Shown: positions 1 through 64,000 of the stretch, piece by piece
How the letters are laid out: each line of letters opens with the position of its first letter
Numbering within the stretch: position 1 is the stretch's first letter
Origin: a phage
Reading direction: 5' to 3' (one strand)
Length of the DNA: 64,000 nucleotides
Assembly (NCBI GenBank): GCA_031520405.1
Contig: GCA_031520405.1_4842.1
Program-made: the position numbers and the translations under genes
The notes under the pieces: model-generated
Seen by the model: the letters and a program-made list of their open reading frames with translations, nothing else
What the model was told of the DNA's origin: nothing
Database searches by the model: none

Positions 1-124
1 ACAGACGTTCTTTAGATTTCAGTTCTTCGAGGCGTTCGTACATTTCTTTTAATGAAATCATGTTTGTCTCTCCCAATAAATTAAGGGGAAGTATACCTTC
101 CCCTTTCTTCAATAACCTAAAATA

Positions 125-475
125 TTATTCAGTACATGCTTTACCGAGGTCTGTAAGCCTATAGAATGTTACTTCAGACTTCGGCCAATGCTTATACTCT
201 TCAGAGTTGTCATGAACCATTGTAAACGCAGGTTCTATCAGACCTTTAGACAACAAGGATTGACCTGAACGCGTATCCCATGGATCACCCTTTACAGAAC
301 GAAACCCGCCAGATATCGGTGGCGCATGAAAAGTCCAAACCGTTTTCCCTTTATCGTTCGTCCAAGATTTGGGATTCAAATACCAATGACAAAGGCGTCT
401 GGCTTCACCTTTTTCAAAATTCAACATTCCTAAAAGGACGCAGAGTTGATGTCCTGTGATGCGTGGCTTTTTCAT
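125..475 (-). CDS. hypothetical protein
   Basis: 116-aa ORF in co-directional minus-strand block; no recognisable motif. Confidence 0.4.
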   Translation of the reverse strand: MKKPRITGHQLCVLLGMLNFEKGEARRLCHWYLNPKSWTNDKGKTVWTFHAPPISGGFRSVKGDPWDTRSGQSLLSKGLIEPAFTMVHDNSEEYKHWPKSEVTFYRLTDLGKACTE

Positions 476-804
476 AAGATCCCCAAGTCAGTAAGGTAAC
501 GATAAAACAAGATTATAGACAGAAATACAATTAACACCCAAGACGACAGGATGGGCTTGCAATTTAGCGTAGTCTTTCCATTGGGTATGTTGGGACTTCC
601 AGTAATAACAACCGAATCCGTTTTAGCTCTCAGCGTCATGACAGAACCCATGAGGATGATTGGGCGCACATAATGCCCTTCATGATTGCGCTTCACGATA
701 CATGGTGAAGAAAATCGCAGGAACGGATCACCGCTTTTATAACCAAATAACTCGACCTTTTGTATTTCTTCGGGTACTTTCTGACCAGGAAAGAATATTC
801 TCAT
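472..804 (-). CDS. hypothetical protein
   Basis: 110-aa ORF; 4-nt overlaps with both neighbours suggest translational coupling. Confidence 0.4.
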
Positions 805-1361
805 AGCACAATTCCTAAATTTGTGTATAACAACTCAGCCAGGGTTACAGGACGCTTGAATTGTTCCCAACTGCAGTTCAGGTATTCGCGCTCTTCGCGA
901 ATATTTTCGTGAAGATGACCATGGATATTATACGCCCAACGGTCTAATTGATAAGGAACATGTGTTGTCAACACACGGCCAACAGGCGTGTCACGTTCAT
1001 ACATAGCGCCGAAGGAGCTAATCCAGCCGTCCAGATACAGAGACAACAACATCTTAAAGCTGTCATGGTTGCCTTGTGCCACCTTGATGATAAAGTTCGG
1101 ACGCCAGTCATCGGGAACGGGGCGTCGCTTAAACTCATCAATGTTTCGCTTGGCACCCTCCCGCATCAGGCGAATGAACCCTTCAGCCCCGATGAAGCAT
1201 ATATCACCAGCCAGTTCAAGAACGTCCCGAGACTTCAACCCCTGAAAGATACTGTCAATGACCGCAGCGTCATGGGCTTCCTGTGTATCAAATCCACGCG
1301 GTTTAAAGACCTTCTTATGCCCAAGATGAGTGTCACCAAGGTGCTTTACAATTCCCGCCAT
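801..1361 (-). CDS. calcineurin-like metallophosphoesterase
   Basis: motifs GDTHLG, GNHD, GHLH typical of metallophosphatase fold. Confidence 0.5.
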
Positions 1362-1828
1362 TATGTCCTCTCCTTCTTCACGAGGTTATCATAGGCGTTC
1401 TTCAACATGGCATCCGACCAGCTAGTCCAATTGAACACATTAATCGGACTCACTCCTTTGTATAGTTCTAATATGGTTGGCGAAAGTTTGATTTCTATCG
1501 AGTTGTGGTCTTCACCTTCCACCACCGTTAACCAGAACAAATCTTTATCCAACAATTTGTGAGCAACGTGTACGTACTTGGATGCAGTTTCATCACACCA
1601 TTGTTCCAGGATTGAATACAATTCCCTTTCTATCCTCATGCGGGTCTCTGAAGAATTCGGGGTTCCGTAATAAGGGGAATTGGAATGATATGCCGTGGCT
1701 TCCTGTAAGCGTGACACCAATGGTATAGCAAAGCCAGCCTGGAACATATATTTCCAATGACTTTCAAGGGTGGAGATGATCTCGTCTCTTTCGACCTGCG
1801 ATAAGCGCATTATGGTTTCCTCAGCCAT
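1361..1828 (-). CDS. hypothetical protein
   Basis: 155-aa ORF, tightly packed with neighbours. Confidence 0.4.
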
Positions 1829-2151
1829 TCTAAAATCGGCACGTTCACAAACCCTTTATGCCAACGATGCGGTTTGTGACCTCTATTATGTTCGAGCAAA
1901 CACGTGTCTGGTGGGACACTGAAGTGGATGCCGTCGATGTCGTAGTAATGTCCGTCAATCAGAGTATACACATGACCTTCGATCTGGCTGTAATGGATCT
2001 CTGCTTGAGGATACACATGCTTCAGAACCAGAGCAACCTGATAGCACTTTCCGTTCTTCCCAACATACTCAACATCCACCTGTTGTGGGAAGACGTCTTT
2101 GATAAGATTTATCAATCTCGTGATGTCATTTACAACAACTGAACGTTTCAT
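1810..2151 (-). CDS. hypothetical protein
   Basis: 113-aa ORF. Confidence 0.35.
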   Translation of the reverse strand: MKRSVVVNDITRLINLIKDVFPQQVDVEYVGKNGKCYQVALVLKHVYPQAEIHYSQIEGHVYTLIDGHYYDIDGIHFSVPPDTCLLEHNRGHKPHRWHKGFVNVPILEWLRKP

Positions 2152-2153
2152 CT

Positions 2154-2816
2154 CTATGATAACTCATGGCGATGTCGAACACACGCAGGGCAATCACAAT
2201 TCTTTTTCAAAATTGGCAATTCACACCATGTCATTAAGTCATGTATTGGGGACATGTGATGATAGAACCAAGATTTCTTGAGACTAATCAATGGATATAA
2301 AATTTCAATAGGTCTTTCCCCGTCTCTGGTCATCATGTTGTACCCTTCAATGACTTTATTAAAGGCGGGTATCCAGTGTATTGCGTCATCGCCGTTAACA
2401 TATGCCAATATATACGTGGAAGGCAAGCTCCTGCCTTTAAATTGCGTGTTTAATAACCATATCGGGGCTTGTGCTAAACAAGAGCGAAAACCACCGTTCG
2501 GGACGTTGATGCTACTGATAGGTTCTTGATGATGTGTCCAACGATACATGAGAAGTGGGGCATTTTTATTAATCCAGTTGTGTATTTTATTCCTCGCCCA
2601 ATTTTCGCGCTTAGATTTAAATTTATTATTTTCGAGGTGGCAATACACAGTATGAACTGAATATCCTTTCGATAACAACCAAATCAACATGTATGTGCTA
2701 TCCACCCCACCAGACCAGAACAACGTCACTTCTTGATTATTCTCCGGTAATGGAGCATCCCCTTGAAGAACACGGTATACAAAATCACAATCAGATACTG
2801 AGACAACAATTTCCAT
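2154..2816 (-). CDS. QueC-like PP-loop ATPase (7-cyano-7-deazaguanine synthase family)
   Basis: N-terminal PP-loop FWSGGVDST; C-terminal Cys cluster CDCPACVRHR resembling QueC zinc site; about 220 aa. Confidence 0.55.
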   Translation of the reverse strand: MEIVVSVSDCDFVYRVLQGDAPLPENNQEVTLFWSGGVDSTYMLIWLLSKGYSVHTVYCHLENNKFKSKRENWARNKIHNWINKNAPLLMYRWTHHQEPISSINVPNGGFRSCLAQAPIWLLNTQFKGRSLPSTYILAYVNGDDAIHWIPAFNKVIEGYNMMTRDGERPIEILYPLISLKKSWFYHHMSPIHDLMTWCELPILKKNCDCPACVRHRHELS

Positions 2817-3127
2817 TAAAATATTCCTCTTAAAGAATCATTTATCCTGCGCAATTCGTTTTCCACTTTTATCTTCATATTTTTATCGTCGTTCACGAAA
2901 ATCATTTTATCTAAATCTTCGCCATTAATCTTTGTATAAAAATAAATGTCATGCTCAAAGAAAATCGTTTTTCCAACAGAACGCATGGCAAAGAACGTTG
3001 CGATAGTTCTTGATAAAGGTTTGAATTTAATGGCATTGAAACGCAAAGCCTGATAGAGAGGTTTTAATGTTCCTAAGCGAATACAATGCTGGATAATTTC
3101 TTGCTCTTTCATTTTGTTGTGCGCCAT
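2816..3127 (-). CDS. hypothetical protein
   Basis: track ORF 2816..3283 trimmed to internal ATG (MAHNK...) that lies downstream of a terminator and a TATAAT box. Confidence 0.35.
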   Translation of the reverse strand: MAHNKMKEQEIIQHCIRLGTLKPLYQALRFNAIKFKPLSRTIATFFAMRSVGKTIFFEHDIYFYTKINGEDLDKMIFVNDDKNMKIKVENELRRINDSLRGIF

Positions 3128-3159
3128 AAAGATATGATGGTACAATGATAATACATTAT

Positions 3160-3188
3160 ACAAATAGAAAAGCCCCGAAAGGGGCTTA
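3160..3188 (-). terminator. rho-independent terminator
   Basis: hairpin agcccc-gaaa-ggggct followed by U-tract on minus strand. Confidence 0.55.
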
Positions 3189-3476
3189 TTTGTCTTCAGA
3201 TTCGTACAAACGCCAATTGCCGATGCTAAACCATTCCCCCACATTATTTGAATATCTGGTTGTTCGGACTCCTCCGACTTCATACGCCCATTTGAAGAAT
3301 TTCCATTTGGACGATAAAGAAGGACATTCGCTTCCGGATTTCAAAGAACACGCTGTGAGCCAACGCGTAATACCGAGAGCCTGAAAAATCGGATGGATAA
3401 ATGAAGAATACAATATCCAAAGCGTTATGGTAACAAAAACAATGGTCGTGATCACCCCGACAATTTGAAAGAACAT
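3186..3476 (-). CDS. small membrane protein
   Basis: hydrophobic N-terminal segment; terminator hairpin directly downstream. Confidence 0.4.
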   Translation of the reverse strand: MFFQIVGVITTIVFVTITLWILYSSFIHPIFQALGITRWLTACSLKSGSECPSLSSKWKFFKWAYEVGGVRTTRYSNNVGEWFSIGNWRLYESEDK

Positions 3477-3553
3477 TTAAGAACCTCCAAAATATTGAAC
3501 ACAGACTATGAAGAAAACTATGATTGTAAACAACCATGAAAACAAGGAAAGAA

Positions 3554-4186
3554 TCATCCTTCTACCTTCAGCCCCATCAGGTCTTCCATGGTTTTCTGAA
3601 TGCGTAGCCAGTCAAGCGCCGCATCATAACGAGGATCATGATAGACCATGCCTTCCAGTTCCCACGCCTTGATACCAGCATATCGATCCTGCTGCCCAAC
3701 ACCCTTCAGCCAGCTTACGATGTCAAATGTGTGGTGATAGTCCCAAGGTTCGTTGGAATCTTGCTTACACGTCACCTCAATGATGTGCTGAGCCTTGCGT
3801 AGGTCAAACAGATTCCTATCACACCAGTCAACCGATCGCGGGTCGATCCCAAGGCGATGGCATCCCCTGCGAATTTCATCGGCCAATTTGAAAATAGAAA
3901 TATCCTTGTCGGTCGGATATAGACTGATAGTTCGGGCGGCGTCGCACGGGTTGCGTTTACCTGTACCCAGCCACCATTCCACAGTGCCCTGGTCTTTCAC
4001 ACGGCCAAGTTCAATCTGTTCTTTGACATTCAGTTTGATAAATGTCGTGCGCTCTACAACAAGCTGCTGAAGAGTATAACGCTTGGTCAGGTCGGCGATA
4101 GTCTGTGCCCAAGACAACATGACAGCATCATCCCAACGACCGAGAGTTTCGCTATCAGCGACGGCCAAGAAATTAGATTTATACAT
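3554..4186 (-). CDS. DnaQ-like 3'-5' exonuclease (DexA-like)
   Basis: N-terminal Exo I-like motif DSETLG; about 210 aa. Confidence 0.45.
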   Translation of the reverse strand: MYKSNFLAVADSETLGRWDDAVMLSWAQTIADLTKRYTLQQLVVERTTFIKLNVKEQIELGRVKDQGTVEWWLGTGKRNPCDAARTISLYPTDKDISIFKLADEIRRGCHRLGIDPRSVDWCDRNLFDLRKAQHIIEVTCKQDSNEPWDYHHTFDIVSWLKGVGQQDRYAGIKAWELEGMVYHDPRYDAALDWLRIQKTMEDLMGLKVEG

Positions 4187-4523
4187 CAGTTTCCCCTGCT
4201 TTCTCTAAAAGGAGTTTCAAAGGATATGTCCCACAAGCGGTGGCATACTCGACTTTGAAATATGAATTATCGTTCATGGCGAAATTGCGATGTGGGAAAT
4301 ATTCCCCGTCATCCAACCCGCCTAATCCCCCGCCGACGCGATATTGTTTTAACTCGACTTCGCCGCCATAACGGAGTTGGGCATATAGGCCGATAGGAGC
4401 GCGAACATAATGCTCCAGCCATACCCAATTTCCATCGTGTAAACGTGTAGGGATAAATGCAAAACGCACCTTGGGATGAAGAACGGCTTTGGCGAGCATC
4501 TCTTCTGTTATTTCACGCTTCAT
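4179..4523 (-). CDS. hypothetical protein
   Basis: 114-aa ORF. Confidence 0.4.
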   Translation of the reverse strand: MKREITEEMLAKAVLHPKVRFAFIPTRLHDGNWVWLEHYVRAPIGLYAQLRYGGEVELKQYRVGGGLGGLDDGEYFPHRNFAMNDNSYFKVEYATACGTYPLKLLLEKAGETDV

Positions 4524-5140
4524 CCAATACCTTCCTCTTCGATGATATCTTCTTCACTAGCGACGACAGAGATTCCGTAGTCTACCATCTGGGAAAGTTC
4601 TTGTAAATCTTGTTCAAACCCGTCACCCTGTCGGATATAAAAGACGGGTACGACACGACGCCTGGTATCTTCGAAGATAGTATCCGCGATTTTATTAATC
4701 TGGCTCACCACATGAAACAGTTTCAATCCACCGATGCCACAGCCGATGGCGGGTAAACCAACATAGACTGTTTCGTCAGTTTTTGCCTCAATGATATCGT
4801 GAACTTGTTCAAACATAATCTGAACTGAACTGATAATGGAAGGCATGCGTGCGTTAGGACCAGGGTAGAACTGAGTGTACAAATTGAATCCCCAGACACC
4901 AGTGTCATGATCAAACGCATAGGACATGTTCCCCAAACGTTGTTCCGGACCACGTTCATCTAATTGGTCGGCTCGGTAAATTTCTGGGAAATCTAATCGA
5001 ACATGGTTGGCGATACCTGCGCCCATCACAGACCAACAATTTGCGCCATGAGCGAAAGCATTGATGAGATTAAAACTCGTAGCGGCTTTCAGTAAATCGC
5101 CGTTTGTGATAACATATGTGGTCATGCGTAACGTCTCCAT
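4520..5140 (-). CDS. macro domain protein (ADP-ribose binding/hydrolase family)
   Basis: VITNGDLL...AFAHGANC...MGAGIA...LPAIGCGIGG matches macro domain signature blocks. Confidence 0.55.
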   Translation of the reverse strand: METLRMTTYVITNGDLLKAATSFNLINAFAHGANCWSVMGAGIANHVRLDFPEIYRADQLDERGPEQRLGNMSYAFDHDTGVWGFNLYTQFYPGPNARMPSIISSVQIMFEQVHDIIEAKTDETVYVGLPAIGCGIGGLKLFHVVSQINKIADTIFEDTRRRVVPVFYIRQGDGFEQDLQELSQMVDYGISVVASEEDIIEEEGIG

Positions 5141-5358
5141 TGTATAATTTCGTTGTTGACACAGCTAACCTGGATGATACACATATTCTGGCGATGGTCA
5201 GTGAGTGTCATAATAAAACTGTCTGTCTGTGCCATAACACAATTGACAGATATTCCTCGCATTATCAAACGAACACAGATTTCTTGATATAATCGTTTCA
5301 TGTATCCTGAAACTGAAGCGGACTCATACACGCGTTCAAATTCATATAACTCGTTCAT
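5122..5358 (-). CDS. hypothetical protein
   Basis: 78-aa ORF. Confidence 0.3.
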   Translation of the reverse strand: MNELYEFERVYESASVSGYMKRLYQEICVRLIMRGISVNCVMAQTDSFIMTLTDHRQNMCIIQVSCVNNEIIQWRRYA

Positions 5359-5579
5359 TTATTCAGACCATCAATAGCGTGTTCGGAAATATATTCAACG
5401 AATTGGTTATCAGCTGCCATCTTTAAAAGTTCAAATAATTCCGTTCCAACGGTACTCCCAAACATCCCTTCCAATACACCCTGAACATCTTCATCTATTT
5501 CTTCGATGACGAGTCCATACGATTTCAGGCGGCGTGAAATAGCACGGAACTGGGCAATATCACCAATTTCATTTGCCAT
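5355..5579 (-). CDS. hypothetical protein
   Basis: 74-aa ORF. Confidence 0.35.
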   Translation of the reverse strand: MANEIGDIAQFRAISRRLKSYGLVIEEIDEDVQGVLEGMFGSTVGTELFELLKMAADNQFVEYISEHAIDGLNK

Positions 5580-5628
5580 GTTATTTGTCTCATTATGGGG
5601 TTAGGCGGCAATTATACCGCCAATTTAT

Positions 5629-6042
5629 TCAATAGAGGTCTTCGGAAAAGAGTTCTTTGAAAGGAGTGTTCTTCAAACGGACCTGATTAGTTTGTCCGGC
5701 TTCACGAGCGACCACAGCGGCCTCTTCACGGGACATCCATTGCCCATAGTTATCAATAAACCCTTGTTCACGAGTGTGGGTGGTTTCGATAATACCTGCT
5801 TCCTTCAATCGTTTGAGTTGCGTGTTCATCAATTTGTCGTGATGTCGGGCGCTTACAACGATCACATCACCATATTTGTTGGCAGCAGCCACAACACGCC
5901 GATCAAACTTGGTTGGGTCAGGTATATCACGAGTATACAAGGCGATGTGAGTGTCGTCCACGTCCCCTTTCACCTCAGAATATAACTGACACCCATTAGG
6001 AGATCCAGTAGGTAAAGAACGAAAATATCCAAGTAATTTCAT
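5629..6042 (-). CDS. hypothetical protein
   Basis: 137-aa ORF. Confidence 0.4.
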   Translation of the reverse strand: MKLLGYFRSLPTGSPNGCQLYSEVKGDVDDTHIALYTRDIPDPTKFDRRVVAAANKYGDVIVVSARHHDKLMNTQLKRLKEAGIIETTHTREQGFIDNYGQWMSREEAAVVAREAGQTNQVRLKNTPFKELFSEDLY

Positions 6043-6045
6043 AAT

Positions 6046-6405
6046 CTAATCTATCCATATTTCAGGTTCGGGGATATCAACCATCTCCACCGTTTGATTC
6101 TTTAATTCGTGGAAACAGTCACCAAGGAATTGTAATTTACCATCAGTCAAGAACAAATGACAACGACTCGCCGGATCAGAATGATTCACCAACAGACTAG
6201 GAGTGAAAGTCGGTGATTCGAGATCGTGATTCCATTGCCATATTGGGCCAGGCATTTGCCCTGAAATGCGATAAGGATGAAGCATATTACATCCAGGACA
6301 ATGAAAATATATGGAACCACCCATTGATAATAATTTTGGAGTCAATAATTTTGACATATCACGCCTCCACTTCTTCATCAGGATTGTATGGGTGTAATTC
6401 TCCAA
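6046..6405 (-). CDS. hypothetical protein with CxxC motif
   Basis: 119-aa ORF, HCPGC motif. Confidence 0.35.
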   Translation of the reverse strand: MENYTHTILMKKWRRDMSKLLTPKLLSMGGSIYFHCPGCNMLHPYRISGQMPGPIWQWNHDLESPTFTPSLLVNHSDPASRCHLFLTDGKLQFLGDCFHELKNQTVEMVDIPEPEIWID

Positions 6406-6670
6406 TTAACTTAGGGAATAATGCGAATCCAAATAAATTAAATGAACGCATGGTGCCAACCATACCCACTTCATCCGATTCGGTTACATCAGAAAGAGCG
6501 CAAAGAGGTATCCATAAATCTTGTTGGCCTTCATGATTGACAAAAGCAACTTCCTCTTTAATAAAACGAGGGCATAAGATATCGAACAACCAATAGAAGA
6601 AAGTCAGCAATGAGAGACTGCGGAAATATACAAACATGGTGAACCCCTTGCTTGTTTGGAGGGAATTCAC
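6359..6670 (-). CDS. hypothetical membrane protein
   Basis: 103-aa ORF with hydrophobic segment; start uncertain (overlaps downstream ORF). Confidence 0.3.
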   Translation of the reverse strand: MNSLQTSKGFTMFVYFRSLSLLTFFYWLFDILCPRFIKEEVAFVNHEGQQDLWIPLCALSDVTESDEVGMVGTMRSFNLFGFALFPKLIGELHPYNPDEEVEA

Positions 6671-6679
6671 CCTCCGGAT

Positions 6680-8011
6680 TTATAGGCCCAATGCCTTTTC
6701 AAGATCATCTAAATCTTCAGTATAAAGATCGATGTCTTGCTTATTATTTAATTCTTCTCGTTGAACTTCTAAATTCTTTATCTGGTTCAACAAACGTTCA
6801 CGGGCATCTAGTGTAATTGATGATAAAGACATCTTGAATAAATCATCGAGATCGCCATCAAAATCAGGATAGTCTGTCTGGAATAACGCTTTCAGTTCCG
6901 TGAGGCTCCGGCGCATATCTGTAACGACAGCCCACCCAATGAATATGGCACGATTGTTCAAACGGTGTATTTTGTCGGTCAATTCCTTGATAAGATACTG
7001 ACGTCTATCTTCATAGCGACTCAGGCGATAATTGAAAAATGGAAGCAACATATCTTTCCAACCATCGTAACGGTGAATAACACCATCTTCATCCCAAGCT
7101 GTCCACACGGGCTTATTAGCTGAGTAGAGACGGAACATCTGTTCAACCTGTTCGTCATTCAACTTAGACAATTCACCCCGCTTGAATACAACAGTGATAT
7201 CCCAACCATCTTCGGTCGTATCGTTGGCGTACTCAGTGAGGACACCCGCCTTGTACAGAGGCAACAGCACTTTGGTCTCATAGGTTTTAGAGAACCAACC
7301 AATAGGAACCTCGGTGATGTTCAAAGTGGTTGCATTAACGCGGGTGAACAATCCACGACTGTATGCTCTTCCTTCCTCAGTATAGCCTGTCTCTCCTTTG
7401 AAACCATTCCAGTACGGTTTTAAGTCCTTCGGGTCTTCGCCACGGAGAAGTGCTCTCAGGGCACTGAGCACGGACTTAACGCAGTGGCATGGGGTGTCGG
7501 TGGCATAACCCGAGCCGATACCATTGATACCATTCACGAGAAACATGGGCAGGATGGGTAAAAAGAATTTCGGCTCCAGTTTCTCTTCCCCAAGATAATT
7601 GTATTCCAATATCCCATCGTCCTCCTTTCGGAAGATCTTACGGATAACTTCAGACACTGCCACTGAAATATAACGAGCGGAAGACGCTTCGCGCCCCATG
7701 ATTGAACCAAACTGTCCGTCGCGGTCAAAGTATGGGATGTTATTCGTACCTGGGAACCCCTGAGCCATGTTCACGATCGTACCGCTCATGTTCTCACCAC
7801 CGGATTTGTAATTCGTGCGAGCGGCGGCGAACATGCCAAGGCGGTCAACAATCTCCTCCTTGTTGTATTCAAGAGCAGCAAAGAGTATCTTACGCTGGCT
7901 TGGCTTCAGGCTGTCAATCAGCTGAGGGATTTGACGGATGCTGTTAACCACGGAAAACTCTTTATGATCCCCGTTGATAAATTCTGTTACGGTAATACTT
8001 TTAGCAACCAT
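6680..8011 (-). CDS. DNA topoisomerase II medium subunit (T4 gp52-like, GyrA-like)
   Basis: GyrA-like cleavage domain; start re-set to ATG 1 nt after upstream stop with AGGA SD (track ORF 6680..8092). Confidence 0.75.
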   Translation of the reverse strand: MVAKSITVTEFINGDHKEFSVVNSIRQIPQLIDSLKPSQRKILFAALEYNKEEIVDRLGMFAAARTNYKSGGENMSGTIVNMAQGFPGTNNIPYFDRDGQFGSIMGREASSARYISVAVSEVIRKIFRKEDDGILEYNYLGEEKLEPKFFLPILPMFLVNGINGIGSGYATDTPCHCVKSVLSALRALLRGEDPKDLKPYWNGFKGETGYTEEGRAYSRGLFTRVNATTLNITEVPIGWFSKTYETKVLLPLYKAGVLTEYANDTTEDGWDITVVFKRGELSKLNDEQVEQMFRLYSANKPVWTAWDEDGVIHRYDGWKDMLLPFFNYRLSRYEDRRQYLIKELTDKIHRLNNRAIFIGWAVVTDMRRSLTELKALFQTDYPDFDGDLDDLFKMSLSSITLDARERLLNQIKNLEVQREELNNKQDIDLYTEDLDDLEKALGL

Positions 8012-8012
8012 C

Positions 8013-9926
8013 TTATTCATCCTCGGTTTCAAATAGGCAAACATCGCTAAACCAGGTTTTTCGGTAATCAGCAGCCTCATCACCGAAACCATTCTTCAGT
8101 GACTGCTTGTATCCATCGTCCAGCGTGACCGTCGTAGTATACGCATCCAGGTTGTTTAGAATACGCTTGAAGTCTTCAGTGCTGTTACCGCCAAGACCTT
8201 TCAGATATTTCTTCTTCGTGATCTTCTTGGCGTCGGGTGTCTTCAGGAACTCCTCATATTCGGCATTGTTCATGAATTCGTGCATTATATTACCACACCA
8301 CACGCGCATGTATGGAGTACGAAGGAGCTTCAGCCTACCCTGACGAACGTATTCAGGCCAGAACGTACAATACAGAGTTATTAACAACCCACGGATATGA
8401 ATGCCGTCGTCATCCGCGTCTGTTGCCACGACGGTCTGTGGGTAGCGGCTGATGTCAAGCGGCTGACCTGGTACTGCACCGCCGTGGATTGTGCACAGGT
8501 TCTTGAACTCTTCGTTCGCCATCACTTTTGAGCGCGGGGCGTTCAAGCAGTTGATAAACTTACCACGAAGCGGGAACAAACCAATTTTCTTGGTATCACG
8601 AGCGTTCAGGATAGGGTTGGATGCGCTGTCACCTTCTGTCAGTAGCAGAGAACACCCACTGCGGTCGCCTCTGGCGGTCGCCGGATAATACTTCTCAATC
8701 TCACGATAATCCCGTTTGCTGATATCCTTCTTCGCCTTTTCAAATTCGGCATCTTCTTGTTCATTGCGTAATGAAGCCAGTTCTTTACTCAGCCCTGCTG
8801 TCACGAACTCAAGCGCCTTGCGAATCAGTTTATCGCTGGGCTTGTAGGACGTACCAAACTGGCTCACAGGAGTCGTCATGCGCTCCTTGGTCTGGCTGTC
8901 AAAGCGAGGGTTGTTGATGTCGGCGGCGATGAACAATGACATGTGGTTCTTGATCATCGCTGGCTTCAGTTCGGTCTTGAACTTCTTAACCAGCTGAGGG
9001 CGTATAGCCGCCACGATCTGGTCAGCAACATAATCAACGTGAGGTCCACCGATGTGCGTGGCGATTGAGTTCACGTATGATGCATGCATGAACGCACCAG
9101 ATGAGGGAGTGATAGCAACAGACCAATCATCCGTTTCATCAACAGCCGAGCCAGCGTAGAAGTAATCAACGAAATGACCAAATCGATCAATGCGGATTTG
9201 CTTGCCGTTGAGAACAACCTTCAGGCGCGGGTTGCATGCTGCCACTTCGAATGCACGACGGTAAATCATGAGCAGGTTGTTCTGGTCAAGCCCCTTAACA
9301 CCCAGGCGCGCATAATCAGGGATCCAGGCAATAGTGGTGCCGAACTCTTTCGGTGTATTGCCGATGACCGGATTGGACTTCTTGCTCATGTTGTCTTCAA
9401 ACAGCTGAGTATAAGACTTCTTGCCGTCACTGGTAGCAACGCGGAACCACTTTGAGAACACGTTGACGAGCGAAGCCCCTTCACCGTTCTGGCCGCCGGA
9501 CTTCTGGTTGTTGTACTCCTCGTCCTCATCGTTGAAGTTGCTGCCCGCATAGAGCGAGCCAAACAACATCTCAGGGAGCCACTCATTGGTGACGCCATGC
9601 TTGACCACAGGGATACCCCCGTTGTCGGAAACGATGATTTGACCGTTCATAGGGGAGACCGTGACGGTGATTTCCGTCAAGCCTTTACCCTCAGGGGTTT
9701 TGCTGTGGTCAACACAGTTGGTGATGATTTCATCAAACTGTTTGATCAGCGCAGGGGAGTACTCAAAGTTGTCACGAAAGATGACTTTGTCTTTGGTTGG
9801 GTCATACACCCACACCGTCCCCACAGACGAACGAATACTGCCCAGATGACGCTCTGGGCGAAGTAGGATATGCTCTATGTGAGTGAGCTTTTTGTATTTG
9901 CGTTCAATATCAATTTTGTTGGACAT
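8013..9926 (-). CDS. DNA topoisomerase II large subunit (T4 gp39/gp60-like, GyrB-like ATPase)
   Basis: blocks HILLRPERHLGS, RFDSQTKERMTTP, LLLTEGDSA match T4 gp39. Confidence 0.85.
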   Translation of the reverse strand: MSNKIDIERKYKKLTHIEHILLRPERHLGSIRSSVGTVWVYDPTKDKVIFRDNFEYSPALIKQFDEIITNCVDHSKTPEGKGLTEITVTVSPMNGQIIVSDNGGIPVVKHGVTNEWLPEMLFGSLYAGSNFNDEDEEYNNQKSGGQNGEGASLVNVFSKWFRVATSDGKKSYTQLFEDNMSKKSNPVIGNTPKEFGTTIAWIPDYARLGVKGLDQNNLLMIYRRAFEVAACNPRLKVVLNGKQIRIDRFGHFVDYFYAGSAVDETDDWSVAITPSSGAFMHASYVNSIATHIGGPHVDYVADQIVAAIRPQLVKKFKTELKPAMIKNHMSLFIAADINNPRFDSQTKERMTTPVSQFGTSYKPSDKLIRKALEFVTAGLSKELASLRNEQEDAEFEKAKKDISKRDYREIEKYYPATARGDRSGCSLLLTEGDSASNPILNARDTKKIGLFPLRGKFINCLNAPRSKVMANEEFKNLCTIHGGAVPGQPLDISRYPQTVVATDADDDGIHIRGLLITLYCTFWPEYVRQGRLKLLRTPYMRVWCGNIMHEFMNNAEYEEFLKTPDAKKITKKKYLKGLGGNSTEDFKRILNNLDAYTTTVTLDDGYKQSLKNGFGDEAADYRKTWFSDVCLFETEDE

Positions 9927-9975
9927 CGGCCTATCCCGTCAATGGTAAACACACAAGATTATGTATGGGGTTGGC

Positions 9976-10554
9976 TTATAGACCAAATTTAGTGCGCCAC
10001 TTTTCAACTTTGTGTTCTATAGCATGTTCTACTTTAACGATCGTGTTGATATGGTTTTGATTATACCCACACGCCAATTTGGCAGTATTGCGTATCAGAT
10101 TTGAAACCAGGTCTACCATATTATCTTCTGAACGTTGAGGTTGGTTCAGTAAACGAGTGATGCGGCCTTTGTAATGATTAACCATCGCAAGATATTTGTC
10201 TATAGTTTCAACACCACTGTAGAACCAATAATCCTCCAACGTATGTTGACTGAGATCAGTTGTGTGATTGGCCATAGCCAAAGCAAACACCATGGAGTCA
10301 AAGATTTCTTCTTTGGACATAGACCCATGTTGTTGAACTTGTTGATAATCCACAACATATAATAGATCCAGAGCCGAGATGATAACGTCCGCCACTTCAC
10401 CGTTCAGGGGTTCGGATGCAGCGATTCCATAAAGCACATCTGATAGTTCACAAGACTCTTCCACGAGTTTGCAATATACAAACACAGGAGAACGATTAGG
10501 ATCGCGCTGGCTGAGTTCATATGATGTGTTGAAGATAGTTTTTAGAAAATTCAT
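9976..10554 (-). CDS. possible MazG-like nucleotide pyrophosphohydrolase
   Basis: weak EExxE...D helix pattern; 192 aa. Confidence 0.3.
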   Translation of the reverse strand: MNFLKTIFNTSYELSQRDPNRSPVFVYCKLVEESCELSDVLYGIAASEPLNGEVADVIISALDLLYVVDYQQVQQHGSMSKEEIFDSMVFALAMANHTTDLSQHTLEDYWFYSGVETIDKYLAMVNHYKGRITRLLNQPQRSEDNMVDLVSNLIRNTAKLACGYNQNHINTIVKVEHAIEHKVEKWRTKFGL

Positions 10555-11051
10555 TTCAAATATCCTTCTAGACGGAAGCGGTTAATATGCTGTATGATAA
10601 AATCCATAGAGTTTTGAAAACTGTATTTCCCCTGATGCTCATATGCATGAATAAGGGGAAGACGGCTGTGGGCCAATTGGAATCTCAACTTGGATGGCAT
10701 TGTCAGCAATTTTTGACTCGTCGCTGCGATAATGTCTCGTTTAAATTTGGGATCATCAGGGGACAATACAACGATGCGTGACTTGGCCAGGGTTTGTCCA
10801 AATTGCTTGGCGTCGTTCCCGTAAAGACTACGCAAGTCGTCGTGGCGATATTTTAGCCAATACCAGTAGCCTTCTAACGAATTGAAATTACCATCAACAG
10901 TATCCATGGGATGGTATGCAAAATGGGAAAGGAATCTGCCTAGTTCTGTGCGGCTTCGACTGTATATGTTGTAATGGGTCTTGCCTTCACTATCCGGCGT
11001 CATACGTTCTTTTGGAACATTGAGTAATGGGAGCATGATATAGGGTCTCAA
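10551..11051 (-). CDS. hypothetical protein
   Basis: 166-aa ORF. Confidence 0.4.
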   Translation of the reverse strand: MRPYIMLPLLNVPKERMTPDSEGKTHYNIYSRSRTELGRFLSHFAYHPMDTVDGNFNSLEGYWYWLKYRHDDLRSLYGNDAKQFGQTLAKSRIVVLSPDDPKFKRDIIAATSQKLLTMPSKLRFQLAHSRLPLIHAYEHQGKYSFQNSMDFIIQHINRFRLEGYLK

Positions 11052-11077
11052 ATCAAAATTGCTGTGTGTGAGTTAAA

Positions 11078-11269
11078 TCAGATCTTTTTGTACGCTTTCA
11101 AAGCACTAATAACCGAGACGCCGCCAAATAGAACTAACAATATGAATCGTTCCATCCTAAAATCAGGAAGGGAAAGCAGTCCCACAAGGCTGTCTAAAGC
11201 AATCATGAACGTTACTCCAGTCAGCATGCCCAACTTAAAGGAGTTGGAACCTCTTTTGCAACGTAGCAT
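11078..11269 (-). CDS. small membrane protein
   Basis: 63-aa ORF with two hydrophobic segments, same strand as neighbours. Confidence 0.3.
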   Translation of the reverse strand: MLRCKRGSNSFKLGMLTGVTFMIALDSLVGLLSLPDFRMERFILLVLFGGVSVISALKAYKKI

Positions 11270-11315
11270 AAATCACCTCCGATTCAAATGGGGAGTTCTC
11301 TCCCCACACAGATAT

Positions 11316-11825
11316 CTAGCCCAGAAATACTACTAAAGTCAAATTTGTGAGACTGGTCCGAGCATCCTGCAACATTTCACGGGCAGCGGCTAAACGTTTT
11401 ACATCATGTAGAGTGTCAGAGAACACGATTATGTTAGCCTTATCGATCCTGGTCCCCATGAAATGGGTGATTGTCGTCGTGCTCTCTTTCTTGTCGACAT
11501 CAGGGATAAGTAATTCTTCGCCCGTCTGAGGGTTGCGGGAAGGATAGAAGAATGCATCACGTTCACGAGAAGTATGGAAGACGCCAAACACATATGCGTC
11601 GTTTTCGACCTGAAACTTTTTAGAAAGTAGTTTCTTCAGAGCGGCTGTATGTCCGGTCTGGCGGAGCATTCTGTAGTAGAGCATGTTGCCGGAGCAAATA
11701 GGGTCTATCACTCCCCTAATTTGACGTTCCTTTTGTATCTCATACGCATCTGCCACAAGCTGCTGGATCATATCGACATGGGCATTCATGGAGATTTCTA
11801 TTTTACGTTTGATCATAGATTGCAT
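11316..11825 (-). CDS. hypothetical protein
   Basis: 169-aa ORF. Confidence 0.4.
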   Translation of the reverse strand: MQSMIKRKIEISMNAHVDMIQQLVADAYEIQKERQIRGVIDPICSGNMLYYRMLRQTGHTAALKKLLSKKFQVENDAYVFGVFHTSRERDAFFYPSRNPQTGEELLIPDVDKKESTTTITHFMGTRIDKANIIVFSDTLHDVKRLAAAREMLQDARTSLTNLTLVVFLG

Positions 11826-11889
11826 TTGGTATATCCTCAGTTAGGTTCCGCTCATGGGGAACGGGTCCATTATACACCCAATGCTGGAA

Positions 11890-11912
11890 ATGAAAAAGAG
11901 GCCGAAGCCTCT
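11890..11912 (-). terminator. rho-independent terminator
   Basis: hairpin agaggc-cgaa-gcctct then U-tract on minus strand, directly after stop of 11913..12134. Confidence 0.5.
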
Positions 11913-12134
11913 TTAATCGTCGTATTGGCCTGTCCTGAAATTCCATTTTCGCGCCTTGGATAAATCCAAATCTTTGAAAATGCTGCCAAAGATCTTTTTA
12001 AAATCAGACTCTTCTTCAAGATCTTTTGGTTTTTTGACAGGCTCCTTAACCATACCGCCTTCGGGTTTCCCCACATCGGCGGTCGTGGTTGCCGGAGCAG
12101 AAGAGTCTTCAAGGAAATCCTGGAAGCTCTTCAT
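11913..12134 (-). CDS. hypothetical protein
   Basis: 73-aa ORF. Confidence 0.35.
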   Translation of the reverse strand: MKSFQDFLEDSSAPATTTADVGKPEGGMVKEPVKKPKDLEEESDFKKIFGSIFKDLDLSKARKWNFRTGQYDD

Positions 12135-12137
12135 AAA

Positions 12138-12959
12138 TTACACCACAGCCATTTCACAACGAGTAGACGTGACAGAATGGCCATCTGCATCAGAAACAAC
12201 ACACCAATATTCGCCTTCATTTGCGGCTTCAACTGCTGTGATAACCAGGTTAGCAGTGGCGGCGGTGGCATTAGTGCCAGCATCGATAACTGACCCCGCA
12301 CCCCCAGGAGTATCAGAGAAATGCCACACATAAGTGTATGGAGTTGTACCGCCCGCAGCAACAACACTAAAGGTTCCGTCTTGTCCAGAAGTCACGTCTT
12401 TGGTGGCAGGTAAATCAGTCGACAGCGATAGAGCGCCTGCAACTGTAATAACCGTAGAATCTGTGTGATTCCCTTCAACCGTGACACCATAAACCGTTAC
12501 AGTTCCTGAAGCCAGCAATTTGAATTTACCACCACCGACATGTACAGCTTTCGTAATATCACCAGAATACCAATTAACGCCTTGATATGTGGCATTGGCA
12601 GGGGATACCGTCGCTAGCAATTCAACAAATTGTCCGATCTCTCCGCTGGCTGTAGCTGGAGTAATCACAAGTCCGGTGGTTAAAATAGCATTCGGATCGT
12701 GGATTTCATAAGATACTTGAAAGCCGATAGGCTTGGTGGGATCCACTTTGGTGACACCGTCCGCTTGTAAATTGCTCTTGGTGAGCAGAGCGTCAAGACC
12801 TTTACATTCGGTCAGGATCTCATCAGGATCTTGGTTGAGGCTGGTCTTTTGCCAACCCTTTGCAACACCCGTCACGACATGATTGCGTTCGGTTTCGGGT
12901 TTGTTGCGGACAACTTCCGGTGCGACTAATACTGTGATTGTTGGCATGGTTTCCTCCAC
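12138..12959 (-). CDS. Ig-like domain protein (Hoc-like decoration candidate)
   Basis: beta-rich S/T/G-rich repeats and I-set-like motif EGEYWCVVSD. Confidence 0.5.
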   Translation of the reverse strand: MEETMPTITVLVAPEVVRNKPETERNHVVTGVAKGWQKTSLNQDPDEILTECKGLDALLTKSNLQADGVTKVDPTKPIGFQVSYEIHDPNAILTTGLVITPATASGEIGQFVELLATVSPANATYQGVNWYSGDITKAVHVGGGKFKLLASGTVTVYGVTVEGNHTDSTVITVAGALSLSTDLPATKDVTSGQDGTFSVVAAGGTTPYTYVWHFSDTPGGAGSVIDAGTNATAATANLVITAVEAANEGEYWCVVSDADGHSVTSTRCEMAVV

Positions 12960-13318
12960 TCATCCAAATCGTTGTTCAGAGCCATCATCAGCTCATTATC
13001 TGGTTCGTATGAACCGGAACATAAATCATCTCGCCAAACTCCTAACGTCAACAGCGCTGCTTTAAGACGAGGATGTTGGTTCTTATCCGTTTTCAACACC
13101 AACATTCGGCACACGGCTTCGGTTTCAAAGGTATTGAAAAGAATAATCAATTGATTGATAAGTACTCGAGGACTTTTCCCTGGCACAAATCTTTTCAATG
13201 ATTGATTAATTAGCGAAATTCGCTGAATGTCTACCATCAAATCATCTCTTGAGACACCAGGGGTGATATAATGTCTTAGAGCGTACTCCATCAAATTGCT
13301 TTCGTCAACGATAGCCAT
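12926..13318 (-). CDS. hypothetical protein
   Basis: 130-aa ORF. Confidence 0.35.
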   Translation of the reverse strand: MAIVDESNLMEYALRHYITPGVSRDDLMVDIQRISLINQSLKRFVPGKSPRVLINQLIILFNTFETEAVCRMLVLKTDKNQHPRLKAALLTLGVWRDDLCSGSYEPDNELMMALNNDLDEWRKPCQQSQY

Positions 13319-13350
13319 ATTGAATTATAATCAGCAGTTATACACTGGGA

Positions 13351-13764
13351 TTATTTAATCTGCAGTTTTTCAGCCAATTGCGAGATTATTTCATTACGGT
13401 CAGTCGCGTCGATACCCAGGGGTTCCGCAAGTGTTTTAAGATCATTGATATCGAGCAAAAGAAGAACTTCAACTGTAATATCGGTTGATACCACAGTACC
13501 TGGTTTCATCGGCTTACCGAATTTATCTAACCCATAACGGCGCAAAGTTCCGGCAAGTCCGGTGAGTTCCTCTAGAAGCTCCTTAGAGCCGTCTTTATAT
13601 TCACACACCCAACCGTAGTCACCAGCGTAGACAATACCGCCGTCGCCGCCCTGAGGCACGTTATCCACCACGCGTTGCAGATAACTGGGAAGTTTATTTT
13701 CTTCCTGTGCAGTGATTTCTTGGATGGTTTGGGTGTTTTCAATTTTCTTTTGTGTCTTCGCCAT
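13351..13764 (-). CDS. hypothetical protein
   Basis: track ORF 13351..13860 trimmed to internal Met to reduce overlap. Confidence 0.35.
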   Translation of the reverse strand: MAKTQKKIENTQTIQEITAQEENKLPSYLQRVVDNVPQGGDGGIVYAGDYGWVCEYKDGSKELLEELTGLAGTLRRYGLDKFGKPMKPGTVVSTDITVEVLLLLDINDLKTLAEPLGIDATDRNEIISQLAEKLQIK

Positions 13765-14038
13765 GATCAGTTCTCCTATAGACTGTAATATATTTACCAC
13801 AACAATTGCAGCAATAAACATGCATGGAATATCCGTCGTCGTTAAAGTCACAGCCGCCACAACGACAAAATAATTTCACGAACTGGTCGCCTATGACTTC
13901 TCTCGGAGGAAAATTCCTGAACGAGTATTCCTTGAGTTCTCCATCAAATTGGAATGAATCAACAAGGAACTTTGTTTTTCGGCGCAGTGATCCAAATGCC
14001 TGTTGCTCATACACGAAGTAAACATCTCTGGTTTCCAT
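13739..14038 (-). CDS. Cys-rich small protein
   Basis: 99 aa with CRCGGC and CCNCC clusters. Confidence 0.35.
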   Translation of the reverse strand: METRDVYFVYEQQAFGSLRRKTKFLVDSFQFDGELKEYSFRNFPPREVIGDQFVKLFCRCGGCDFNDDGYSMHVYCCNCCGKYITVYRRTDHGEDTKEN

Positions 14039-14091
14039 ATCGACCTCAAAGAAAAGGAGGCCGAAGCCCCCTCTTTTATGTCAGTTCGCGG

Positions 14092-15675
14092 TTACTTGTA
14101 TAGACCTTCAACATCAATGGATTTATGTTGGCGGTTGTATTCCGTGGTGTAATCGTCTAATACCAGATATTCACAGCAGCGGATTTTACTGGAGCCATAA
14201 TCATCAGTGATAGACACGATATCTTTCGGGTTCAGTTTGCAACGGACAACGCGTTGTCCCAGGCTACCAAAACATTGTTTCAGATAAGCCAGAGAACAAA
14301 CGTGAAGACCGTAAGAGCACAGATCTTTGTTGTTATCGTTCACGAATGAGCGAGCCATCCGAACAATGGTGCCAGGAGCATTACTAACTTTTCCTGTGCG
14401 CTTGTCCATGTAGTTACCGCGAACGGATTTATACAGGATGATATCACCGTCTTCATGAATTTCGATATCCGAATATGCCATGAATTCATAGATTCGACCG
14501 GACTGAACCAGCGCGGCGCTCGGGTTTTGGAACATTTTGTCCAGGAAACGACCCAAGCGTTCCAAGTTCGGATAATCGCCTTTTAATGCCAAAGCCAAAA
14601 TGCGTTTGGCAACGGAAGTTCCGGTGATATCATAGCCACCCCAGCGAACACGATTGTCTGAAAGGTCAACCATGCCTGTGGTGAATTGTTTGATGGCTTC
14701 ACGCGGTTTCATCAGAGTGTACGCTGTTTTGACGTCACGATTTTTAATCGCTTCAACAATACGGTCATACGCCTGGTGGCTCGTTGTGATCGTTTCCGGT
14801 TTACCATCAACCACGATCACGATACTTTCCGGCAAAATCATGATCTGGTGTTCGTTCAGGAACACAGACAGATCTTTTTCATTAAATGAATTCTGAGTTT
14901 GCTTGTCGCCTGTTTCTCCAACAACTGCAACAGTCTTGACCACGAATAATACGGATGACAATGCCAGACGAAGTGTACGGCCTAAAATTACATCAAAGTA
15001 ACCCACGCGCCGACGGGCATCAAGGGAACCGCGCATCGGGTATGTTTCGCCGTCATGTTGTACACTGATTACCACGCCATCATTGACTTTGGTAACGCCA
15101 TCAACCAGTGCTGTCGCCAATTCGGCCAACGGCGAAATATTTTCTTCATTGAAGCGGCTTGACCGAGTTTCTAACGGTTTCAGTTCTTCGCTTCTGAAAA
15201 GTTTGGCCTGAATAGCAGCAGAGCTATCGTAACGCATACAGATAAACACTGTTTGGTTTTCCAGGAAACGGCCAACATACCATTCTTCGCCTTCAGAATC
15301 GACAGACACCGAACCTTCCAGAACTTCATAGGTGTCGGGGATTTTCCCTTCTTCAGTCAATTCTTTAATTGGCGAAATCACGACCACGTTATTAGATTCT
15401 TTGATGATACGAACCATCAGGGCGCGGGCAATTGTTTTGGCACTGACGCCATAAACTGATGCCAGAGAAGAATTGCTTTCACCTTTGCTGCTCTTGGTTT
15501 GTATTTCTTGAATCTGTTCAGTGGTCAGAGACTTAATCGAAGCCGGATCCACTCCCAGTTCTTTATCCGACACGCGTTGTATCATTGAGCGCGGTACGCC
15601 CAATTCACTGGCTATTGAACTTTGACTTCTGTTCTCATTCAACAGCTTGAGAATACGTTTTTCTATAGCATTCAT
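14092..15675 (-). CDS. rIIB: rIIB protein
   Basis: C-terminal block GLHVCS...RVV...VSI matches T4 rIIB; sits immediately downstream of rIIA. Confidence 0.75.
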   Translation of the reverse strand: MNAIEKRILKLLNENRSQSSIASELGVPRSMIQRVSDKELGVDPASIKSLTTEQIQEIQTKSSKGESNSSLASVYGVSAKTIARALMVRIIKESNNVVVISPIKELTEEGKIPDTYEVLEGSVSVDSEGEEWYVGRFLENQTVFICMRYDSSAAIQAKLFRSEELKPLETRSSRFNEENISPLAELATALVDGVTKVNDGVVISVQHDGETYPMRGSLDARRRVGYFDVILGRTLRLALSSVLFVVKTVAVVGETGDKQTQNSFNEKDLSVFLNEHQIMILPESIVIVVDGKPETITTSHQAYDRIVEAIKNRDVKTAYTLMKPREAIKQFTTGMVDLSDNRVRWGGYDITGTSVAKRILALALKGDYPNLERLGRFLDKMFQNPSAALVQSGRIYEFMAYSDIEIHEDGDIILYKSVRGNYMDKRTGKVSNAPGTIVRMARSFVNDNNKDLCSYGLHVCSLAYLKQCFGSLGQRVVRCKLNPKDIVSITDDYGSSKIRCCEYLVLDDYTTEYNRQHKSIDVEGLYK

Positions 15676-15707
15676 CTTGTAGTTCTCACTGTGGGGTAAT
15701 GGGGCTA

Positions 15708-18449
15708 TTATGCCCCGAGAATACGTTTTGAAATAGCCTTCACAAATCTAGTGGCATCTTCAATCGCGTTGTGTGCCGAAGGCTGATATGTTGACATCAT
15801 GAATTTCACCAAACGATGACATTCAACTCGGTATCGGTTTTTGGCCTTTTGCTTTTGAGATATAGTGCTAGTGACCTTTATCTCATCAAATCCTTCAGCA
15901 GTTAATTTTTCATTCAATAAATCAACAACTTGAGTTAACTGGTTACAGGCGCGGAAAAATCTCGTAGTTGAGAAAGGCATTTCTATATGATAATGTAATT
16001 CCTCAACAGCCTTGCGGAAATAACCGTACCCCGATCCAGACGGATTTCGTTTGGCCAGCATACGAACAATCTTCCATTCTTCTTCAGTGATTTGTTGTTT
16101 CGCATAACTGATGATTGCTTTTGCCCTGTGTTGATGATGGGCATAGCCATCCGTAACTTTTCCATGGGAATCAATCAACAGCTTGGCACCATAATCAATG
16201 CGATGAGACATGATGTTTATGCCCTTGCGAAGTTTCAGGAGTTTCTTAGATTCAAGCGCCTGAAATTCATCTTTATAATGCTCAAGCAACATATCAAACA
16301 CTGCGTCAATGGGGATGAATACTTCTGGGAATTTCTTCATCATCGGAACAGATTTACGACGCGCAAGAACGATTGTTGGATGTGCTCCCAGCAAATCAAA
16401 CAGGTTTTCGTTTCCATTCTCGCCGAACTTCGTTCTTTCCATCGCTTCACGCAAATGTCCAGCCGCGGATTGTCGTAAGGTATTACCATGAATTTTATGG
16501 ATACCTTCTCGGCCAGATACTTCGATATATACGATCTTTTTGCCCGAATCAATAATATCTGAAACGGTTTTTCCATCTAATTCATAAACGCGGTCGAAGT
16601 TAAATGAATTGTAATGGAAACTAAACATCCCAGGATCTTTTTCAACGGTCGGGCGAACATATTCCATTTCATGCATGAAATAGACTTCATCCGGATTGAA
16701 TAAATCGCCAAAGACCTCGATCAGTTTATCGGCAAAGACCAGGTAGTCCGGCGTTGTTTCTTGTACACCGATCCATGATTCAAAATAAGACTTCAATTCC
16801 TCATGGTTGGTAAATGATTCTTTATGTGCCGCCAGCTGATTCCGATTACTGAAATAATTTTCATTCGGTTTGACGACGATAACGACATTGAAGTTATTGC
16901 GTGCTGTTTGTATCTTCAGGTTTCGAGCACGATTCGAGTTATCAATAATAACAGCAATTTTTGATTTAGATTTCAACCAATTTCCGACAGAGTTCACATA
17001 AATGCTGTCGTGTACTACACCGTTGTCGTGTACTTCAATTTCGTAAGGACTACCAATAGACCGGAAAGGTGCATCCAAAGAGTAATCGCGCACGACGTCC
17101 GGCGCTCCGATATAACGGAACGTGCCTTTGTAGAAACGGTTATCTGCAGGAAATTCTCGCTCCACTAATTTACGGAAACCGCTACCGAACATATCGGTCA
17201 ATTGAGCCTTCTTCATATAAAGCATAAGAGGACCCATAGATTCGGCCTGGCGAAGTTCATACATCTTCGCCTGCATAATATTGTCAGCCACATATTTGAA
17301 CACTCGGTTCAGGCTTTCACGGGTGAACTCGTCATATGACAAGTCTTCACGTGATGGAGGAACATTCAATTCTCCAAGTTCGAAGAAGGTATAGGAACTC
17401 GGGAATTTTTCCAGCACGGTGCATATTTCAGAGTCCAATTGGTCGAGATCTATCGGGTAAGAAACCCCGCCCATGACAGCATAGTGGATGTTGTCGGAAT
17501 CTGACTTCGGTTGGATATATGTGTTACCTACACGGTTTTCGAAGTTGATGTCAGACCAACGGAAAGAATAACTGGCGTTTTCAACCTTCGGTCGCATTGA
17601 AGGTCGCATCACTCGACCCAAACGGACCAACTCTTGTTCAAAGGCGGTAAACCGCTGATTCTTTACAGGAACTTTAACAGTCAGGCCGTTGAACTCATCA
17701 GTGTCCTCCGGTTTAGGATCACGGGTATCTAAATCCTTGGTAATGAGATCCACAGTTGGGATTCTGTCCGCATTCAGATACATCAGGAAACGATACAGTT
17801 TCCCTTCATAGCGACTTTCTACTGTAAATGAATCAGATACAGCAAATGGGGATTTAGAACCTAGCCCAAACGCCCCTATTTGCCCGTCGTCGTCCTCTTT
17901 TGTACTATGGAAGAGTGTTGTATACAAACCAGGTCCACGAATGATCTCGCCATCCTCAGCGCGGAATACCAGTACCCCATTATAATAACCAGGTGTACCA
18001 ATAACAGCAGTGCTATCAGGGATTTCGTCTTCCTTCACGACGATATTACCTTCAACCAGCACTTCATCTTCACGCGCTGTAATAGGCTCGCCGATGATCA
18101 TTTCTAATGGAAGACCAACCCCATAATCTTTAATTTCCAGCCAGGGTTCCATAACATCCGGTAAATGTACAACAACAGGAGTTCCCTTGGGGGCAAGATG
18201 TTTGCTGTATCGTTGAGGCATAGGAGTGAGAGGAGCATAATGCGATGGCATCCAGCGTTGTTGGCGATCACGCATATTATGTGAGTCTATACCATTACAC
18301 AACGTCTCACGCAAAGACGCCGCCTCTTTATATTTGTAGAGACTTGAAAATAATGTTTCAAATAATTTATCCGTCATCTTGACATTGAATGTCTGTCCGA
18401 CGATGGTAGAAGAAGAGCGCACGAAATGCTCGGACTTGCGCATTTTCAT
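15708..18449 (-). CDS. rIIA: rIIA protein
   Basis: 913 aa; N-terminal GHKL-like ATPase N-box (LCNGIDS); position upstream of rIIB as in T4. Confidence 0.6.
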   Translation of the reverse strand: MKMRKSEHFVRSSSTIVGQTFNVKMTDKLFETLFSSLYKYKEAASLRETLCNGIDSHNMRDRQQRWMPSHYAPLTPMPQRYSKHLAPKGTPVVVHLPDVMEPWLEIKDYGVGLPLEMIIGEPITAREDEVLVEGNIVVKEDEIPDSTAVIGTPGYYNGVLVFRAEDGEIIRGPGLYTTLFHSTKEDDDGQIGAFGLGSKSPFAVSDSFTVESRYEGKLYRFLMYLNADRIPTVDLITKDLDTRDPKPEDTDEFNGLTVKVPVKNQRFTAFEQELVRLGRVMRPSMRPKVENASYSFRWSDINFENRVGNTYIQPKSDSDNIHYAVMGGVSYPIDLDQLDSEICTVLEKFPSSYTFFELGELNVPPSREDLSYDEFTRESLNRVFKYVADNIMQAKMYELRQAESMGPLMLYMKKAQLTDMFGSGFRKLVEREFPADNRFYKGTFRYIGAPDVVRDYSLDAPFRSIGSPYEIEVHDNGVVHDSIYVNSVGNWLKSKSKIAVIIDNSNRARNLKIQTARNNFNVVIVVKPNENYFSNRNQLAAHKESFTNHEELKSYFESWIGVQETTPDYLVFADKLIEVFGDLFNPDEVYFMHEMEYVRPTVEKDPGMFSFHYNSFNFDRVYELDGKTVSDIIDSGKKIVYIEVSGREGIHKIHGNTLRQSAAGHLREAMERTKFGENGNENLFDLLGAHPTIVLARRKSVPMMKKFPEVFIPIDAVFDMLLEHYKDEFQALESKKLLKLRKGINIMSHRIDYGAKLLIDSHGKVTDGYAHHQHRAKAIISYAKQQITEEEWKIVRMLAKRNPSGSGYGYFRKAVEELHYHIEMPFSTTRFFRACNQLTQVVDLLNEKLTAEGFDEIKVTSTISQKQKAKNRYRVECHRLVKFMMSTYQPSAHNAIEDATRFVKAISKRILGA

Positions 18450-18521
18450 AGTATAGAATTCCTGTTCAGATCAAAGAAGAACACATTATTGGGTAAGGTT
18501 ATGATACTGGCGGGTGGTTCA

Positions 18522-18547
18522 ATAGAAAAGCCTCCAATCGGAGGCTT
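18522..18547 (-). terminator. rho-independent terminator
   Basis: hairpin gcctcc-aatc-ggaggc with U-tract on minus strand. Confidence 0.5.
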
Positions 18548-18556
18548 TAATCAGGA

Positions 18557-18910
18557 TTAACTTCCCTGAACGTTTACAACGGTGGCGTTGAAATTGAATA
18601 TCGGGTGGGTGGCACCTGGCTCTAACGTCTCTTCCAGATAACCCACAATATTGCGTGTCACAGATTTCGGCTCTGCGCGGGAAGGCTTCGTTGCGCCGAG
18701 GTCAATAATGCTCGAAGTGACTTGTTCAACCTGAGTGTGATTGACAACAAAATGATAACGACTACCGAAGGCCGCAACTTCAACTTCTGTTATTTCTAAA
18801 CCACTCAATTCAGAGCTGTTCAACTGCTTCACATTCAATTGAGAGCGGAGGTGCTCTACAATATTGCTGTAAACATATTGTGGTGTGATCAGCTGTTCAA
18901 TAGAACTCAT
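18557..18910 (-). CDS. hypothetical protein
   Basis: 117-aa ORF. Confidence 0.4.
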   Translation of the reverse strand: MSSIEQLITPQYVYSNIVEHLRSQLNVKQLNSSELSGLEITEVEVAAFGSRYHFVVNHTQVEQVTSSIIDLGATKPSRAEPKSVTRNIVGYLEETLEPGATHPIFNFNATVVNVQGS

Positions 18911-19078
18911 GACATATCCTCATTTCTTTGGGGGTTTATTGTTACTTAAACGGATCACCTCTGCTCGAAGGAAGAGGATTTCATCGGCCATCATTTTACC
19001 TTCTTGAAACATAACATGACATCGTGTGATCTGGGTTCACCTTCCGATAATGCGTGAAGGCGATATTCGGGGATGACA

Positions 19079-19306
19079 TCATTTACGGCGTTTCTTTTTG
19101 TTCTTTCCATGGGTCTTGGCCTTTTTAGGACGACTGACGGAAGGACGAGCATGCCCAGGTTCCCCAGGGGTACACCCTTGTGCATAACGATGATCATCCC
19201 AGAGACGACCATTATGCGTCATATCTTCAGCCATGGCGGACAAAGCAAGGGTTGCTACAGCCGCAGCAGATAATGGTTTAGACATTTGTTTCTCCTTTTG
19301 CTGCAT
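19079..19306 (-). CDS. small basic protein with signal-like N-terminus
   Basis: 75-aa ORF; competes with overlapping ORF 18991..19212. Confidence 0.25.
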   Translation of the reverse strand: MQQKEKQMSKPLSAAAVATLALSAMAEDMTHNGRLWDDHRYAQGCTPGEPGHARPSVSRPKKAKTHGKNKKKRRK

Positions 19307-19724
19307 ACGACAGAGCTTTTACGATCATAACAGCCAAACCGATAGGATCGTATGCATTGTCGAATTCTTGTTCTATGTTCTGACGAATTTCATCAGAAGA
19401 TTGTACTTCAGAGCAGTTCTTACTCTGTCTGCGTTGCTCTTGCTCGACTAGATCTTTGAACAGAAGGTCTTTGAAAGAATACTCATCGAAGTTTTCAAGA
19501 TACCGTTGGATGCTTGGTTGTTTTACATCCATCGTTTGACGCAAATTGCTAATAGTTGAACTTGCCTGTTCGCGGTGTTTGTTCATAACAGCAAAGTTAA
19601 CGGGCTTGCCCCAAGCATTCATCACTGGATTAGAGCATACTTGGCCAAAGAGATCTTGGAAGGCATCATCCATGTGGATCAACGCAGTGGCCAATTCCTC
19701 ATAAGTCGGTTTTTGAGTAGTCAT
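19278..19724 (-). CDS. hypothetical protein
   Basis: 148-aa ORF. Confidence 0.4.
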   Translation of the reverse strand: MTTQKPTYEELATALIHMDDAFQDLFGQVCSNPVMNAWGKPVNFAVMNKHREQASSTISNLRQTMDVKQPSIQRYLENFDEYSFKDLLFKDLVEQEQRRQSKNCSEVQSSDEIRQNIEQEFDNAYDPIGLAVMIVKALSYAAKGETNV

Positions 19725-20098
19725 TTTCGTTTACTCCGATTTTTATATTTCTTAGCCTGACGTTTATGTTGGGCGGCTCCATATAGGCGCGGCGGCTTTT
19801 GATAACGTTGTGACGCAATTATGTCTCTGTCATCGGCTTCACAATACGAAATATCTGCCTTCCGTAACTGAGCCACCGCTTGAGATACCAAGGTTTTGCG
19901 TTCACTTTCTACCAGATCATCACAAATTATCATGCGTTCACCTGGTTCACAACAACGTTTAGGAATATCGTCTACACTGATACATTCTACTTCAACACCT
20001 TTCAACTTTTCTTGAAGGATAATGGCCATAGTCCGAGCGCCGATTCCTCCTCCAATAATCGCTATCTTTCTTGTCTTGTCTGTCATGTTCTTGCCCAT
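19721..20098 (-). CDS. Rossmann-fold protein (GxGxxG)
   Basis: IAIIGGGIGA motif; track start 20116 lies inside a terminator/promoter hairpin so an internal Met was chosen (uncertain). Confidence 0.35.
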   Translation of the reverse strand: MGKNMTDKTRKIAIIGGGIGARTMAIILQEKLKGVEVECISVDDIPKRCCEPGERMIICDDLVESERKTLVSQAVAQLRKADISYCEADDRDIIASQRYQKPPRLYGAAQHKRQAKKYKNRSKRK

Positions 20099-20115
20099 GA
20101 AAAGGGGATAGAGCA

Positions 20116-20142
20116 ATAATACCCTATCCCCATTTATTGAAG
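20116..20142 (-). promoter_or_regulatory. box-hairpin module: TTCAATAAA-N11-TATTAT with -10 in hairpin loop
   Basis: minus-sense TTCAATAAA, 11 nt, TATTAT; arms ggggatag/ctatcccc; U-tract follows. Confidence 0.45.
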
Positions 20143-20147
20143 AACTA

Positions 20148-20570
20148 TTAGTCTTCCGAACCTACAACCCCACCACGCAGATCCTGTGCTGGCTTACCAT
20201 CAGGTGCCATGACATAGATGGTATTGATAGTCTCAAACCAAGACAATAAATCAACTCCTTCGGTGTATGGCGTTACCGGAACAGAAGTTTTGATTTCTTT
20301 CTGTTCATCCTTCAAATCCGGATGACTTCCCGATAGGGTTAACCAAGCGAATCTTCCATTGGGATAAATAATGCCTTCTTTGAACATTACAATCTTTTTG
20401 CGAGGATTATTGGCTTCACCCAGGCACACCACCAGATGATGGATCATTTCGGGGCGCGTCAACAACGTGTCGTCACGGATAATGCCCTGCTTGACAGCAG
20501 AGATTACCACTTCATCCAGCAACGCCTGTTGCTGTTCCAGCTTCAGGGATTCAGTGAGTTTCACGCTCAT
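20148..20570 (-). CDS. hypothetical protein
   Basis: 140-aa ORF. Confidence 0.4.
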   Translation of the reverse strand: MSVKLTESLKLEQQQALLDEVVISAVKQGIIRDDTLLTRPEMIHHLVVCLGEANNPRKKIVMFKEGIIYPNGRFAWLTLSGSHPDLKDEQKEIKTSVPVTPYTEGVDLLSWFETINTIYVMAPDGKPAQDLRGGVVGSED

Positions 20571-20574
20571 GATA

Positions 20575-20772
20575 TCAGCCTTTTAAGTTAAGAATTTCAC
20601 CAAGGACAGCGTGCAAATGCTTTGCAGATTCAATGTCCAACAGAATGGTGTCATAAAGACGCCCGTTGTCATCACTCCCAACCTGCTTTATCACCACTCC
20701 CCTGGGGTCTAAGCTCACCAAAGTTTCCTTGGCAGGCGTCGTGTACACAGAGCTAAATTTATCAGTGGGCAT
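20575..20772 (-). CDS. hypothetical protein
   Basis: 65-aa ORF. Confidence 0.3.
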   Translation of the reverse strand: MPTDKFSSVYTTPAKETLVSLDPRGVVIKQVGSDDNGRLYDTILLDIESAKHLHAVLGEILNLKG

Positions 20773-20821
20773 AACAGAACCTTACTCGGTTTGGTTAGCT
20801 CCAGTTGGAGCTAACTGTGAA

Positions 20822-21391
20822 TTAGCCTTTAAAGCTGATCGGTTTCTGAACCCCGGCGTCGAAAGCAGCCTGGGTACGAGTATCGCTCACCACCTGACAG
20901 GTCTTGTCAAGATCGATGCGCGGGTATCCAAACACGCCAGCAATCAACGAACCAGGGAACTGGCCAAGTTTAGTTTCATAGATCGCACATGCGTCCAATT
21001 TTTTAGTTTGGCTAATGCGGAATTCATCCCGACCTGAGCTGATAACAACCTGAATCTCTTTGTACAAAGATGAATCAAACTGAATATTCTGTTCCTGAAT
21101 CCATTGCATTACTGCTTTAGAACCGTCTGCGCCATAACGGCCTTGGAAAGTATCTTTGATCACTTCCTTCAAACCGTTTTTGTACATGTCAGGAATCTGC
21201 GCCGTCTCCTGAACTTTGAGCGTGTAGTTGCTCAGGTGGTTTTCAGAATCTTTGTTGAACTTTTTGACCTGTTGTTCAATGCGGTTGAATTCATTGAAAT
21301 AGCTAACCACACTACCAATCCCAATTACAGCAAATGCTAGAATCGCCAACCCAACGATCCAACCAATTGAAATACCTTTACGTTGTGACAT
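20822..21391 (-). CDS. LemA-like membrane protein
   Basis: N-terminal TM helix; C-terminal block YETKLGQFPGSLIAGVFGY resembles LemA family. Confidence 0.45.
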   Translation of the reverse strand: MSQRKGISIGWIVGLAILAFAVIGIGSVVSYFNEFNRIEQQVKKFNKDSENHLSNYTLKVQETAQIPDMYKNGLKEVIKDTFQGRYGADGSKAVMQWIQEQNIQFDSSLYKEIQVVISSGRDEFRISQTKKLDACAIYETKLGQFPGSLIAGVFGYPRIDLDKTCQVVSDTRTQAAFDAGVQKPISFKG

Positions 21392-21406
21392 CTTTACTTC
21401 CTCTTG

Positions 21407-22516
21407 TTAAAACAAACGTTTATAAGTTCGACCATTGTACTGCATGCGGCCTAATATGAAAACTGCGGTAAAAGGGATACATCCAAACAGCACGACGATA
21501 ATCACTTCCCAAGTTTTAAGATCTCGCCATTTCAGATATTCCATTTCCTTCATCTCAACTCGGTTGTATCCCTTACTGATATTGACCGCAACTTCTTGGA
21601 ACACGGATATACCCATTGGTTTCCCAGTCAATGAAAGTCCGTTACGAGAATGGAGTTCCATGTTGTTCATGCCGTCGGCAAATGACGTAGACTTACCCCA
21701 ATTAATTTTCATATCCTTTGAAATATCGGTGACTACAATAACATCGTTCTTTTTACCGCCGGACCATGCATATAGAAGTCCCTGAAAATATTCAACAGGC
21801 TGGCCAGAAGTCACAACCCAAACGATATTAACCTGACGTGAAGCACCTAATGTTTTCAGAGTGTCGTTCAGATAATCATTCCAGTAATCAACAGGAATGT
21901 CCATCCCTGACATATTCAGAACACGGGTTACTCGGTAATAATCATACACCCTTGGATATGAAGGGATATGCTCTTTGAAATTCTCAGCGAATTGCTGGTC
22001 AGATTTAGAGAATAATGAATCTTTGTTGCCCAGCACATAATTCATATATGAATGTTCACGTGCCGCAGGTTCCCCGATTTTAACTTGTGCCCAACGCGGA
22101 GGCTCTGTAGTACCCTGACGATCAATACGGTCAATGCTCAGATCACCGACGGTTGTTAATACGTCCCAATCAACGTCATAAGAGTGCTCATAGCATGTGC
22201 TGCAATGACGCGTTTGTGTACAAGATCGGTTATTTCCTGAACCAGAGCAAGATGTTGTGTAATAGCACATACATTCATAAGAATGTTCACAACCCACCTT
22301 ATTCCGTTGCTTATCAGTTACATATCCATTCAAAATTTCCACGTCCCCAGAACTACCAAGGGAGAAAGCAGCATATAATCCCGACTGGATAAGGCAAGAC
22401 AATACGATAACAATGGCCGTGGCGATCAAAGTCTCCTTTGGCTCATGAGTCTTGCGGTGATATATCACAAACAAGATGGCCAAAATTACAGGAACCACAA
22501 ACAGAAGGTAAATCAT
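21407..22516 (-). CDS. Cys-rich integral membrane protein
   Basis: 369 aa; hydrophobic segments at both ends; Cys-rich stretch CEHSYECMCYYTTSC. Confidence 0.45.
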   Translation of the reverse strand: MIYLLFVVPVILAILFVIYHRKTHEPKETLIATAIVIVLSCLIQSGLYAAFSLGSSGDVEILNGYVTDKQRNKVGCEHSYECMCYYTTSCSGSGNNRSCTQTRHCSTCYEHSYDVDWDVLTTVGDLSIDRIDRQGTTEPPRWAQVKIGEPAAREHSYMNYVLGNKDSLFSKSDQQFAENFKEHIPSYPRVYDYYRVTRVLNMSGMDIPVDYWNDYLNDTLKTLGASRQVNIVWVVTSGQPVEYFQGLLYAWSGGKKNDVIVVTDISKDMKINWGKSTSFADGMNNMELHSRNGLSLTGKPMGISVFQEVAVNISKGYNRVEMKEMEYLKWRDLKTWEVIIVVLFGCIPFTAVFILGRMQYNGRTYKRLF

Positions 22517-22899
22517 AACACACCATCCACGAGTTGTTCCTTCGTCATACCAAGGAGTTGATTTTTGTGAGAACTGTGCGCCCCGTTCAATTTGAGCAAT
22601 TCCCAGCGTTCTTCATGATACTGTGGAGTTATTGCATCGTCAAAAGAAACATGGTGGCGATGCATAATTGTTGCAACGGTGTGAAGAACGATTGCTGTTG
22701 CTCTTTTTAAAGCACGTGTATCCGTGATGTGGTCTTCGTATTCGATTCCCATCAAATCGAGTTCTTTTCGGATATATGCTATAGACAAATCACCTTCAGA
22801 ATGCAATTTAACAATAGTCGCTTTCTTAGGATGTAATGCGCCGTCTGTTTCTTTCATGAACAGATCGTACAAATATTGTTTGTATCCTGACTGCGTCAT
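22513..22899 (-). CDS. hypothetical protein
   Basis: 128-aa ORF. Confidence 0.4.
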   Translation of the reverse strand: MTQSGYKQYLYDLFMKETDGALHPKKATIVKLHSEGDLSIAYIRKELDLMGIEYEDHITDTRALKRATAIVLHTVATIMHRHHVSFDDAITPQYHEERWELLKLNGAHSSHKNQLLGMTKEQLVDGVL

Positions 22900-23108
22900 T
22901 TAGATTCTCCCATGACGATAACGGAAGCGCCATTACGGAAGCATCCATATTCGGGTGGAAGACCTTCGCGAACCTTCTGTGTGAACGCTTCAGAAACTAC
23001 CAGACGGCCAACTCGAGAGTCTTTTTGTTTCGGGGTAGATTCAAAATAGTCGCCAAATGTCGCTTCCATATCGAGCACAGACATGTCTTCAATTCGTTGC
23101 ATTGCCAT
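22896..23108 (-). CDS. hypothetical protein
   Basis: 70-aa ORF. Confidence 0.35.
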   Translation of the reverse strand: MAMQRIEDMSVLDMEATFGDYFESTPKQKDSRVGRLVVSEAFTQKVREGLPPEYGCFRNGASVIVMGESK

Positions 23109-23119
23109 GATATAGGACC

Positions 23120-23311
23120 TCAGTATAATTTCGTATAAACTTGTTTAACGCCAATATCGGCAGGAGCTGTGCTCTGCTGCATATTATAGAATGCCAAATC
23201 TGCTTGTTCTTTGTTTTCAAAATCAACTACAACTGTGTGTACTGATATTGCTTCACCCTGTCCATAAGCATAACAACGGCTGGTGACCAATATTTTGTAT
23301 TGAGGTGTCAT
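23120..23311 (-). CDS. hypothetical protein
   Basis: 63-aa ORF. Confidence 0.35.
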   Translation of the reverse strand: MTPQYKILVTSRCYAYGQGEAISVHTVVVDFENKEQADLAFYNMQQSTAPADIGVKQVYTKLY

Positions 23312-23347
23312 AAATCAATCCTTGCAAAAAGAAAGGGGAACGGGCTA

Positions 23348-23373
23348 ATAATAACCCATTCCCCTTTATTGAA
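23348..23373 (-). promoter_or_regulatory. box-hairpin module: TTCAATAAA-N11-TATTAT
   Basis: same spacing as 20116..20142; arms ggggaa/ttcccc; U-tract follows. Confidence 0.45.
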
Positions 23374-23392
23374 GAACGCAATCGCAATCAGA

Positions 23393-23559
23393 TTACTTTT
23401 TCTTCAGCTCGTCCAGTTTGGCTTCGATTTGTTCCAGGATGTCTTTACCCTTCTGAACAATCACTTCACCGTCTTGCGCGTGTTTACGGAAGACCAGAGC
23501 GCCAGCTACGAAGCCGACAACAACGCCAGGAAGCGCGTACACCAACAGATCTTGTAACA
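23393..23559 (-). CDS. small single-TM protein (55 aa; below ORF-track cutoff)
   Basis: ATG with GAGGAT SD; reads MLQDLLVYALPGVVVGFVAGALVF...; preceded by TATAAATA box and hairpin, followed by terminator. Confidence 0.4.
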
Positions 23560-23584
23560 TGATAATATCCTCACTTTATAGGTG

Positions 23585-23596
23585 AGGATATTTATA
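23585..23596 (-). promoter_or_regulatory. T4-type late promoter box TATAAATA with downstream 5'UTR hairpin
   Basis: minus-sense TATAAATA about 28 nt upstream of ATG at 23559; 10-bp inverted repeat atatcctcac/gtgaggatat between them. Confidence 0.45.
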
Positions 23597-24832
23597 TCAG
23601 CGCTTCAACAAAGACATGAGGTTTACACTGGTCGACTTCGGATTGTCCTCTATCTTTCGGACGGGCATTTTCAGATTAGTGTAAACCTCAGATGGTTCCC
23701 AACGCGTACCCTGCTGCAGGTGCCATATATGTAGAGGAACACCCGTCTCAAAGAACACAGGCATCTTCCACTTCTGGACGCCAGGAACGTGCCCTGTAGG
23801 AGCTTTTTCGCACAACAGGGTATCTGGTAGCCAGAGGGAACGGGCTTCCCAGAGAGGCGCACAGGAGTATTCAGGCCAAATACGCTCCATATAATCGATC
23901 TCGTCCCATGTACGCTCGGCGTCCCACCCGATGTAACGGGTATTCTTCAGTCGGAAGAATTTCTTCAGCCAACAAGCACCGGAGGTCTCAAAGTTCAGAC
24001 GATTGATAAACGTGATGTGGCCGAACTCTTCAACGCATTCCTGAAATGCTTTCTCAAGGTCGGTTTCGAGTATATCACATTCTTCGTCTGTAATAGGACA
24101 ACCGTTGATCTTTTTCTTCCCGTGCTTGGTCACCCAGTCGTCACGGTTTGACAAGAATGCCGCGCCGTTGCGGTTGGACTCGCTGCCATCGCGGTCACGC
24201 AACATGAAGCCAGGGACGTCTATATCCCATATGTTACCGAAGACCATGTTCAGGGCTTCCAGGAAGTTCCATGCGCTCAGGCGACCGAAGTATTTCCATG
24301 ACATCGCCGTATTCCACAGTTCAGTGAACTGGTCTTCCTTGGTAGTGCATTCCAACATCCAACGAAAAGAATCCATTTGGGTTTTACCACCCAACCAATC
24401 GATATAGGACTGAACGCACGGAATCATCTTCGACTTACGATAACGACAATCTGTATCGAAGCGCATACGATCAAAGTTCAGGTTATACCAATCAGAAAAT
24501 CGCTGAAACTCTTTCGGAGATTGTGGGGGTACAGGAAATTCACTGTAAATTGTCCATGGTCCAATCCCATTATAGCAACAACCCCACAAAAAGGCCATCC
24601 AAATCTTGCGCTCGATCTTCTCGAGCTGTGTGATGCCTTCTGTAACCTCTATGGCATAATCCATCAGACGGACTTGCTGGTTATGCTCTTCAGTGTAGGA
24701 TAGCGCCTCCACCCATGCCTTGAGCAGGTACATGCGATTTTCTGGCTTACGATAATCTACTGCCAGATCAATCGGGTATTTCCATTTTTCAGGGGCTTTA
24801 TATCCCTGCGGCATTTTAGAAATGTGTATCAT
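23597..24832 (-). CDS. hypothetical protein (411 aa)
   Basis: long ORF with no motif I can name; a DNA-modification role is a guess. Confidence 0.45.
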   Translation of the reverse strand: MIHISKMPQGYKAPEKWKYPIDLAVDYRKPENRMYLLKAWVEALSYTEEHNQQVRLMDYAIEVTEGITQLEKIERKIWMAFLWGCCYNGIGPWTIYSEFPVPPQSPKEFQRFSDWYNLNFDRMRFDTDCRYRKSKMIPCVQSYIDWLGGKTQMDSFRWMLECTTKEDQFTELWNTAMSWKYFGRLSAWNFLEALNMVFGNIWDIDVPGFMLRDRDGSESNRNGAAFLSNRDDWVTKHGKKKINGCPITDEECDILETDLEKAFQECVEEFGHITFINRLNFETSGACWLKKFFRLKNTRYIGWDAERTWDEIDYMERIWPEYSCAPLWEARSLWLPDTLLCEKAPTGHVPGVQKWKMPVFFETGVPLHIWHLQQGTRWEPSEVYTNLKMPVRKIEDNPKSTSVNLMSLLKR

Positions 24833-25014
24833 CCGATTTTACTCCCGAGTTCAACACGGAACGCCAGATAGAAGAAAGTGGCGATCGATACAGGACATAT
24901 CACCAAGAATGGGCGCTGTTGCACCCCTTCTGTGACCATGACGCCGACCAGCGAAACCGTAAAGATAACGAACATCAACATCATGAAGATAAAATCAACC
25001 TGCTTGATTTTCAT
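24829..25014 (-). CDS. small membrane protein
   Basis: 61 aa, two hydrophobic helices. Confidence 0.35.
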   Translation of the reverse strand: MKIKQVDFIFMMLMFVIFTVSLVGVMVTEGVQQRPFLVICPVSIATFFYLAFRVELGSKIG

Positions 25015-25381
25015 CTTTCGCTTCCTCTACAGGAGAAACAACTTCAGGCTCAGCTTCGGGAGCCAGCTGAATTTCTTCGGGGCTTACTACGGGCTGTCCC
25101 AGAGACCAGATAGGCAGGAAACGACGATCATTCGTCACCAACCAAATTTGCTTGGCGGTTTTCGTCTTTTCGGAAATAAAATGCTGGGCATTGACTTGGG
25201 TACGAGCCAAACCCACCTGACGCCAAGAACCGAAATCCTTAGAAGAAGGATTGGTATTCAGTTGAAATTGTGGGACGATTTTATTCTGTTCCGGATAATA
25301 ACGGACAGCGTTAATCATCTTCGCATCACCACGGTAATCAATAGCAACAGCGACAACGTTGCGTGGAATGAGGATTTTCAT
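24995..25381 (-). CDS. hypothetical protein
   Basis: 128-aa ORF. Confidence 0.4.
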   Translation of the reverse strand: MKILIPRNVVAVAIDYRGDAKMINAVRYYPEQNKIVPQFQLNTNPSSKDFGSWRQVGLARTQVNAQHFISEKTKTAKQIWLVTNDRRFLPIWSLGQPVVSPEEIQLAPEAEPEVVSPVEEAKDENQAG

Positions 25382-25382
25382 T

Positions 25383-25586
25383 TTAATTCCTTTTGAAACT
25401 CTGAATTATGTTATAGACGAAAGGCGTTAATAAGATAGCACCCCCCAAATAATATAACGCGTAAACGTTCAATATTTCGGTTGAATCCAACTCAACGATG
25501 CCCAAATATTTCATGACACCGACAAGCACAGCTGTGATACACATCACCAATCCGACGAACACAAAATATTTAGACATCTGTTTCAT
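25383..25586 (-). CDS. small membrane protein
   Basis: 67 aa, hydrophobic. Confidence 0.35.
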   Translation of the reverse strand: MKQMSKYFVFVGLVMCITAVLVGVMKYLGIVELDSTEILNVYALYYLGGAILLTPFVYNIIQSFKRN

Positions 25587-25588
25587 TT

Positions 25589-26494
25589 CTAACCCTTACT
25601 CAACAGGCCGAGAAGGGATACAGAGGACTTTGTTACCTCTCCCTTGGCGCTCGCCTTGGTTTTAGATTTGGTCGCCTTCTCAGGGACTCGATGCGCTAGA
25701 GGATCATCCCCACCGACTTCACGCGTCATTGGGTCAGTTTCACAGAATCCGTAGAAATCTTTGATGTCCAGACCCATGGCGTGAAACTCACCACGCATTT
25801 GATGATGAATAGCGTTGCCAATCACCCACAAAGGTGCATCAAACGGCATCATGGCTAATTCGCTATCATTTCCTGTTTTGAATTCTTGAGTGTTTGTAGA
25901 CGATTGGCGATACAACACGTCTTGACCGCTGTAATCATTGACCACCACTTCCCAACCCAGCGCCAGCATTTCAGTCTTCGACTTCTCAAACTCCTTGGAG
26001 TAAGATTCGTTGCGTGACCAGCCGGAGTCCCCCGCTTCCTTACCAGAGCGTCCACGGATGCGAGCATCGTACTGATAGCGGTCAGGGTATGCAAAGTACA
26101 GCAGTGCCAGTGATTCAATCGGATAGTTCTTGAACATCCATTCAGGACGCCATTTATCCGACAACATGAGGGGTTCACCCTCGCACACCAAAGTGTAACC
26201 CTGAGCCAGCCAGCCTTTGACCAGATCACGGGCGATATCACCCGAGCCTGTGGCGGCGTGGATGGCGTCCATGGAAGTCCAGGAAGCCAGACCGGATTTG
26301 TTGGACACAGTATACTGGCCAACGAAGATTAACTTCAGCTCTTCGAATTTCAGACCGAATGGGCGCGTCTTGTCACCAATGGTGTAGGTGAGTTCAGTAG
26401 GCTCCAGCTTAGTTCGGAGCCATTCGATGAACTGGACCACTCTCGTACCCTTGCCCACGCCACTTGTTCCCTTCACTACAATTATTTTAGCCAT
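25589..26494 (-). CDS. P-loop kinase (candidate nucleotide/DNA-base kinase)
   Basis: N-terminal Walker A VKGTSGVGKGT. Confidence 0.5.
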   Translation of the reverse strand: MAKIIVVKGTSGVGKGTRVVQFIEWLRTKLEPTELTYTIGDKTRPFGLKFEELKLIFVGQYTVSNKSGLASWTSMDAIHAATGSGDIARDLVKGWLAQGYTLVCEGEPLMLSDKWRPEWMFKNYPIESLALLYFAYPDRYQYDARIRGRSGKEAGDSGWSRNESYSKEFEKSKTEMLALGWEVVVNDYSGQDVLYRQSSTNTQEFKTGNDSELAMMPFDAPLWVIGNAIHHQMRGEFHAMGLDIKDFYGFCETDPMTREVGGDDPLAHRVPEKATKSKTKASAKGEVTKSSVSLLGLLSKG

Positions 26495-26835
26495 TATGCA
26501 TCTTCCTCAATACGCCAGCTCACACCGCCCATCCATGGTGCCCAGAACACAGCAACCTGTGGGCGGCCATTCTCTTCAAACTTCACTTTATACTGGTCGT
26601 CGAAGTTATAGAAAATTTCATCGTCATCTGGTGCCATACCGTTTTCTATCAGAACACGCTTTAACTCCAGCGCCGCACCAACGGAAGTGGGTGTGGTTTG
26701 TTTACGAATGAAGTTGTTCACATGGATAATAACGCCATCCATATCGCTATCACCGGAACGCTTGTCTGGGGTTTCCCCAAACTTGGATTGTTCTTGCACG
26801 ATGTCCTCCTCAATGGACGTATTGATAATGGCCAA
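26494..26835 (-). CDS. hypothetical protein
   Basis: 113-aa ORF. Confidence 0.4.
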   Translation of the reverse strand: MAIINTSIEEDIVQEQSKFGETPDKRSGDSDMDGVIIHVNNFIRKQTTPTSVGAALELKRVLIENGMAPDDDEIFYNFDDQYKVKFEENGRPQVAVFWAPWMGGVSWRIEEDA

Positions 26836-27652
26836 TCAGGCGGTTCACCACTTCGACAATATTGCGGTTCAGGAAGTCGAAGTGGTTCTGGCCTTCTACT
26901 GGTTTAATATAAAGCATATCTTCCGAGTTCGAAAGATCCAGTTTTTCATAATTTCCCTGAGGAACAAAGATGACAAAAATATTGTTCATCGCACAGGGTT
27001 CAACGTATTTCGGGTTATCATCAATTAAAACATCACCTGCCAAAAGATGCTTTTCGTCGGTGCTGACAAACCCGTTGAAGATGCCAGGGAACTTGTCATA
27101 GACAAACTGGCGCTTGCTGCGCTCGTGTTCTGGCTCACACTTAGATACTGCGATCAATTCAACATTTTCAAAGTCTTCGAGAAGGATCTTCTTCAGATTC
27201 ACCAGGAACTCGTAAGCGCCTGGAAGCGGGTTCATCTTGGCATACAGGTCCGGCATGCGCCACCAATCCATAGGATCACGTCCTGTAGGTGAATCCATCC
27301 ATTGACCAGCAACAAACACACGGCGCGTCAACCATGCTGGGTGAGCGCGTTCCCGCATGAGGATCGCCAAATCACCAGCATGAGCCATATAGCACTCTTT
27401 GGTGATACGCTGGAAATCATTGGGATAATCATGACAACCCATGTTTTCAGCAGCAGCTTTTGAATTGGAAATATTAAACCAATCCACCCAAGGGGAGAGG
27501 CTATCAACCAAAGTCAAGTCTACGTCTACCAGGATACGATACATTCCACCGATTTTAGAATTGGCATCATACAGACCAACATGATTATTCATCAGACTTC
27601 TCCACTTGATCATAACCAGTTGCGGTGCATTGCTCTTCTGTGCAATCTGCAT
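26810..27652 (-). CDS. HAD-superfamily hydrolase (possible 5'-deoxynucleotidase)
   Basis: HAD motif I DVDLT; true start probably the internal Met near 27544. Confidence 0.4.
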   Translation of the reverse strand: MQIAQKSNAPQLVMIKWRSLMNNHVGLYDANSKIGGMYRILVDVDLTLVDSLSPWVDWFNISNSKAAAENMGCHDYPNDFQRITKECYMAHAGDLAILMRERAHPAWLTRRVFVAGQWMDSPTGRDPMDWWRMPDLYAKMNPLPGAYEFLVNLKKILLEDFENVELIAVSKCEPEHERSKRQFVYDKFPGIFNGFVSTDEKHLLAGDVLIDDNPKYVEPCAMNNIFVIFVPQGNYEKLDLSNSEDMLYIKPVEGQNHFDFLNRNIVEVVNRLIGHYQYVH

Positions 27653-27929
27653 ACAGAACCACAGAAGATTCCTTCACGTAAGTGGTACAGTGATAGGTTT
27701 CATCTTCCTGGATGGAATCGTCATAATTGCAAACAGTTTGCAACGGACCAGGAGTGGTGTTATCCAACGCAGCATGTGCCTTGATGGTGTCTTCCATCTT
27801 ATTCACCGCTTGCTGATTGGTGAACGTCGGCGCATCGAGGTCAACAGTAGACGCAACGTCCAGAAGGGTAGAGCATGCAGTGGTAGAGAAAGCCAGAGCA
27901 CACACCAGAAGAATCTTATTGAGTTTCAT
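27585..27929 (-). CDS. putative lipoprotein
   Basis: MKLNKILLVCALAFSTTAC signal with lipobox-like Cys; track start 27947 is a TTG. Confidence 0.45.
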   Translation of the reverse strand: MKLNKILLVCALAFSTTACSTLLDVASTVDLDAPTFTNQQAVNKMEDTIKAHAALDNTTPGPLQTVCNYDDSIQEDETYHCTTYVKESSVVLYADCTEEQCTATGYDQVEKSDE

Positions 27930-27963
27930 AACAATACCTGTTGTCAAAGGGATAACAGGGGGA

Positions 27964-27989
27964 ATTATATCCCCCTTTGGTTTATTGAA
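27964..27989 (-). promoter_or_regulatory. box-hairpin module: TTCAATAAA-N11-TATAAT
   Basis: directly after DNA polymerase stop; arms ggggga/tccccc with TATAAT in loop; lipoprotein gene follows. Confidence 0.45.
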
Positions 27990-30986
27990 TCAACCTTTCT
28001 TGCCCATCATGGACAACAGATTAACTCGACGTTTATGAGACCAACCAACCACATCCAAGATAGACTGAATTGGCTCTATAAAGGTCTTTTCAAACGTGGT
28101 GTGGTAATCCACCCATTTATCCAATCCCAATTCTGGAGGAAGGAAGTCAGGGAAGGCTATGCGATCATTCCCCACAGGATTGCCAGGTTTCAGGTTGATG
28201 ATTTTAACCTTATCGCCAGATTCGATAGGGGGAAGACCGAGATCTTCGTGCTTATCGATCAGCTTGTTGTACATAATACAAGCCTTGGCAGCAAAGTGCG
28301 TACCGCTGATGTAATTCCCGTTCGCGTCTAACCACTTCTCAATATCGCTCACACCAGATGCCTGAGCGATATCATCCACGGTGAGTTCCATATATTCCTT
28401 TTTGTATCCAGCGATTAATTCCTGAACCTCTGCCTCAGTACCGAGCAGGACTTTCTCATAACATTTAACCAGACGCTCACGACACCACTCAGGAGTGGTT
28501 GATTTACGCGCTTCCAGACCTTTGAATTTGATCTTTGGTTTCTCATACTTGATGCCTTCGCTATCGTATACTGCCATACAATACATCTTCTTGGCTCGCC
28601 ATACAGCAGACGATGCGATGACCTCACGTTCCCAGACCATGCGCTGCTCAAACCCGTTCATGGTATTACACAACAACTGCGCCCATTCACTGGTTTTTGG
28701 CTGGTAATTCTCTTTGATCCATTGGTCAATGTTATCAACGAGTTTGTGATGGTCCTTTTCTTCAGGCCACAATTGCTTGACCAGGCGTTCAATGCAAATG
28801 TAGTTGGAGTCTGTATCACCTGCGATAACAAAATCCTGACCAGTGGTGCCACAAAGTTTGTTCAGATAATCATCAGTGTGGCGTTTGTTCCATTTATTGA
28901 TCAGCTGGCCGGAAGTGGTAATTGCTTCAGCGATGTTGATGTTGAAGTATTCTTTAAACCAGACGTTAGAAATTGCACCATATCCTGCGTTCATCAAGAT
29001 CTTCAGACCTTGTTGTAACGTATCTTGGGCAACTCCCAAATCTTCCCACTTGTGCATGACTTCAGTCAGGTGATCAAGGTCGATATGCTTGTGTTCTTCA
29101 TACCATTCAGGATCGTAGAAACGAGACTTCATGGCAGATTCAAGGTGGAAATCACCTTTAGACATTTCCTTACACCAACCAGCCCATTGCTCATACTTCA
29201 GGCCAGTTGCTTTCTCTCCTTTACGGTCAGCGTATATGCCTCGCATAATTTCGGAAAGGAAAGACATCTTCTCATTACTGAAGAATTGAACGTTCGGGGT
29301 AAACGAAACGTTATATCGACGTAATGTTTCAAAATGGAATTCACCCAGCGCGACCAATTCATCAACAACTTGTATGCGTTCATCAATAGCACGCTGCAGC
29401 TTGTCGTGAAGATTTTTGAGATGACGGCGCTTGTTCATAGGCGTTGTCATATCATTCATCGCTTTGGTCAATTCTTCACACATGGACTCAATGATATCGC
29501 GACGTGTGTGCTTGTCAGAAACGATAGTCTCAGGACCAAGGTTGTATTGCTGTATGATGTGGGGATACAGGGAGTTTAAGTCCTCAGAGAATACCCAGAA
29601 ATATATCCCTGGTGCAACCTCCATGACATATGCGCCTTCAAAGTCCGTTGGACCATCATATACACGCTGTATTTTAGGGACAATCCCCTTTTCATAAAGA
29701 CGATAGTAACACATCGCCAGCCATGGTGCTACAGTCCCAAGACCGTCTTCATAGTTAGATTTGGTGCGATACGCCAATACGAACATCAGCTGTATCAAAC
29801 GCAGCTTTTGTTCTAAACGCCACACGAGTTTGACGTCTTTGATACCATATCGGGTGTGTTTGCAATAATCATTAAAATATAGATCATACAATGACTTGCT
29901 TTCACTATAATCCAACTTCTTCTCACCGAGTTCACAATAAGCGATCCAATCCAGTGAGTATTTTTCGCGGGTTGTGTACGTGTGTTTCTTGTAAACTTGC
30001 ATGTAGTCCATCATAGGACAACCCACGAATTGATAAGAAGTCACGTCGCCTTTACGGTCTTTGATGAAACGTTTCTTGAGTTTGCCCCAAGGACTGAGGC
30101 GCTCTGCCTGGGTTTCGCCGAGAACCTGCGTAATACGTTCAACCAAGTACGGGCTATCAAACGTTTCGATGTTCCAGCCAGTCCAACCATCAAATTGACG
30201 TTCAGACCAATAATCTAAGAAGGCGCGAAGAAGTTCTTGTTCAGTCGTGTATTCTTTGTATTCAACCTCAAGACCACCTATCTCTTCATCATTTGGATCA
30301 TATTTGAATTTATGGCGATCCTTAGAACACGGCATACCCCAGACATAGAACTTGTTGGTGTTCATGTCTTGAAGCTGGATGAGCGTAATAGGGAAGGCGG
30401 CATTCATGTTCTGTGTGATCTTCCCATTACTATCAATGATAGGGAACTGGTCAGTCACGTTGTTGGAAATAAAGGAACCTGGGAAATGCTCTCGAACGAA
30501 ATCATGGTTGGCCAACACTTGCTTATGGAATCGGCGAACACGCGCCTCACTCCCCTTAAACGTGTGGGATTCAATCGTCGCGTGAGGAAATGGGCCTTTA
30601 GTCATTTCTCCATCGCGCCACCCAGCCGAGAAAACTTCGATATCCACGTTGGCGATGTGAATATTTGAGTAATCGGGGGTAATCATCCCAGGAAAACTAT
30701 GCGCTATGAATTGATATGCATAATCCGTTTGTCCGTAAACGGCAGCGCCTTCGACCTCCTTATATTCCTCCAGATAGTTGTCGGCGTCACGCATTGACGC
30801 AAATTTTTTAGACACCAACGGTTCATTGAGGAGGCCAATCTTTTCAACTTTGGAATAATCGGCTGTGGGTAAATACAAGGTGGGTTCGAATTTCTTACGC
30901 AACATACGGCGATTGCCGTTGTCGTCTGCAATACGAATCAGAAGGTCGTTACCCTGTCGGGCAACGTTCGTATAGAAAACAGTCAT
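27990..30986 (-). CDS. family B DNA polymerase (T4 gp43-like)
   Basis: FDGWTGWNIETFDSPYL exonuclease block and polymerase blocks comparable to T4 gp43; start re-set to ATG with GGAG SD (track 27990..31145). Confidence 0.85.
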   Translation of the reverse strand: MTVFYTNVARQGNDLLIRIADDNGNRRMLRKKFEPTLYLPTADYSKVEKIGLLNEPLVSKKFASMRDADNYLEEYKEVEGAAVYGQTDYAYQFIAHSFPGMITPDYSNIHIANVDIEVFSAGWRDGEMTKGPFPHATIESHTFKGSEARVRRFHKQVLANHDFVREHFPGSFISNNVTDQFPIIDSNGKITQNMNAAFPITLIQLQDMNTNKFYVWGMPCSKDRHKFKYDPNDEEIGGLEVEYKEYTTEQELLRAFLDYWSERQFDGWTGWNIETFDSPYLVERITQVLGETQAERLSPWGKLKKRFIKDRKGDVTSYQFVGCPMMDYMQVYKKHTYTTREKYSLDWIAYCELGEKKLDYSESKSLYDLYFNDYCKHTRYGIKDVKLVWRLEQKLRLIQLMFVLAYRTKSNYEDGLGTVAPWLAMCYYRLYEKGIVPKIQRVYDGPTDFEGAYVMEVAPGIYFWVFSEDLNSLYPHIIQQYNLGPETIVSDKHTRRDIIESMCEELTKAMNDMTTPMNKRRHLKNLHDKLQRAIDERIQVVDELVALGEFHFETLRRYNVSFTPNVQFFSNEKMSFLSEIMRGIYADRKGEKATGLKYEQWAGWCKEMSKGDFHLESAMKSRFYDPEWYEEHKHIDLDHLTEVMHKWEDLGVAQDTLQQGLKILMNAGYGAISNVWFKEYFNINIAEAITTSGQLINKWNKRHTDDYLNKLCGTTGQDFVIAGDTDSNYICIERLVKQLWPEEKDHHKLVDNIDQWIKENYQPKTSEWAQLLCNTMNGFEQRMVWEREVIASSAVWRAKKMYCMAVYDSEGIKYEKPKIKFKGLEARKSTTPEWCRERLVKCYEKVLLGTEAEVQELIAGYKKEYMELTVDDIAQASGVSDIEKWLDANGNYISGTHFAAKACIMYNKLIDKHEDLGLPPIESGDKVKIINLKPGNPVGNDRIAFPDFLPPELGLDKWVDYHTTFEKTFIEPIQSILDVVGWSHKRRVNLLSMMGKKG

Positions 30987-31065
30987 TGTTTGTCTCCGGT
31001 TAACCGTGCCGTTAGCACGTCCCCGTAATTTAGCTGAGGAACGTTCAATGACCAAGGAGTTTATT

Positions 31066-40338: not shown

Positions 40339-40366
40339 TGGGATTGGAGGAAGGACTCGAACCTTC
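40339..40366 (-). other. tRNA-like 3' fragment (T-arm plus acceptor strand plus CCA)
   Basis: minus-sense GAAGG-TTCGAGT-CCTTC then CTCCAAT-C-CCA; upstream part does not fold as tRNA. Confidence 0.3.
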
Positions 40367-40750
40367 TCATGTACGCTCCTGATTTCTCAGAAGTAGTCTG
40401 CTCCCATCGACCTATTAAGTACACGCTCCGCTCATTGTCGGCGGGAGATTATTAATCACACCCTCCCGCCTATTTTAGTGCGCCGAATTTTGTTATGAGG
40501 AATCGGAAGACCTCACTGGTGTATGGCTATTAAGCTACTGCCAGGAACGTGTTATCATTAGCGATTATTTTTGTGGTCAGTTTCTAAAAACCCGCAAAGT
40601 CACGCACAACGAAAACGAAAACCTGTTTGAGTCCTAAACCTACCTGTCTTGGTCTCACATCGCTATGAGTGGCCAGGACTCAAACAGCTTGCCGTTCAGT
40701 GAGTTAACTATACTTTGTAACCCGTTATTGATAAAACCTTTTATTTTGTT

Positions 40751-40776
40751 GGCGAGGGTGCGGAATCGAACCACAC
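40751..40776 (-). other. tRNA-like T-arm fragment
   Basis: minus-sense TGTGG-TTCGATT-CCGCA with acceptor-like CCCTCGC; no complete tRNA. Confidence 0.25.
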
Positions 40777-41478
40777 TTCTGAGCGCTACCCCGTGTCACC
40801 AATGCACCACCTCACCATCGATTTGCCGGAACTTACGCATCCGGCCTCGTCCTGTCGGTGTTCTTCTGAATCCGGGAAGATCAGCAGGAACTATGAATCA
40901 AGTTAATTCAACCAACAGGAATCCTCTTGTTGCCCTTTGACGCAACATTATGAACCCTCTATGAAGACTCATAATGTTGTCGGCGTGATGGAGATTAGCG
41001 CCCCCGACCTCCCCTTATATGTTGGTGTCGACTTGCCAACAGGGTGCTCTCTGATTCTGAGCTAATCACGCTACAACAGGGAGTTTCGTTCTCCGACGGT
41101 CAAGTGCGTCCACTGACACCAGCGAGGTGGCTATTACGCCTCTATTCACACAAGCCCCTGAGACTAGGGGTTAACTGGTTTTGGGCTGCAAACCCGACTC
41201 CCACTGTGTTATTTCCCTCATGTTTAATACTTTACCGCAGCCCAGCTAATTTGAAAAGTCCTCTCCCCTTTGAGCTACACTGCCCACAGCAGTGCGGACG
41301 AACCTTCACTCAAAACCGGATGCGCCGAAGTGGGCAACTGTTTACCGGACTGATCGGGTAGACCCAGGAGAGAGCAGGTAATCCCGATCAGGAGGATGAG
41401 GAGTAACATCATGTAAAACATAGTGTTCCCTCCCTTCCATGCAACTAACTTTACTACAATTATTTATTGAATAAAGCG

Positions 41479-42048
41479 TTATTTTAACACTTCTAACTTC
41501 ACAACACGACGCAGAAGGTAAACATATTCGCCAGCAGCTTCATGCGTCATATAATGGGTAGAAGGTGTGGAATGATTGTTCTGGGTTTCTTTTAATCCAA
41601 CACGTTCTGCCCAACCATTAATAGAGTTCCCATAGAAACCGATAATCGCGCCAAAATAAATGCGCTGGCTTTCTGGCTCTAAAACATAGTTGACAGTGAA
41701 GCAAATATCAGAACGAATAGACTCCAGTTTCATACCAACACGACCTTCGGAGAATTCGTTACGAACATATAAATGACGGAAACGATCGCGCCGCGCTTGT
41801 GATGATTCTTCCAATTCTTGTCGGAGTGAAGAAGTTACGTCAATATTAAATGAAAATGTTGGATTCTGTAAATCGGAACGGGCCAACTCTAACGCAGATT
41901 CAACAACGCGACGGAAATTGATACTTTTACCTGTCAGGCGTTTCACTTCATCTGTGATTGTTCCAAAAGGGATTTTCGTGGCGCGTTCCCCTTCGTATTT
42001 TGCCAATAAAGGAATAATGTGTTTCATGATTGCTGTGTTAATGTGCAT
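41479..42048 (-). CDS. hypothetical protein
   Basis: 189-aa ORF; box-hairpin promoter module upstream. Confidence 0.45.
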   Translation of the reverse strand: MHINTAIMKHIIPLLAKYEGERATKIPFGTITDEVKRLTGKSINFRRVVESALELARSDLQNPTFSFNIDVTSSLRQELEESSQARRDRFRHLYVRNEFSEGRVGMKLESIRSDICFTVNYVLEPESQRIYFGAIIGFYGNSINGWAERVGLKETQNNHSTPSTHYMTHEAAGEYVYLLRRVVKLEVLK

Positions 42049-42084
42049 TCCGGAGCCTCACCGAATTGATTAAATGTCTCCATT

Positions 42085-42110
42085 ATTATATTGGAGATAC
42101 GTTTATTGAA
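42085..42110 (-). promoter_or_regulatory. box-hairpin module: TTCAATAAA-N11-TATAAT
   Basis: arms ctcca/tggag with TATAAT in loop, about 40 nt upstream of ATG 42048. Confidence 0.45.
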
Positions 42111-42364
42111 TATAAACACAGGAATGGCCAATAAAATAATGACAGTGATTATTAATAGGTAAAAACTACTTTTCTACAACATCAAGAAACTGTATCTTAA
42201 CGCGGTGCCCTTCGAGTTGTGAGTGTTAACGAACAACGAGAAGCAGCCACCATGGCTGCGGAATGGGACTGCCTGTCAAGGCGGTGTTACGAGCGAGGGC
42301 GTCAGCCCCCTCGCGAGTATATTCGAATAAATTAAACGCGCGCGAGCGTTTTGATTCCCGTTGG

Positions 42365-42371
42365 CTAAATA
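42365..42371 (+). promoter_or_regulatory. late-promoter-like CTAAATA box upstream of gp6
   Basis: ggCTAAATAtc about 40 nt upstream of ATG 42412. Confidence 0.4.
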
Positions 42372-42411
42372 TCTTCAACACCATATTCAAACTCAGGTGA
42401 TGGAGATTATC

Positions 42412-44193
42412 ATGGCCACGCAAACAGTTCCTTCACTCGACGTCAGAGCATTTGAATACATTATTAAACAGCGAATGAAAGCTGATCCCACCTTTAAAGA
42501 TTATGACTTTGAAGGTTCTGGTCTTAGTGCGATTATTCGTTTGTTGGCATCTGACGCGAACGCCATAGCCTTTATGCAAAACATGCTTAATGGTGAAGGC
42601 CATTTGAAGACAGCAAATCAACGTTCAAACGTCGGTTTATCTGCTGCATTTCTTTCCTACACGCCTGACAACTATCGGGCAGCATACATGTATGTCAACA
42701 TCAAAGTTACGCCTTATGACGCCAGCACAGCCCCCAATGAGATCATCATGGATCGGCGCGTAATGTTCGTTGGGGCAAAAGACGGCAGTTCCTACAACTT
42801 TACTGTTGAGAAACCAGTGTCAGCAACGTTGACTGCAGACGGTTATTACATGTTCAACAATGTAAAGTTGGTACAGGGGAATTGGTTGTACAAGACATAT
42901 GATGTTGAAGGAAGCGCGATTTCAACATATACGATTCCTTCTGGGAATGTCGATATCAATCATATGGTCGTGCAAGTACAAGAATCAGAGTCTTCCGACG
43001 TTTCGACGACATATCAACGTTACAACAGTCCATTTGATCTGAGCCAATATGCTTACCTGTATTTCGTAGAATTGGGTATTGACGGTCTGTATGTGTTTGA
43101 ATTCGGGGATGGTTATCTTTCGCGTCGAGTAGAAGATGGGAACGTCATATTCCTTCAATACTTGGAAACTTCTGGTGCTGATGGGAATGATATCACAAGC
43201 CTGTCATCAGCGTCATCCATAGGCGGGTTTAACCAGGTCGACGTAGAATTGGTTTCCGAACGTAGCGCAGGTGGAGACGATCCAGAATCTATTGAGGACA
43301 CTAAACGGTTGGCTCCTTTAGCTTATCAGGCTGATGGTGCTGCGGTTACAGAAACAGATTATGGTGTATTGACTGAAAGGTTATTCTCCAACGTCTCCCG
43401 AGCTAAATCATATGGTGGTGACACGCTGTCTCCTCCTGATTCTGGCTATGTTTACATCGCTGTTATACCTTCTGTTGGTGAGACACTTTCGGACGCTGAG
43501 AAGGCCGATATCGTTGCTGCTCTGGACAAGTATAATGTGGGATCTATTACCCCCAAAATAGTAGACTCCGAGATCACATATATCCAAGTCTCAACGACTA
43601 TATTTTGGGATCCTACTTCTACAGTCTACGTTGAAGAACAGATGAAAGTTGTTGTTGGAAACAGTATCGTTAAATGGGGTGAAAATAATCTCGGCGGATT
43701 TGACCAATTGTTTGACAAAGAAATATTGCAGGAAGCAATTACAAAAATGGAACGTTCTATCAACTCGAATATTACTTCAGTTGGTTATAAACGCCATTTC
43801 AAACCTGATTATGGAGTCTTAGACAGTTTCACATTCAGTTATGGACGAAGTATCAAACCTGGTTCTGTGAAAATAACGGGGTTCAAACCGCTTCCTGCCG
43901 AGGTGGATTTCACTTACTACATGCGCGACAATAATGGCGATCTGAACATGTATAAAGTGAATAACAATGACACGACAAAAGAGTTTTTAGTTCAAAAAAC
44001 AGGGGTTGTGGATTATGCAAATGGGGTTGTAGACCTTCAGCAGATCACGGTCTCTAACTATAACCCTGAAGGGGTGACCATAGTCGTGTTACCGGATGGA
44101 CTGAACCAGAACATACAGGCTACACAAAACCAAGTATTCAAGATTGGTGATGTGGTTGTTACGCCAGAGGTGCGCTATGTCCAAAGATCTTAA
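42412..44193 (+). CDS. baseplate wedge protein (T4 gp6-like)
   Basis: blocks DYDFEGSGLS, TANQRSNV, GADGND...GGDDPESIEDTKRL match T4 gp6; start set at ATG after GGAG SD (track 42361..44193). Confidence 0.75.
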   Translation: MATQTVPSLDVRAFEYIIKQRMKADPTFKDYDFEGSGLSAIIRLLASDANAIAFMQNMLNGEGHLKTANQRSNVGLSAAFLSYTPDNYRAAYMYVNIKVTPYDASTAPNEIIMDRRVMFVGAKDGSSYNFTVEKPVSATLTADGYYMFNNVKLVQGNWLYKTYDVEGSAISTYTIPSGNVDINHMVVQVQESESSDVSTTYQRYNSPFDLSQYAYLYFVELGIDGLYVFEFGDGYLSRRVEDGNVIFLQYLETSGADGNDITSLSSASSIGGFNQVDVELVSERSAGGDDPESIEDTKRLAPLAYQADGAAVTETDYGVLTERLFSNVSRAKSYGGDTLSPPDSGYVYIAVIPSVGETLSDAEKADIVAALDKYNVGSITPKIVDSEITYIQVSTTIFWDPTSTVYVEEQMKVVVGNSIVKWGENNLGGFDQLFDKEILQEAITKMERSINSNITSVGYKRHFKPDYGVLDSFTFSYGRSIKPGSVKITGFKPLPAEVDFTYYMRDNNGDLNMYKVNNNDTTKEFLVQKTGVVDYANGVVDLQQITVSNYNPEGVTIVVLPDGLNQNIQATQNQVFKIGDVVVTPEVRYVQRS

Positions 44194-45031
44194 TAATGGA
44201 CACAACGGGGTTAAGTATGAAACTCCGTTGTTCTACCAGAATGATTTCCCTCTGTTCATAGAATTTATGGACACGTTCTTCAATTGGTTGTATAGACAGC
44301 AGGGGTTCACTCAAGAAGAGATCTTGGCATATCTGGCAGATACGTCTAGTTGGATGAATCCCGAGAGTGAAGATTCTCCGGTTAAACAGCTGATTGATTT
44401 AAAGGCTGACAAGACTCCAGGCTCAGAGGCCAAGGATTATTTGTCTGATAAATTCTTGGTTCGTACCTTTGAGAACATGATGGCTCTGGATGCCGAAGAA
44501 CTTTTAGATGCCGACGGAAGGCCGCTATTGTCAATAGAAGATAAGAACAAACAGATAGATGACTGGTATAATGATTTTGGTTTCCAACGAACTGTTGATA
44601 AATCATTTCAAGAATTTGGACATTTTATCCCAGTCGGTTCGGATTCTTTATTGACGGCCACGGGCGATACGTTCTCTGTTTATATCGAAGGAACGAAACG
44701 GAGAACGCTAGATCATCCACGTTGGTTGAAACTGTTAAAACATATCTATAAAATCCGCGGAACCAAGAAAGCAATTGAATTGTTCTTTTGGATATATTTT
44801 GGTTGTCCAGTCAGTGTCTATTTCCCAAAAGAGGAAATAGGCGGTCTGGATGGCAATTTTGAATGTGACGGTATGACAGGGATGCGTGATGACTATTATT
44901 ATGATGAGTACACTTACGTGATAAGAGTCCCAGGCGACGTATCTGATTTCGAAGGCGTATTTGAACGTGTCTTCCGTCAGCATTTCCATCCTGCTGGGTT
45001 TACTGTATTCCTAGAAAGTTCAAGGAGCTAA
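44177..45031 (+). CDS. hypothetical protein in baseplate module
   Basis: ORF overlapping end of gp6; start uncertain (track 44144). Confidence 0.4.
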   Translation: MSKDLNNGHNGVKYETPLFYQNDFPLFIEFMDTFFNWLYRQQGFTQEEILAYLADTSSWMNPESEDSPVKQLIDLKADKTPGSEAKDYLSDKFLVRTFENMMALDAEELLDADGRPLLSIEDKNKQIDDWYNDFGFQRTVDKSFQEFGHFIPVGSDSLLTATGDTFSVYIEGTKRRTLDHPRWLKLLKHIYKIRGTKKAIELFFWIYFGCPVSVYFPKEEIGGLDGNFECDGMTGMRDDYYYDEYTYVIRVPGDVSDFEGVFERVFRQHFHPAGFTVFLESSRS

Positions 45032-45033
45032 AA

Positions 45034-46224
45034 ATGGCCGATTTCCTGAGTCAATATACAGGTCAGCAGATAGATCAGATATTGGGTTCTGTTGACGACA
45101 AAGTAAGTAAAAATGACGTTATTAACGATTTTGAAGTTAACGACCCATTGTTTCCACCATCTGCTCGCCTGACATATGAGTTGAAAAGATCTGTTGACAC
45201 AATCAATGATACTCTGGCCAACAAAGTTATTCGTACAGATAGTGGTGAACAAACAATCAATGGCAAAAAGACTTTCAATGCGTTGTTGGTGACCAATGGG
45301 GGCATACAAGTTCCCGCCGGAAAATCCGTTTCAATCACAGATGAACCAACGAACTCGACAGATGGTGTTAACCTGAGCATGTTGAGAAAGCATGGCGTCA
45401 GTGAAGACACTACCCCGCCTGGTTCTGGTTTGGCTGGGGAGTTGTTGACATCCGGATATTACAAATTCAATTTGGACTTCACCAGGTTGTCTGCGTATAC
45501 CGGACCAACGTTGCCGACTTCAGTTCCAGTACAAACAGATTCTGGAGCGCGTTATTGGACAATGACTGCATTTTTTGATGCGTTGTTTGCAGACAACCGA
45601 TTTAATGGATATGTGACAACGACAGCGTATGACGCAGATATGCTGAGTCTAGAATCCCAGATTAATAACATCAACACGTCGTTGAACGGGAAAGTCAACA
45701 CCTCGACTTACAACACTAAGATGGCGTCATTGGATTTGAGTATCTCCAATATCAATACGTCTCTGGGTAATAAAGTCGAGGTCAGCACGTACAACACGAA
45801 GATGGCATCTCTGGATAACAGCATCAGTTCTCTTTCCAGTGATAAAGTTAGTGTATCAACGTATAATGCCAAGATGACCTCTATCGACAATAGTTTGGGG
45901 AACGCCGTTTATCGTACCAAAACGAATTTGTCGTCATACACGGTTTCGGCTTCTGGAACGACGGCTCTTCCAGATTTTGATTTGGTGAACCTTTGTCAAA
46001 TACTGGTAACTGCGCAATGGGGGATAGGTAACGTTGTTGACACATATCGAGTAACCATAACTCGTGACGGAACGATCAAATCAGAGTTGTTAGTTCAGAA
46101 AAGTACGAGTGGTACAGTGACGTTCACAGGGTCTGTGGTGGGCGGTAAATTGAGAATTTCCGTTGTTAATGCGAATACAACAACTGCTTGTTCTGTTGAT
46201 TATTCTATTGCAGCTTCTTTCTAA
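45034..46224 (+). CDS. tail fibre protein with internal tandem repeats
   Basis: TINGKKTFN fibre motif; three to four roughly 26-aa repeats (NINTSLNGKVNTSTYNTKMASLD...). Confidence 0.5.
   Translation: MADFLSQYTGQQIDQILGSVDDKVSKNDVINDFEVNDPLFPPSARLTYELKRSVDTINDTLANKVIRTDSGEQTINGKKTFNALLVTNGGIQVPAGKSVSITDEPTNSTDGVNLSMLRKHGVSEDTTPPGSGLAGELLTSGYYKFNLDFTRLSAYTGPTLPTSVPVQTDSGARYWTMTAFFDALFADNRFNGYVTTTAYDADMLSLESQINNINTSLNGKVNTSTYNTKMASLDLSISNINTSLGNKVEVSTYNTKMASLDNSISSLSSDKVSVSTYNAKMTSIDNSLGNAVYRTKTNLSSYTVSASGTTALPDFDLVNLCQILVTAQWGIGNVVDTYRVTITRDGTIKSELLVQKSTSGTVTFTGSVVGGKLRISVVNANTTTACSVDYSIAASF
45655..45900 (+). repeat. intragenic tandem repeats (about 80-nt period)
   Basis: repeated units ...aatatcaatacgtc.../...acgtacaacacgaagatggc... 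encoding NINTSL-GxKV-STYNTKMASLD. Confidence 0.5.
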
Positions 46225-46226
46225 AA

Positions 46227-46264
46227 CTAAATACCCCTAGATGACATGAATACATTTAGGGGTA
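46227..46264 (+). promoter_or_regulatory. late-promoter-like box CTAAATA plus SD-sequestering 5'UTR hairpin
   Basis: CTAAATA then hairpin tacccct...aggggta with AGGGG SD in the 3' arm, ATG at 46271. Confidence 0.45.
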
Positions 46265-46270
46265 TTACAA

Positions 46271-49200
46271 ATGGCCAACAAACCAACACAGCCTCTTTTC
46301 CCTTTGGGTTTAGAAACTTCTGAGTCTTCGAACATAAAAGGCTTCAACAACTCCGGCACTATTGAGCATTCCCCTGGTGCCGTAATGACATTTCCTGAAG
46401 ATACTGAAGTTACAGGTCTTCCATCTTCTGTGCGTTACAATCCTGATAGTGATGAATTTGAAGGTTATTACGAAAACGGTGGTTGGCTGTCTTTGGGGGG
46501 CGGTGGAATACGCTGGGAAACGCTCCCTCACGCTCCCTCTAGCAATTTGTTAGAAGGTCGTGGCTATCTCATTAATAATACCACAGGGACATCTACAGTG
46601 GTTCTCCCTTCCCCTACGCGTATTGGGGATTCCGTTACTATTTGTGATGCTTATGGGAAATTTGCCACTTACCCATTGACCGTGTCTCCTTCTGGAAATA
46701 ATTTGTATGGTTCCACTGAAGACATGGCTATAACAACTGATAATGTTTCAGCAACGTTCACTTGGTCTGGACCTGAACAAGGTTGGGTTATCACATCCGG
46801 AGTCGGTCTTGGTCAAGGCCGTGTCTACAGTCGTGAAATCTTTACACAAATTTTGGCGTCTGAAACAAGTGCTGTCACTCTCAATACTCCACCAATAATC
46901 GTGGACGTGTATGCTGACGGAAAACGTCTTGCGGAATCCAAATATTCACTAGATGGGAATGTAATCACTTTCAGTCCTTCTTTGTCAGCCAACACAGAAC
47001 TTCAGGTGATTGAATATACTCCTATTCAATTGGGTAATGGCGGTGGTTCTGGTTCTTCTACGATTACTTGGGTCTATAATGGGGGTTCAGCGATTGGCGG
47101 TGAAACCGAAATCACGTTAGACATCGTTGTTGATGATGTTCCGGCCATTGATATAAACGGAAGTCGCCAGTATAAAAATCTGGGGTTCACATTCGATCCA
47201 TTAACCAGTAAAATCACTCTTGCGCAAGAACTGGATGCAGAGGATGAAGTTGTTGTAATTATCAATGGAACGCCAAACATCTATAATCAAATTGATTATA
47301 CTTTGCGGGAAGTGGCTCGTGTAACCAATGTTAAAGATACAGAGGTCATTTATTTTAGTGTTGGTGCTGTGTTAAGCGGGTATAAAGTTATCTATGATAA
47401 AGTAACACAGAGATCATATTTTATTCCAGAGCTACCGACTGGAACCACGGCAGTCAGCCTTAGTTCTTCGGCTGTACTTGTGCATTCTGCTGGTAGTGTT
47501 GATCTGGGCGCATTAGCTGTATCTCGTGAAGAATACGTAACATTGTCTGGGACATTTGATTCTGGTGCTGTCATCAATACTAAAAATGAATTACTCACTC
47601 ACACGGATGGAAAGTATCGTTGGGATGGTACACTTCCTAAAACCGTTGCTCCTGGCTCAACTCCTATTACAACAGGCGGCGTTGGTGTTGGCGCATGGAT
47701 TAGTGTTGGTGATGCTTCATTGAGAAGTGACTTATTAAAAGATGATGGATACACACTTATTCCATCAGTGCAAATTCAGCAATGGAGAGCTGAGGGTGAC
47801 ATTAGAGGGTGGGGGGCTGTAGACGGTGGATTCAATGATTCAGCCATTTTAGCGGCTCTAAACTCTGATTCACCGAGTATAAAGCTCGGCGGAAGAGGAT
47901 TTGTTTCCAAGGTTTCCGATACCATTAACCACAAAAGCAATAAAGTGATACATAGTGGTTCCCTGAATTTTCAGTTTGTTGGAGGAACTCAGCAAGAGAA
48001 ATCCGGGATACTTATGGCTAACATCGCTAATGCCAAAGTGATTGATGTTGATATAACCGGAACCCTGGACGGCGGCATTCGTGGGTACGGTGGAAGCAAT
48101 ATCGTTATTGACGGAGTGAGTGTTCACGACATCGGGGTTTCAGCATTGACTGGCGAGTGCGGCATGGGGATCTGGTTCGGAGACTACGCACACTATGAGA
48201 ATCAAACTGATGGACTATTAATACAAAATTGCCGCATTAACAATATTGGCGGTGTAGGCATCATGCGCGGTGACGGCATTGGTGTTTATAATGCTAAAAA
48301 CTTTACTATCAGAAACAATAACATCACCACTGTAAACAGAATGGGGATATCAGCAGGTAGTGATTGTTTATATTTCAAAATACACGGGAACTATATTGGC
48401 GATATCTTATTGGCAGGTATAGATATAGAACCAGATGCACATTATACCGCTTCAAATTTCAAGATATACAATAACACTATTATTGGTTTTGCCTCTAGAT
48501 TCGTGACTGCGACTGGCGGTGTTGGTCAGCTTTTTGGTATTGATGTACACGCCAACACTTCATACGGTAAAGTTTACAAGAACATACTGTCGGCAGGTCA
48601 GTATGGAACAGAAGCATTCCATATAGGAAATAATGCAGATGAGATTGAGATTACAGATAACGATCTGATAGGCGGTGCTGTTGTAATCCCATTATTCATT
48701 AAGACATATGATGGTAGTGGTAGTAAGCACATCAAAATAAACCGCAACAGGGCAAAGAGAACATGTAAATCATTTGCAGATGTTGCCATGTCTGAAGATG
48801 TTTATATTTCTGAAAATGTATTCTCTGGAAATAGTTCTGCTGATAGCTTTTTCTTAAGGCTATCGACAATATCTGGGCTTAATGTTGACTATAACCGGTC
48901 CAGTGATACAACAAACTTCATTAAGGCATTTGACGCTGGAAACACATCAAGTATGAAGGTCACTAATAATAATGCATACACTCTTTCAGATGGTATAGAC
49001 ATACTAACTTCTGGTCCACTGGCTGAATTTATTGCTTCTGGAAACACTATTTTATGCCCAGCATCCAACAAAGGAATTTCACTGGAAGTAACAGGTTCAG
49101 GTTCTATTTCTAATATTAGGCTCCGTGGCAACATAATTTATAATGCCACAACTAAAATATATGTATCACCTGCTGCCACTGGATGGGATATGTTAACCAA

Positions 49201-49306
49201 AAATAGCAGGTATGATCTGTCTGGAGTCGCAAATGGCACTCAGCTATTCGAACTATCAAGGAATAGAGTTACTCAATTTTTAAACGGAACATGGTATGAT
49301 GGTTAA
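46271..49306 (+). CDS. tailspike protein with beta-helix (putative depolymerase), 1011 aa
   Basis: shared tailspike module (VKDTEVIYF...YRWDGTLPKTVAPGSTP...GGVGVGAWISVGD) plus Gly/Asn-rich parallel beta-helix repeats. Confidence 0.7.
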   Translation: MANKPTQPLFPLGLETSESSNIKGFNNSGTIEHSPGAVMTFPEDTEVTGLPSSVRYNPDSDEFEGYYENGGWLSLGGGGIRWETLPHAPSSNLLEGRGYLINNTTGTSTVVLPSPTRIGDSVTICDAYGKFATYPLTVSPSGNNLYGSTEDMAITTDNVSATFTWSGPEQGWVITSGVGLGQGRVYSREIFTQILASETSAVTLNTPPIIVDVYADGKRLAESKYSLDGNVITFSPSLSANTELQVIEYTPIQLGNGGGSGSSTITWVYNGGSAIGGETEITLDIVVDDVPAIDINGSRQYKNLGFTFDPLTSKITLAQELDAEDEVVVIINGTPNIYNQIDYTLREVARVTNVKDTEVIYFSVGAVLSGYKVIYDKVTQRSYFIPELPTGTTAVSLSSSAVLVHSAGSVDLGALAVSREEYVTLSGTFDSGAVINTKNELLTHTDGKYRWDGTLPKTVAPGSTPITTGGVGVGAWISVGDASLRSDLLKDDGYTLIPSVQIQQWRAEGDIRGWGAVDGGFNDSAILAALNSDSPSIKLGGRGFVSKVSDTINHKSNKVIHSGSLNFQFVGGTQQEKSGILMANIANAKVIDVDITGTLDGGIRGYGGSNIVIDGVSVHDIGVSALTGECGMGIWFGDYAHYENQTDGLLIQNCRINNIGGVGIMRGDGIGVYNAKNFTIRNNNITTVNRMGISAGSDCLYFKIHGNYIGDILLAGIDIEPDAHYTASNFKIYNNTIIGFASRFVTATGGVGQLFGIDVHANTSYGKVYKNILSAGQYGTEAFHIGNNADEIEITDNDLIGGAVVIPLFIKTYDGSGSKHIKINRNRAKRTCKSFADVAMSEDVYISENVFSGNSSADSFFLRLSTISGLNVDYNRSSDTTNFIKAFDAGNTSSMKVTNNNAYTLSDGIDILTSGPLAEFIASGNTILCPASNKGISLEVTGSGSISNIRLRGNIIYNATTKIYVSPAATGWDMLTKNSRYDLSGVANGTQLFELSRNRVTQFLNGTWYDG

Positions 49307-49314
49307 GTTATTTA

Positions 49315-49342
49315 AAAACCCCGCTTCGGCGGGGTTCTTATT
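49315..49342 (+). terminator. rho-independent terminator
   Basis: hairpin aacccc-gcttcggc-ggggtt then cttatt. Confidence 0.5.
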
Positions 49343-49414
49343 ATACCTTTGTTCATAAATTTTATTAGTTCAGACTAAATACTCCATATTGGTCATCCTT
49401 TATGGAGTATTATC
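49318..49414 (+). repeat. intergenic repeat element copy 1 (terminator + late-promoter box + UTR hairpin)
   Basis: 59 nt identical to 51383..51441 region; contains gaCTAAATAc and hairpin tactccata/tatggagta. Confidence 0.7.
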
Positions 49415-51328
49415 ATGATTTCTCAATTCAATCAACCACGCGGCTCCACTTCCATAGAAGTTAACAAACAATCTATCGCTCGAAATTTCGGTGTCAAAGA
49501 AGACGAAGTCATTTATTTCACTGTCGGTATTGATCTCAGCGGATTTAAAGTAATTTATGATGAGTCTACCCAACGGGCTTATTCTCTTCCTTCGGGTATT
49601 GTTTCAGGAACGATTGCGATAAGTCTGAACGAACAAGCCATCCTTACTCATTCTTCTGGCTCTGTTGACCTTGGGGAATTAGCAGTAAGCCGCGAAGAAT
49701 ATGTGACTTTACCTGGTTCTTTTAATTTCGGTCATACCATTAATGTGAAAAATGAACTTCTTGTTCACGATGATAAAAAATATCGATGGGATGGTTCTTT
49801 GCCAAAGGTAGTTGCCGCTGGTTCTACACCCGATAACTCAGGCGGTGTTGGTTTAGGTGCATGGTTGAGTGTTGGTGATGTATCATTGAGAGCGGATTTG
49901 GCTAGTGGCACACTTGGTAAAGGTGCGAATCTTTTGACATATAAGTCACAAGTATCAAACTCGGTTGCTATAAGCCAACAAATTAAAAATAGTGAAAGGG
50001 TTTCTGTTTTTGAGTATTTGGCTAAGCCTATTCCTGGTTTTGATAATGCATCAGCATTCGCTGCTATGAAAGCTGATGCTGAAGCAGGTGTTGTAATAAC
50101 AGTACCTTCAGGAGTATATGAAACATCTGAACCACTGAGATTCACAAAACCTGTTCAAATATGGTTTGATGTAGGAGTGCGAATAAAACTTACATCTGGT
50201 GCACATGACCATGTTGTGGAAATAGATTTACGTGGACAAGATGAGGGGTATTGGGGGTATAAACCTTTCTTTGGTGGTGGCAGGGTTATTCTTGATGGTC
50301 TTGGTCATGCTAAGTACGGGCTATCACTTCGTGGCGTAATATCTGGTGGTTTTCCTGGTATTCAAGCAACCAATATAACAACTGCTGGGTTATATCTGGC
50401 TTGGACTCAATGCTGTACATACACTGATTTTATTTGCTCTAATAACGTGGAGGTTTTCACAACAAAACCCCTGCACGGTATTTTAGTAGATAAAGATAAC
50501 AATCCGTCAAATCCACGTGGTACATCATGCGATATCTTTATTAACCCATGTGTAGAGCACACTGCGGGTGATGGGTTTGTAGGACTAAGCCTGATGAACT
50601 CAATGGTTATAAACGGAACAATCGAGGGAAACCTTGGCGCAGGCATTTCATTGGGGCATCCTACAGATAATACTTACACTGCACTGGGTAATACATTTCT
50701 TGGTATTGACCTTGAGGTGAACACGCTAACTGATATTGTGATTAACAAGTTTTCACACATGAACGAGTTCATAGGACTCAAATCAGGTTATTCATCTCCA
50801 TCAGTTCAGGTCAGAGGTTTTCGTAACTATTTCTCTGGAGGTACTGTTAGCGATTTCGACTTCAGGCCAGATAGCCATGACAACCACGTACAGGATGTAA
50901 CACTTTTAGCTGAGTTTCCTGTTGTTAATGATGAAGGGATAAGAAACACTTATGAAAGATTATGGAATCTTAACAATGCTCAAGTTAACGTAAGCACAAA
51001 CCCTGTTAACACAAGAAGCAATCAGCCTATAGCGGGAGGTGAGACAGTAACGTTAGACCCATATAAAGCATCCTATGTTGTATGCACCGCAACAGGAACA
51101 CCTATTAATATAGTTTCTGCCACCAAAAAATTAGATGGAGCAAGAATAGATTTGACAATTCACAATGCATCAGGAACAGATTCATTAGTCATTAACTGGG
51201 CATCAGATATTAGAGTTGGCAATTTTACTCCTCCACCAGCAGGTAAACATAAGGGGTTATCACTAAGATATGATGCTAATTACGGTTATTGGACTGTAGT
51301 TGGTGTTGGACTGGACGCTTTATCGTGA
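49415..51328 (+). CDS. tailspike protein, 637 aa
   Basis: N-terminal shared module (VKEDEVIYF...YRWDGSLPKVVAAGSTP...GGVGLGAWLSVGD) followed by beta-helix-like region. Confidence 0.7.
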   Translation: MISQFNQPRGSTSIEVNKQSIARNFGVKEDEVIYFTVGIDLSGFKVIYDESTQRAYSLPSGIVSGTIAISLNEQAILTHSSGSVDLGELAVSREEYVTLPGSFNFGHTINVKNELLVHDDKKYRWDGSLPKVVAAGSTPDNSGGVGLGAWLSVGDVSLRADLASGTLGKGANLLTYKSQVSNSVAISQQIKNSERVSVFEYLAKPIPGFDNASAFAAMKADAEAGVVITVPSGVYETSEPLRFTKPVQIWFDVGVRIKLTSGAHDHVVEIDLRGQDEGYWGYKPFFGGGRVILDGLGHAKYGLSLRGVISGGFPGIQATNITTAGLYLAWTQCCTYTDFICSNNVEVFTTKPLHGILVDKDNNPSNPRGTSCDIFINPCVEHTAGDGFVGLSLMNSMVINGTIEGNLGAGISLGHPTDNTYTALGNTFLGIDLEVNTLTDIVINKFSHMNEFIGLKSGYSSPSVQVRGFRNYFSGGTVSDFDFRPDSHDNHVQDVTLLAEFPVVNDEGIRNTYERLWNLNNAQVNVSTNPVNTRSNQPIAGGETVTLDPYKASYVVCTATGTPINIVSATKKLDGARIDLTIHNASGTDSLVINWASDIRVGNFTPPPAGKHKGLSLRYDANYGYWTVVGVGLDALS

Positions 51329-51372
51329 CATCACCAACATTATAAAATGATGTTGTTGCTGTTAAAATTTAA

Positions 51373-51402
51373 ATAACCCCTCTTCGGCGGGGTTCTTATT
51401 AT
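51373..51402 (+). terminator. rho-independent terminator
   Basis: hairpin aacccc-tcttcggc-ggggtt then cttatt. Confidence 0.5.
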
Positions 51403-51475
51403 ACCTTTGTTCATAAATTTTATTAGTTCAGACTAAATACCCCATATTGGCAAATCCTTTATGGGGTATTTTCAA
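51376..51475 (+). repeat. intergenic repeat element copy 2
   Basis: near-identical to 49318..49414; hairpin arms carry compensatory change (taccccata/tatggggta). Confidence 0.7.
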
Positions 51476-54241
51476 ATGACCAGAAATGTAGAAGAATTAT
51501 TCGGCGGCGTAATCACAGCTCCTCACCAGATTCCTTTCACGTATAAATCAAATGTCGGTGGAGAAACTTTCCTTTCTTTGCCGTTCCATCCCGTCACTGG
51601 TGTTATCACAATCAACGGTGGTATGCAAGTTCCGTTAGACAACTTTGAAATCGAAGGAAATACGTTGAATCTCGGGCGCGCATTGTCCAAAGGCGATGTT
51701 GTGTATTGCTTATTCGATAAAATTCTTTCGCCAGAAGATACAGCCAAAGGTATCCGCATATACAAATTTCAGGCCGTGGGAGGTGAAACCGAGTTCACTC
51801 CTGATTTCACATCCTATGGTGTCCAATCTCTTTATATCGGTGGCGAGTACAAAACACCCGAAATTGAATATTCCTATAACAGCACGACAGGGAAAGTGTC
51901 TTTGCAAACTGCACTGACTGCAGGCGTTTGGGTAGTCGCTGAAATGTCTGTTAAACAACCGAATATCAGTCCGGCGTTTGACCGAAGTATTCAAGAAATC
52001 GCCCGTTCTGCTAATGTAAAAGACTCTGAAGTCATCGTTAGTACGGACACCATATCTTTGTTGGATGGGAAGAAAGTTGTTTATGATATAGCGACGCAAA
52101 CCAGTTATGGTTTACCAACCATTCCTGATGGTTCTGTCATTTCTTCTGTATCTGCTGGGAAATTGAATTACAACCCAGGTGATGTGCAGGTTGATTTGTT
52201 GCCTTTAGAAGATTCATTTATTAATGTGATAAACACTCTGGGGCGCAATGATGGTGCCAAGTATATTGGAGAATGCCATTCTGTTGCTGATCTCAGGAAT
52301 ACTGAACCCACTATGGATGGACAACGCATTATTCTTAAGCAACACACTGCGGGTACTCTTCTTGGTGGAGGGGTATTCCGTGCGTTAATTGATGGTACAG
52401 GAAAGACTGATAATAACGGTACTGTGATCAAAACTGTTGGCGGCGCGGCATGGTTACGTGTTAATGCTGATAGAGTTAACCCATTCATGTTTGGTGCTTT
52501 GGGTGGTTCTAATGATGATACTATTCCAGTACAATCTTGTGTGGATAGTGGTAAGGCCACACAATTAACTGATGCACATTACGTTAGCAATATCCAGTTA
52601 AAATATAATACGTCGTCTATTTATGGGTCTGGATTACATTACTCAAGGTTGCATCAGTTGCCTTCTGCTACTGGGAATTGTATTACCATAAAAGATACAT
52701 GCTCCCTTATTGTATTAGACGCCTTTGGGGTATATGGCACAGGTGCACAACAAGGCATGCCATTTACTGCGGGCACAACAGGTATCTATGTAGAAACTCC
52801 TTCAGGTCTCTCAGCCGATTATCCGTTCCACACTACCGCAGACCCAAGACGCGACTTGTGTATTTCTAAGGTCCATATAGCAGGTTTTGATGAATATGGG
52901 TTAAATATTGATAGTGGTAACTTTAGTGTTACTACAGATTCTCTTTTAGTCAACCACATCAATCAGGTGGGTGTCCGTTGTGCTACTACTGATTGGACTT
53001 GGACAAATATCCAGGTTAATACCTGCGGTAAACAATGTCTGGTTCTTGATGGTTGTGGTAATGGTCGTATTATTGGCGGTAAATTCATTTGGGCTAACTG
53101 GCAACCTTATGGTACAGTAGGACAGTTCCCAGGCATTACTATTAATAACAGCCAGAATATGGTTATTAATGGTATTGAGGTACAAGATTGTGGCGGGAAT
53201 GGCATTGAGATTAGCGATTCATATTCAATTTCCATGAACGGATTGAACACCAATCGTAACGGCATCAATGCTAACAACACTTTCTACAACATCGTATTTA
53301 ACAAAAGCGATGCAGTTATCAACGGATTCGTAGGACTCAATTATGCCGCGAATAGTGGTTCAGGTGCTAACTCTAGTGCAGGCAATTTTCAGTTCCTGTC
53401 TAATGATTGTAGTGTCACCATTAATGGTGTGGTTGAGACTGGTTATATGGGCATTAACTTTATTGGTGATAACAATATTATCAACCCCACCAATTCCGAC
53501 CTGAGCATTAACGGATTGGTTAATTATTCCAAGACTGGTTTGCAAACCATGAACGAGACCCCTACATTTGATGGTGTTAGCACTACACCTGTTTATGTAA
53601 GTGTCCCATCTTCTGTAGGGCAAGTAAATGGTCTGAGACTATCACAAGCCAACAAAGATAAATTACTGTATTCAAGAACAGCAGGTCCAGAAGGTATTAC
53701 CATGGCTGCTGTTGTAGTACCCACCATATCTGGAGCTGAAGTATTTAACTTCATGGCCATTGGTTCAGGGTTTAGTGATACATCCAACAGTCTTCATCTT
53801 CAATTAGTTATAGACGCTTCTGGAAAACAAACAATTGCTTTGCTATTGGGGGGCGATGGTACAACCCAAATTTTATCTGGGGATTTACCTAACGACCTTA
53901 AACTACAAAGTGGTGTACCATATCATATAGCTATTGGTGCTAAACCTGGATATTTCTGGTGGAGTATTCTTAATATTCAGACGGGTAAGAGAATCAGACG
54001 GTCATTCCGAGGCGCTTATTTAGCCGTACCATTTAATTCTATATTCGGATTAACTTCTTCATTAACATTCTTCTCGGATAGCAATGCTGGTGGGGATGCT
54101 TGTTCTGGGGTTGGTGCTAAAGTGTATGTTGGTATGTTCTCTTCTGAGAACGATTATGTAGCTTCACGATACTACAACCTGATTAATCCTGTAGACCCTA
54201 CTAAGTTAATTAGTTACCGTATATTGGATTCTTCTATTTAA
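51476..54241 (+). CDS. tailspike protein, 921 aa
   Basis: start set at ATG following UTR hairpin (track 51461); internal shared module (ARSANVKDSEVIV...) and long beta-helix-like repeats. Confidence 0.65.
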   Translation: MTRNVEELFGGVITAPHQIPFTYKSNVGGETFLSLPFHPVTGVITINGGMQVPLDNFEIEGNTLNLGRALSKGDVVYCLFDKILSPEDTAKGIRIYKFQAVGGETEFTPDFTSYGVQSLYIGGEYKTPEIEYSYNSTTGKVSLQTALTAGVWVVAEMSVKQPNISPAFDRSIQEIARSANVKDSEVIVSTDTISLLDGKKVVYDIATQTSYGLPTIPDGSVISSVSAGKLNYNPGDVQVDLLPLEDSFINVINTLGRNDGAKYIGECHSVADLRNTEPTMDGQRIILKQHTAGTLLGGGVFRALIDGTGKTDNNGTVIKTVGGAAWLRVNADRVNPFMFGALGGSNDDTIPVQSCVDSGKATQLTDAHYVSNIQLKYNTSSIYGSGLHYSRLHQLPSATGNCITIKDTCSLIVLDAFGVYGTGAQQGMPFTAGTTGIYVETPSGLSADYPFHTTADPRRDLCISKVHIAGFDEYGLNIDSGNFSVTTDSLLVNHINQVGVRCATTDWTWTNIQVNTCGKQCLVLDGCGNGRIIGGKFIWANWQPYGTVGQFPGITINNSQNMVINGIEVQDCGGNGIEISDSYSISMNGLNTNRNGINANNTFYNIVFNKSDAVINGFVGLNYAANSGSGANSSAGNFQFLSNDCSVTINGVVETGYMGINFIGDNNIINPTNSDLSINGLVNYSKTGLQTMNETPTFDGVSTTPVYVSVPSSVGQVNGLRLSQANKDKLLYSRTAGPEGITMAAVVVPTISGAEVFNFMAIGSGFSDTSNSLHLQLVIDASGKQTIALLLGGDGTTQILSGDLPNDLKLQSGVPYHIAIGAKPGYFWWSILNIQTGKRIRRSFRGAYLAVPFNSIFGLTSSLTFFSDSNAGGDACSGVGAKVYVGMFSSENDYVASRYYNLINPVDPTKLISYRILDSSI

Positions 54242-54245
54242 AAAT

Positions 54246-54272
54246 ATACCCCTCTTCGGAGGGGTCTTTACT
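54246..54272 (+). terminator. rho-independent terminator
   Basis: hairpin acccctc-ttcg-gaggggt followed by cttt. Confidence 0.5.
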
Positions 54273-54292
54273 AGAAAAACAATGAGGTACTT

Positions 54293-56338
54293 ATGAACGA
54301 AATGTTTAGTCAAGGTGGTAAAGGTTCGACTGGAATCTTAACCAATAAACAAGCAGTAGCCAGACACTTTGGTGTTAAACAATCTGAGGTTGTTTATGCC
54401 AAATCAGGACAGTCCTTGTCTGGTTATAAAGTGATCTACGATAAGGTATCTCAACGTGCCTACGCTCTCCCTTCTAACATTGGTACTGTAACGGTCACTA
54501 GTTTAGTCGACGGCATTCTCACGCACTCTGGAGGCACCGTAGATTTGGGTGCATTGGCTGTGTTAAGGGAAGAGTATGTTACTCTTGTTGAAAATTTTAC
54601 TTCTGGATTTACGATTCGTGTCAAGAACGAAGTCGTGAGCGATGGGGTGAGTCTATATCGTTGGGATGGTGCTTTACCTAAAACCGTTGCACCTGGCTCA
54701 ACACCTGAAACAACTGGTGGCGTTGGTTTAGGTGCATGGTTGAGTGTTGGTGATGCCACATTAAGAAGTGAATTAACATTGAATGTTTCAGATATTAATG
54801 GATTGATTAACGTTAATACAAGAAACAAAAATTTCATGTATGTTACATCATCGTTTCGAGGGGGTGGAGGTGCTGGTGTATATGTATGGAATCCCACAAA
54901 AAATAAATCATTACATAACGGAGCGACTATCATAGACCCATCAAGGACTCTACCGATAAACTGGGATTCTCAGTCGCAAATAGATGATTGGTTTACAATT
55001 TCATCCACAGATGGGGTGGGATGTTTTGAATTAATTGAGGGGGAGAGCTCGGTTAATCCATTGCAGTGGGGCTGCTTGGGCGATTCATCAAAAGACAACC
55101 CACATAGTGGGTATGATAACTCTTTAATATCTGATTATGTTGATGACTACGCTGAATCAGTAAATAAAACAGTATTTTGGCCTCACGGTATATTTAGATT
55201 CACTGGTCCACAGCAAAGAAAGACAAGGCATGATGGACATGAATACATTAGAATGAATAGTGAGTTTTCTACTGTTTTTATTATTGACAATCAGACGCCA
55301 ATAACTTTTCTAAAAGGAAAAGGGATTGGGACCGACCATCAGAAACTGTATGCCCACGGTTCAAGAGGAATAGAATATATTGGCAACCCTAAACGAATCC
55401 ATACTCTTCTTGATGCATACATGTACACGACATCATGGAAGCATTTTGCTGTTCGTGGATTTAAATATGGATTTGATATAAATTTTGTCTCTTTCCATAT
55501 TCAGAATTTCTATTTTACTGATAATGAAATTGGAATTTACCCAAAACCACTAATGCCGCCATTGCAAGCTGCCGCACCAAGTACAATGCTATCATTATCT
55601 TACGGTGCATTTGATTTCAGTAAGAATGGAATAGTATTCACTGAGAGATTTGGGCTTGGCGAGGCAGAAAACGTCATAAACGTAAATCTATCTTCTGTTG
55701 TGTTCGAACAAAATGAATTTGACGGATTCAGTTGTGCTAACTATCCATTACCTGTCGGTGTGAAAAACGCCAACAACAGGGTTATGAACCTTACAGTAAA
55801 TAATTGCTGGGCTGAACTTAACGGTAGAGCTGGTTTCAACTTCGAGAACGCTGACGTAACTGCGAATTCATTGAGAATAAATGAAGCGGATGAATTGATT
55901 TATCCAGCAGGGGCAAGGACATACTCTATTGATGTAAATGGTGTAAGGGAAACAAACGTACTAAAATCGTCACTTTATGGAGCGCATAATATAGAAGCTC
56001 CGGTATCTGGTCAAATGATAATAAAACCAGATGGTAGCATTTATTCTGGTGCGACAATGCCTTTTACTGTTACAAAGACATCGGAAGGTCAATTTAAATT
56101 AACGAATGCATCATCTACTCAGGGGTTTCAATACGTATCAATAGAGGTTATGCCATTCGATAGAGCAAGGATTGATACTGTTGTGACATGTGACCCATCA
56201 GATGTCGCAGCGTTCGTTCAGTTTGGTACAATATCAAGCTATAAGATTGAATTTACATCGAGAGGCACATCTACATTTGTAACTCCAGAGGCTGGTTTCG
56301 CAGTTAAATTCTCATGGGTTCACCCTCTTAATAATTAA
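54293..56338 (+). CDS. tailspike protein, 681 aa
   Basis: N-terminal shared module (VKQSEVVYA...YRWDGALPKTVAPGSTP...GGVGLGAWLSVGD). Confidence 0.65.
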   Translation: MNEMFSQGGKGSTGILTNKQAVARHFGVKQSEVVYAKSGQSLSGYKVIYDKVSQRAYALPSNIGTVTVTSLVDGILTHSGGTVDLGALAVLREEYVTLVENFTSGFTIRVKNEVVSDGVSLYRWDGALPKTVAPGSTPETTGGVGLGAWLSVGDATLRSELTLNVSDINGLINVNTRNKNFMYVTSSFRGGGGAGVYVWNPTKNKSLHNGATIIDPSRTLPINWDSQSQIDDWFTISSTDGVGCFELIEGESSVNPLQWGCLGDSSKDNPHSGYDNSLISDYVDDYAESVNKTVFWPHGIFRFTGPQQRKTRHDGHEYIRMNSEFSTVFIIDNQTPITFLKGKGIGTDHQKLYAHGSRGIEYIGNPKRIHTLLDAYMYTTSWKHFAVRGFKYGFDINFVSFHIQNFYFTDNEIGIYPKPLMPPLQAAAPSTMLSLSYGAFDFSKNGIVFTERFGLGEAENVINVNLSSVVFEQNEFDGFSCANYPLPVGVKNANNRVMNLTVNNCWAELNGRAGFNFENADVTANSLRINEADELIYPAGARTYSIDVNGVRETNVLKSSLYGAHNIEAPVSGQMIIKPDGSIYSGATMPFTVTKTSEGQFKLTNASSTQGFQYVSIEVMPFDRARIDTVVTCDPSDVAAFVQFGTISSYKIEFTSRGTSTFVTPEAGFAVKFSWVHPLNN

Positions 56339-56342
56339 TATA

Positions 56343-56372
56343 AAAACCCCGCTAATGCGGGGTTTTATTTCT
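56343..56372 (+). terminator. rho-independent terminator
   Basis: hairpin aaccccgc-taat-gcggggtt followed by ttatttc. Confidence 0.6.
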
Positions 56373-56392
56373 ATCTGTTTGTTGGCTGTATA

Positions 56393-56399
56393 CTAAATA
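56393..56399 (+). promoter_or_regulatory. late-promoter-like CTAAATA box
   Basis: taCTAAATAt 34 nt upstream of ATG 56433. Confidence 0.4.
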
Positions 56400-56432
56400 T
56401 CTCTATAAAATGGCACTCGATGGAGCATCAAA

Positions 56433-59400
56433 ATGCAATCTACAAATTTAAACCGTCGCCCGTATTGGGATGACTGGAATCCTGGGAAACGTTTTTCACG
56501 GATTCTTTTTCGTCCGATGCCTATCAAGGTTCAGACTCGCGAACTGAACCAGATGCAGACTATTCTTCAGGATCAAATTGAAAAACTGGGCAACCATTTG
56601 TTCAAAGATGGTTCTATGGTTATCCCTGGCGGTCTGACGATCACTAACGCCGCAGTCTCTTTGAAATTCACTTTGGCGGGTGGTACTGAATTCACTGATC
56701 TGGAAGGTATTTCTGAACTCTACGTTTTGGGGAAAGACAATAACGCCAAAGCGCGTGTGCTGTCTCTTGAACGTGATCTGTCTGCTCCTGATACAATGCT
56801 GGCTATCCTTGAGATGACTGAAGCGGGTAATGCTGACGGATTCCATGTTAACGATAATCTGTATTTCCAGACTTACGACGTGAATGATAATTTCATTCGT
56901 ATTGGTTATGGTATCGCAGCTGCAGTGACTGGTTCTATCGTCGCTCGTATGACGAAAGGCGTTTACTTCATTCGTGGGATGTTCCTAGACGTTGATGACG
57001 CAACTCTTATCGTTGACAAAACTTCTAACATCACTTCCCACCGCATCGGATTTAAAGTCACCGAAACCATTGTCACTGAAACAGAAGATGAATCCCTTTA
57101 TTCAAATGCTCAGGGAACGATTAACTCCAAAGCCCCAGGCGCTCATCGTCTTCGAATAGATCTGGTCTTATCTCGATTTGATTATGATGCTGTGGTTGAA
57201 GACTTTGTTGAACTGGCCAAAGTTCGTGATGGTAAAATCCAGTCTATGGTGACTCAGTCCACCTATAATATTCTGGAAGACACGTTGGCCCAACGGACGT
57301 ATGAAACCAACGGCGATTACAACGTTTCGACCCATCAGATCGATATCCGTGAACACCTGAAAGTCAATAACAATGGCGGGGTATTCGGTGCTGCTGATGG
57401 CGGTGACGAAAGTAAATTCGTGTCTGTAATGAAACCAGGTATTTCCTATGTTCGTGGTCGCCGTATCGAAAACGTCGGGGAAGAGTTGGTGATCGTTGAT
57501 AAGGCGCGGGATACCGATGTCCTGAATAACACCCCTGTTGCGGTGGCCACAGGCAATTATCTGGTCACCAAGAATTCTAAAGGTGTGCCAGTGATATCCC
57601 GCACCGTTCGATACAAATTACTGAATGCTTCAGGCGTTACCCAGGCTACAGCACTTTGTATATCAGCTGAACGTAATTCAACAGAATTTCGTCTGTATAT
57701 GCGCGACCTGGTCGTTACTGGCGATGCATCCACTATCACCAAAGTGTCTTACGAAGAAAGCGGTATCACCATGTTCTCTGCTGAACTGGAATCCAATCAG
57801 TTTAACCAGAGTTCTATGATAGATCTGATCTTCTCTCTTCCGGTATTCGGTGTCAAGACTTTAGCACCAACTGGCTCCGTGGATATCAACTACACTGTTC
57901 TCAGAACGTATAAAGTGACGCTAGACAGCAGTGGTTCTGGTTCTATTTCAGCCCCGCTGGGATATAGTTTTTCCCCAGAATTTTCGTTATACTCTGCAGC
58001 GAAATCTGATGGTTCTGAAGCGCAGTTCGATATCTCTGGTTCTTTGTCTTTGACTGGTTCTCCGGTCGGTTCGGCGCTGCAGATTTCTCTGGGCAGTGGT
58101 AATGCTAACCAGTCAATCAATTTGCTGGCGCTGATGATTCGTACCACGGCCACAATCAAAACGAAGACCATCACTGAAACAACTGAAACAGTGACGTTCA
58201 CCTCGCAGACTAGCCGCCCTTTGGCGAATCACGATGGTTGGAAATTGGTGTCGGTCAAAAACGATACTGGCGCAGACGTGACCTCCAGCTTCGTCCTAGA
58301 TGGCGGACAGCGTGATGCAGGGTATTACAAGTCTAACTTGTTATCCAGCGCTGGAGCAATCTCAGGGACGTATACAGTGGTGTATCAATACTTCGCCCAC
58401 AGTTCCGGTGATTTCTTCTCTGCTGATTCGTATACTTCGATGGATTATAAAGATATCCCGAATTATACATCTTCTACATCAGGCGCGGTGTACGGCCTGG
58501 CAGATAGTTTGGATTTCCGTCCGAAAATCACCAACGGAACTTCTGACACAGATATGGTTCGTCCAAACACTGCAGTTATTCTGGACACAGAATATTATCT
58601 GCCGCGTATTGACGCGATTTATCTGGCAGACAACGGTGTGTTTGGTGTGGCTCGAGGCATTAGTTCTAATAATCTGGCTTCTCCAGCAATCCCAGCGAAC
58701 GCCATGCGTTTGTATGAATTGTTGATCCCGCCGTATACACCGAATATTGATGATATCCAAATTCGAACTATTGATAATCGTCGTTATACGATGCGCGATA
58801 TCGGTAAACTGGAAACCCGTATTTCCAATGTTGAATACTATACCTCTCTGTCACAGCTGGAATCTTCAGCGATGACACAGCAAGTGTTTGACCCCATTAC
58901 GGGTAATCCTCGTTTCAAAAATGGTATTGCAGCTGATCCGTTCAAAGACTTCCGGTTGATTGATGACTTGTCTGAAGATTGGATGGGTTCTATCGATACC
59001 GAAAACGGACGTCTGCGCCCGTTTGTACAACAAAACGTTGTTGACATGACTCCGGTTGGCTGGAACAAAGTGATGGATGGGATGGTGGTTTGTAATTACA
59101 CGCCTGAAATCTCGGTGAACCAAGAATATGCGACGACGACGATCAACGTTAACCCGTATGCAGTATTCAATTGGGAAGGTTTCTTGAAGATTAACCCGAC
59201 CACAGACTACTGGTTCGAAAACTATTATGTTTCACCGCGTATTATCAATGAAACGATCAACACCCGTGGTACTGTACAAGAAGGTTCAGTGTATGGAACA
59301 TGGCGTACTGTTTCTGTTTCTGATCGTGTTTGGGAACCGCATGGTGCTGGTGGTGTGTGGTGGGGATATCGTTACCGCACGACTGTTTCTGCCCGTGATG

Positions 59401-61271
59401 TCACCACATATACATACACGGACAAAACAACCACGACCATGACTGGTGAACAGATTGTGGAGACGCAAGTTATCCCATACATGCGAGAGATCGATATTTC
59501 TTTCGACGCATCTGGGCTGCGACCTTTCACTCGTATGTATGCGTTCTTCTCTGGTCGTGACGTCAATCTGTATTGCAAACCGAATGGTGGTAATTTCGGT
59601 GACCAAATCACCACTGATGCCAATGGTGCTGTTAAAGGTATATTCCACGTTCCACAGAACGATACAATCAAGTTCAACACAGGCGACAACGTGTTCCGCT
59701 TAACGGATAGCCCTGTTGACAGTAAATCTGCGGATGATACACTGACCAATGCAGAAATTGTTCATAAATCTTTCGGTAAGAAACAAGGTATTCAAAAGAC
59801 CTTTGTCAACACTCGTGTCCTGGGTTACACTGCTAGTACTCGCACCGAAACTTCTACTTCTGAAGTGGTTGTTGATCAATGGCGTGATCCGATTGCCCAA
59901 TCGTTTATGGTGGCGACTAAGAATGGCGGCGAGTATATCGAAGGCGTGGAAGTATTCTTCTCTACCAAGTCACGTGATGTTCCGATCACTCTGGAAATTC
60001 GCGAGATGGAGAATGGCTTACCTTCTCATACAGTCATTACTCGTAAAACTTTGAACCCGTCTGAAGTGACGATCTCTACAGACTCTTCCGGCGGTACGAA
60101 GTTCACCTTTGATTATCCGGTGTATCTGCAAGCATCGACTGAGTTTGCTATCGTTTTGTTGGCGAATACTCAGGATTACAACGCGTATATCGCGGAAATG
60201 GGCAAGAAAAACCTTCTGTCCAACGAATATATCGCCAAACAACCGTATACAGGGGTGTTCTTCACTTCTTCAAACGGTTCTACATGGTCTCCAAACCAAA
60301 TGGCTGATATGAAATTCCGCATATATCGTTGTAACTTCGCTGCGGGACAGAACGTTGTAACATTTGATCCGAAGCTCGGGCCAAAACAACGTCCGTTGGG
60401 ATTGAACACTCTGAACTGCGTAAGCGGGTCTTCTGTTGTGACTGTGTTTGCACCTGGTCATGGTTTGGTTGCTGGGAACAATGTCACTCTTTCTGAATTG
60501 ACAGGCGGTTGTGGCTTTACTCCTGAACAACTTAACAAAACGTTTACTGTGACAGATGCGAGCTATACTTCATTCAAGATTGACGTCGGTACGGCAGCAG
60601 ACAGCAATGGACAAATCGGTGGAGATAATGCTTCTTTCTTGGGCAATTATCTGGTTGATATGTTCTATGCCAGCGTTACCAATTCGGCTCTGGAAGGTTC
60701 AATTCTGAAATTGGAATACCGTTATCGCGATGCCACTTCAAATTCTATGTCTGATTGGGCTGAGTTTGAAACTGACACTGACGTGGCATTGCCGACTGAA
60801 GGTATCTATCGTCAGGTCGGGGATTTCCAAATCCGAGCCACCATGACGCGTAGTGAAAACAACGTGTACACTGCTCCAATGATTGATGGCGATGACCTGA
60901 GCGTAATCTTCAACTCATACGGTGTGGATCCATTTGAAGATGTCTTCAAATACGTGACAAAGGACATCGGATTTGATAATCCGTGTTCTACTGTGAAGTT
61001 GTTCTTTGGTGCAATGCTCCCATCTCAGTCTTCGATGAAGGTGCAGGTGAAACTTCTACGAGCAGGGCAAGAGATGGATAGTGTGGCTTGGGAAGACGTC
61101 ACCCCAACTTCGCCTCTGGTTAACGACGGTTCCACATTCTTTGAATATGAGTATGACAAGACTGTGGCGAGCAATAACCCGTTTGTTGGCCTGAAAGTCC
61201 GAGCGCTTGTACGGGGGAACCGCGTTGCTCCTCCATCATTCAAAGACTTCCGTCTTATTGCTCTGGCATAA
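56433..61271 (+). CDS. large virion structural protein (1612 aa; baseplate/fibre-associated)
   Basis: very long ORF between tailspikes and neck genes, late-promoter box upstream; no confident homolog recalled. Confidence 0.5.
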   Translation: MQSTNLNRRPYWDDWNPGKRFSRILFRPMPIKVQTRELNQMQTILQDQIEKLGNHLFKDGSMVIPGGLTITNAAVSLKFTLAGGTEFTDLEGISELYVLGKDNNAKARVLSLERDLSAPDTMLAILEMTEAGNADGFHVNDNLYFQTYDVNDNFIRIGYGIAAAVTGSIVARMTKGVYFIRGMFLDVDDATLIVDKTSNITSHRIGFKVTETIVTETEDESLYSNAQGTINSKAPGAHRLRIDLVLSRFDYDAVVEDFVELAKVRDGKIQSMVTQSTYNILEDTLAQRTYETNGDYNVSTHQIDIREHLKVNNNGGVFGAADGGDESKFVSVMKPGISYVRGRRIENVGEELVIVDKARDTDVLNNTPVAVATGNYLVTKNSKGVPVISRTVRYKLLNASGVTQATALCISAERNSTEFRLYMRDLVVTGDASTITKVSYEESGITMFSAELESNQFNQSSMIDLIFSLPVFGVKTLAPTGSVDINYTVLRTYKVTLDSSGSGSISAPLGYSFSPEFSLYSAAKSDGSEAQFDISGSLSLTGSPVGSALQISLGSGNANQSINLLALMIRTTATIKTKTITETTETVTFTSQTSRPLANHDGWKLVSVKNDTGADVTSSFVLDGGQRDAGYYKSNLLSSAGAISGTYTVVYQYFAHSSGDFFSADSYTSMDYKDIPNYTSSTSGAVYGLADSLDFRPKITNGTSDTDMVRPNTAVILDTEYYLPRIDAIYLADNGVFGVARGISSNNLASPAIPANAMRLYELLIPPYTPNIDDIQIRTIDNRRYTMRDIGKLETRISNVEYYTSLSQLESSAMTQQVFDPITGNPRFKNGIAADPFKDFRLIDDLSEDWMGSIDTENGRLRPFVQQNVVDMTPVGWNKVMDGMVVCNYTPEISVNQEYATTTINVNPYAVFNWEGFLKINPTTDYWFENYYVSPRIINETINTRGTVQEGSVYGTWRTVSVSDRVWEPHGAGGVWWGYRYRTTVSARDVTTYTYTDKTTTTMTGEQIVETQVIPYMREIDISFDASGLRPFTRMYAFFSGRDVNLYCKPNGGNFGDQITTDANGAVKGIFHVPQNDTIKFNTGDNVFRLTDSPVDSKSADDTLTNAEIVHKSFGKKQGIQKTFVNTRVLGYTASTRTETSTSEVVVDQWRDPIAQSFMVATKNGGEYIEGVEVFFSTKSRDVPITLEIREMENGLPSHTVITRKTLNPSEVTISTDSSGGTKFTFDYPVYLQASTEFAIVLLANTQDYNAYIAEMGKKNLLSNEYIAKQPYTGVFFTSSNGSTWSPNQMADMKFRIYRCNFAAGQNVVTFDPKLGPKQRPLGLNTLNCVSGSSVVTVFAPGHGLVAGNNVTLSELTGGCGFTPEQLNKTFTVTDASYTSFKIDVGTAADSNGQIGGDNASFLGNYLVDMFYASVTNSALEGSILKLEYRYRDATSNSMSDWAEFETDTDVALPTEGIYRQVGDFQIRATMTRSENNVYTAPMIDGDDLSVIFNSYGVDPFEDVFKYVTKDIGFDNPCSTVKLFFGAMLPSQSSMKVQVKLLRAGQEMDSVAWEDVTPTSPLVNDGSTFFEYEYDKTVASNNPFVGLKVRALVRGNRVAPPSFKDFRLIALA

Positions 61272-61323
61272 ATAATGTTGAAAGGTGGGCGTAAAGCCCA
61301 CCAAACCAATAGAGGATAAAGAT

Positions 61324-61572
61324 ATGCGTGGAGTGAAAGTACAGGGGCACGCATCCATGTTGAGAAGCAGTTCTTGCCCTGGCGCGATTATTTGCACCGA
61401 TCACGCCGCTGGCATGGCTGCATTGCAAGCCCGTCAACGCAATGAAACCCGTGAAGCCACCATTGTTGAACAATCAAACCAGATATCTAATCTGGAGGCG
61501 ACAATCAAAATGATGGCCGAAAAGTTGGGGATCGAAATCCCCGAAGGAGGTCAGAATGGCGACGCAAGCTGA
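61324..61572 (+). CDS. hypothetical small protein
   Basis: ATG with AGAGGA SD (track 61285..61572). Confidence 0.3.
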   Translation: MRGVKVQGHASMLRSSSCPGAIICTDHAAGMAALQARQRNETREATIVEQSNQISNLEATIKMMAEKLGIEIPEGGQNGDAS

Positions 61573-61897
61573 AAGAACGGGGCTTGACATCCGTGGTATC
61601 TTAACCGCTGTCGTGGCTTCTGCATTGGTCTCGGCAGCATCGTTCCTTTGGTTCATGGGCGGGATGGAAACGCGCGTGAATGTATTGGAACGAGATTCCA
61701 ACAAGATGGATCAAGTTCTTCAGAAAGTGAATGACATGAGTGAACGTATGGCGATCATGAATACTGACCTCGCATATGTCAAACAAAACATGGCTGAGTT
61801 AAAACTCAATAGCAGCAGTCTTTCAGATGATGTTCGCACACTGCGGATTACTGTATCTGATTTGCAGCAAAAGGGGAATAACAATGGCCGTCAATAA
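61556..61897 (+). CDS. small membrane protein with coiled-coil region
   Basis: AGGAGG SD; N-terminal hydrophobic helix then heptad-like region. Confidence 0.35.
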   Translation: MATQAERTGLDIRGILTAVVASALVSAASFLWFMGGMETRVNVLERDSNKMDQVLQKVNDMSERMAIMNTDLAYVKQNMAELKLNSSSLSDDVRTLRITVSDLQQKGNNNGRQ

Positions 61898-62636
61898 GAT
61901 TCGAGACAAAAAATCTTTTATGAATTATGTCTTGCGTAAATTGGGTGCTCCTGTGATCCAAATTAACCTTGACAGTTCACAAGTCGAAGATGCAGTCGAT
62001 GATGCTCTGCAGAAATTTTGGGAATATCATCGTGATGGTAGCCAAGATGCGTTCTTCCTGTACCAAGTTAAACAAGAAGATATCGACAAGGGATATATAG
62101 AATTTCCCGATGATATTGACGATGTGATTGAAGTTATCCCTGGACCTCCTATTGAGTCAATCGGAAACTGGGCAACTCCTCAATGGCAAATGGCTCAAGC
62201 AATGCTTGTCCCCAAAGCAGCGCTGGTTTCTATTCGTCTCATTGATTATGTTTCCATGCAACAACGCCTGTCGGATATCACAAGCGTCTTAAATGTTCGC
62301 CGTAATTTTGTGTACAAGAAGTTCCAGCGACGCCTTTACCCGCAGTTTGCTGCCATTGTTGATGAAACTCTGGCTTTTCGTTGTTATCAAAATATCGACC
62401 CCGAATCGGAAGAAAACGCTGAAGCATGGAATGATATGTGGTTGAAAGCGTATGCGACTGCATTGGTCAAGCGCCGTTGGGCAGAGGTGCTTAAGAAGGC
62501 AAGAGGCATCCGTCTCCCTGGTGGTATCGAACTGGATGGTGATAGTATGTTCAGTGAGGCCGAGACCGAGATAGAGCGGCTGGAGGAAGAATTGCGTACT
62601 GGTCAGCAATACCCTATCGATTTTATGATGGGATAA
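61884..62636 (+). CDS. neck protein (T4 gp13-like)
   Basis: blocks LRKLGAPVIQINL and LPGGIELDG match T4 gp13; start at ATG after AGGGGAA SD (track 61827). Confidence 0.75.
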   Translation: MAVNKIRDKKSFMNYVLRKLGAPVIQINLDSSQVEDAVDDALQKFWEYHRDGSQDAFFLYQVKQEDIDKGYIEFPDDIDDVIEVIPGPPIESIGNWATPQWQMAQAMLVPKAALVSIRLIDYVSMQQRLSDITSVLNVRRNFVYKKFQRRLYPQFAAIVDETLAFRCYQNIDPESEENAEAWNDMWLKAYATALVKRRWAEVLKKARGIRLPGGIELDGDSMFSEAETEIERLEEELRTGQQYPIDFMMG

Positions 62637-62640
62637 GAGA

Positions 62641-62668
62641 AGGCGGGTTATCCCGCCTTTCTTTTTAT
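62641..62668 (+). terminator. rho-independent terminator
   Basis: hairpin aaggcggg-ttat-cccgcctt followed by tctttttat. Confidence 0.6.
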
Positions 62669-62877
62669 AACTTGATGTCGCGTCCGGAAGGATCTGAATT
62701 TGCTAGAATATAACCATCAACCACGTTCTTTTCGTCCCACCATTCAATAAAATCATTATCCTTTTCGCCTTTGATAAGACCCACAATGTTATATGAACCA
62801 TCGGCGATTTTAGCATCTACACAGATAATTCTCACACGCCTTCCGTCACGAGTTTCTTTAATATCTTCAACCTTCAT
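62665..62877 (-). CDS. hypothetical small protein (opposite strand)
   Basis: 70-aa ORF between gp13 and gp14 on minus strand. Confidence 0.3.
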   Translation of the reverse strand: MKVEDIKETRDGRRVRIICVDAKIADGSYNIVGLIKGEKDNDFIEWWDEKNVVDGYILANSDPSGRDIKL

Positions 62878-62908
62878 TTATCAATTCCTCAAAAGAATTA
62901 ATGATTGA

Positions 62909-62932
62909 CTAAATACCTTCAAAATTGAGGGT
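62909..62932 (+). promoter_or_regulatory. late-promoter-like CTAAATA box plus 5'UTR hairpin
   Basis: gaCTAAATAcc then hairpin accttc...gagggt containing GAGGG SD, ATG at 62939. Confidence 0.4.
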
Positions 62933-62938
62933 AAAGTC

Positions 62939-63580
62939 ATGGCTACTTCAAAATATTTCAACTATACAGCACATCAAGGTACTCAAAAATTAATTGATGA
63001 CTTGGTGGTCGAGATGATACAATTGCGTGGGATTGACGTCAAGTATATCCCACGTTCTATTGTTGAAAAATACCCAATTTTAAACGAGGCCGAACACAAA
63101 TTCGACCAAGCGTTTGACATCGAAGTGTATATGCAGGATTATCAAGGCTTCAACACACAGATGTGGGAAAAGTTCGGCGGTATCCAATTACAAGATGAAG
63201 TGACCTTCACTATTGCTCGTCGTCGTTTTTCAGAAGTTATTGGTAATGGTCCAGGCCTTGAACAAATGCCTCAAGAAGGTGATTTGATATATCTGCCTAT
63301 GGCTAACAAAATATTTAAAGTGAATAACCCGAACAACGATGAAGAATTCATGCAATTTGGGAAATGGTACACATATTCCCTACCATGTACGTTGTTCCAA
63401 TACGGTAACGAAGATTTCGATACAGGTGTATCTGAAATAGACGATATCGATAAACGGTTGCAGGATCTGGAAGGAGACGGTGTGTACAAAGACGCCAGCC
63501 TGCAAACGGATAACCAATTTGCGGACGAAATAGAGAAAGATCTTTCGCCCAATAAAATGAAGATAGACTTCGGGGAATAA
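62939..63580 (+). CDS. neck protein (T4 gp14-like)
   Basis: blocks LIDDLVVEMIQLRGIDVKYIPR and PQEGDLIYLPMANKIFKV match T4 gp14. Confidence 0.7.
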   Translation: MATSKYFNYTAHQGTQKLIDDLVVEMIQLRGIDVKYIPRSIVEKYPILNEAEHKFDQAFDIEVYMQDYQGFNTQMWEKFGGIQLQDEVTFTIARRRFSEVIGNGPGLEQMPQEGDLIYLPMANKIFKVNNPNNDEEFMQFGKWYTYSLPCTLFQYGNEDFDTGVSEIDDIDKRLQDLEGDGVYKDASLQTDNQFADEIEKDLSPNKMKIDFGE

Positions 63581-63582
63581 TC

Positions 63583-64000
63583 ATGGCCAGACCATTTGAA
63601 AAATATTTCTACCATGAATCGTTGTTGAAATATATCCATGTTTTCAACGCTATCATGTCGGATTTAAAAGTCAAAACCGAACGTGGCTTGATGGAAATCC
63701 CGCTGCATATGGCCATTGGCCGCCGTAATGACCTCAACAGGAACGTGCCAGCCAATATGCTGCCATTTGCAACAATGTCCTTTGGTCAGTTCGAAATCAA
63801 TAAACAGGTGACCAAGTCGTATCATAATCAGATATCGACTGCAACTGCGCGGTCCAAACAACGAATTCCGATCATTATAGATTTTGAATATAACATCAGA
63901 ACGAAGAAACTGGTCGAAATGCTACAGGTGTTGGAACAAATTTATTCTGTGTTCACTCCTTCTGTTGACTGTCAGATAAAGGACAACGACACTTTATCTC
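63583..64000 (+). CDS. tail completion/sheath stabiliser (T4 gp15-like), 3'-truncated by window end
   Basis: ATG with GGGG SD 2 nt after gp14 stop; open to window end; gene order 13-14-15 as in T4. Confidence 0.5.
   Translation, partial: MARPFEKYFYHESLLKYIHVFNAIMSDLKVKTERGLMEIPLHMAIGRRNDLNRNVPANMLPFATMSFGQFEINKQVTKSYHNQISTATARSKQRIPIIIDFEYNIRTKKLVEMLQVLEQIYSVFTPSVDCQIKDNDTLS

Follow-up and report, generated by a model that had tools for sequence, protein, structure and literature searches.

In all zinc-knuckle members of the QueC superfamily characterized so far, such as QueC (at its first step) and Cap9, the PP-loop activates a carboxylate as an acyl-adenylate, which is then attacked by an amine. 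The attacking amine is ammonia in QueC and the N-terminal glycine of a protein in Cap9, probably likewise in QatC. Recent work has demonstrated that two bacterial defence systems use the QueC fold, in repurposed form, to modify proteins, and a third repurposing, on the side of the virus, would therefore be of real interest. Met-Gly starts are found in acceptors for QueC-family enzymes, namely QatB (MGTS) and the CD-NTases of type IV CBASS (MGGS). As to phages, Hutinet et al. (2019) set QueC singletons aside as probably belonging to another subfamily, and the protein of Kuttervirus ECML-4 was such a singleton.

The canonical QueC signature consists of SGGxDS, YxQxHxxE, VPxRN, YPDC, K165, and C-x8-CxxCxxC (Libby et al. 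2026, PMC13329287), and each of the substitutions Y35A, R99A, Y131A, and Y189A inactivates E. coli QueC (PMC13329287). In the E. coli enzyme, D133 contacts N1/N2 of the base, an aromatic residue is required at Y131, and R99 is the equivalent of Cap9 R86. In the Cap9-CdnD structure, 7-deazaguanine is hydrogen-bonded by D117 and stacked by Y115 and R86; Y115 and D117 correspond to Y129 and D131 of B. subtilis QueC. Defence is lost in the S18A/S23A mutant of Cap9.

The window analyzed here, a stretch of 64,000 nucleotides of phage DNA (contig GCA_031520405.1_4842.1), carries a gene of this superfamily on its minus strand. The first-pass annotation had recognized it by two segments, FWSGGVDST and CDCPACVRHR, that parallel QueC, and the parallel holds, as E. 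coli MG1655 QueC reads VVFSGGQDSTT and GCGHCAACNLR at these places. The gene, its motifs, and its direct neighbors are listed below.

2154 to 2816, minus strand: coding sequence of a QueC-superfamily PP-loop protein of the PHROG_1550 type (220 aa, ATG start, stop codon included; orthologue Det7 gp140).
2694 to 2720, minus strand: PP-loop F33-W-S-G-G-V-D-S-T41, the SGGxDS ATP pyrophosphate-binding motif (codons read by hand).
2604 to 2630, minus strand: block N63-N64-x2-K67-x3-E71 past strand beta-2, in place of QueC YxQxHxxE (from column counts).
2373 to 2402, minus strand: block Y139-V-N-G-D143-D144-A-I-H-W148, in place of QueC YPDCxxxF (family consensus YVMNDDAIS[YF]).
2274 to 2276, minus strand: K181, lysine within FPLxKxxK that corresponds to K165 of E. 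coli QueC (61/61 family members; from alignments to QueC).
2181 to 2225, minus strand: Cys4 motif C198-E199-x7-C207-D-C209-P-A-C212, a predicted zinc knuckle (all four Cys in 61/61).
2816 to 3283, minus strand: upstream ORF, PHROG_9302, whose stop overlaps the start of the QueC-like gene (TAATG).
1810 to 2151, minus strand: downstream gene, Phage_YunG-like, PF24591, starting 2 nt past the stop of the QueC-like gene.

Because of the TAATG overlap upstream and the 2-nt gap downstream, the QueC-like gene is placed in a compact minus-strand operon. The true start of the upstream ORF is probably internal, which would give a protein of 98 aa as in Det7 gp141. In the window, the QueC-like gene has the YunG-like gene on one side and, nearby on the other, DexA exonuclease and topoisomerase II genes. 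Reading the codons by hand puts C207-D-C209-P-A-C212 at 2181-2198, and the spacing of the Cys4 motif here (C198-x8-C207-x-C209-xx-C212) is one residue shorter than in the family (CE..CGxCxxC) or in QueC (C-x8-CxxCxxC). The AF2 model of the 220-aa protein is a single domain of moderate confidence (pLDDT 80.6), with poor confidence over the Cys4 region (pLDDT 51-55).

By megablast, the region is 98-99.5% identical to Kuttervirus (Ackermannviridae) phages ST-W77, Det7, PhiSH19, S117, and SFP10, which assigns the window to this genus; Salmonella phages S117 and S118 encode the QueC-like protein with 99.5-100% identity. The protein was found by tblastn in 196 phage records (193 at ≥80% coverage); among Klebsiella and Serratia phages its identity drops to about 55%, and among phiMAM1-like phages to about 30%. 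It is also encoded by Vibrio phage YC, a member of the Ackermannviridae, and the gene behaves as a core gene of this family of phages.

Searched against PHROGs, the protein gave a full-length match (residues 1-219, E 1.4e-81) to phrog_1550, labelled 'QueC-like queuosine biosynthesis'. Single-sequence searches of Pfam, NCBIfam, and PDB matched the PP-loop only and did not discriminate between families, so that profiles built from homologues were needed. Pfam QueC (PF06508) scored 23.9 bits against a threshold of 22, over residues 33-76 (the PP-loop) only, beside ThiI with 22.2 and MnmA with 17.2 bits, both restricted to the PP-loop; of the NCBIfam models, the QueC equivalog TIGR00364 (cut-off 150.3 bits) reached 18.4 bits and the TilS model TIGR02432 (cut-off 93.6 bits) 14.6 bits, again over the PP-loop only. 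A profile of 14 Ackermannviridae sequences could be aligned to B. subtilis QueC (3bl5) over the whole length (E 4e-4). In a set of 1.84 billion representative proteins, it detected 1,430 clusters (50% identity) at E ≤1e-3, 638 of them at E ≤1e-10, nearly all being full-length matches of about 200-250 aa. With a profile of 61 family members, the PDB matches were QueC 3bl5 (4.7e-10), Cap9 9nto_B (1.8e-8, full length), and QueC 2pg3 (6.7e-8), and other PP-loop families began at E 1.8e-3 with the PP-loop only, MesJ (TilS) reaching E 0.023 over 22 residues. By hhalign, the family matched E. coli QueC alone with a probability of 95.9% (E 2.7e-9); when E. coli QueC was compared with the family HMM, significant alignment was confined to the PP-loop and, near the C-terminus, the PL..K/Cys4 blocks. 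All 61 members match Pfam QueC, weakly (best E 1e-11). Among the PADLOC models run on family members, the QueC-type model (CBASS type IV) alone matched, full length and at 1e-9 to 3e-14; no match to a QatC model was found. Such features, from the PHROG_1550 match to the 193 phage records and 1,430 clusters, are far more than chance would give. By these profiles, the protein is a member of the QueC superfamily in a clade of its own, with QueC and Cap9, not TilS or other PP-loop families, as its nearest relatives. The QueC-like identity proposed at first thus stands for the superfamily and fails for canonical QueC, whose equivalog cut-off is missed widely; judged by sequence, 'QueC-like' is correct at the superfamily level only.

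The same scores bear on two readings outside the QueC branch. One is a base modifier of the TilS/ThiI/MnmA/TtuA type, which would adenylate a pyrimidine carbonyl in phage tRNA (e.g., the CAU tRNA) or DNA for amination or thiolation; a TilS-like role on the CAU tRNA had been offered as the weaker alternative in the first-pass annotation. We consider this reading very unlikely. By profile E value, such families trail QueC by over six orders of magnitude (1.8e-3 vs 4.7e-10), the NCBIfam models of TilS, MnmA, and ThiI match the PP-loop only and far below their cut-offs, and the single-domain protein of 220 aa has no THUMP, no C-terminal tRNA-binding domains of TilS, and no other RNA-binding domain. 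Nor does the protein have the Fe-S cysteine pattern of TtuA/NcsA, and for ViI DNA, 5-NeOmdU is the only additional nucleoside on record. The other reading, an amidotransferase acting on a small molecule or nucleotide for the nucleotide supply of the phage, comparable to GMP, NAD, or asparagine synthetases, would agree with the general N-type ATP pyrophosphatase fold and with some family loci that have thymidylate synthase, DHFR, RNR, dCTP deaminase, or Nudix neighbors. Nevertheless, neither a glutaminase partner nor a glutaminase domain was found, QueC and Cap9 outscore GMPS, NadE, and AsnB by far, and the QueC branch alone has the zinc knuckle, so that this reading appears the most far-fetched of all those weighed here.

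To compare residues, the family was mapped onto Cap9 numbering via a HMMER alignment, and columns were counted in the 61-sequence alignment. The PP-loop aligns to Cap9 S18/D22/S23, and its residues G37, D39, and S40 are invariant in the 61 members. Where QueC has YxQxHxxE, the family has [IL]61-x-N63-N64-x2-K67-x2-R70-E71, in which the terminal Glu alone is kept: E71 (61/61) aligns to Cap9 E52 and N63 (58/61) to Cap9 Q46, while N64 is present in 57/61 and K67 in 48/61 (Q in the other 13). The arginine of VPxRN is not conserved, as position 111 is N in 17 sequences, R in 10, and other residues in the rest; R111 is conserved within the Ackermannviridae only, and Q116 is the conserved residue of the VPxRN-equivalent segment. 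Y139 and D143 are each found in 61/61, and D143 aligns to Cap9 D117 and E. coli QueC D133. The stacking Y115 of Cap9 aligns to position 141, which is occupied by M (40), N (6), or L (6). YPDC has become MNDD in the family and NGDD in the studied phage, the Cys position being D in 56/61. In the C-terminal region, the position of QueC Y189 is E199 in 59/61, as in the 'CE' motif of Cap9, and the four cysteines, present in every member, align to QueC C188/C197/C200/C203 and to CE..CGSCASC of Cap9.

The register of the YPDC region is unstable, with HMMER and hhalign about 5 residues apart, and all statements on residue loss rest on the HMMER register, which was preferred because it reproduces the correspondence between DCxxxF and DDAIS[YF]. 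In that register, the aromatic and arginine residues that stack 7-deazaguanine are shown to be lost in the family. Since D143, E71, and the Cys4 motif are retained, a guanine-like or deazaguanine ligand from the QueD/QueE pathway of the host may still be able to bind.

It had also been suggested that the gene may serve a 7-deazaguanine pathway for DNA or tRNA whose other genes lie elsewhere, or act on phage tRNAs, with no FolE, QueD, QueE, or DpdA visible in the window itself. The latter observation was borne out: tblastn with the phage 9g DpdA, FolE, QueD, and QueE proteins, run also on the Det7 genome and all family loci, found no hit with an E value below 4 in the window. The former was not, as the same search of the complete Det7 genome was equally empty at that level, none of the 215 annotated features of the Det7 RefSeq genome is folE, queD, queE, or dpdA/TGT, and the pocket residues are lost. 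The Det7 annotation likewise holds no gene for a CD-NTase, a Cap10 TGT-like protein, or QatA/B/D.

Evidence on the DNA itself points in the same direction. LC-MS of DNA from ViI, CBA120, CBA6, and 1.255.O gave the four canonical nucleosides and one fifth major peak, 5-NeOmdU (PMC5889632), although nucleoside analysis at the HPLC level is blind to a modification well below 1%. The 5-NeOmdU pathway has been reconstituted from the kinases gp67/gp243, the transferase gp247, and the decarboxylase gp226, with no PP-loop enzyme (PMC8989533). A role of the QueC-like protein in this synthesis was considered and rejected, as the pathway runs in vitro without it and needs no carboxylate activation; the protein has no part in the known thymidine hypermodification of the phage.

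True QueC and the PHROG_1550 type also occur together. The metagenomic phages L019 and L046, which are unrelated to each other, both carry a canonical QueC gene about 7 kb from a PHROG_1550-type gene in a common replication module. This canonical QueC scores 172 bits with Pfam over its full length and is detected by tblastn with the QueC domain of phage 9g Gat-QueC, which does not detect the Kuttervirus QueC-like protein even at E 10. Because they are kept side by side in these phages, the two proteins are unlikely to be redundant. Taken with the preceding results, this bears on the reading of the protein as a functional QueC (preQ0/ADG synthase), which would supply 7-deazaguanine for phage DNA or tRNA with partners from the host or elsewhere. 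The PP-loop, the zinc motif, and the equivalents of K165 and D133 are retained, the Salmonella and E. coli hosts make CDG (7-carboxy-7-deazaguanine), and the phage tRNAs Asn-GUU and, in Det7, Tyr-GUA are queuosine substrates. However, the equivalog threshold is far from being reached, the residues Y35, R99, Y131, and Y189 essential in E. coli are not conserved, the window and Det7 offer no DpdA/TGT to insert the base and no folE/queD/queE, ViI-like DNA shows no modified dG peak, true QueC stands beside the subfamily in the two metagenomic phages, and the host has a QueC of its own (E. coli queC). We therefore regard a preQ0 synthase as hardly probable.

Outside the Ackermannviridae, isolated carriers include the Pseudomonas jumbo phages PA1C and PS119XW, Pseudomonas phage Noxifer, the Ralstonia/Burkholderia jumbo phages RSL2 and FLC6/8/9, and the Vibrio phages GR28A and 207E48.1. 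For the gene context, 79 IMG/VR loci and 3 further contigs were sampled (loci of 20 kb), ORFs were called, and neighbors were clustered by all-against-all BLASTP; dereplication at 70% identity left 53 lineages. About 20 of the 53 share the gene order SNF2-type helicase, 120-aa protein, QueC-like gene, DNA polymerase, and Nudix hydrolase. In other lineages, the neighbors are gp32-like SSB, RecA/UvsX, FEN-type nuclease, DnaB helicase, RecJ-like DHH, and SbcCD-like proteins, and at one locus the gene is near those of thymidylate synthase, DHFR, and DNA ligase. No universal partner gene was found across the 53 dereplicated loci, and synteny is lineage-specific; the shared setting of the family, shown in several unrelated phage lineages, is the replication/recombination module. 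As a clue to function, this location is only suggestive, because the true deazaguanine genes of phage 9g also adjoin its polymerase. Annotated neighborhoods in Vibrio phage YC, Pseudomonas phage PS119XW, and Ralstonia phage RSL2 consist almost entirely of hypothetical proteins and gave no lead, and no recognizable fused domain was found when the C-terminal extensions of longer members (up to 462 aa) were scanned.

The 120-aa protein bears on a further reading, in which the enzyme would be a Cap9/QatC-like modifier of a phage or host protein: CDG or some other small acid would be joined to the N-terminal amine, and the outcome would be control over a replication factor or interference with the immunity of the host. 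In many loci of the helicase/polymerase lineage, this upstream protein overlaps the start of the QueC-like gene by 4-8 nt, and its N-terminus reads MG[SN]xYxW..NPF.DFL in 14 of 21 lineages (MA in 3), which recalls the Met-Gly acceptors described above; the 'CE' motif at the first zinc cysteine is also that of Cap9. On the other side, the 120-aa protein has no homologue in the window or the Det7 genome (HMM search, best E 1.2), and not every phage of its own syntenic lineage has it. In addition, neither flanking protein in the window begins with MG, no TGT/Cap10-like or CD-NTase gene was found (Det7 annotation; DpdA/TGT tblastn), and, unusually for a counter-defence gene, the QueC-like gene belongs to the core and not to the accessory genes. 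An hhalign comparison of the 120-aa protein with the 96-aa ORF family and phosphatase clusters, a set without the two direct flankers, gave a probability of 0.1%. Met-Gly starts are also seen among annotated Det7 proteins, the gp32-like SSB (MGN...) included, an observation too unspecific to serve as evidence. We consider this reading possible but unlikely. A more specific form of it is somewhat more doubtful, namely that the PHROG_1550 clade is the phage counterpart of Cap9/QatC and, as an ATP-dependent ligase, joins a small acid (possibly CDG made by the host, or another acyl group) to the N-terminal amine of a protein of the replication apparatus, with the translationally coupled 120-aa protein as acceptor in one large lineage and another acceptor in Kuttervirus. 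If this were true, viruses would for the first time be the users, not the targets, of nucleobase- or acyl-protein N-terminal conjugation. The link of the gene to the protein-modifying branch of QueC is plausible but unproven.

Our preferred reading, which we hold to be reasonably probable, is that the gene encodes a predicted catalytically competent PP-loop ATP pyrophosphatase of a phage-specific, paralogous subfamily of the QueC superfamily, PHROG_1550, and not a preQ0 synthase. Because the catalytic scaffold is fully conserved, the most economical inference is the same adenylation chemistry: ATP would serve to adenylate a carboxylate (perhaps a carbonyl oxygen instead), as in the characterized homologues, and an amine nucleophile would then resolve the acyl-adenylate to an amide. 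By this analogy, the protein is most likely an ATP-dependent adenylating amide ligase. With its remodelled pocket, the enzyme would take either an acyl substrate other than CDG or CDG held in a new way, in line with the argument made for QatC. The target would most probably be a nucleotide, DNA, or a replication-associated component rather than queuosine in tRNA.

While the singleton had already been noted in passing as a probable member of another subfamily (Hutinet et al. 2019), new here are the large phage-specific clade with a signature of its own, the residue-level grounds against a preQ0 synthase, the coexistence with true QueC, and the association with replication modules. The label 'QueC-like queuosine biosynthesis' is spreading over hundreds of phage genomes and encourages a false inference of 7-deazaguanine in the Ackermannviridae and several jumbo phages. 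For the window itself, which comes from a phage with known 5-NeOmdU, the suggestion that a purine in the DNA is modified too falls away.

Compared with known systems, the Kuttervirus gene resembles that of phage 9g Gat-QueC (gp06) in being a phage-encoded QueC-superfamily domain beside replication genes, whereas 9g has DpdA, FolE, QueD, and QueE alongside and Kuttervirus has none. With canonical QueC, the family shares the Rossmann-like PP-loop fold of about 220 aa, SGGxDS, the spacing logic of the Cys4 motif, and the pairs K181/K165 and D143/D133, but it has no linkage to queD, queE, folE, or dpdA. QatC of the QatABCD system differs by its length of about 400 aa, its N- and C-terminal extensions, and its C-x19-CGxC zinc variant, and QatA and QatD are absent beside the Kuttervirus gene. 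Like the family, however, QatC has remodelled CDG-recognition residues, its Y/D pair being T/T, and since QatC lacks these residues too, their loss does not exclude QatC-like behavior; moreover, in one phage lineage the family gene is paired with a small upstream MG[SN] protein, comparable to QatB (MGTS). Cap9 of type IV CBASS belongs to a bacterial defence operon, while the family gene sits in replication modules of lytic phages without CD-NTase, Cap10, or Cap11 neighbors, and of the Cap9 base-binding residues the family keeps the equivalent of D117 (D143) but not the stacking Y115 or R86. Cap9 (9nto_B) is nonetheless the best structural and a near-best sequence match to the family, with which it shares the minimal single-domain QueC fold, the 'CE' at the first zinc cysteine, and the equivalents of D117 and E52.

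The target, a QueC-like PP-loop gene, is flanked in the window by the following genes:

1810-2151, minus strand: Phage_YunG-like protein downstream of the target (PF24591, E 7.8e-44; PHROG_4814)
2816-3283, minus strand: 155-aa ORF upstream of the target, matching PHROG_9302

The PHROG_9302 match covers only residues 58-155 of the upstream ORF, and its orthologue in the related Kuttervirus Det7 (gp141) is annotated as 98 aa long. This ORF has probably been called too long at its start. A tRNA cluster is also present:

37698-39018, minus strand: Ser(GCU), Asn(GUU) and Met(CAU) tRNAs

Det7 additionally carries Tyr(GUA) and a pseudo-tRNA. Queuosine substrates include Asn and Tyr tRNAs; no tie between them and the target gene was established, and their occurrence alongside a QueC-like annotation is regarded as a coincidence.

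Canonical QueC was found near a paralogue from the target's clade (PHROG_1550) in two metagenomic phage loci, with full-length Pfam matches:

L019, 2423-3220: canonical QueC, 172 bits
L046, 3428-4231: canonical QueC, 172 bits

In both, the two genes lie ~7 kb apart within a common gp32/UvsX/FEN/DnaB module, and none of folE, queD, queE and dpdA was seen inside these 20-kb loci. Intein-splicing domain matches were also observed in two enzymes of the L019 phage, its ribonucleotide reductase (165-1907) and its DnaB-like helicase (6573-7904). Another clade member was located in a 4.2-Mb bacterial chromosome:

L003 (GCA_942493195.1), 10001-10687: PHROG_1550 clade member

Its neighbours are not phage genes but IS elements and large TPR/WD40 proteins; thus, the clade is not strictly limited to recognisable phage contigs.

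In ~20 loci, a 120-aa protein is encoded directly upstream of the QueC-like gene and translationally coupled to it, for example:

L038, 9642-10001
L065, 9639-9998
L077, 7434-7796

This protein, which is absent from Kuttervirus, has zero Pfam or PHROG matches, and its conserved N-terminus, MG[SN]xYxW..NPF.DFL, begins with an MG[SN] that recalls the acceptor motifs MGTS/MGGS of QatB and CD-NTase. The window itself contains a small ORF with an MGGS:

6046-6405, minus strand: small ORF containing SMGGSIYFHCPGC

Here, a Met-Gly-Gly-Ser inside the ORF precedes a CPGC that resembles a zinc ribbon, and Det7 annotates the ORF as gp149 with an earlier start. This MGGS is the acceptor tetrapeptide of the CBASS CD-NTase, yet it lies away from the annotated N-terminus.

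Follow-up and report, generated by a model that had tools for sequence, protein, structure and literature searches.

Four tailspike genes lie side by side in the DNA analysed here, a 64,000-nucleotide stretch of a phage genome (the window), and the locus raises the question of which part of these proteins is held in common and which part is exchanged between phages. The ORF list showed four consecutive ORFs on the + strand (1011, 637, 926/921 and 681 aa), as described in the first-pass annotation. The window was identified as a Kuttervirus genome (Ackermannviridae) with a backbone 97-98% identical to many Kutterviruses, and the nearest record was Escherichia phage vB_EcoM_JN03 (OR885871), which was isolated on E. 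coli O157:H7. Flanks of the cluster were 98-99.7% identical to JN03 and TSP3, TSP2 and TSP1 were 99.6-100% identical; none of the papers in the literature library searched mentions JN03. The cluster tsp4-tsp3-tsp2-tsp1 parallels orf213-orf210 of phage CBA120 (TSP1-4, orf210-213; PDB 4OJ5, 5W6P/6W4Q, 5W6F/6NW9, 5W6H, 7REJ) with gene order and neighbours kept, and the upstream neighbours were Baseplate_wedge and gp6-like genes by Pfam. All four features of Kuttervirus membership that could be tested by sequence were found, namely gene order with baseplate neighbours, the TSP4 and TSP2 N-termini and the D1-D2 heads. A scan of the window with Rfam produced three tRNAs and nothing else. The cluster is almost certainly a set of Kuttervirus receptor-binding genes that diversify by exchange of C-terminal cassettes.

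The first gene, tsp4 (46271..49306, +; 1011 aa), was assigned from its ORF, its identity to JN03 and STP55 and its PHROG tail spike families, and encodes an AD-XD1-XD2-XD3 anchor, a D1-D2 head and a beta-helix. Residues 1-338 (46271..47284, +), covering the baseplate anchor and the gp10-like XD1-XD3 docking domains (domain names from PMC8825819), matched the CBA120 TSP4-N structures 7REJ/7RFO with an E value of 8e-220 (phmmer). The D1-D2 head (aa ~344-488; 47300..47734, +) was placed with Pfam, alignments and the motifs GTTAVSL (47441-47461), YRWDG (47615-47629) and GGVGVGAWISVGD (47675-47713), all on the + strand. It is followed by the receptor-binding cassette (47735..49303, +), with a Pfam Beta_helix match (E 8e-13). 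TSP4 was 89.7% identical to CBA120 TSP4 over aa 1-552 and 95.5% identical to JN03 TSP4 over aa 1-488, whereas the C-terminal cassette was absent from JN03, where TSP4 has 1097 aa. With TSP4 of Salmonella phage STP55 (UPU15645) the identity was 94% over the full length and 90% over the C-terminal 520 aa; the TSP3 and TSP1 cassettes of STP55 differ from those here. The TSP4 C-terminal region also showed 85% aa identity to ECGD1 gp151 and 86.5% to the O111 phage ECO111 5-P. Nucleotides 1471-3036 of STP55 tsp4 confer O111 tropism, with plaques on E. coli O111 (PMC12737597). The TSP4 cassette is therefore probably specific for the E. coli O111 O-antigen, as judged from sequence identity, although 90% identity to an O111 domain, with 10% of the amino acids of the binding part differing, is no guarantee of this.

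Two starts were possible for tsp2, 51461 (926 aa) and 51476 (921 aa), and the start of CBA120 TSP2 agrees with 51476. The gene (51476..54241, +) encodes XD2-XD3, a D1-like domain and an O157-type beta-helix, as determined from its full-length match to 6W4Q (2069 bits) and its identity to JN03 (100%) and CBA120 TSP2 (99.1% across all 921 aa). The XD2-XD3 N-terminus was present, and residues 100-242 resembled TSP4 274-415. CBA120 TSP2 is specific for E. coli O157 (PMC12737597 Table 1), and the 99% identity to this characterised protein points to E. coli O157 as the predicted target of TSP2.

The remaining two proteins resembled CBA120 in the head only. TSP3 (49415..51328, +; 637 aa; 99.8% identical to JN03 TSP3) was 93.8% identical to CBA120 TSP3, with the identity confined to aa 1-162, which form the D1-D2 head (49415..49900, +; YRWDG at 49781-49795, GGVGLGAWLSVGD at 49841-49879). 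TSP1 (54293..56338, +; 681 aa; 99.6% identical to JN03 TSP1) was 70% identical to CBA120 TSP1 over aa 1-161 only, again the D1-D2 head (54293..54775, +; YRWDG at 54656-54670, GGVGLGAWLSVGD at 54716-54754). Although the head/neck/beta-helix architecture is common to both phages, the receptor-binding parts of CBA120 TSP4, TSP3 and TSP1 (O78, O77 and Salmonella O21) were unrelated in sequence to their counterparts here.

A right-handed beta-helix was found in the C-terminal region of all four proteins by Pfam, structure matches and models, and the four regions were mutually unrelated in sequence. The divergent, beta-helix-like C-termini proposed earlier were thus confirmed, and a non-beta-helix fold appeared in none of them. 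The TSP3 cassette (49901..51325, +) gave a confident AlphaFold2 model (pLDDT 89.7) whose best Foldseek matches were CBA120 TSP3 and the HK620 and Sf6 tailspikes, and its relatives carry PF12708 behind three adaptor types (PF18668, PF09008 and PF03906). The TSP1 cassette (54776..56335, +) consists of a small, widespread neck-proximal domain and a rare beta-helix body; its model was moderately confident (pLDDT 71, from a 10-sequence alignment, as a monomer). This family was very rare, with 3 clusters among 5.8 billion, and JN03 was the only carrier among 50,697 phage records. The PHROGs did not cover the body, and a search for relatives in prophages as a clue to the host found none in the 185,579 species-representative genomes scanned. 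Like the TSP3 family, the TSP1 family also sits behind the P22 head-binding domain PF09008. Solved beta-helix tailspike structures shared 10-15% sequence identity with these two bodies and differed in the N-terminal adaptor.

A head module of ~150 aa, D1-D2, was common to TSP4, TSP3 and TSP1 at ~60% identity. TSP4 348-488 was 61.7% identical to TSP1 22-161 (E 2e-46), TSP3 9-162 was 60.4% identical to TSP1 10-161 (E 2e-53) and the TSP4 and TSP3 modules aligned with an E value of 1e-57. Pfam Tail_spike_N (PF18668) was found in all three above its gathering threshold of 25 bits, at TSP4 416-481 (79.9 bits), TSP3 90-155 (100.4 bits) and TSP1 91-154 (77.5 bits), and among the four proteins YRWDG and GGVGxGAWxSVGD were confined to these three. 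TSP2 had no PF18668 match in Pfam and neither motif, and aligned to the D1 half only at 32-39% identity (TSP2 173-252 with TSP1 20-99 at 32%); hhalign placed TSP2 167-263 (51974-52264, +), the D1-like domain, on module columns 7-117 with a probability of 97% and an E value of 4.8e-11. Similarity among the modules was therefore clear, but a full module in all four proteins was rejected: the shared module of the first-pass annotation holds for TSP4, TSP3 and TSP1, and for TSP2 in its D1 half alone. Its position was as described there, N-terminal in TSP3 and TSP1 and internal in TSP4 and, for the D1 half, in TSP2. The designation "swappable N-terminal module" had to be reversed: the conserved module at the N-terminus stays in place as an adaptor, and exchange affects the receptor-binding part at the C-terminus. 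The D2 domain with YRWDG..GGVG..SVGD is the Pfam 'TSP1/Gp66' N-terminal domain, PF18668, which links the cluster to the phage G7C gp66/gp63.1 system. Outside this cluster, the domain was found at 46-56% identity in ~66 IMG/VR contigs, mostly 40-50 kb long. A gp10-like character of the XD domains (PMC8825819) is the point in common with T4 gp10-type adaptors; G7C and T4 gp10-type phages have one or two spikes, in contrast to the four-spike branched set here.

The near-identical DNA stretch noted earlier in tsp3 and tsp1 was recovered as a 40-mer that matches exactly at 49841-49880 and differs by 2 mismatches at 54716-54755; 0 chance matches were expected. Module DNA was 70-83% identical between paralogs overall. 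Recent copying from one of tsp3 and tsp1 to the other was rejected, as the DNA around the 40-mer was only ~79% identical; the 40-mer is a conserved island, a local peak of identity with some excess of synonymous identity. Between TSP3 and TSP1, synonymous codon identity was 11/13 in the motif and 26/81 elsewhere in the module (p 5e-4). For two of the three pairs the excess was small (p 0.02-0.03), and codon bias accounts for part of it, the stretch being rich in Gly, Val and Trp.

Comparison with 13 relatives showed where the conserved head ends. Homology stopped within ~0-50 nt of the GGVGxGAWxSVGD-coding stretch and always restarted in the terminator/promoter spacers (49312-49375 and 51371-51377). 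With JN03 it stopped at 47714 (aa 488; blastn, megablast ending at 47628), one base past the motif, and restarted at 49314, so that JN03, otherwise 99.5% identical, carries an unrelated tsp4 cassette. Homology with CBA120 stopped at 47734, 49899 and 54767, and with STP55 at 49880 and 54756. In tsp3 it stopped at 49878-49891 in 11/11 relatives and in tsp4 at 47665-47748 in nine differing relatives apart from JN03; the 13 phages compared are kin, and these recurrent breakpoints do not count as independent events. An exception was tsp2, in which the D2 motif was not used and breakpoints fell at 52087-52215, and tsp1 had a second breakpoint class at 54396/54397. The cassettes also occurred in unrelated phages: that of TSP4 with its terminator hairpin in Justusliebigvirus ECGD1 (82% DNA identity, 47621-49336), and that of TSP1 both in a siphophage-like contig, with 80% DNA identity starting at 54646, and joined to a P22 head-binding domain, with 86% DNA identity starting at 55109. 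Three results support the module-level recombination suggested in the first-pass annotation: the sharp recurrent breakpoints, the JN03 tsp4 swap, and the finding of the cassettes in unrelated phages, where their DNA is 80-86% identical. Functional chimeras have been joined at aa 157 (TSP3), 149 (TSP1) and 479 (TSP4) (PMC9965104), and spontaneous tsp4/tsp5 recombination has been described (PMC11414711).

The spacers in which homology restarted are themselves repeated. A terminator-like GC hairpin follows tsp4 (49317..49336, +; repeat family D2, terminator scan), with further copies at 51375-51394, 54248-54265 and 56343-56366 (four in all). An 82-nt spacer repeat (49311..49392, +; repeat family D3) was 95% identical to 51369-51450, so that two copies flank tsp3, and is a candidate downstream homology arm. 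A link between these repeats and the tsp3 deletion of PMC11414711 was unsupported, as that paper gives no endpoints. A late-promoter-type motif, CTAAATAcCcc, of a kind reported for Ackermannviridae (PMC7283392), was found with a hairpin before tsp4 (46226..46270, +), tsp3 (49374-49414) and tsp2 (51432-51475). In all three the motif pairs with the Shine-Dalgarno site and the predicted hairpin masks the ribosome-binding site; the motif as the 5' arm of this hairpin suggests that late transcripts may be told apart from read-through ones, as in T4 gene e. A scan for sigma-70 promoters gave 21 sites against 34 expected.

From near-identity to CBA120, TSP4 would use its N-terminal AD as the baseplate anchor and present gp10-like XD2 and XD3 docking sites, TSP2 would dock on TSP4 through XD2, and TSP1 and TSP3 would each attach by a short N-terminus together with the D1-D2 head. 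The predicted outcome is four trimeric tailspikes in one branched complex, as shown in CBA120; the CBA120-like multi-tailspike reading was upheld by synteny with orf213-orf210, the TSP4-N match to 7REJ and the TSP2 identity. Each C-terminal beta-helix would, by homology, bind and probably cleave one surface polysaccharide, which would give the phage four independent host keys. The receptor-binding part would be replaced through homologous recombination between two conserved arms: a ~100-nt block coding the D2 end (YRWDG ... GGVGxGAWxSVGD), and the terminator/late-promoter spacer 3' of the gene. The window differs from JN03 by just such a swap, in tsp4.

The cluster could also be read as the product of ancient tandem duplication followed by divergence at the locus, with the C-termini differing by fast host-selected divergence and no cassette exchange. 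The head modules are clearly paralogous and the spacers are paralogous repeats too, as duplication would leave, but the C-termini are mutually dissimilar yet 80-90% identical to genes of unrelated phages, JN03 matches at 99.5% on both sides of an unrelated tsp4 cassette, and identity falls as a step, not a gradient. This reading is extremely improbable, and tandem duplication with divergence as the sole process is effectively refuted. Another doubt concerns whether all four spikes work, as TSP1 and/or TSP3 may be non-functional passengers retained for complex assembly alone. The extreme rarity of the TSP1 cassette family fits this, but both ORFs are intact, full length and 99.6-99.8% conserved in JN03, both cassettes have beta-helix models, and the TSP1 cassette is retained in two further types of phage (82-83% aa identity), which speaks for selection; passengers are accordingly improbable.

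Given real exchange, the coincidence of breakpoints and motif can reflect selection for viable chimeras at a domain boundary rather than preferential crossover at the motif. The motif end is the start of the structural neck (PMC8825819, PMC9965104), engineered junctions a few residues off are also functional (PMC9965104, PMC12737597), and structure-guided chimeras are viable with donors of minimal sequence similarity (PMC12737597). Purifying selection at the head/neck boundary, with the stretch not a preferred crossover substrate, would however leave aside the higher synonymous identity in the motif, the second arm provided by the conserved spacers, and the opposite ends of the ~100-nt block at which homology changes. 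Cross-family homology starts at the block start (47621, 54646) and within-genus homology stops at the block end, a pattern that crossovers inside the block would produce. Selection acting alone on the breakpoints is rather unlikely. A further possibility, somewhat less likely than not, is that the D2-end block and the spacer bound the cassettes as two homology arms. Both arms appear to recur outside Ackermannviridae, in Justusliebigvirus ECGD1 and in siphophage-like contigs, and would then form a cross-family tailspike 'landing pad', through which the orphan TSP1 beta-helix family, with its uncharacterised glycan, would have been gained. Similar odds apply to a T4 gene-e-like role of the hairpin that masks the ribosome-binding site.

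Published work, already put to use in engineering, covers the architecture, the conservation of the head, the exchange of the beta-helices and recombination as its driver, and the whole picture is given in PMC8432352, PMC8825819, PMC9965104, PMC11414711 and PMC12737597. What is new here is the combination of receptor-binding heads in one phage, which carries little weight for basic biology and has modest practical value. The nucleotide-level breakpoint map (D2 end, spacer repeats) offers concrete homology arms for engineering, and the TSP1 and TSP3 domains represent uncharacterised specificities that could widen the tailspike toolbox. Finally, this natural isolate is predicted to recognise O157 as well as O111, each a major STEC serogroup.

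Four adjacent tailspike ORFs were identified on the plus strand: tsp4 (46271-49306, 1011 aa), tsp3 (49415-51328, 637 aa), tsp2 (51461 or 51476 to 54241, 926 or 921 aa by the start chosen) and tsp1 (54293-56338, 681 aa). Baseplate-wedge genes (Pfam Baseplate_wedge and gp6-like) were located 5' of the cluster and a 1612-aa DUF4815 protein 3' of it. A megablast search of 50,697 phage records with the tailspike region produced 257 matching records, most from Salmonella and Escherichia phages, and those inspected were Kutterviruses. The top match was Escherichia phage vB_EcoM_JN03 (99.5% identity across 83% of the region). The genes matched CBA120 orf213, orf212, orf211 and orf210 in identical order, and the remaining window DNA showed 97-98% identity with many Kutterviruses. 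Judged by these matches, the four ORFs are tsp4, tsp3, tsp2 and tsp1 of a Kuttervirus, in line with the CBA120/ViI-like multi-tailspike module described in the first-pass annotation. The exact TSP1 and TSP3 protein matches came from a 158,163-bp contig labelled Escherichia coli in NCBI (locus tags RLO43_), apparently a phage genome deposited within a bacterial assembly. Directly 5' of tsp4, a 396-aa protein (45034-46224, plus strand; CBA120 orf215, PHROG 3838) showed internal repeats of ~19 aa (xSTYNTKMASLDxSISxxxxxLGNKV) and a weak match to BppL_N (lower baseplate protein). Three tRNA genes (Ser-GCT, Asn-GTT and Met-CAT) were found at 37698-39018 on the minus strand, with no other Rfam matches within the window.

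The head module (D1-D2, with D2 being Pfam Tail_spike_N, PF18668) showed ~60% pairwise identity between TSP4 348-488, TSP3 9-162 and TSP1 10-161 (E 1e-46 to 1e-58), with 74 invariant positions in the three-way alignment. All three proteins passed Tail_spike_N with 77-100 bits (cut-off 25 bits) and carried YRWDG and GGVGxGAWxSVGD. TSP2 had no PF18668 match in Pfam and neither motif; it aligned with D1, the first half of the module, only (BLASTP, 32-36% identity; hhalign probability 97% for TSP2 167-263), and TSP2 100-242 was similar to TSP4 274-415 (docking domain XD3 plus D1). The module had been assigned to all four proteins; the full module was confirmed in TSP4, TSP3 and TSP1 but ruled out for TSP2, which carries the D1 half. 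The near-identical DNA stretch reported for tsp3 and tsp1 was recovered: the 40-mer given there matches perfectly at 49841 and with two mismatches at 54716 (chance expectation none), while module DNA outside it showed just 70-83% identity between paralogs. In addition, the D2 half (query aa ~86-164) was found at 46-56% identity in ~66 IMG/VR contigs, most of 40-50 kb; these sizes are not Ackermannviridae-like, which makes Tail_spike_N a widespread adaptor or junction domain.

Protein identity ceased at residue 488 for TSP4 against JN03, 162 for TSP3 against CBA120, and 161 for TSP1 against CBA120 and STP55 (a Salmonella phage). JN03 DNA homology ended at 47714 when extended with blastn (47628 by megablast), 1 base past the GGVGVGAWISVGD codons of tsp4 (47675-47713), and restarted at 49314, just past the tsp4 stop. 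CBA120 homology ended at 47734, 49899 and 54767 and STP55 homology at 49880 and 54756, compared with motif ends at 49879 (tsp3) and 54754 (tsp1). Among 13 related loci, the tsp3 homology end fell within 49878-49891 in 11 of 11, and the tsp4 end within 47665-47748 in the nine loci differing there, JN03 apart; these events are not independent because the compared phages are related. Identical residues of TSP3 and TSP1 had identical codons at 11 of 13 positions in the motif versus 26 of 81 elsewhere in the module (p 5e-4), and the other two TSP pairs showed the same excess (p 0.02-0.03). The tsp2 boundary differed, with recurrent breakpoints at 52087-52215 (TSP2 aa ~204-247), the end of the D1-like domain. 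A second tsp1 breakpoint class was located at 54396/54397 (TSP1 aa ~35). The tsp2-to-tsp1 homology block ended ~100 nt into tsp1 in 6 of the 13 relatives, so the first ~35 aa are conserved and the head beyond them belongs to another allele (CBA120 and window TSP1 share 70% aa identity).

On the right, homology to the 13 related loci restarted at 49312-49375, 51371-51377 and 56328-56365, and the spacers between the genes are themselves repeats. A GC-rich terminator-like hairpin of the AACCCCGCTTCGGCGGGGTT type was found directly 3' of each gene (49317-49336, 51375-51394, 54248-54265 and 56343-56366). An 82-nt direct repeat (49311-49392 and 51369-51450, 95% identical) flanks tsp3 exactly and could mediate its precise loss or replacement; spontaneous tsp3 deletion was reported without endpoints (PMC11414711).

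Cassettes were also found across phage families. ECGD1 (Justusliebigvirus) showed 82% DNA identity with tsp4 at 47621-49336, terminator hairpin included, and this hairpin also travels with the cassette in ECO111 5-P. A siphophage-like contig showed 80% DNA identity from 54646 to the end of tsp1; homology in both begins where the ~100-nt D2-end block begins. In a P22-type protein, which carries a head-binding domain, homology with TSP1 is confined to the beta-helix body (from 55109), and relatives of TSP3-C (the C-terminal part) lie behind Tail_spike_N, P22 head-binding or T7 tail-fibre adaptors. The step-off at the D2 end, the restart in the spacers and these cassettes support the proposed module-level recombination, and they fit a left crossover within the D2-end block and a right crossover in the spacer after the gene. 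An identical breakpoint pattern would also arise if selection kept only viable junctions, located at the head/neck boundary. Downstream of ECGD1 gp151, a fragment of 74 nt shares 80% identity with the GTTAVSL region of tsp4 D1 (window 47456-47529). It carries the annotation 'tail spike protein' ('gp152', 49 aa, 6672-6742 of the ECGD1 locus) and resembles a remnant left by a previous tailspike exchange.

TSP4 residues 1-338 matched the CBA120 TSP4-N structures 7REJ/7RFO (E 8e-220), a part comprising the baseplate anchor and gp10-like XD1-XD3 domains (PMC8825819). TSP2 matched full-length CBA120 TSP2 (6W4Q, 2069 bits; 99.1% identity), while TSP3 and TSP1 matched their CBA120 counterparts up to residues ~162-180 (heads) only. 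TSP4-C matched Pfam Beta_helix (E 8e-13), and the predicted TSP3-C model (pLDDT 89.7) had its best PDB matches with the tailspikes of CBA120 (TSP3), HK620 and Sf6. All four C-terminal regions are right-handed beta-helices, in agreement with the first-pass annotation.

CBA120 TSP2 targets E. coli O157, and the STP55 TSP4 C-terminal region (nt 1471-3036) grafted on CBA120 TSP4 produced plaques on E. coli O111 (PMC12737597). Given its identity with CBA120 TSP2, TSP2 is predicted with high confidence to be O157-specific. TSP4-C was 90% identical to STP55 TSP4-C, 86.5% to one gene of ECO111 5-P (isolated on O111) and 85% to ECGD1 gp151, which points with moderate confidence to O111. TSP3-C was identical in JN03 and ≤52% identical with any other phage record. 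Among phage records TSP1-C was found in JN03 only, with 3 clusters among 5.8 billion and ~7 remote relatives at around 30% identity in a set of 1.84 billion representatives; 185,579 representative bacterial genomes yielded none.

The late-promoter-type Ackermannviridae motif CTAAATAcCcc (PMC7283392) formed the 5' arm of a strong hairpin every time (dG -17.5 to -20.4 kcal/mol, z about -5; 0 of 200 shuffles folded equally well), before tsp4 (46226-46270), tsp3 (49374-49414), tsp2 (51432-51475) and one minus-strand gene (34478-34511). Weaker plus-strand elements were found at 42365 and 62909, and none at tsp1. With their own promoter-type motifs and terminator-like hairpins, tsp4, tsp3 and tsp2 seem to be transcribed as cassettes of their own. 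In each motif hairpin the Shine-Dalgarno site, just 5' of the ATG, falls in the 3' arm. The hairpin is kept in 14 Kutterviruses, with a compensatory change in the window tsp3 copy (ACTCC/GGAGT; ACCCC/GGGGT in other Kutterviruses). In T4 gene e (lysozyme), the ribosome-binding site is masked in early read-through transcripts and late transcripts begin inside the stem. The window element resembles this arrangement and may likewise mask the site in read-through transcripts.

Overall, the interpretation of the first-pass annotation is supported and the cluster is a classic case of an already known system. The CBA120 four-spike branched complex, with XD docking domains and a head/neck/body layout, was described in PMC8825819. 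Subtypes, receptor-binding module swapping among TSP1, TSP3 and TSP4, the unlike D1 region of TSP2 and GTTAVSL in D1 (here TSP4 aa 391-397) as a proposed conserved recombination site were reported in PMC8432352. Functional chimeras joined at aa 157 (TSP3), 149 (TSP1), 479 (TSP4) and 249 (TSP2) (PMC9965104) have essentially the same junctions as the natural breakpoints here, and spontaneous tsp4/tsp5 recombination was observed (PMC11414711). Within the three papers searched for such terms, neither the repeats in the spacers nor the terminators are mentioned as forming a downstream arm; this and the D2-end block as nucleotide-level boundary are at most small increments. Beyond these, nothing is new except the orphan TSP1 domain and the particular set of alleles, in which a JN03-like cluster carries a tsp4 cassette of STP55-like type with probable O111 specificity.

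Follow-up and report, generated by a model that had tools for sequence, protein, structure and literature searches.

The window analysed here, a 64,000-nucleotide stretch of phage DNA, comes from a Kuttervirus (Ackermannviridae; ViI/CBA120-like) and contains two closely similar intergenic spacers, each of which is composed of a terminator, the late promoter box of the family and a covarying hairpin that hides the SD of the following gene. Because the 5' arm of this hairpin overlaps the promoter, the hairpin most likely silences only read-through transcripts. A late promoter embedded in such a hairpin would in effect restrict translation of each gene to mRNA made from that gene's own late promoter, and we regard this as the probable reading. 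The CTAAATA box is an already published late promoter motif of the family and the hairpin design is of a kind known from phage T4.

The tailspike locus, its duplicated spacer and the promoter box

The tailspike genes of the window are homologues of TSP4, TSP3, TSP2 and TSP1, encoded by CBA120 orf213 to orf210. Together with the other genes whose leaders are considered in this study, they are arranged as follows:

46271-49306, plus strand: TSP4-like gene, with its own box and hairpin directly 5'.
ATG at 49415, plus strand: TSP3-like gene, downstream of repeat copy 1.
ATG at 51476, plus strand: TSP2-like gene, downstream of repeat copy 2.
54293: TSP1 gene, without any box and with only a terminator-like hairpin ahead.
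ATG at 62939, plus strand: gp14 neck gene, with a box and hairpin 5'.
ATG at 42412, plus strand: gp6 baseplate wedge gene, with a box and a weaker hairpin 5'.
ATG at 34477, minus strand: 149-aa gene resembling CBA120 orf229, with a box and hairpin 5'.
ATG at 23560, minus strand: 55-aa ORF, in an extended minus-strand array to which the DNA polymerase gene also belongs.
ATG at 37314, minus strand: 77-aa ORF, with a terminator, box and hairpin 5'.

In a PHROG search, all of the small genes behind minus-strand hairpins fell into families of unknown function, and no timing-sensitive role, such as lysis, was indicated for them.

The spacer copies, at 49318-49414 and 51376-51475, are direct repeats on either side of TSP3. 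Their alignment holds 91 identical positions out of 97 and 100, respectively, a resemblance far beyond chance, and a repeat search on the window returned the pair as 82 nt with 95% identity. The first-pass annotation had described two copies of about 97 nt with 59 identical nt; both the coordinates and the exact run (49324-49382, equal to 51382-51440, the longest exact stretch) are as it reported, as is the order of terminator, CTAAATA box, SD-burying hairpin and ATG. The spacers open with the following structures:

49317-49336, with a tail to 49346, plus strand: copy 1 terminator-like stem-loop 3' of the TSP4-like gene, AACCCCGC-TTCG-GCGGGGTT with tail CTTATTATAC; 8 pairs, of which 6 are G-C, and a loop of 4.
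51375-51394, with a tail to 51404, plus strand: copy 2 terminator-like stem-loop 3' of the TSP3-like gene; 6 pairs, a loop of 8 and tail CTTATTATAC.

Both predicted terminators place a G+C-rich stem-loop after a stop codon and have at least 5 T in 8, with interrupted tails; in copy 2 a G-to-T change (CCCCTC/GGCGGGG) additionally creates a mismatch in the stem. Given the interrupted tails and this mismatch, termination is probably partial, and partial termination would be a source of RNA on which the downstream hairpin can act. No terminator lies between the stop of the upstream ORF at 46224 and the TSP4 box at 46227, the boxes of the orf229-like gene and the 55-aa ORF likewise have none ahead, and TSP1 has no box, from which we infer that read-through RNA must exist. 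A scan of positions 42000-64000 on both strands with Rfam 15 gave no RNA family at gathering score, the best matches being the terminator stems, at 27.5 bits against a gathering score of 50.

Further into each spacer lies the box:

49375-49381, plus strand: copy 1 CTAAATA box, with a predicted start at about 49386-49388.
51433-51439, plus strand: copy 2 CTAAATA box, with a predicted start at about 51444-51446.

Nine of the 12 CTAAATA occurrences in the window are found 20-45 nt 5' of a co-oriented gene start, against about 0.2 expected by position alone. Across four Ackermannviridae lineages (CBA120, Zahir, LHE287 and Bue1) the box precedes nearly every virion gene, including those for wedge, tailspike, neck, sheath, tube, portal, scaffold and capsid. 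CTAAATA corresponds to positions -12 to -6 of the T4 box TATAAATA; the window boxes are of the NTAAATA type and lack a -35 element, and one of them, at 23596-23589 on the minus strand, is the T4 consensus itself. A sigma-70 promoter in the spacer was considered and rejected, since a sigma-70 scan found no consensus match at either box. Homologues of gp55, gp33 and gp45 are encoded by CBA120, ViI and AG3 (PMC3184105, PMC3121705), and GenBank record OP991882.2 has the orthologous position annotated as 'Kuttervirus late gene promoter'. In PMC7283392 and PMC9965104, CTAAATAcCcc is cited from Adriaenssens et al. 2012 as a regulatory or late promoter motif of the family. Copy 2 matches this motif in full and copy 1 matches it with one change (CTAAATACTCC).

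In the published Viunalikevirus/Ackermannviridae motif, cCcc is counted as part of the regulatory sequence. Among the leaders this tract covaries with the SD and is swapped for other pyrimidine tracts (UCUUC, CCUUC, CUCC), and at many box-bearing late genes it is absent; it is therefore better read as an anti-SD arm than as promoter. The motif would then divide into two parts, a promoter box followed by a hairpin's anti-SD arm. Engineering of Ackermannviridae has made use of tailspike swapping and of reporter genes under this late promoter (PMC9965104), and keeping or dropping cCcc together with a matching SD should determine if read-through RNA allows a transgene to be translated.

Hairpins over the SD and the evidence for their selection

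The box runs into a hairpin in both copies and in several other leaders of the window:

49378-49388 (AAUACUCCAUA, overlapping the box) with 49401-49411 (UAUGGAGUAUU), plus strand: copy 1 hairpin, 11 bp, -17.5 kcal/mol, z = -4.6.
51435-51446 (AAAUACCCCAUA) with 51460-51471 (UAUGGGGUAUUU), plus strand: copy 2 hairpin, 12 bp, -18.9 kcal/mol, z = -4.85.
46230-46243 with 46253-46266 (CCCCUAGAUG/CAUUUAGGGG), plus strand: TSP4 leader, box at 46227-46233, 14 bp, -19.1 kcal/mol.
62914-62921 with 62926-62933 (UACCUUCA/UGAGGGUA), plus strand: gp14 leader, box at 62909-62915, -14.1 kcal/mol.
42365-42407, plus strand: gp6 leader, weaker, box at 42365-42371, AUCUUCA/UGGAGAU with an inner CACC/GGUG, -11.6 kcal/mol, z -2.1.
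34506-34496 with 34490-34480, minus strand: leader of the orf229-like gene, box at 34510-34504, -18.7 kcal/mol, z -5.8.
23564-23596, minus strand: leader of the 55-aa ORF, box TATAAATA at 23596-23589, AUAUCCUCAC/GUGAGGAUAU, about -14 to -16 kcal/mol.
37315-37347, minus strand: leader of the 77-aa ORF, box ATAAATA at 37347-37341, AAUAGAUCU/AGGUCUAUU, about -12 kcal/mol.

None of 200 shuffles was as stable as the native sequence in either copy, and in copy 1 an apical GG/CC mini-helix extends beyond the 11 bp. A hairpin of 9 bp with the SD in its 3' arm had been proposed for the two copies. The hairpin itself stands, with stems that are longer than supposed, and the SD does lie in the 3' arm, as GGAG at 49404-49407 and as GGGG at 51463-51466. 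The same placement is seen in six other leaders of the window, two of them weaker. Strong leaders overall fold at -14 to -21 kcal/mol with z of -4.6 to -5.8, those of the window at -14 to -19 kcal/mol. Folding also agrees with the first-pass annotation on related arrangements before 42412 (the weaker one), 46271, 62939 and the minus-strand sORF with its ATG at 23560, and adds instances at 34477(-) and 37314(-) that it had not listed. The suggestion of a conserved late-gene leader holds insofar as the element recurs before other late genes, but it is not universal: the promoters of the sheath, tube, portal, scaffold and major capsid genes have the box with a slight hairpin or none. A weak hairpin follows the box before 56433, and no hairpin follows that before 33992(-). 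The gene at 35710(-) has an SD-burying hairpin of -20 kcal/mol with no recognisable box, so the phage must have another way of dealing with some of its SD hairpins.

The hairpin was also considered as a terminator on either strand, a role rejected on the grounds that it has no adjoining T run, that the loops are long and that no minus-strand gene converges on it. At -17 to -19 kcal/mol, the stems would appear overly stable for an RNA thermometer.

Covariation of the helix across 16 diverse leaders is strong, RNAalifold assigning 9 pairs, of which 7 show compensatory changes. A pair count across leaders gave 98.4% paired cells against 81.8% when shuffled (0/500), and the covariation score was 0.475 against 0.162 (0/500); slid controls were 41-54% paired. 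The extensions that covary are UAG/CUA, AUA/UAU, UUCA/UGAG, CAU/AUG and UGAUG/CGUCA, with double changes in 6 of 8 pairs. When the arms of 6 families were permuted, the cognate pairing was the best of 720 (-15.8 versus -9.9 kcal/mol).

The replacement of a T-A pair by C-G between the two copies, with structure kept, had been pointed out at the outset and is real. It constitutes a double compensatory change, U-A to C-G, for which a single-change intermediate occurs in 0 of 160 phage records. Among these 160 matches, the CUCC/GGAG variant is confined to the window phage and phage heyday; the other records differ by at least two bases, none by one, and the closest of them, 97.6% identical, have CCCC/GGGG where read. 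All 11 loci found in IMG/VR with the upstream 20-mer are CCCC/GGGG. An IMG/VR scan with an 18-mer allowing Y at -4 (39 loci) brought no further CUCC/GGAG leader and included 13-14 unrelated environmental contigs that have the 5' half without a 3' arm. A metagenome scan with the 18-mer allowing N at -4 returned 47 loci, of which 3 are true leaders, all CCCC/GGGG; the other 44 matches to the 18-nt 5' half are unrelated sequences lacking the 3' arm, chance occurrences that serve as a negative control.

These tests bear on whether any structure is selected here, given that the C-rich tract of CTAAATAcCcc and the G-rich SD might be complementary merely by chance. A CCCC/GGGG core is present in most leaders and even non-cognate arms fold at about -10 kcal/mol, as such an explanation would have it. 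The covariation tests nevertheless contradict chance complementarity, which we find very hard to credit in view of the covarying extensions, the rank of the cognate assignment, the double change without intermediates and the 44 armless metagenomic matches.

A further alternative is that the repeat acts as DNA, its boundaries of about 100 bp offering homology for exchange or deletion of tailspike modules, with the inverted repeat being incidental, protein-binding or cruciform. Tailspike genes are known as mosaic, deletion or recombination can be foreseen at the direct repeats on both sides of TSP3, and the leader is common to tailspike or fibre genes of Kuttervirus, Taipeivirus, LHE287, Bue1 and a 152,427-bp IMG/VR genome, with a nearly unchanged loop. 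As an account of the hairpin we nonetheless consider this highly unlikely, because recombination explains neither the covariation among unrelated arm sequences nor the invariable use of the SD as 3' arm, and because loops of 4-17 nt are unfavourable to cruciforms. A recombination role may well exist alongside the function of the hairpin, without explaining the hairpin itself.

The transcript start and access to the SD

If the last A of the box is counted as -6, the stem takes in positions -9 to -6 in 21-31 of 33 unique leaders and positions -5 to -2 in every one of the 33. The T4 late promoter box extends from -13 to -6 (PMC2988020) and the bubble of that promoter from -12 to +2. If the gp55 geometry of T4 applies, the paired positions -9 to -2 would lie upstream of the start, so that mRNA from the gene's own promoter should lack the 5' arm and have its SD free. 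The position of the start is one that we infer; in the leaders, the expected +1 is occupied by an A that comes after a pyrimidine tract. In Vibrio phage K484, which was checked as a distant relative and has boxes without hairpins, the gp14 ATG begins precisely at the sixth nucleotide after the box. A literature search found no mapped transcript 5' ends or transcriptomes for Ackermannviridae or Kuttervirus. The prediction is that primary 5' ends will fall at about 49386-49388 and 51444-51446. Ends within the hairpin are thus the expected outcome, with the hairpin forming only on RNA started upstream.

The predicted cost of opening the SD differs accordingly between the two kinds of RNA, being 11.5-17.1 kcal/mol on read-through RNA versus 2.6-4.6 on own-promoter RNA (14.7 versus 3.2 kcal/mol for copy 1 and 16.5 versus 4.6 kcal/mol for copy 2). 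Leaders cut at the predicted +1 fold at only -0.4 to -5.2 kcal/mol, and own-promoter RNA is predicted to have a weak alternative pairing, at -3.5 to -5 kcal/mol, of a conserved loop CC with the SD. The first-pass annotation had the hairpin within the first 40 nt of the late transcript, a view that is not supported: the stem uses box positions -9 to -6 plus -5 to -2, which a gp55-type promoter should not be able to transcribe from its own start. What survives of its proposal, that the leader couples transcription start to translation, is the link between the two.

Could the hairpin be present in the late mRNA after all? Transcription might start at or upstream of the stem, or from a second promoter further upstream, and the hairpin might then throttle or regulate translation of low-copy virion proteins, perhaps being opened by a factor or condition. 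This would suit the presence of strong hairpins at the tailspikes, the neck and small virion genes and their absence at sheath, tube, portal, scaffold and capsid, as well as the box-less SD hairpin at 35710(-). Furthermore, ATAAATTTTATT, which the two copies and CBA120 conserve at 12 nt 5' of the box, is loosely late-box-like and could yield hairpin-containing RNA. However, the upstream ATAAATT agrees with the box at 5 of 7 positions and is absent from other hairpin leaders; if CTAAATA is a -10-like element, the stem is built in essentially all leaders from nucleotides outside the gene's own transcript; an opening cost of 12-17 kcal/mol would nearly abolish translation of proteins that every virion needs; and the same layout in T4 gene e works the opposite way. 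We therefore hold throttling in the late mRNA to be unlikely.

The preferred reading, that of a late promoter embedded in its hairpin, would operate as follows. Each copy would form a full cassette boundary, comprising a terminator for the upstream gene, a gp55-type box and an RNA hairpin, whose 5' arm consists of the last box nucleotides and the downstream pyrimidine tract (the anti-SD) and whose 3' arm consists of the SD and UAUU. RNA polymerase would start about 6 nt past the box, yielding an mRNA from which about 8 of the 11-12 stem pairs are missing, so that its SD is free. RNA entering from upstream, through terminator read-through or for want of a terminator (TSP4, orf229, 55-aa ORF), would keep the whole hairpin and with it a locked SD, so that translation of the gene would depend almost wholly on transcripts of its own late promoter. 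Such read-through RNA presumably exists and would be silent, and the benefit could be correct timing or a tailspike output independent of upstream transcription.

Some observations count against this mechanism. Most hairpin genes belong to late clusters, unlike those of T4, which follow early units, and a rationale of preventing early translation is therefore less obvious. TSP3 and TSP2 already stand behind terminators, and a second barrier there looks redundant. The hairpin is strongest at low-copy and absent at high-copy virion proteins, a distribution that fits throttling too.

Alternatively, the hairpin may affect the stability or processing of polycistronic or read-through RNA, whether by protecting it, by serving as the target of a nuclease or by shielding the SD from a RegB-like endonuclease. 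Kutterviruses are annotated with RegB-like and RegA-like proteins (PMC10892097), T4 RegB cleaves GGAG in SD regions (PMC3014915), and the hairpins sit at gene boundaries adjoining terminators. Most of the SDs are GGGG, however, not the RegB target GGAG/U, and the 3' arm always takes in the SD and stops 4-9 nt short of the ATG, which is the signature of translational occlusion. Stems of 8-14 bp are, moreover, short for RNase III. An effect of this sort thus appears quite unlikely.

More speculatively, the embedded promoter and hairpin might act in Ackermannviridae as a systematic translational insulator, where T4 has it for a few misplaced late genes. Each of the four tailspikes and a few low-copy virion proteins would be tied to its own late promoter regardless of leakage from upstream, fixing their stoichiometry, and the terminator-promoter-hairpin cassette would move with tailspike modules as homology for swapping them between phages. 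We offer this only as a tentative possibility.

Comparison with T4 and other phage systems

T4 gene e (lysozyme) has a hairpin that sequesters its RBS, with late promoters embedded in the 5' arm, and its mechanism has been shown by experiment (PMC3014915, PMC2988022); further cases of this kind are T4 soc, 49, I-TevI/II/III and segB, and Aeh1 mobE. The gene e leader, TATAAATA-CCUUC...GGAGGUAUU-AUG, folds at -14.9 kcal/mol in our hands, compared with -14 to -21 kcal/mol in the Ackermannviridae leaders. The parallels are close. As in gene e, a box of the TATAAATA type stands directly upstream, the 5' arm begins in the box and runs on as a pyrimidine anti-SD, and the 3' arm combines the SD with UAUU and is closely followed by the AUG; the anatomy, stability and covariation of the helix are thus joined by a geometry identical to that of the gene e leader. 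The gp55/gp33/gp45 late transcription system of T4 is likewise known from the relatives CBA120, ViI and AG3.

The differences concern the family, Ackermannviridae, its box variant CTAAATA, and the genes served. In the window the device serves tailspike, neck and further virion genes of late clusters, often behind a terminator, whereas the T4 genes that have it are late genes lying within early or middle units. The window leaders have a single box, unlike the tandem boxes of T4 e. These findings would widen the known use of a classic post-transcriptional device of T4 to a further phage family and to the genes of receptor-binding proteins, the tailspikes. The spacers also resemble the terminator and promoter cassettes of T4-like phages, in which a G+C-rich stem, a tetraloop and a T-containing tail follow the stop codon and the next promoter comes after, except that the T tails of the window are interrupted (CTTATTATAC) and the stem of copy 2 is mismatched. 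The motif found here is the published Viunalikevirus/Ackermannviridae motif CTAAATAcCcc, in the same places.

The duplicated spacer and its setting

Sequence matches place the window in Kuttervirus (Ackermannviridae, ViI/CBA120-like): over 8.5 kb it is closest to Escherichia phage vB_EcoM_JN03 (99.5%), with CBA120 at 97%. Gene names were assigned by synteny with the CBA120 annotation.

Genes and spacer elements (copy 1 and copy 2 are the near-identical spacers before TSP3 and TSP2)
42412: gp6 baseplate wedge gene, upstream of the tailspike genes
46271-49306: TSP4
49415-51328: TSP3
51476-54241: TSP2
54293-56338: TSP1
56433-61271: large VriC-like protein
62939: gp14 neck gene, downstream of the tailspike genes
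49317-49336 (copy 1), 51375-51394 (copy 2): G+C-rich stem-loop with T-containing tail, directly after the upstream stop codon
49375-49381 (copy 1), 51433-51439 (copy 2): CTAAATA box
49378-49388 with 49401-49411: copy 1 hairpin, 11 bp, -17.5 kcal/mol
51435-51446 with 51460-51471: copy 2 hairpin, 12 bp, -18.9 kcal/mol
49415 (copy 1), 51476 (copy 2): start codons after the hairpin

Copy 1 (49318-49414) and copy 2 (51376-51475) are identical at 91 positions and share, as the first-pass annotation had reported, an exact run of 59 nt (49324-49382 = 51382-51440), the longest common to both; a repeat search of the window returns the pair as 82 nt at 95% identity. Each copy comprises, in order, a terminator-like stem-loop, a 38-nt spacer, CTAAATA, a hairpin and the start codon. 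The hairpin had been put at 9 bp; it is present but longer, with z near -4.7 in both copies and no equally stable sequence among 200 shuffles. As had also been claimed, the ribosome binding site (SD), GGAG or GGGG, lies inside its 3' arm, and the sole arm difference between the copies is U-A versus C-G.

The spacer pair also precedes TSP3 and TSP2 in CBA120 and IMG/VR genomes, and the duplication is thus not private to this phage. Ahead of tailspike or fibre genes, the leader recurs with hardly any change in its loop in Klebsiella phage Zahir (Taipeivirus), E. coli phage LHE287, Erwinia phage Bue1 (Nezavisimistyvirus), whose gp14 is just 56% identical, and a 152,427-bp IMG/VR genome.

In the copy 2 terminator, a G-to-T change at 51381 on the 5' side of the stem (CCCCTC, against CCCCGC in copy 1 and most relatives) creates a mismatch, so that termination after TSP3 should be weaker. 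Invariant in both copies, CBA120 and the IMG/VR spacers is ATAAATTTTATT (49351-49362 and 51409-51420), 12 nt upstream of the box; it bears a loose likeness to a late box (ATAAATT) and may serve as a weak additional promoter, or be no more than a trace of recent common descent. The repeat search also returned a 243-nt coding segment in the TSP4-, TSP3- and TSP1-like genes (47483-47725, 49649-49891 and 54524-54766; 67-70% identity), probably a conserved N-terminal module that the literature ties to tailspike recombination.

Late promoters with an optional hairpin

CTAAATA is already known as the Ackermannviridae late promoter. CTAAATAcCcc is one of two 'unique regulatory motifs' in ViI/CBA120-like phages (PMC7283392), and citing literature dates the motif to a 2012 publication. 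GenBank OP991882.2 (Salmonella phage SPTD1) has a feature named 'Kuttervirus late gene promoter' in the orthologous position (170-182 region); its 7 nt fall on ACCCCAT, shifted 6 nt downstream from the true CTAAATA, apparently through an offset of coordinates in the deposit. Homologues of T4 gp55, gp33 and gp45 are encoded by CBA120, ViI and AG3. Nine of the 12 CTAAATA occurrences in the window are followed, 20-45 nt downstream, by the start of a co-oriented gene, where about 0.2 would be expected from our estimate that some 2% of positions qualify, and nearly every virion gene is preceded by the box in four lineages. T4-like forms stand at two window promoters: TATAAATA before a 55-aa ORF at 23560 (minus strand) and ATAAATA before 37314 (minus strand).

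The window has three phage tRNAs (for Ser, Asn and Met), all within 37.7-39.0 kb. On the minus strand (38936-39018 region), a CTAAATA starts at the base right after the 3' CCA end of tRNA-Met (38943-39018), with a 10-bp hairpin and then a 65-aa ORF downstream, and has the look of a late promoter directly bordering the tRNA gene.

A common layout of box, pyrimidine tract, loop, SD plus UAU(U) and ATG recurs at several other window genes, including those at which related arrangements had been pointed out (TSP4, gp14, gp6 and 23560), all of which fold with SD hairpins.

Minimum free energies of other leader hairpins (kcal/mol)
TSP4: -19.1
gp14: -14.1
34477 (minus strand): -18.7
23560 (minus strand): about -14 to -16
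37314 (minus strand): about -12
gp6: -11.6 (weaker)

The proposed conserved late-gene leader therefore does recur, but not throughout: SD pairing is weak or absent at the boxes of sheath, tube, portal, scaffold, major capsid, the VriC-like gene and 33992 (minus strand), and the gp14 promoter has the hairpin in Kuttervirus and lacks it in Bue1. Because so many box promoters lack it, the cCcc of the published motif behaves as the anti-SD arm (the 5' stem strand) of an optional hairpin rather than as an obligatory promoter element.

In a 397-aa gene (35710-34517, minus strand; CBA120 orf228-like), the SD, GGAG, is hidden within a long hairpin (35711-35770; arms UUCUAUACUCCUGUAG and CUACAGGAGAAAUAGAA; about -20 kcal/mol) at which no late promoter box is recognisable; the gene's translation is unexplained by a promoter lying within the stem.

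Selection on the helix

The arms vary by gene, and every 3' arm complements its own 5' arm (CCCCUAG/CUAGGGG; C(C/U)CCAUA/UAUGG(G/A)G; CCUUCA/UGAGGG; CCCCCAU/AUGGGGG; CCCCUGAUG/CGUCAGGGG; UCCUCAC/GUGAGGA). Across 48 unique promoters, mean duplex energy is -8.9 kcal/mol for cognate arms versus -5.5 for non-cognate ones, a result equalled by none of 10,000 permutations; for the six strong-class arm families the cognate diagonal averages -15.8 versus -9.9 off it, and the true assignment ranks first among all 720 permutations. Given 16 diverse leaders, T4 e among them, in a plain MAFFT alignment, RNAalifold recovers the helix with compensatory changes in 7 of 9 pairs. Over 8 pairs, 98.4% of cells are paired versus 81.8% after shuffling, and the covariation score is 0.475 versus 0.162 (0/500 for each); six of the pairs show double changes, and slid controls are only 41-54% paired. 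The hairpin is real and under selection. A purely coincidental complementarity of the arms is contradicted by this covariation and is scarcely credible. That a DNA-level recombination role accounts for the element is very improbable, and a part for the hairpin in RNA processing or stability is doubtful; under neither reading is there a reason for the SD to form the 3' arm every time.

The replacement of U-A by C-G, read at the outset as compensatory, holds at the orthologous TSP3 locus. The 85-nt TSP3 leader has matches in 160 phage records, and an identical one (CUCC/GGAG) in Salmonella phage heyday alone; the next-best matches, JN03 among them, differ at two bases, those read being CCCC/GGGG, and none of the 160 differs at one. 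The swap is clean, though it counts as one evolutionary event. Thirteen environmental viral contigs (IMG/VR) carry CTAAATACTCCATATTGGGAAAGTATTGAC, the 18-nt 5' half of copy 1, with unrelated flanks and no 3' arm, and appear to hold an unrelated recurrent sequence.

A proposed promoter within the stem, and the T4 precedent

Positions were numbered with the last A of the box at -6, as taken from T4, where the first T of TATAAATA is -13 and the open bubble spans -12 to +2. Of 33 unique leaders, 21-31 pair the box positions -9 to -6 and every one pairs -5 to -2; the variable, covarying pairs fall at -1, +1 and +2. Four or five pyrimidines follow the box, then an A at the fifth or sixth position; a pyrimidine at -1 and a purine at +1 form the usual transcription start context. 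Transcription would thus start at about 49386-49388 (copy 1) and 51444-51446 (copy 2). Since a -10-like element cannot be transcribed by its own polymerase, RNA from this promoter should lack 8 of the 11-12 stem pairs. The key point is that the stem overlaps the promoter, so that the hairpin is predicted to be missing from the promoter's own RNA and would silence only RNA initiated upstream; we favour this reading with moderate confidence.

The first-pass annotation had placed the hairpin within the late mRNA itself, with structured and possibly regulated translation initiation. That low-copy proteins have strong hairpins and high-copy ones none would suit a throttling role of this kind, but the model needs a promoter that transcribes its own box, or else an additional promoter further upstream, for which the sole candidate is the poorly matching ATAAATTTTATT; we consider it unlikely. 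When predicted late transcript starts are folded, as that annotation had called for, leaders truncated at +1 reach only -0.4 to -5.2 kcal/mol (full leaders, -13 to -21), and opening the SD window of strong hairpins costs 11.5-17.1 kcal/mol with upstream sequence versus 2.6-4.6 from the predicted +1. The first-pass observation is confirmed throughout and the parts of the element were rightly seen; on our reading, the hairpin was assigned to the wrong RNA. We found no mapped transcript 5' ends for Ackermannviridae in the literature. In the distant relative Vibrio phage K484 (19960-19980, 10295-10320), a mere 5 nt separate CTAAATA from the gp14 ATG (CTAAATAtttcaATG), whose A is exactly the sixth base after the box, implying a leaderless mRNA if T4 spacing holds; SD hairpins are absent at the K484 box loci examined.

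Gene layout gives a hairpin that silences upstream-initiated RNA something to act on. The TSP4 box starts 3 nt past the stop codon of the co-oriented ORF before it, no terminator intervening, and terminators are likewise missing before 34477 (minus strand) and the 55-aa ORF at 23560, which lies within a long minus-strand array holding the DNA polymerase gene. TSP1 (ATG 54293) has no NTAAATA box in its 54242-54292 spacer, nor has the CBA120 spacer a CTAAATA; all that the spacer holds is a hairpin resembling a terminator (54248-54265, CCCCUCUUCGGAGGGG), its T tail poor, and after it a free SD, GAGG, so that TSP1 is probably expressed by read-through from the TSP2 promoter. Were each tailspike translated solely from its own promoter, cumulative read-through would not skew the amounts in the four-protein complex, a plausible but unproven benefit.

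In T4 e, soc, 49 and I-TevI, the SD and/or AUG is sequestered on longer, upstream-initiated transcripts, and the 5' strand of that structure comes from late promoters situated just upstream, so that late transcripts lack it and are translated; for gene e the effect is about 100-fold (PMC3014915). A like arrangement is described for I-TevI/II/III, segB and mobE (PMC2988022). The T4 gene e leader (ttTATAAATAccttcTATAAATActtaggaggtattATG) folds as AAUACCUUCUA/UAGGAGGUAUU at -14.9 kcal/mol and aligns with the Kuttervirus leaders in the 16-leader alignment; like them, its 5' arm begins in the box with the anti-SD directly next, and its 3' arm is the SD plus UAUU. All features of the T4-type arrangement that can be tested in silico were found, and our analysis identifies the element as a predicted T4-type late promoter embedded in an RBS-sequestering hairpin. 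What is new is that such a device serves tailspike and other virion genes of Ackermannviridae; well supported and instructive for phage engineering, it is of a known kind and would not surprise a T4 specialist. The temporal rationale of T4 suits the 55-aa ORF well and the tailspike cluster less well.
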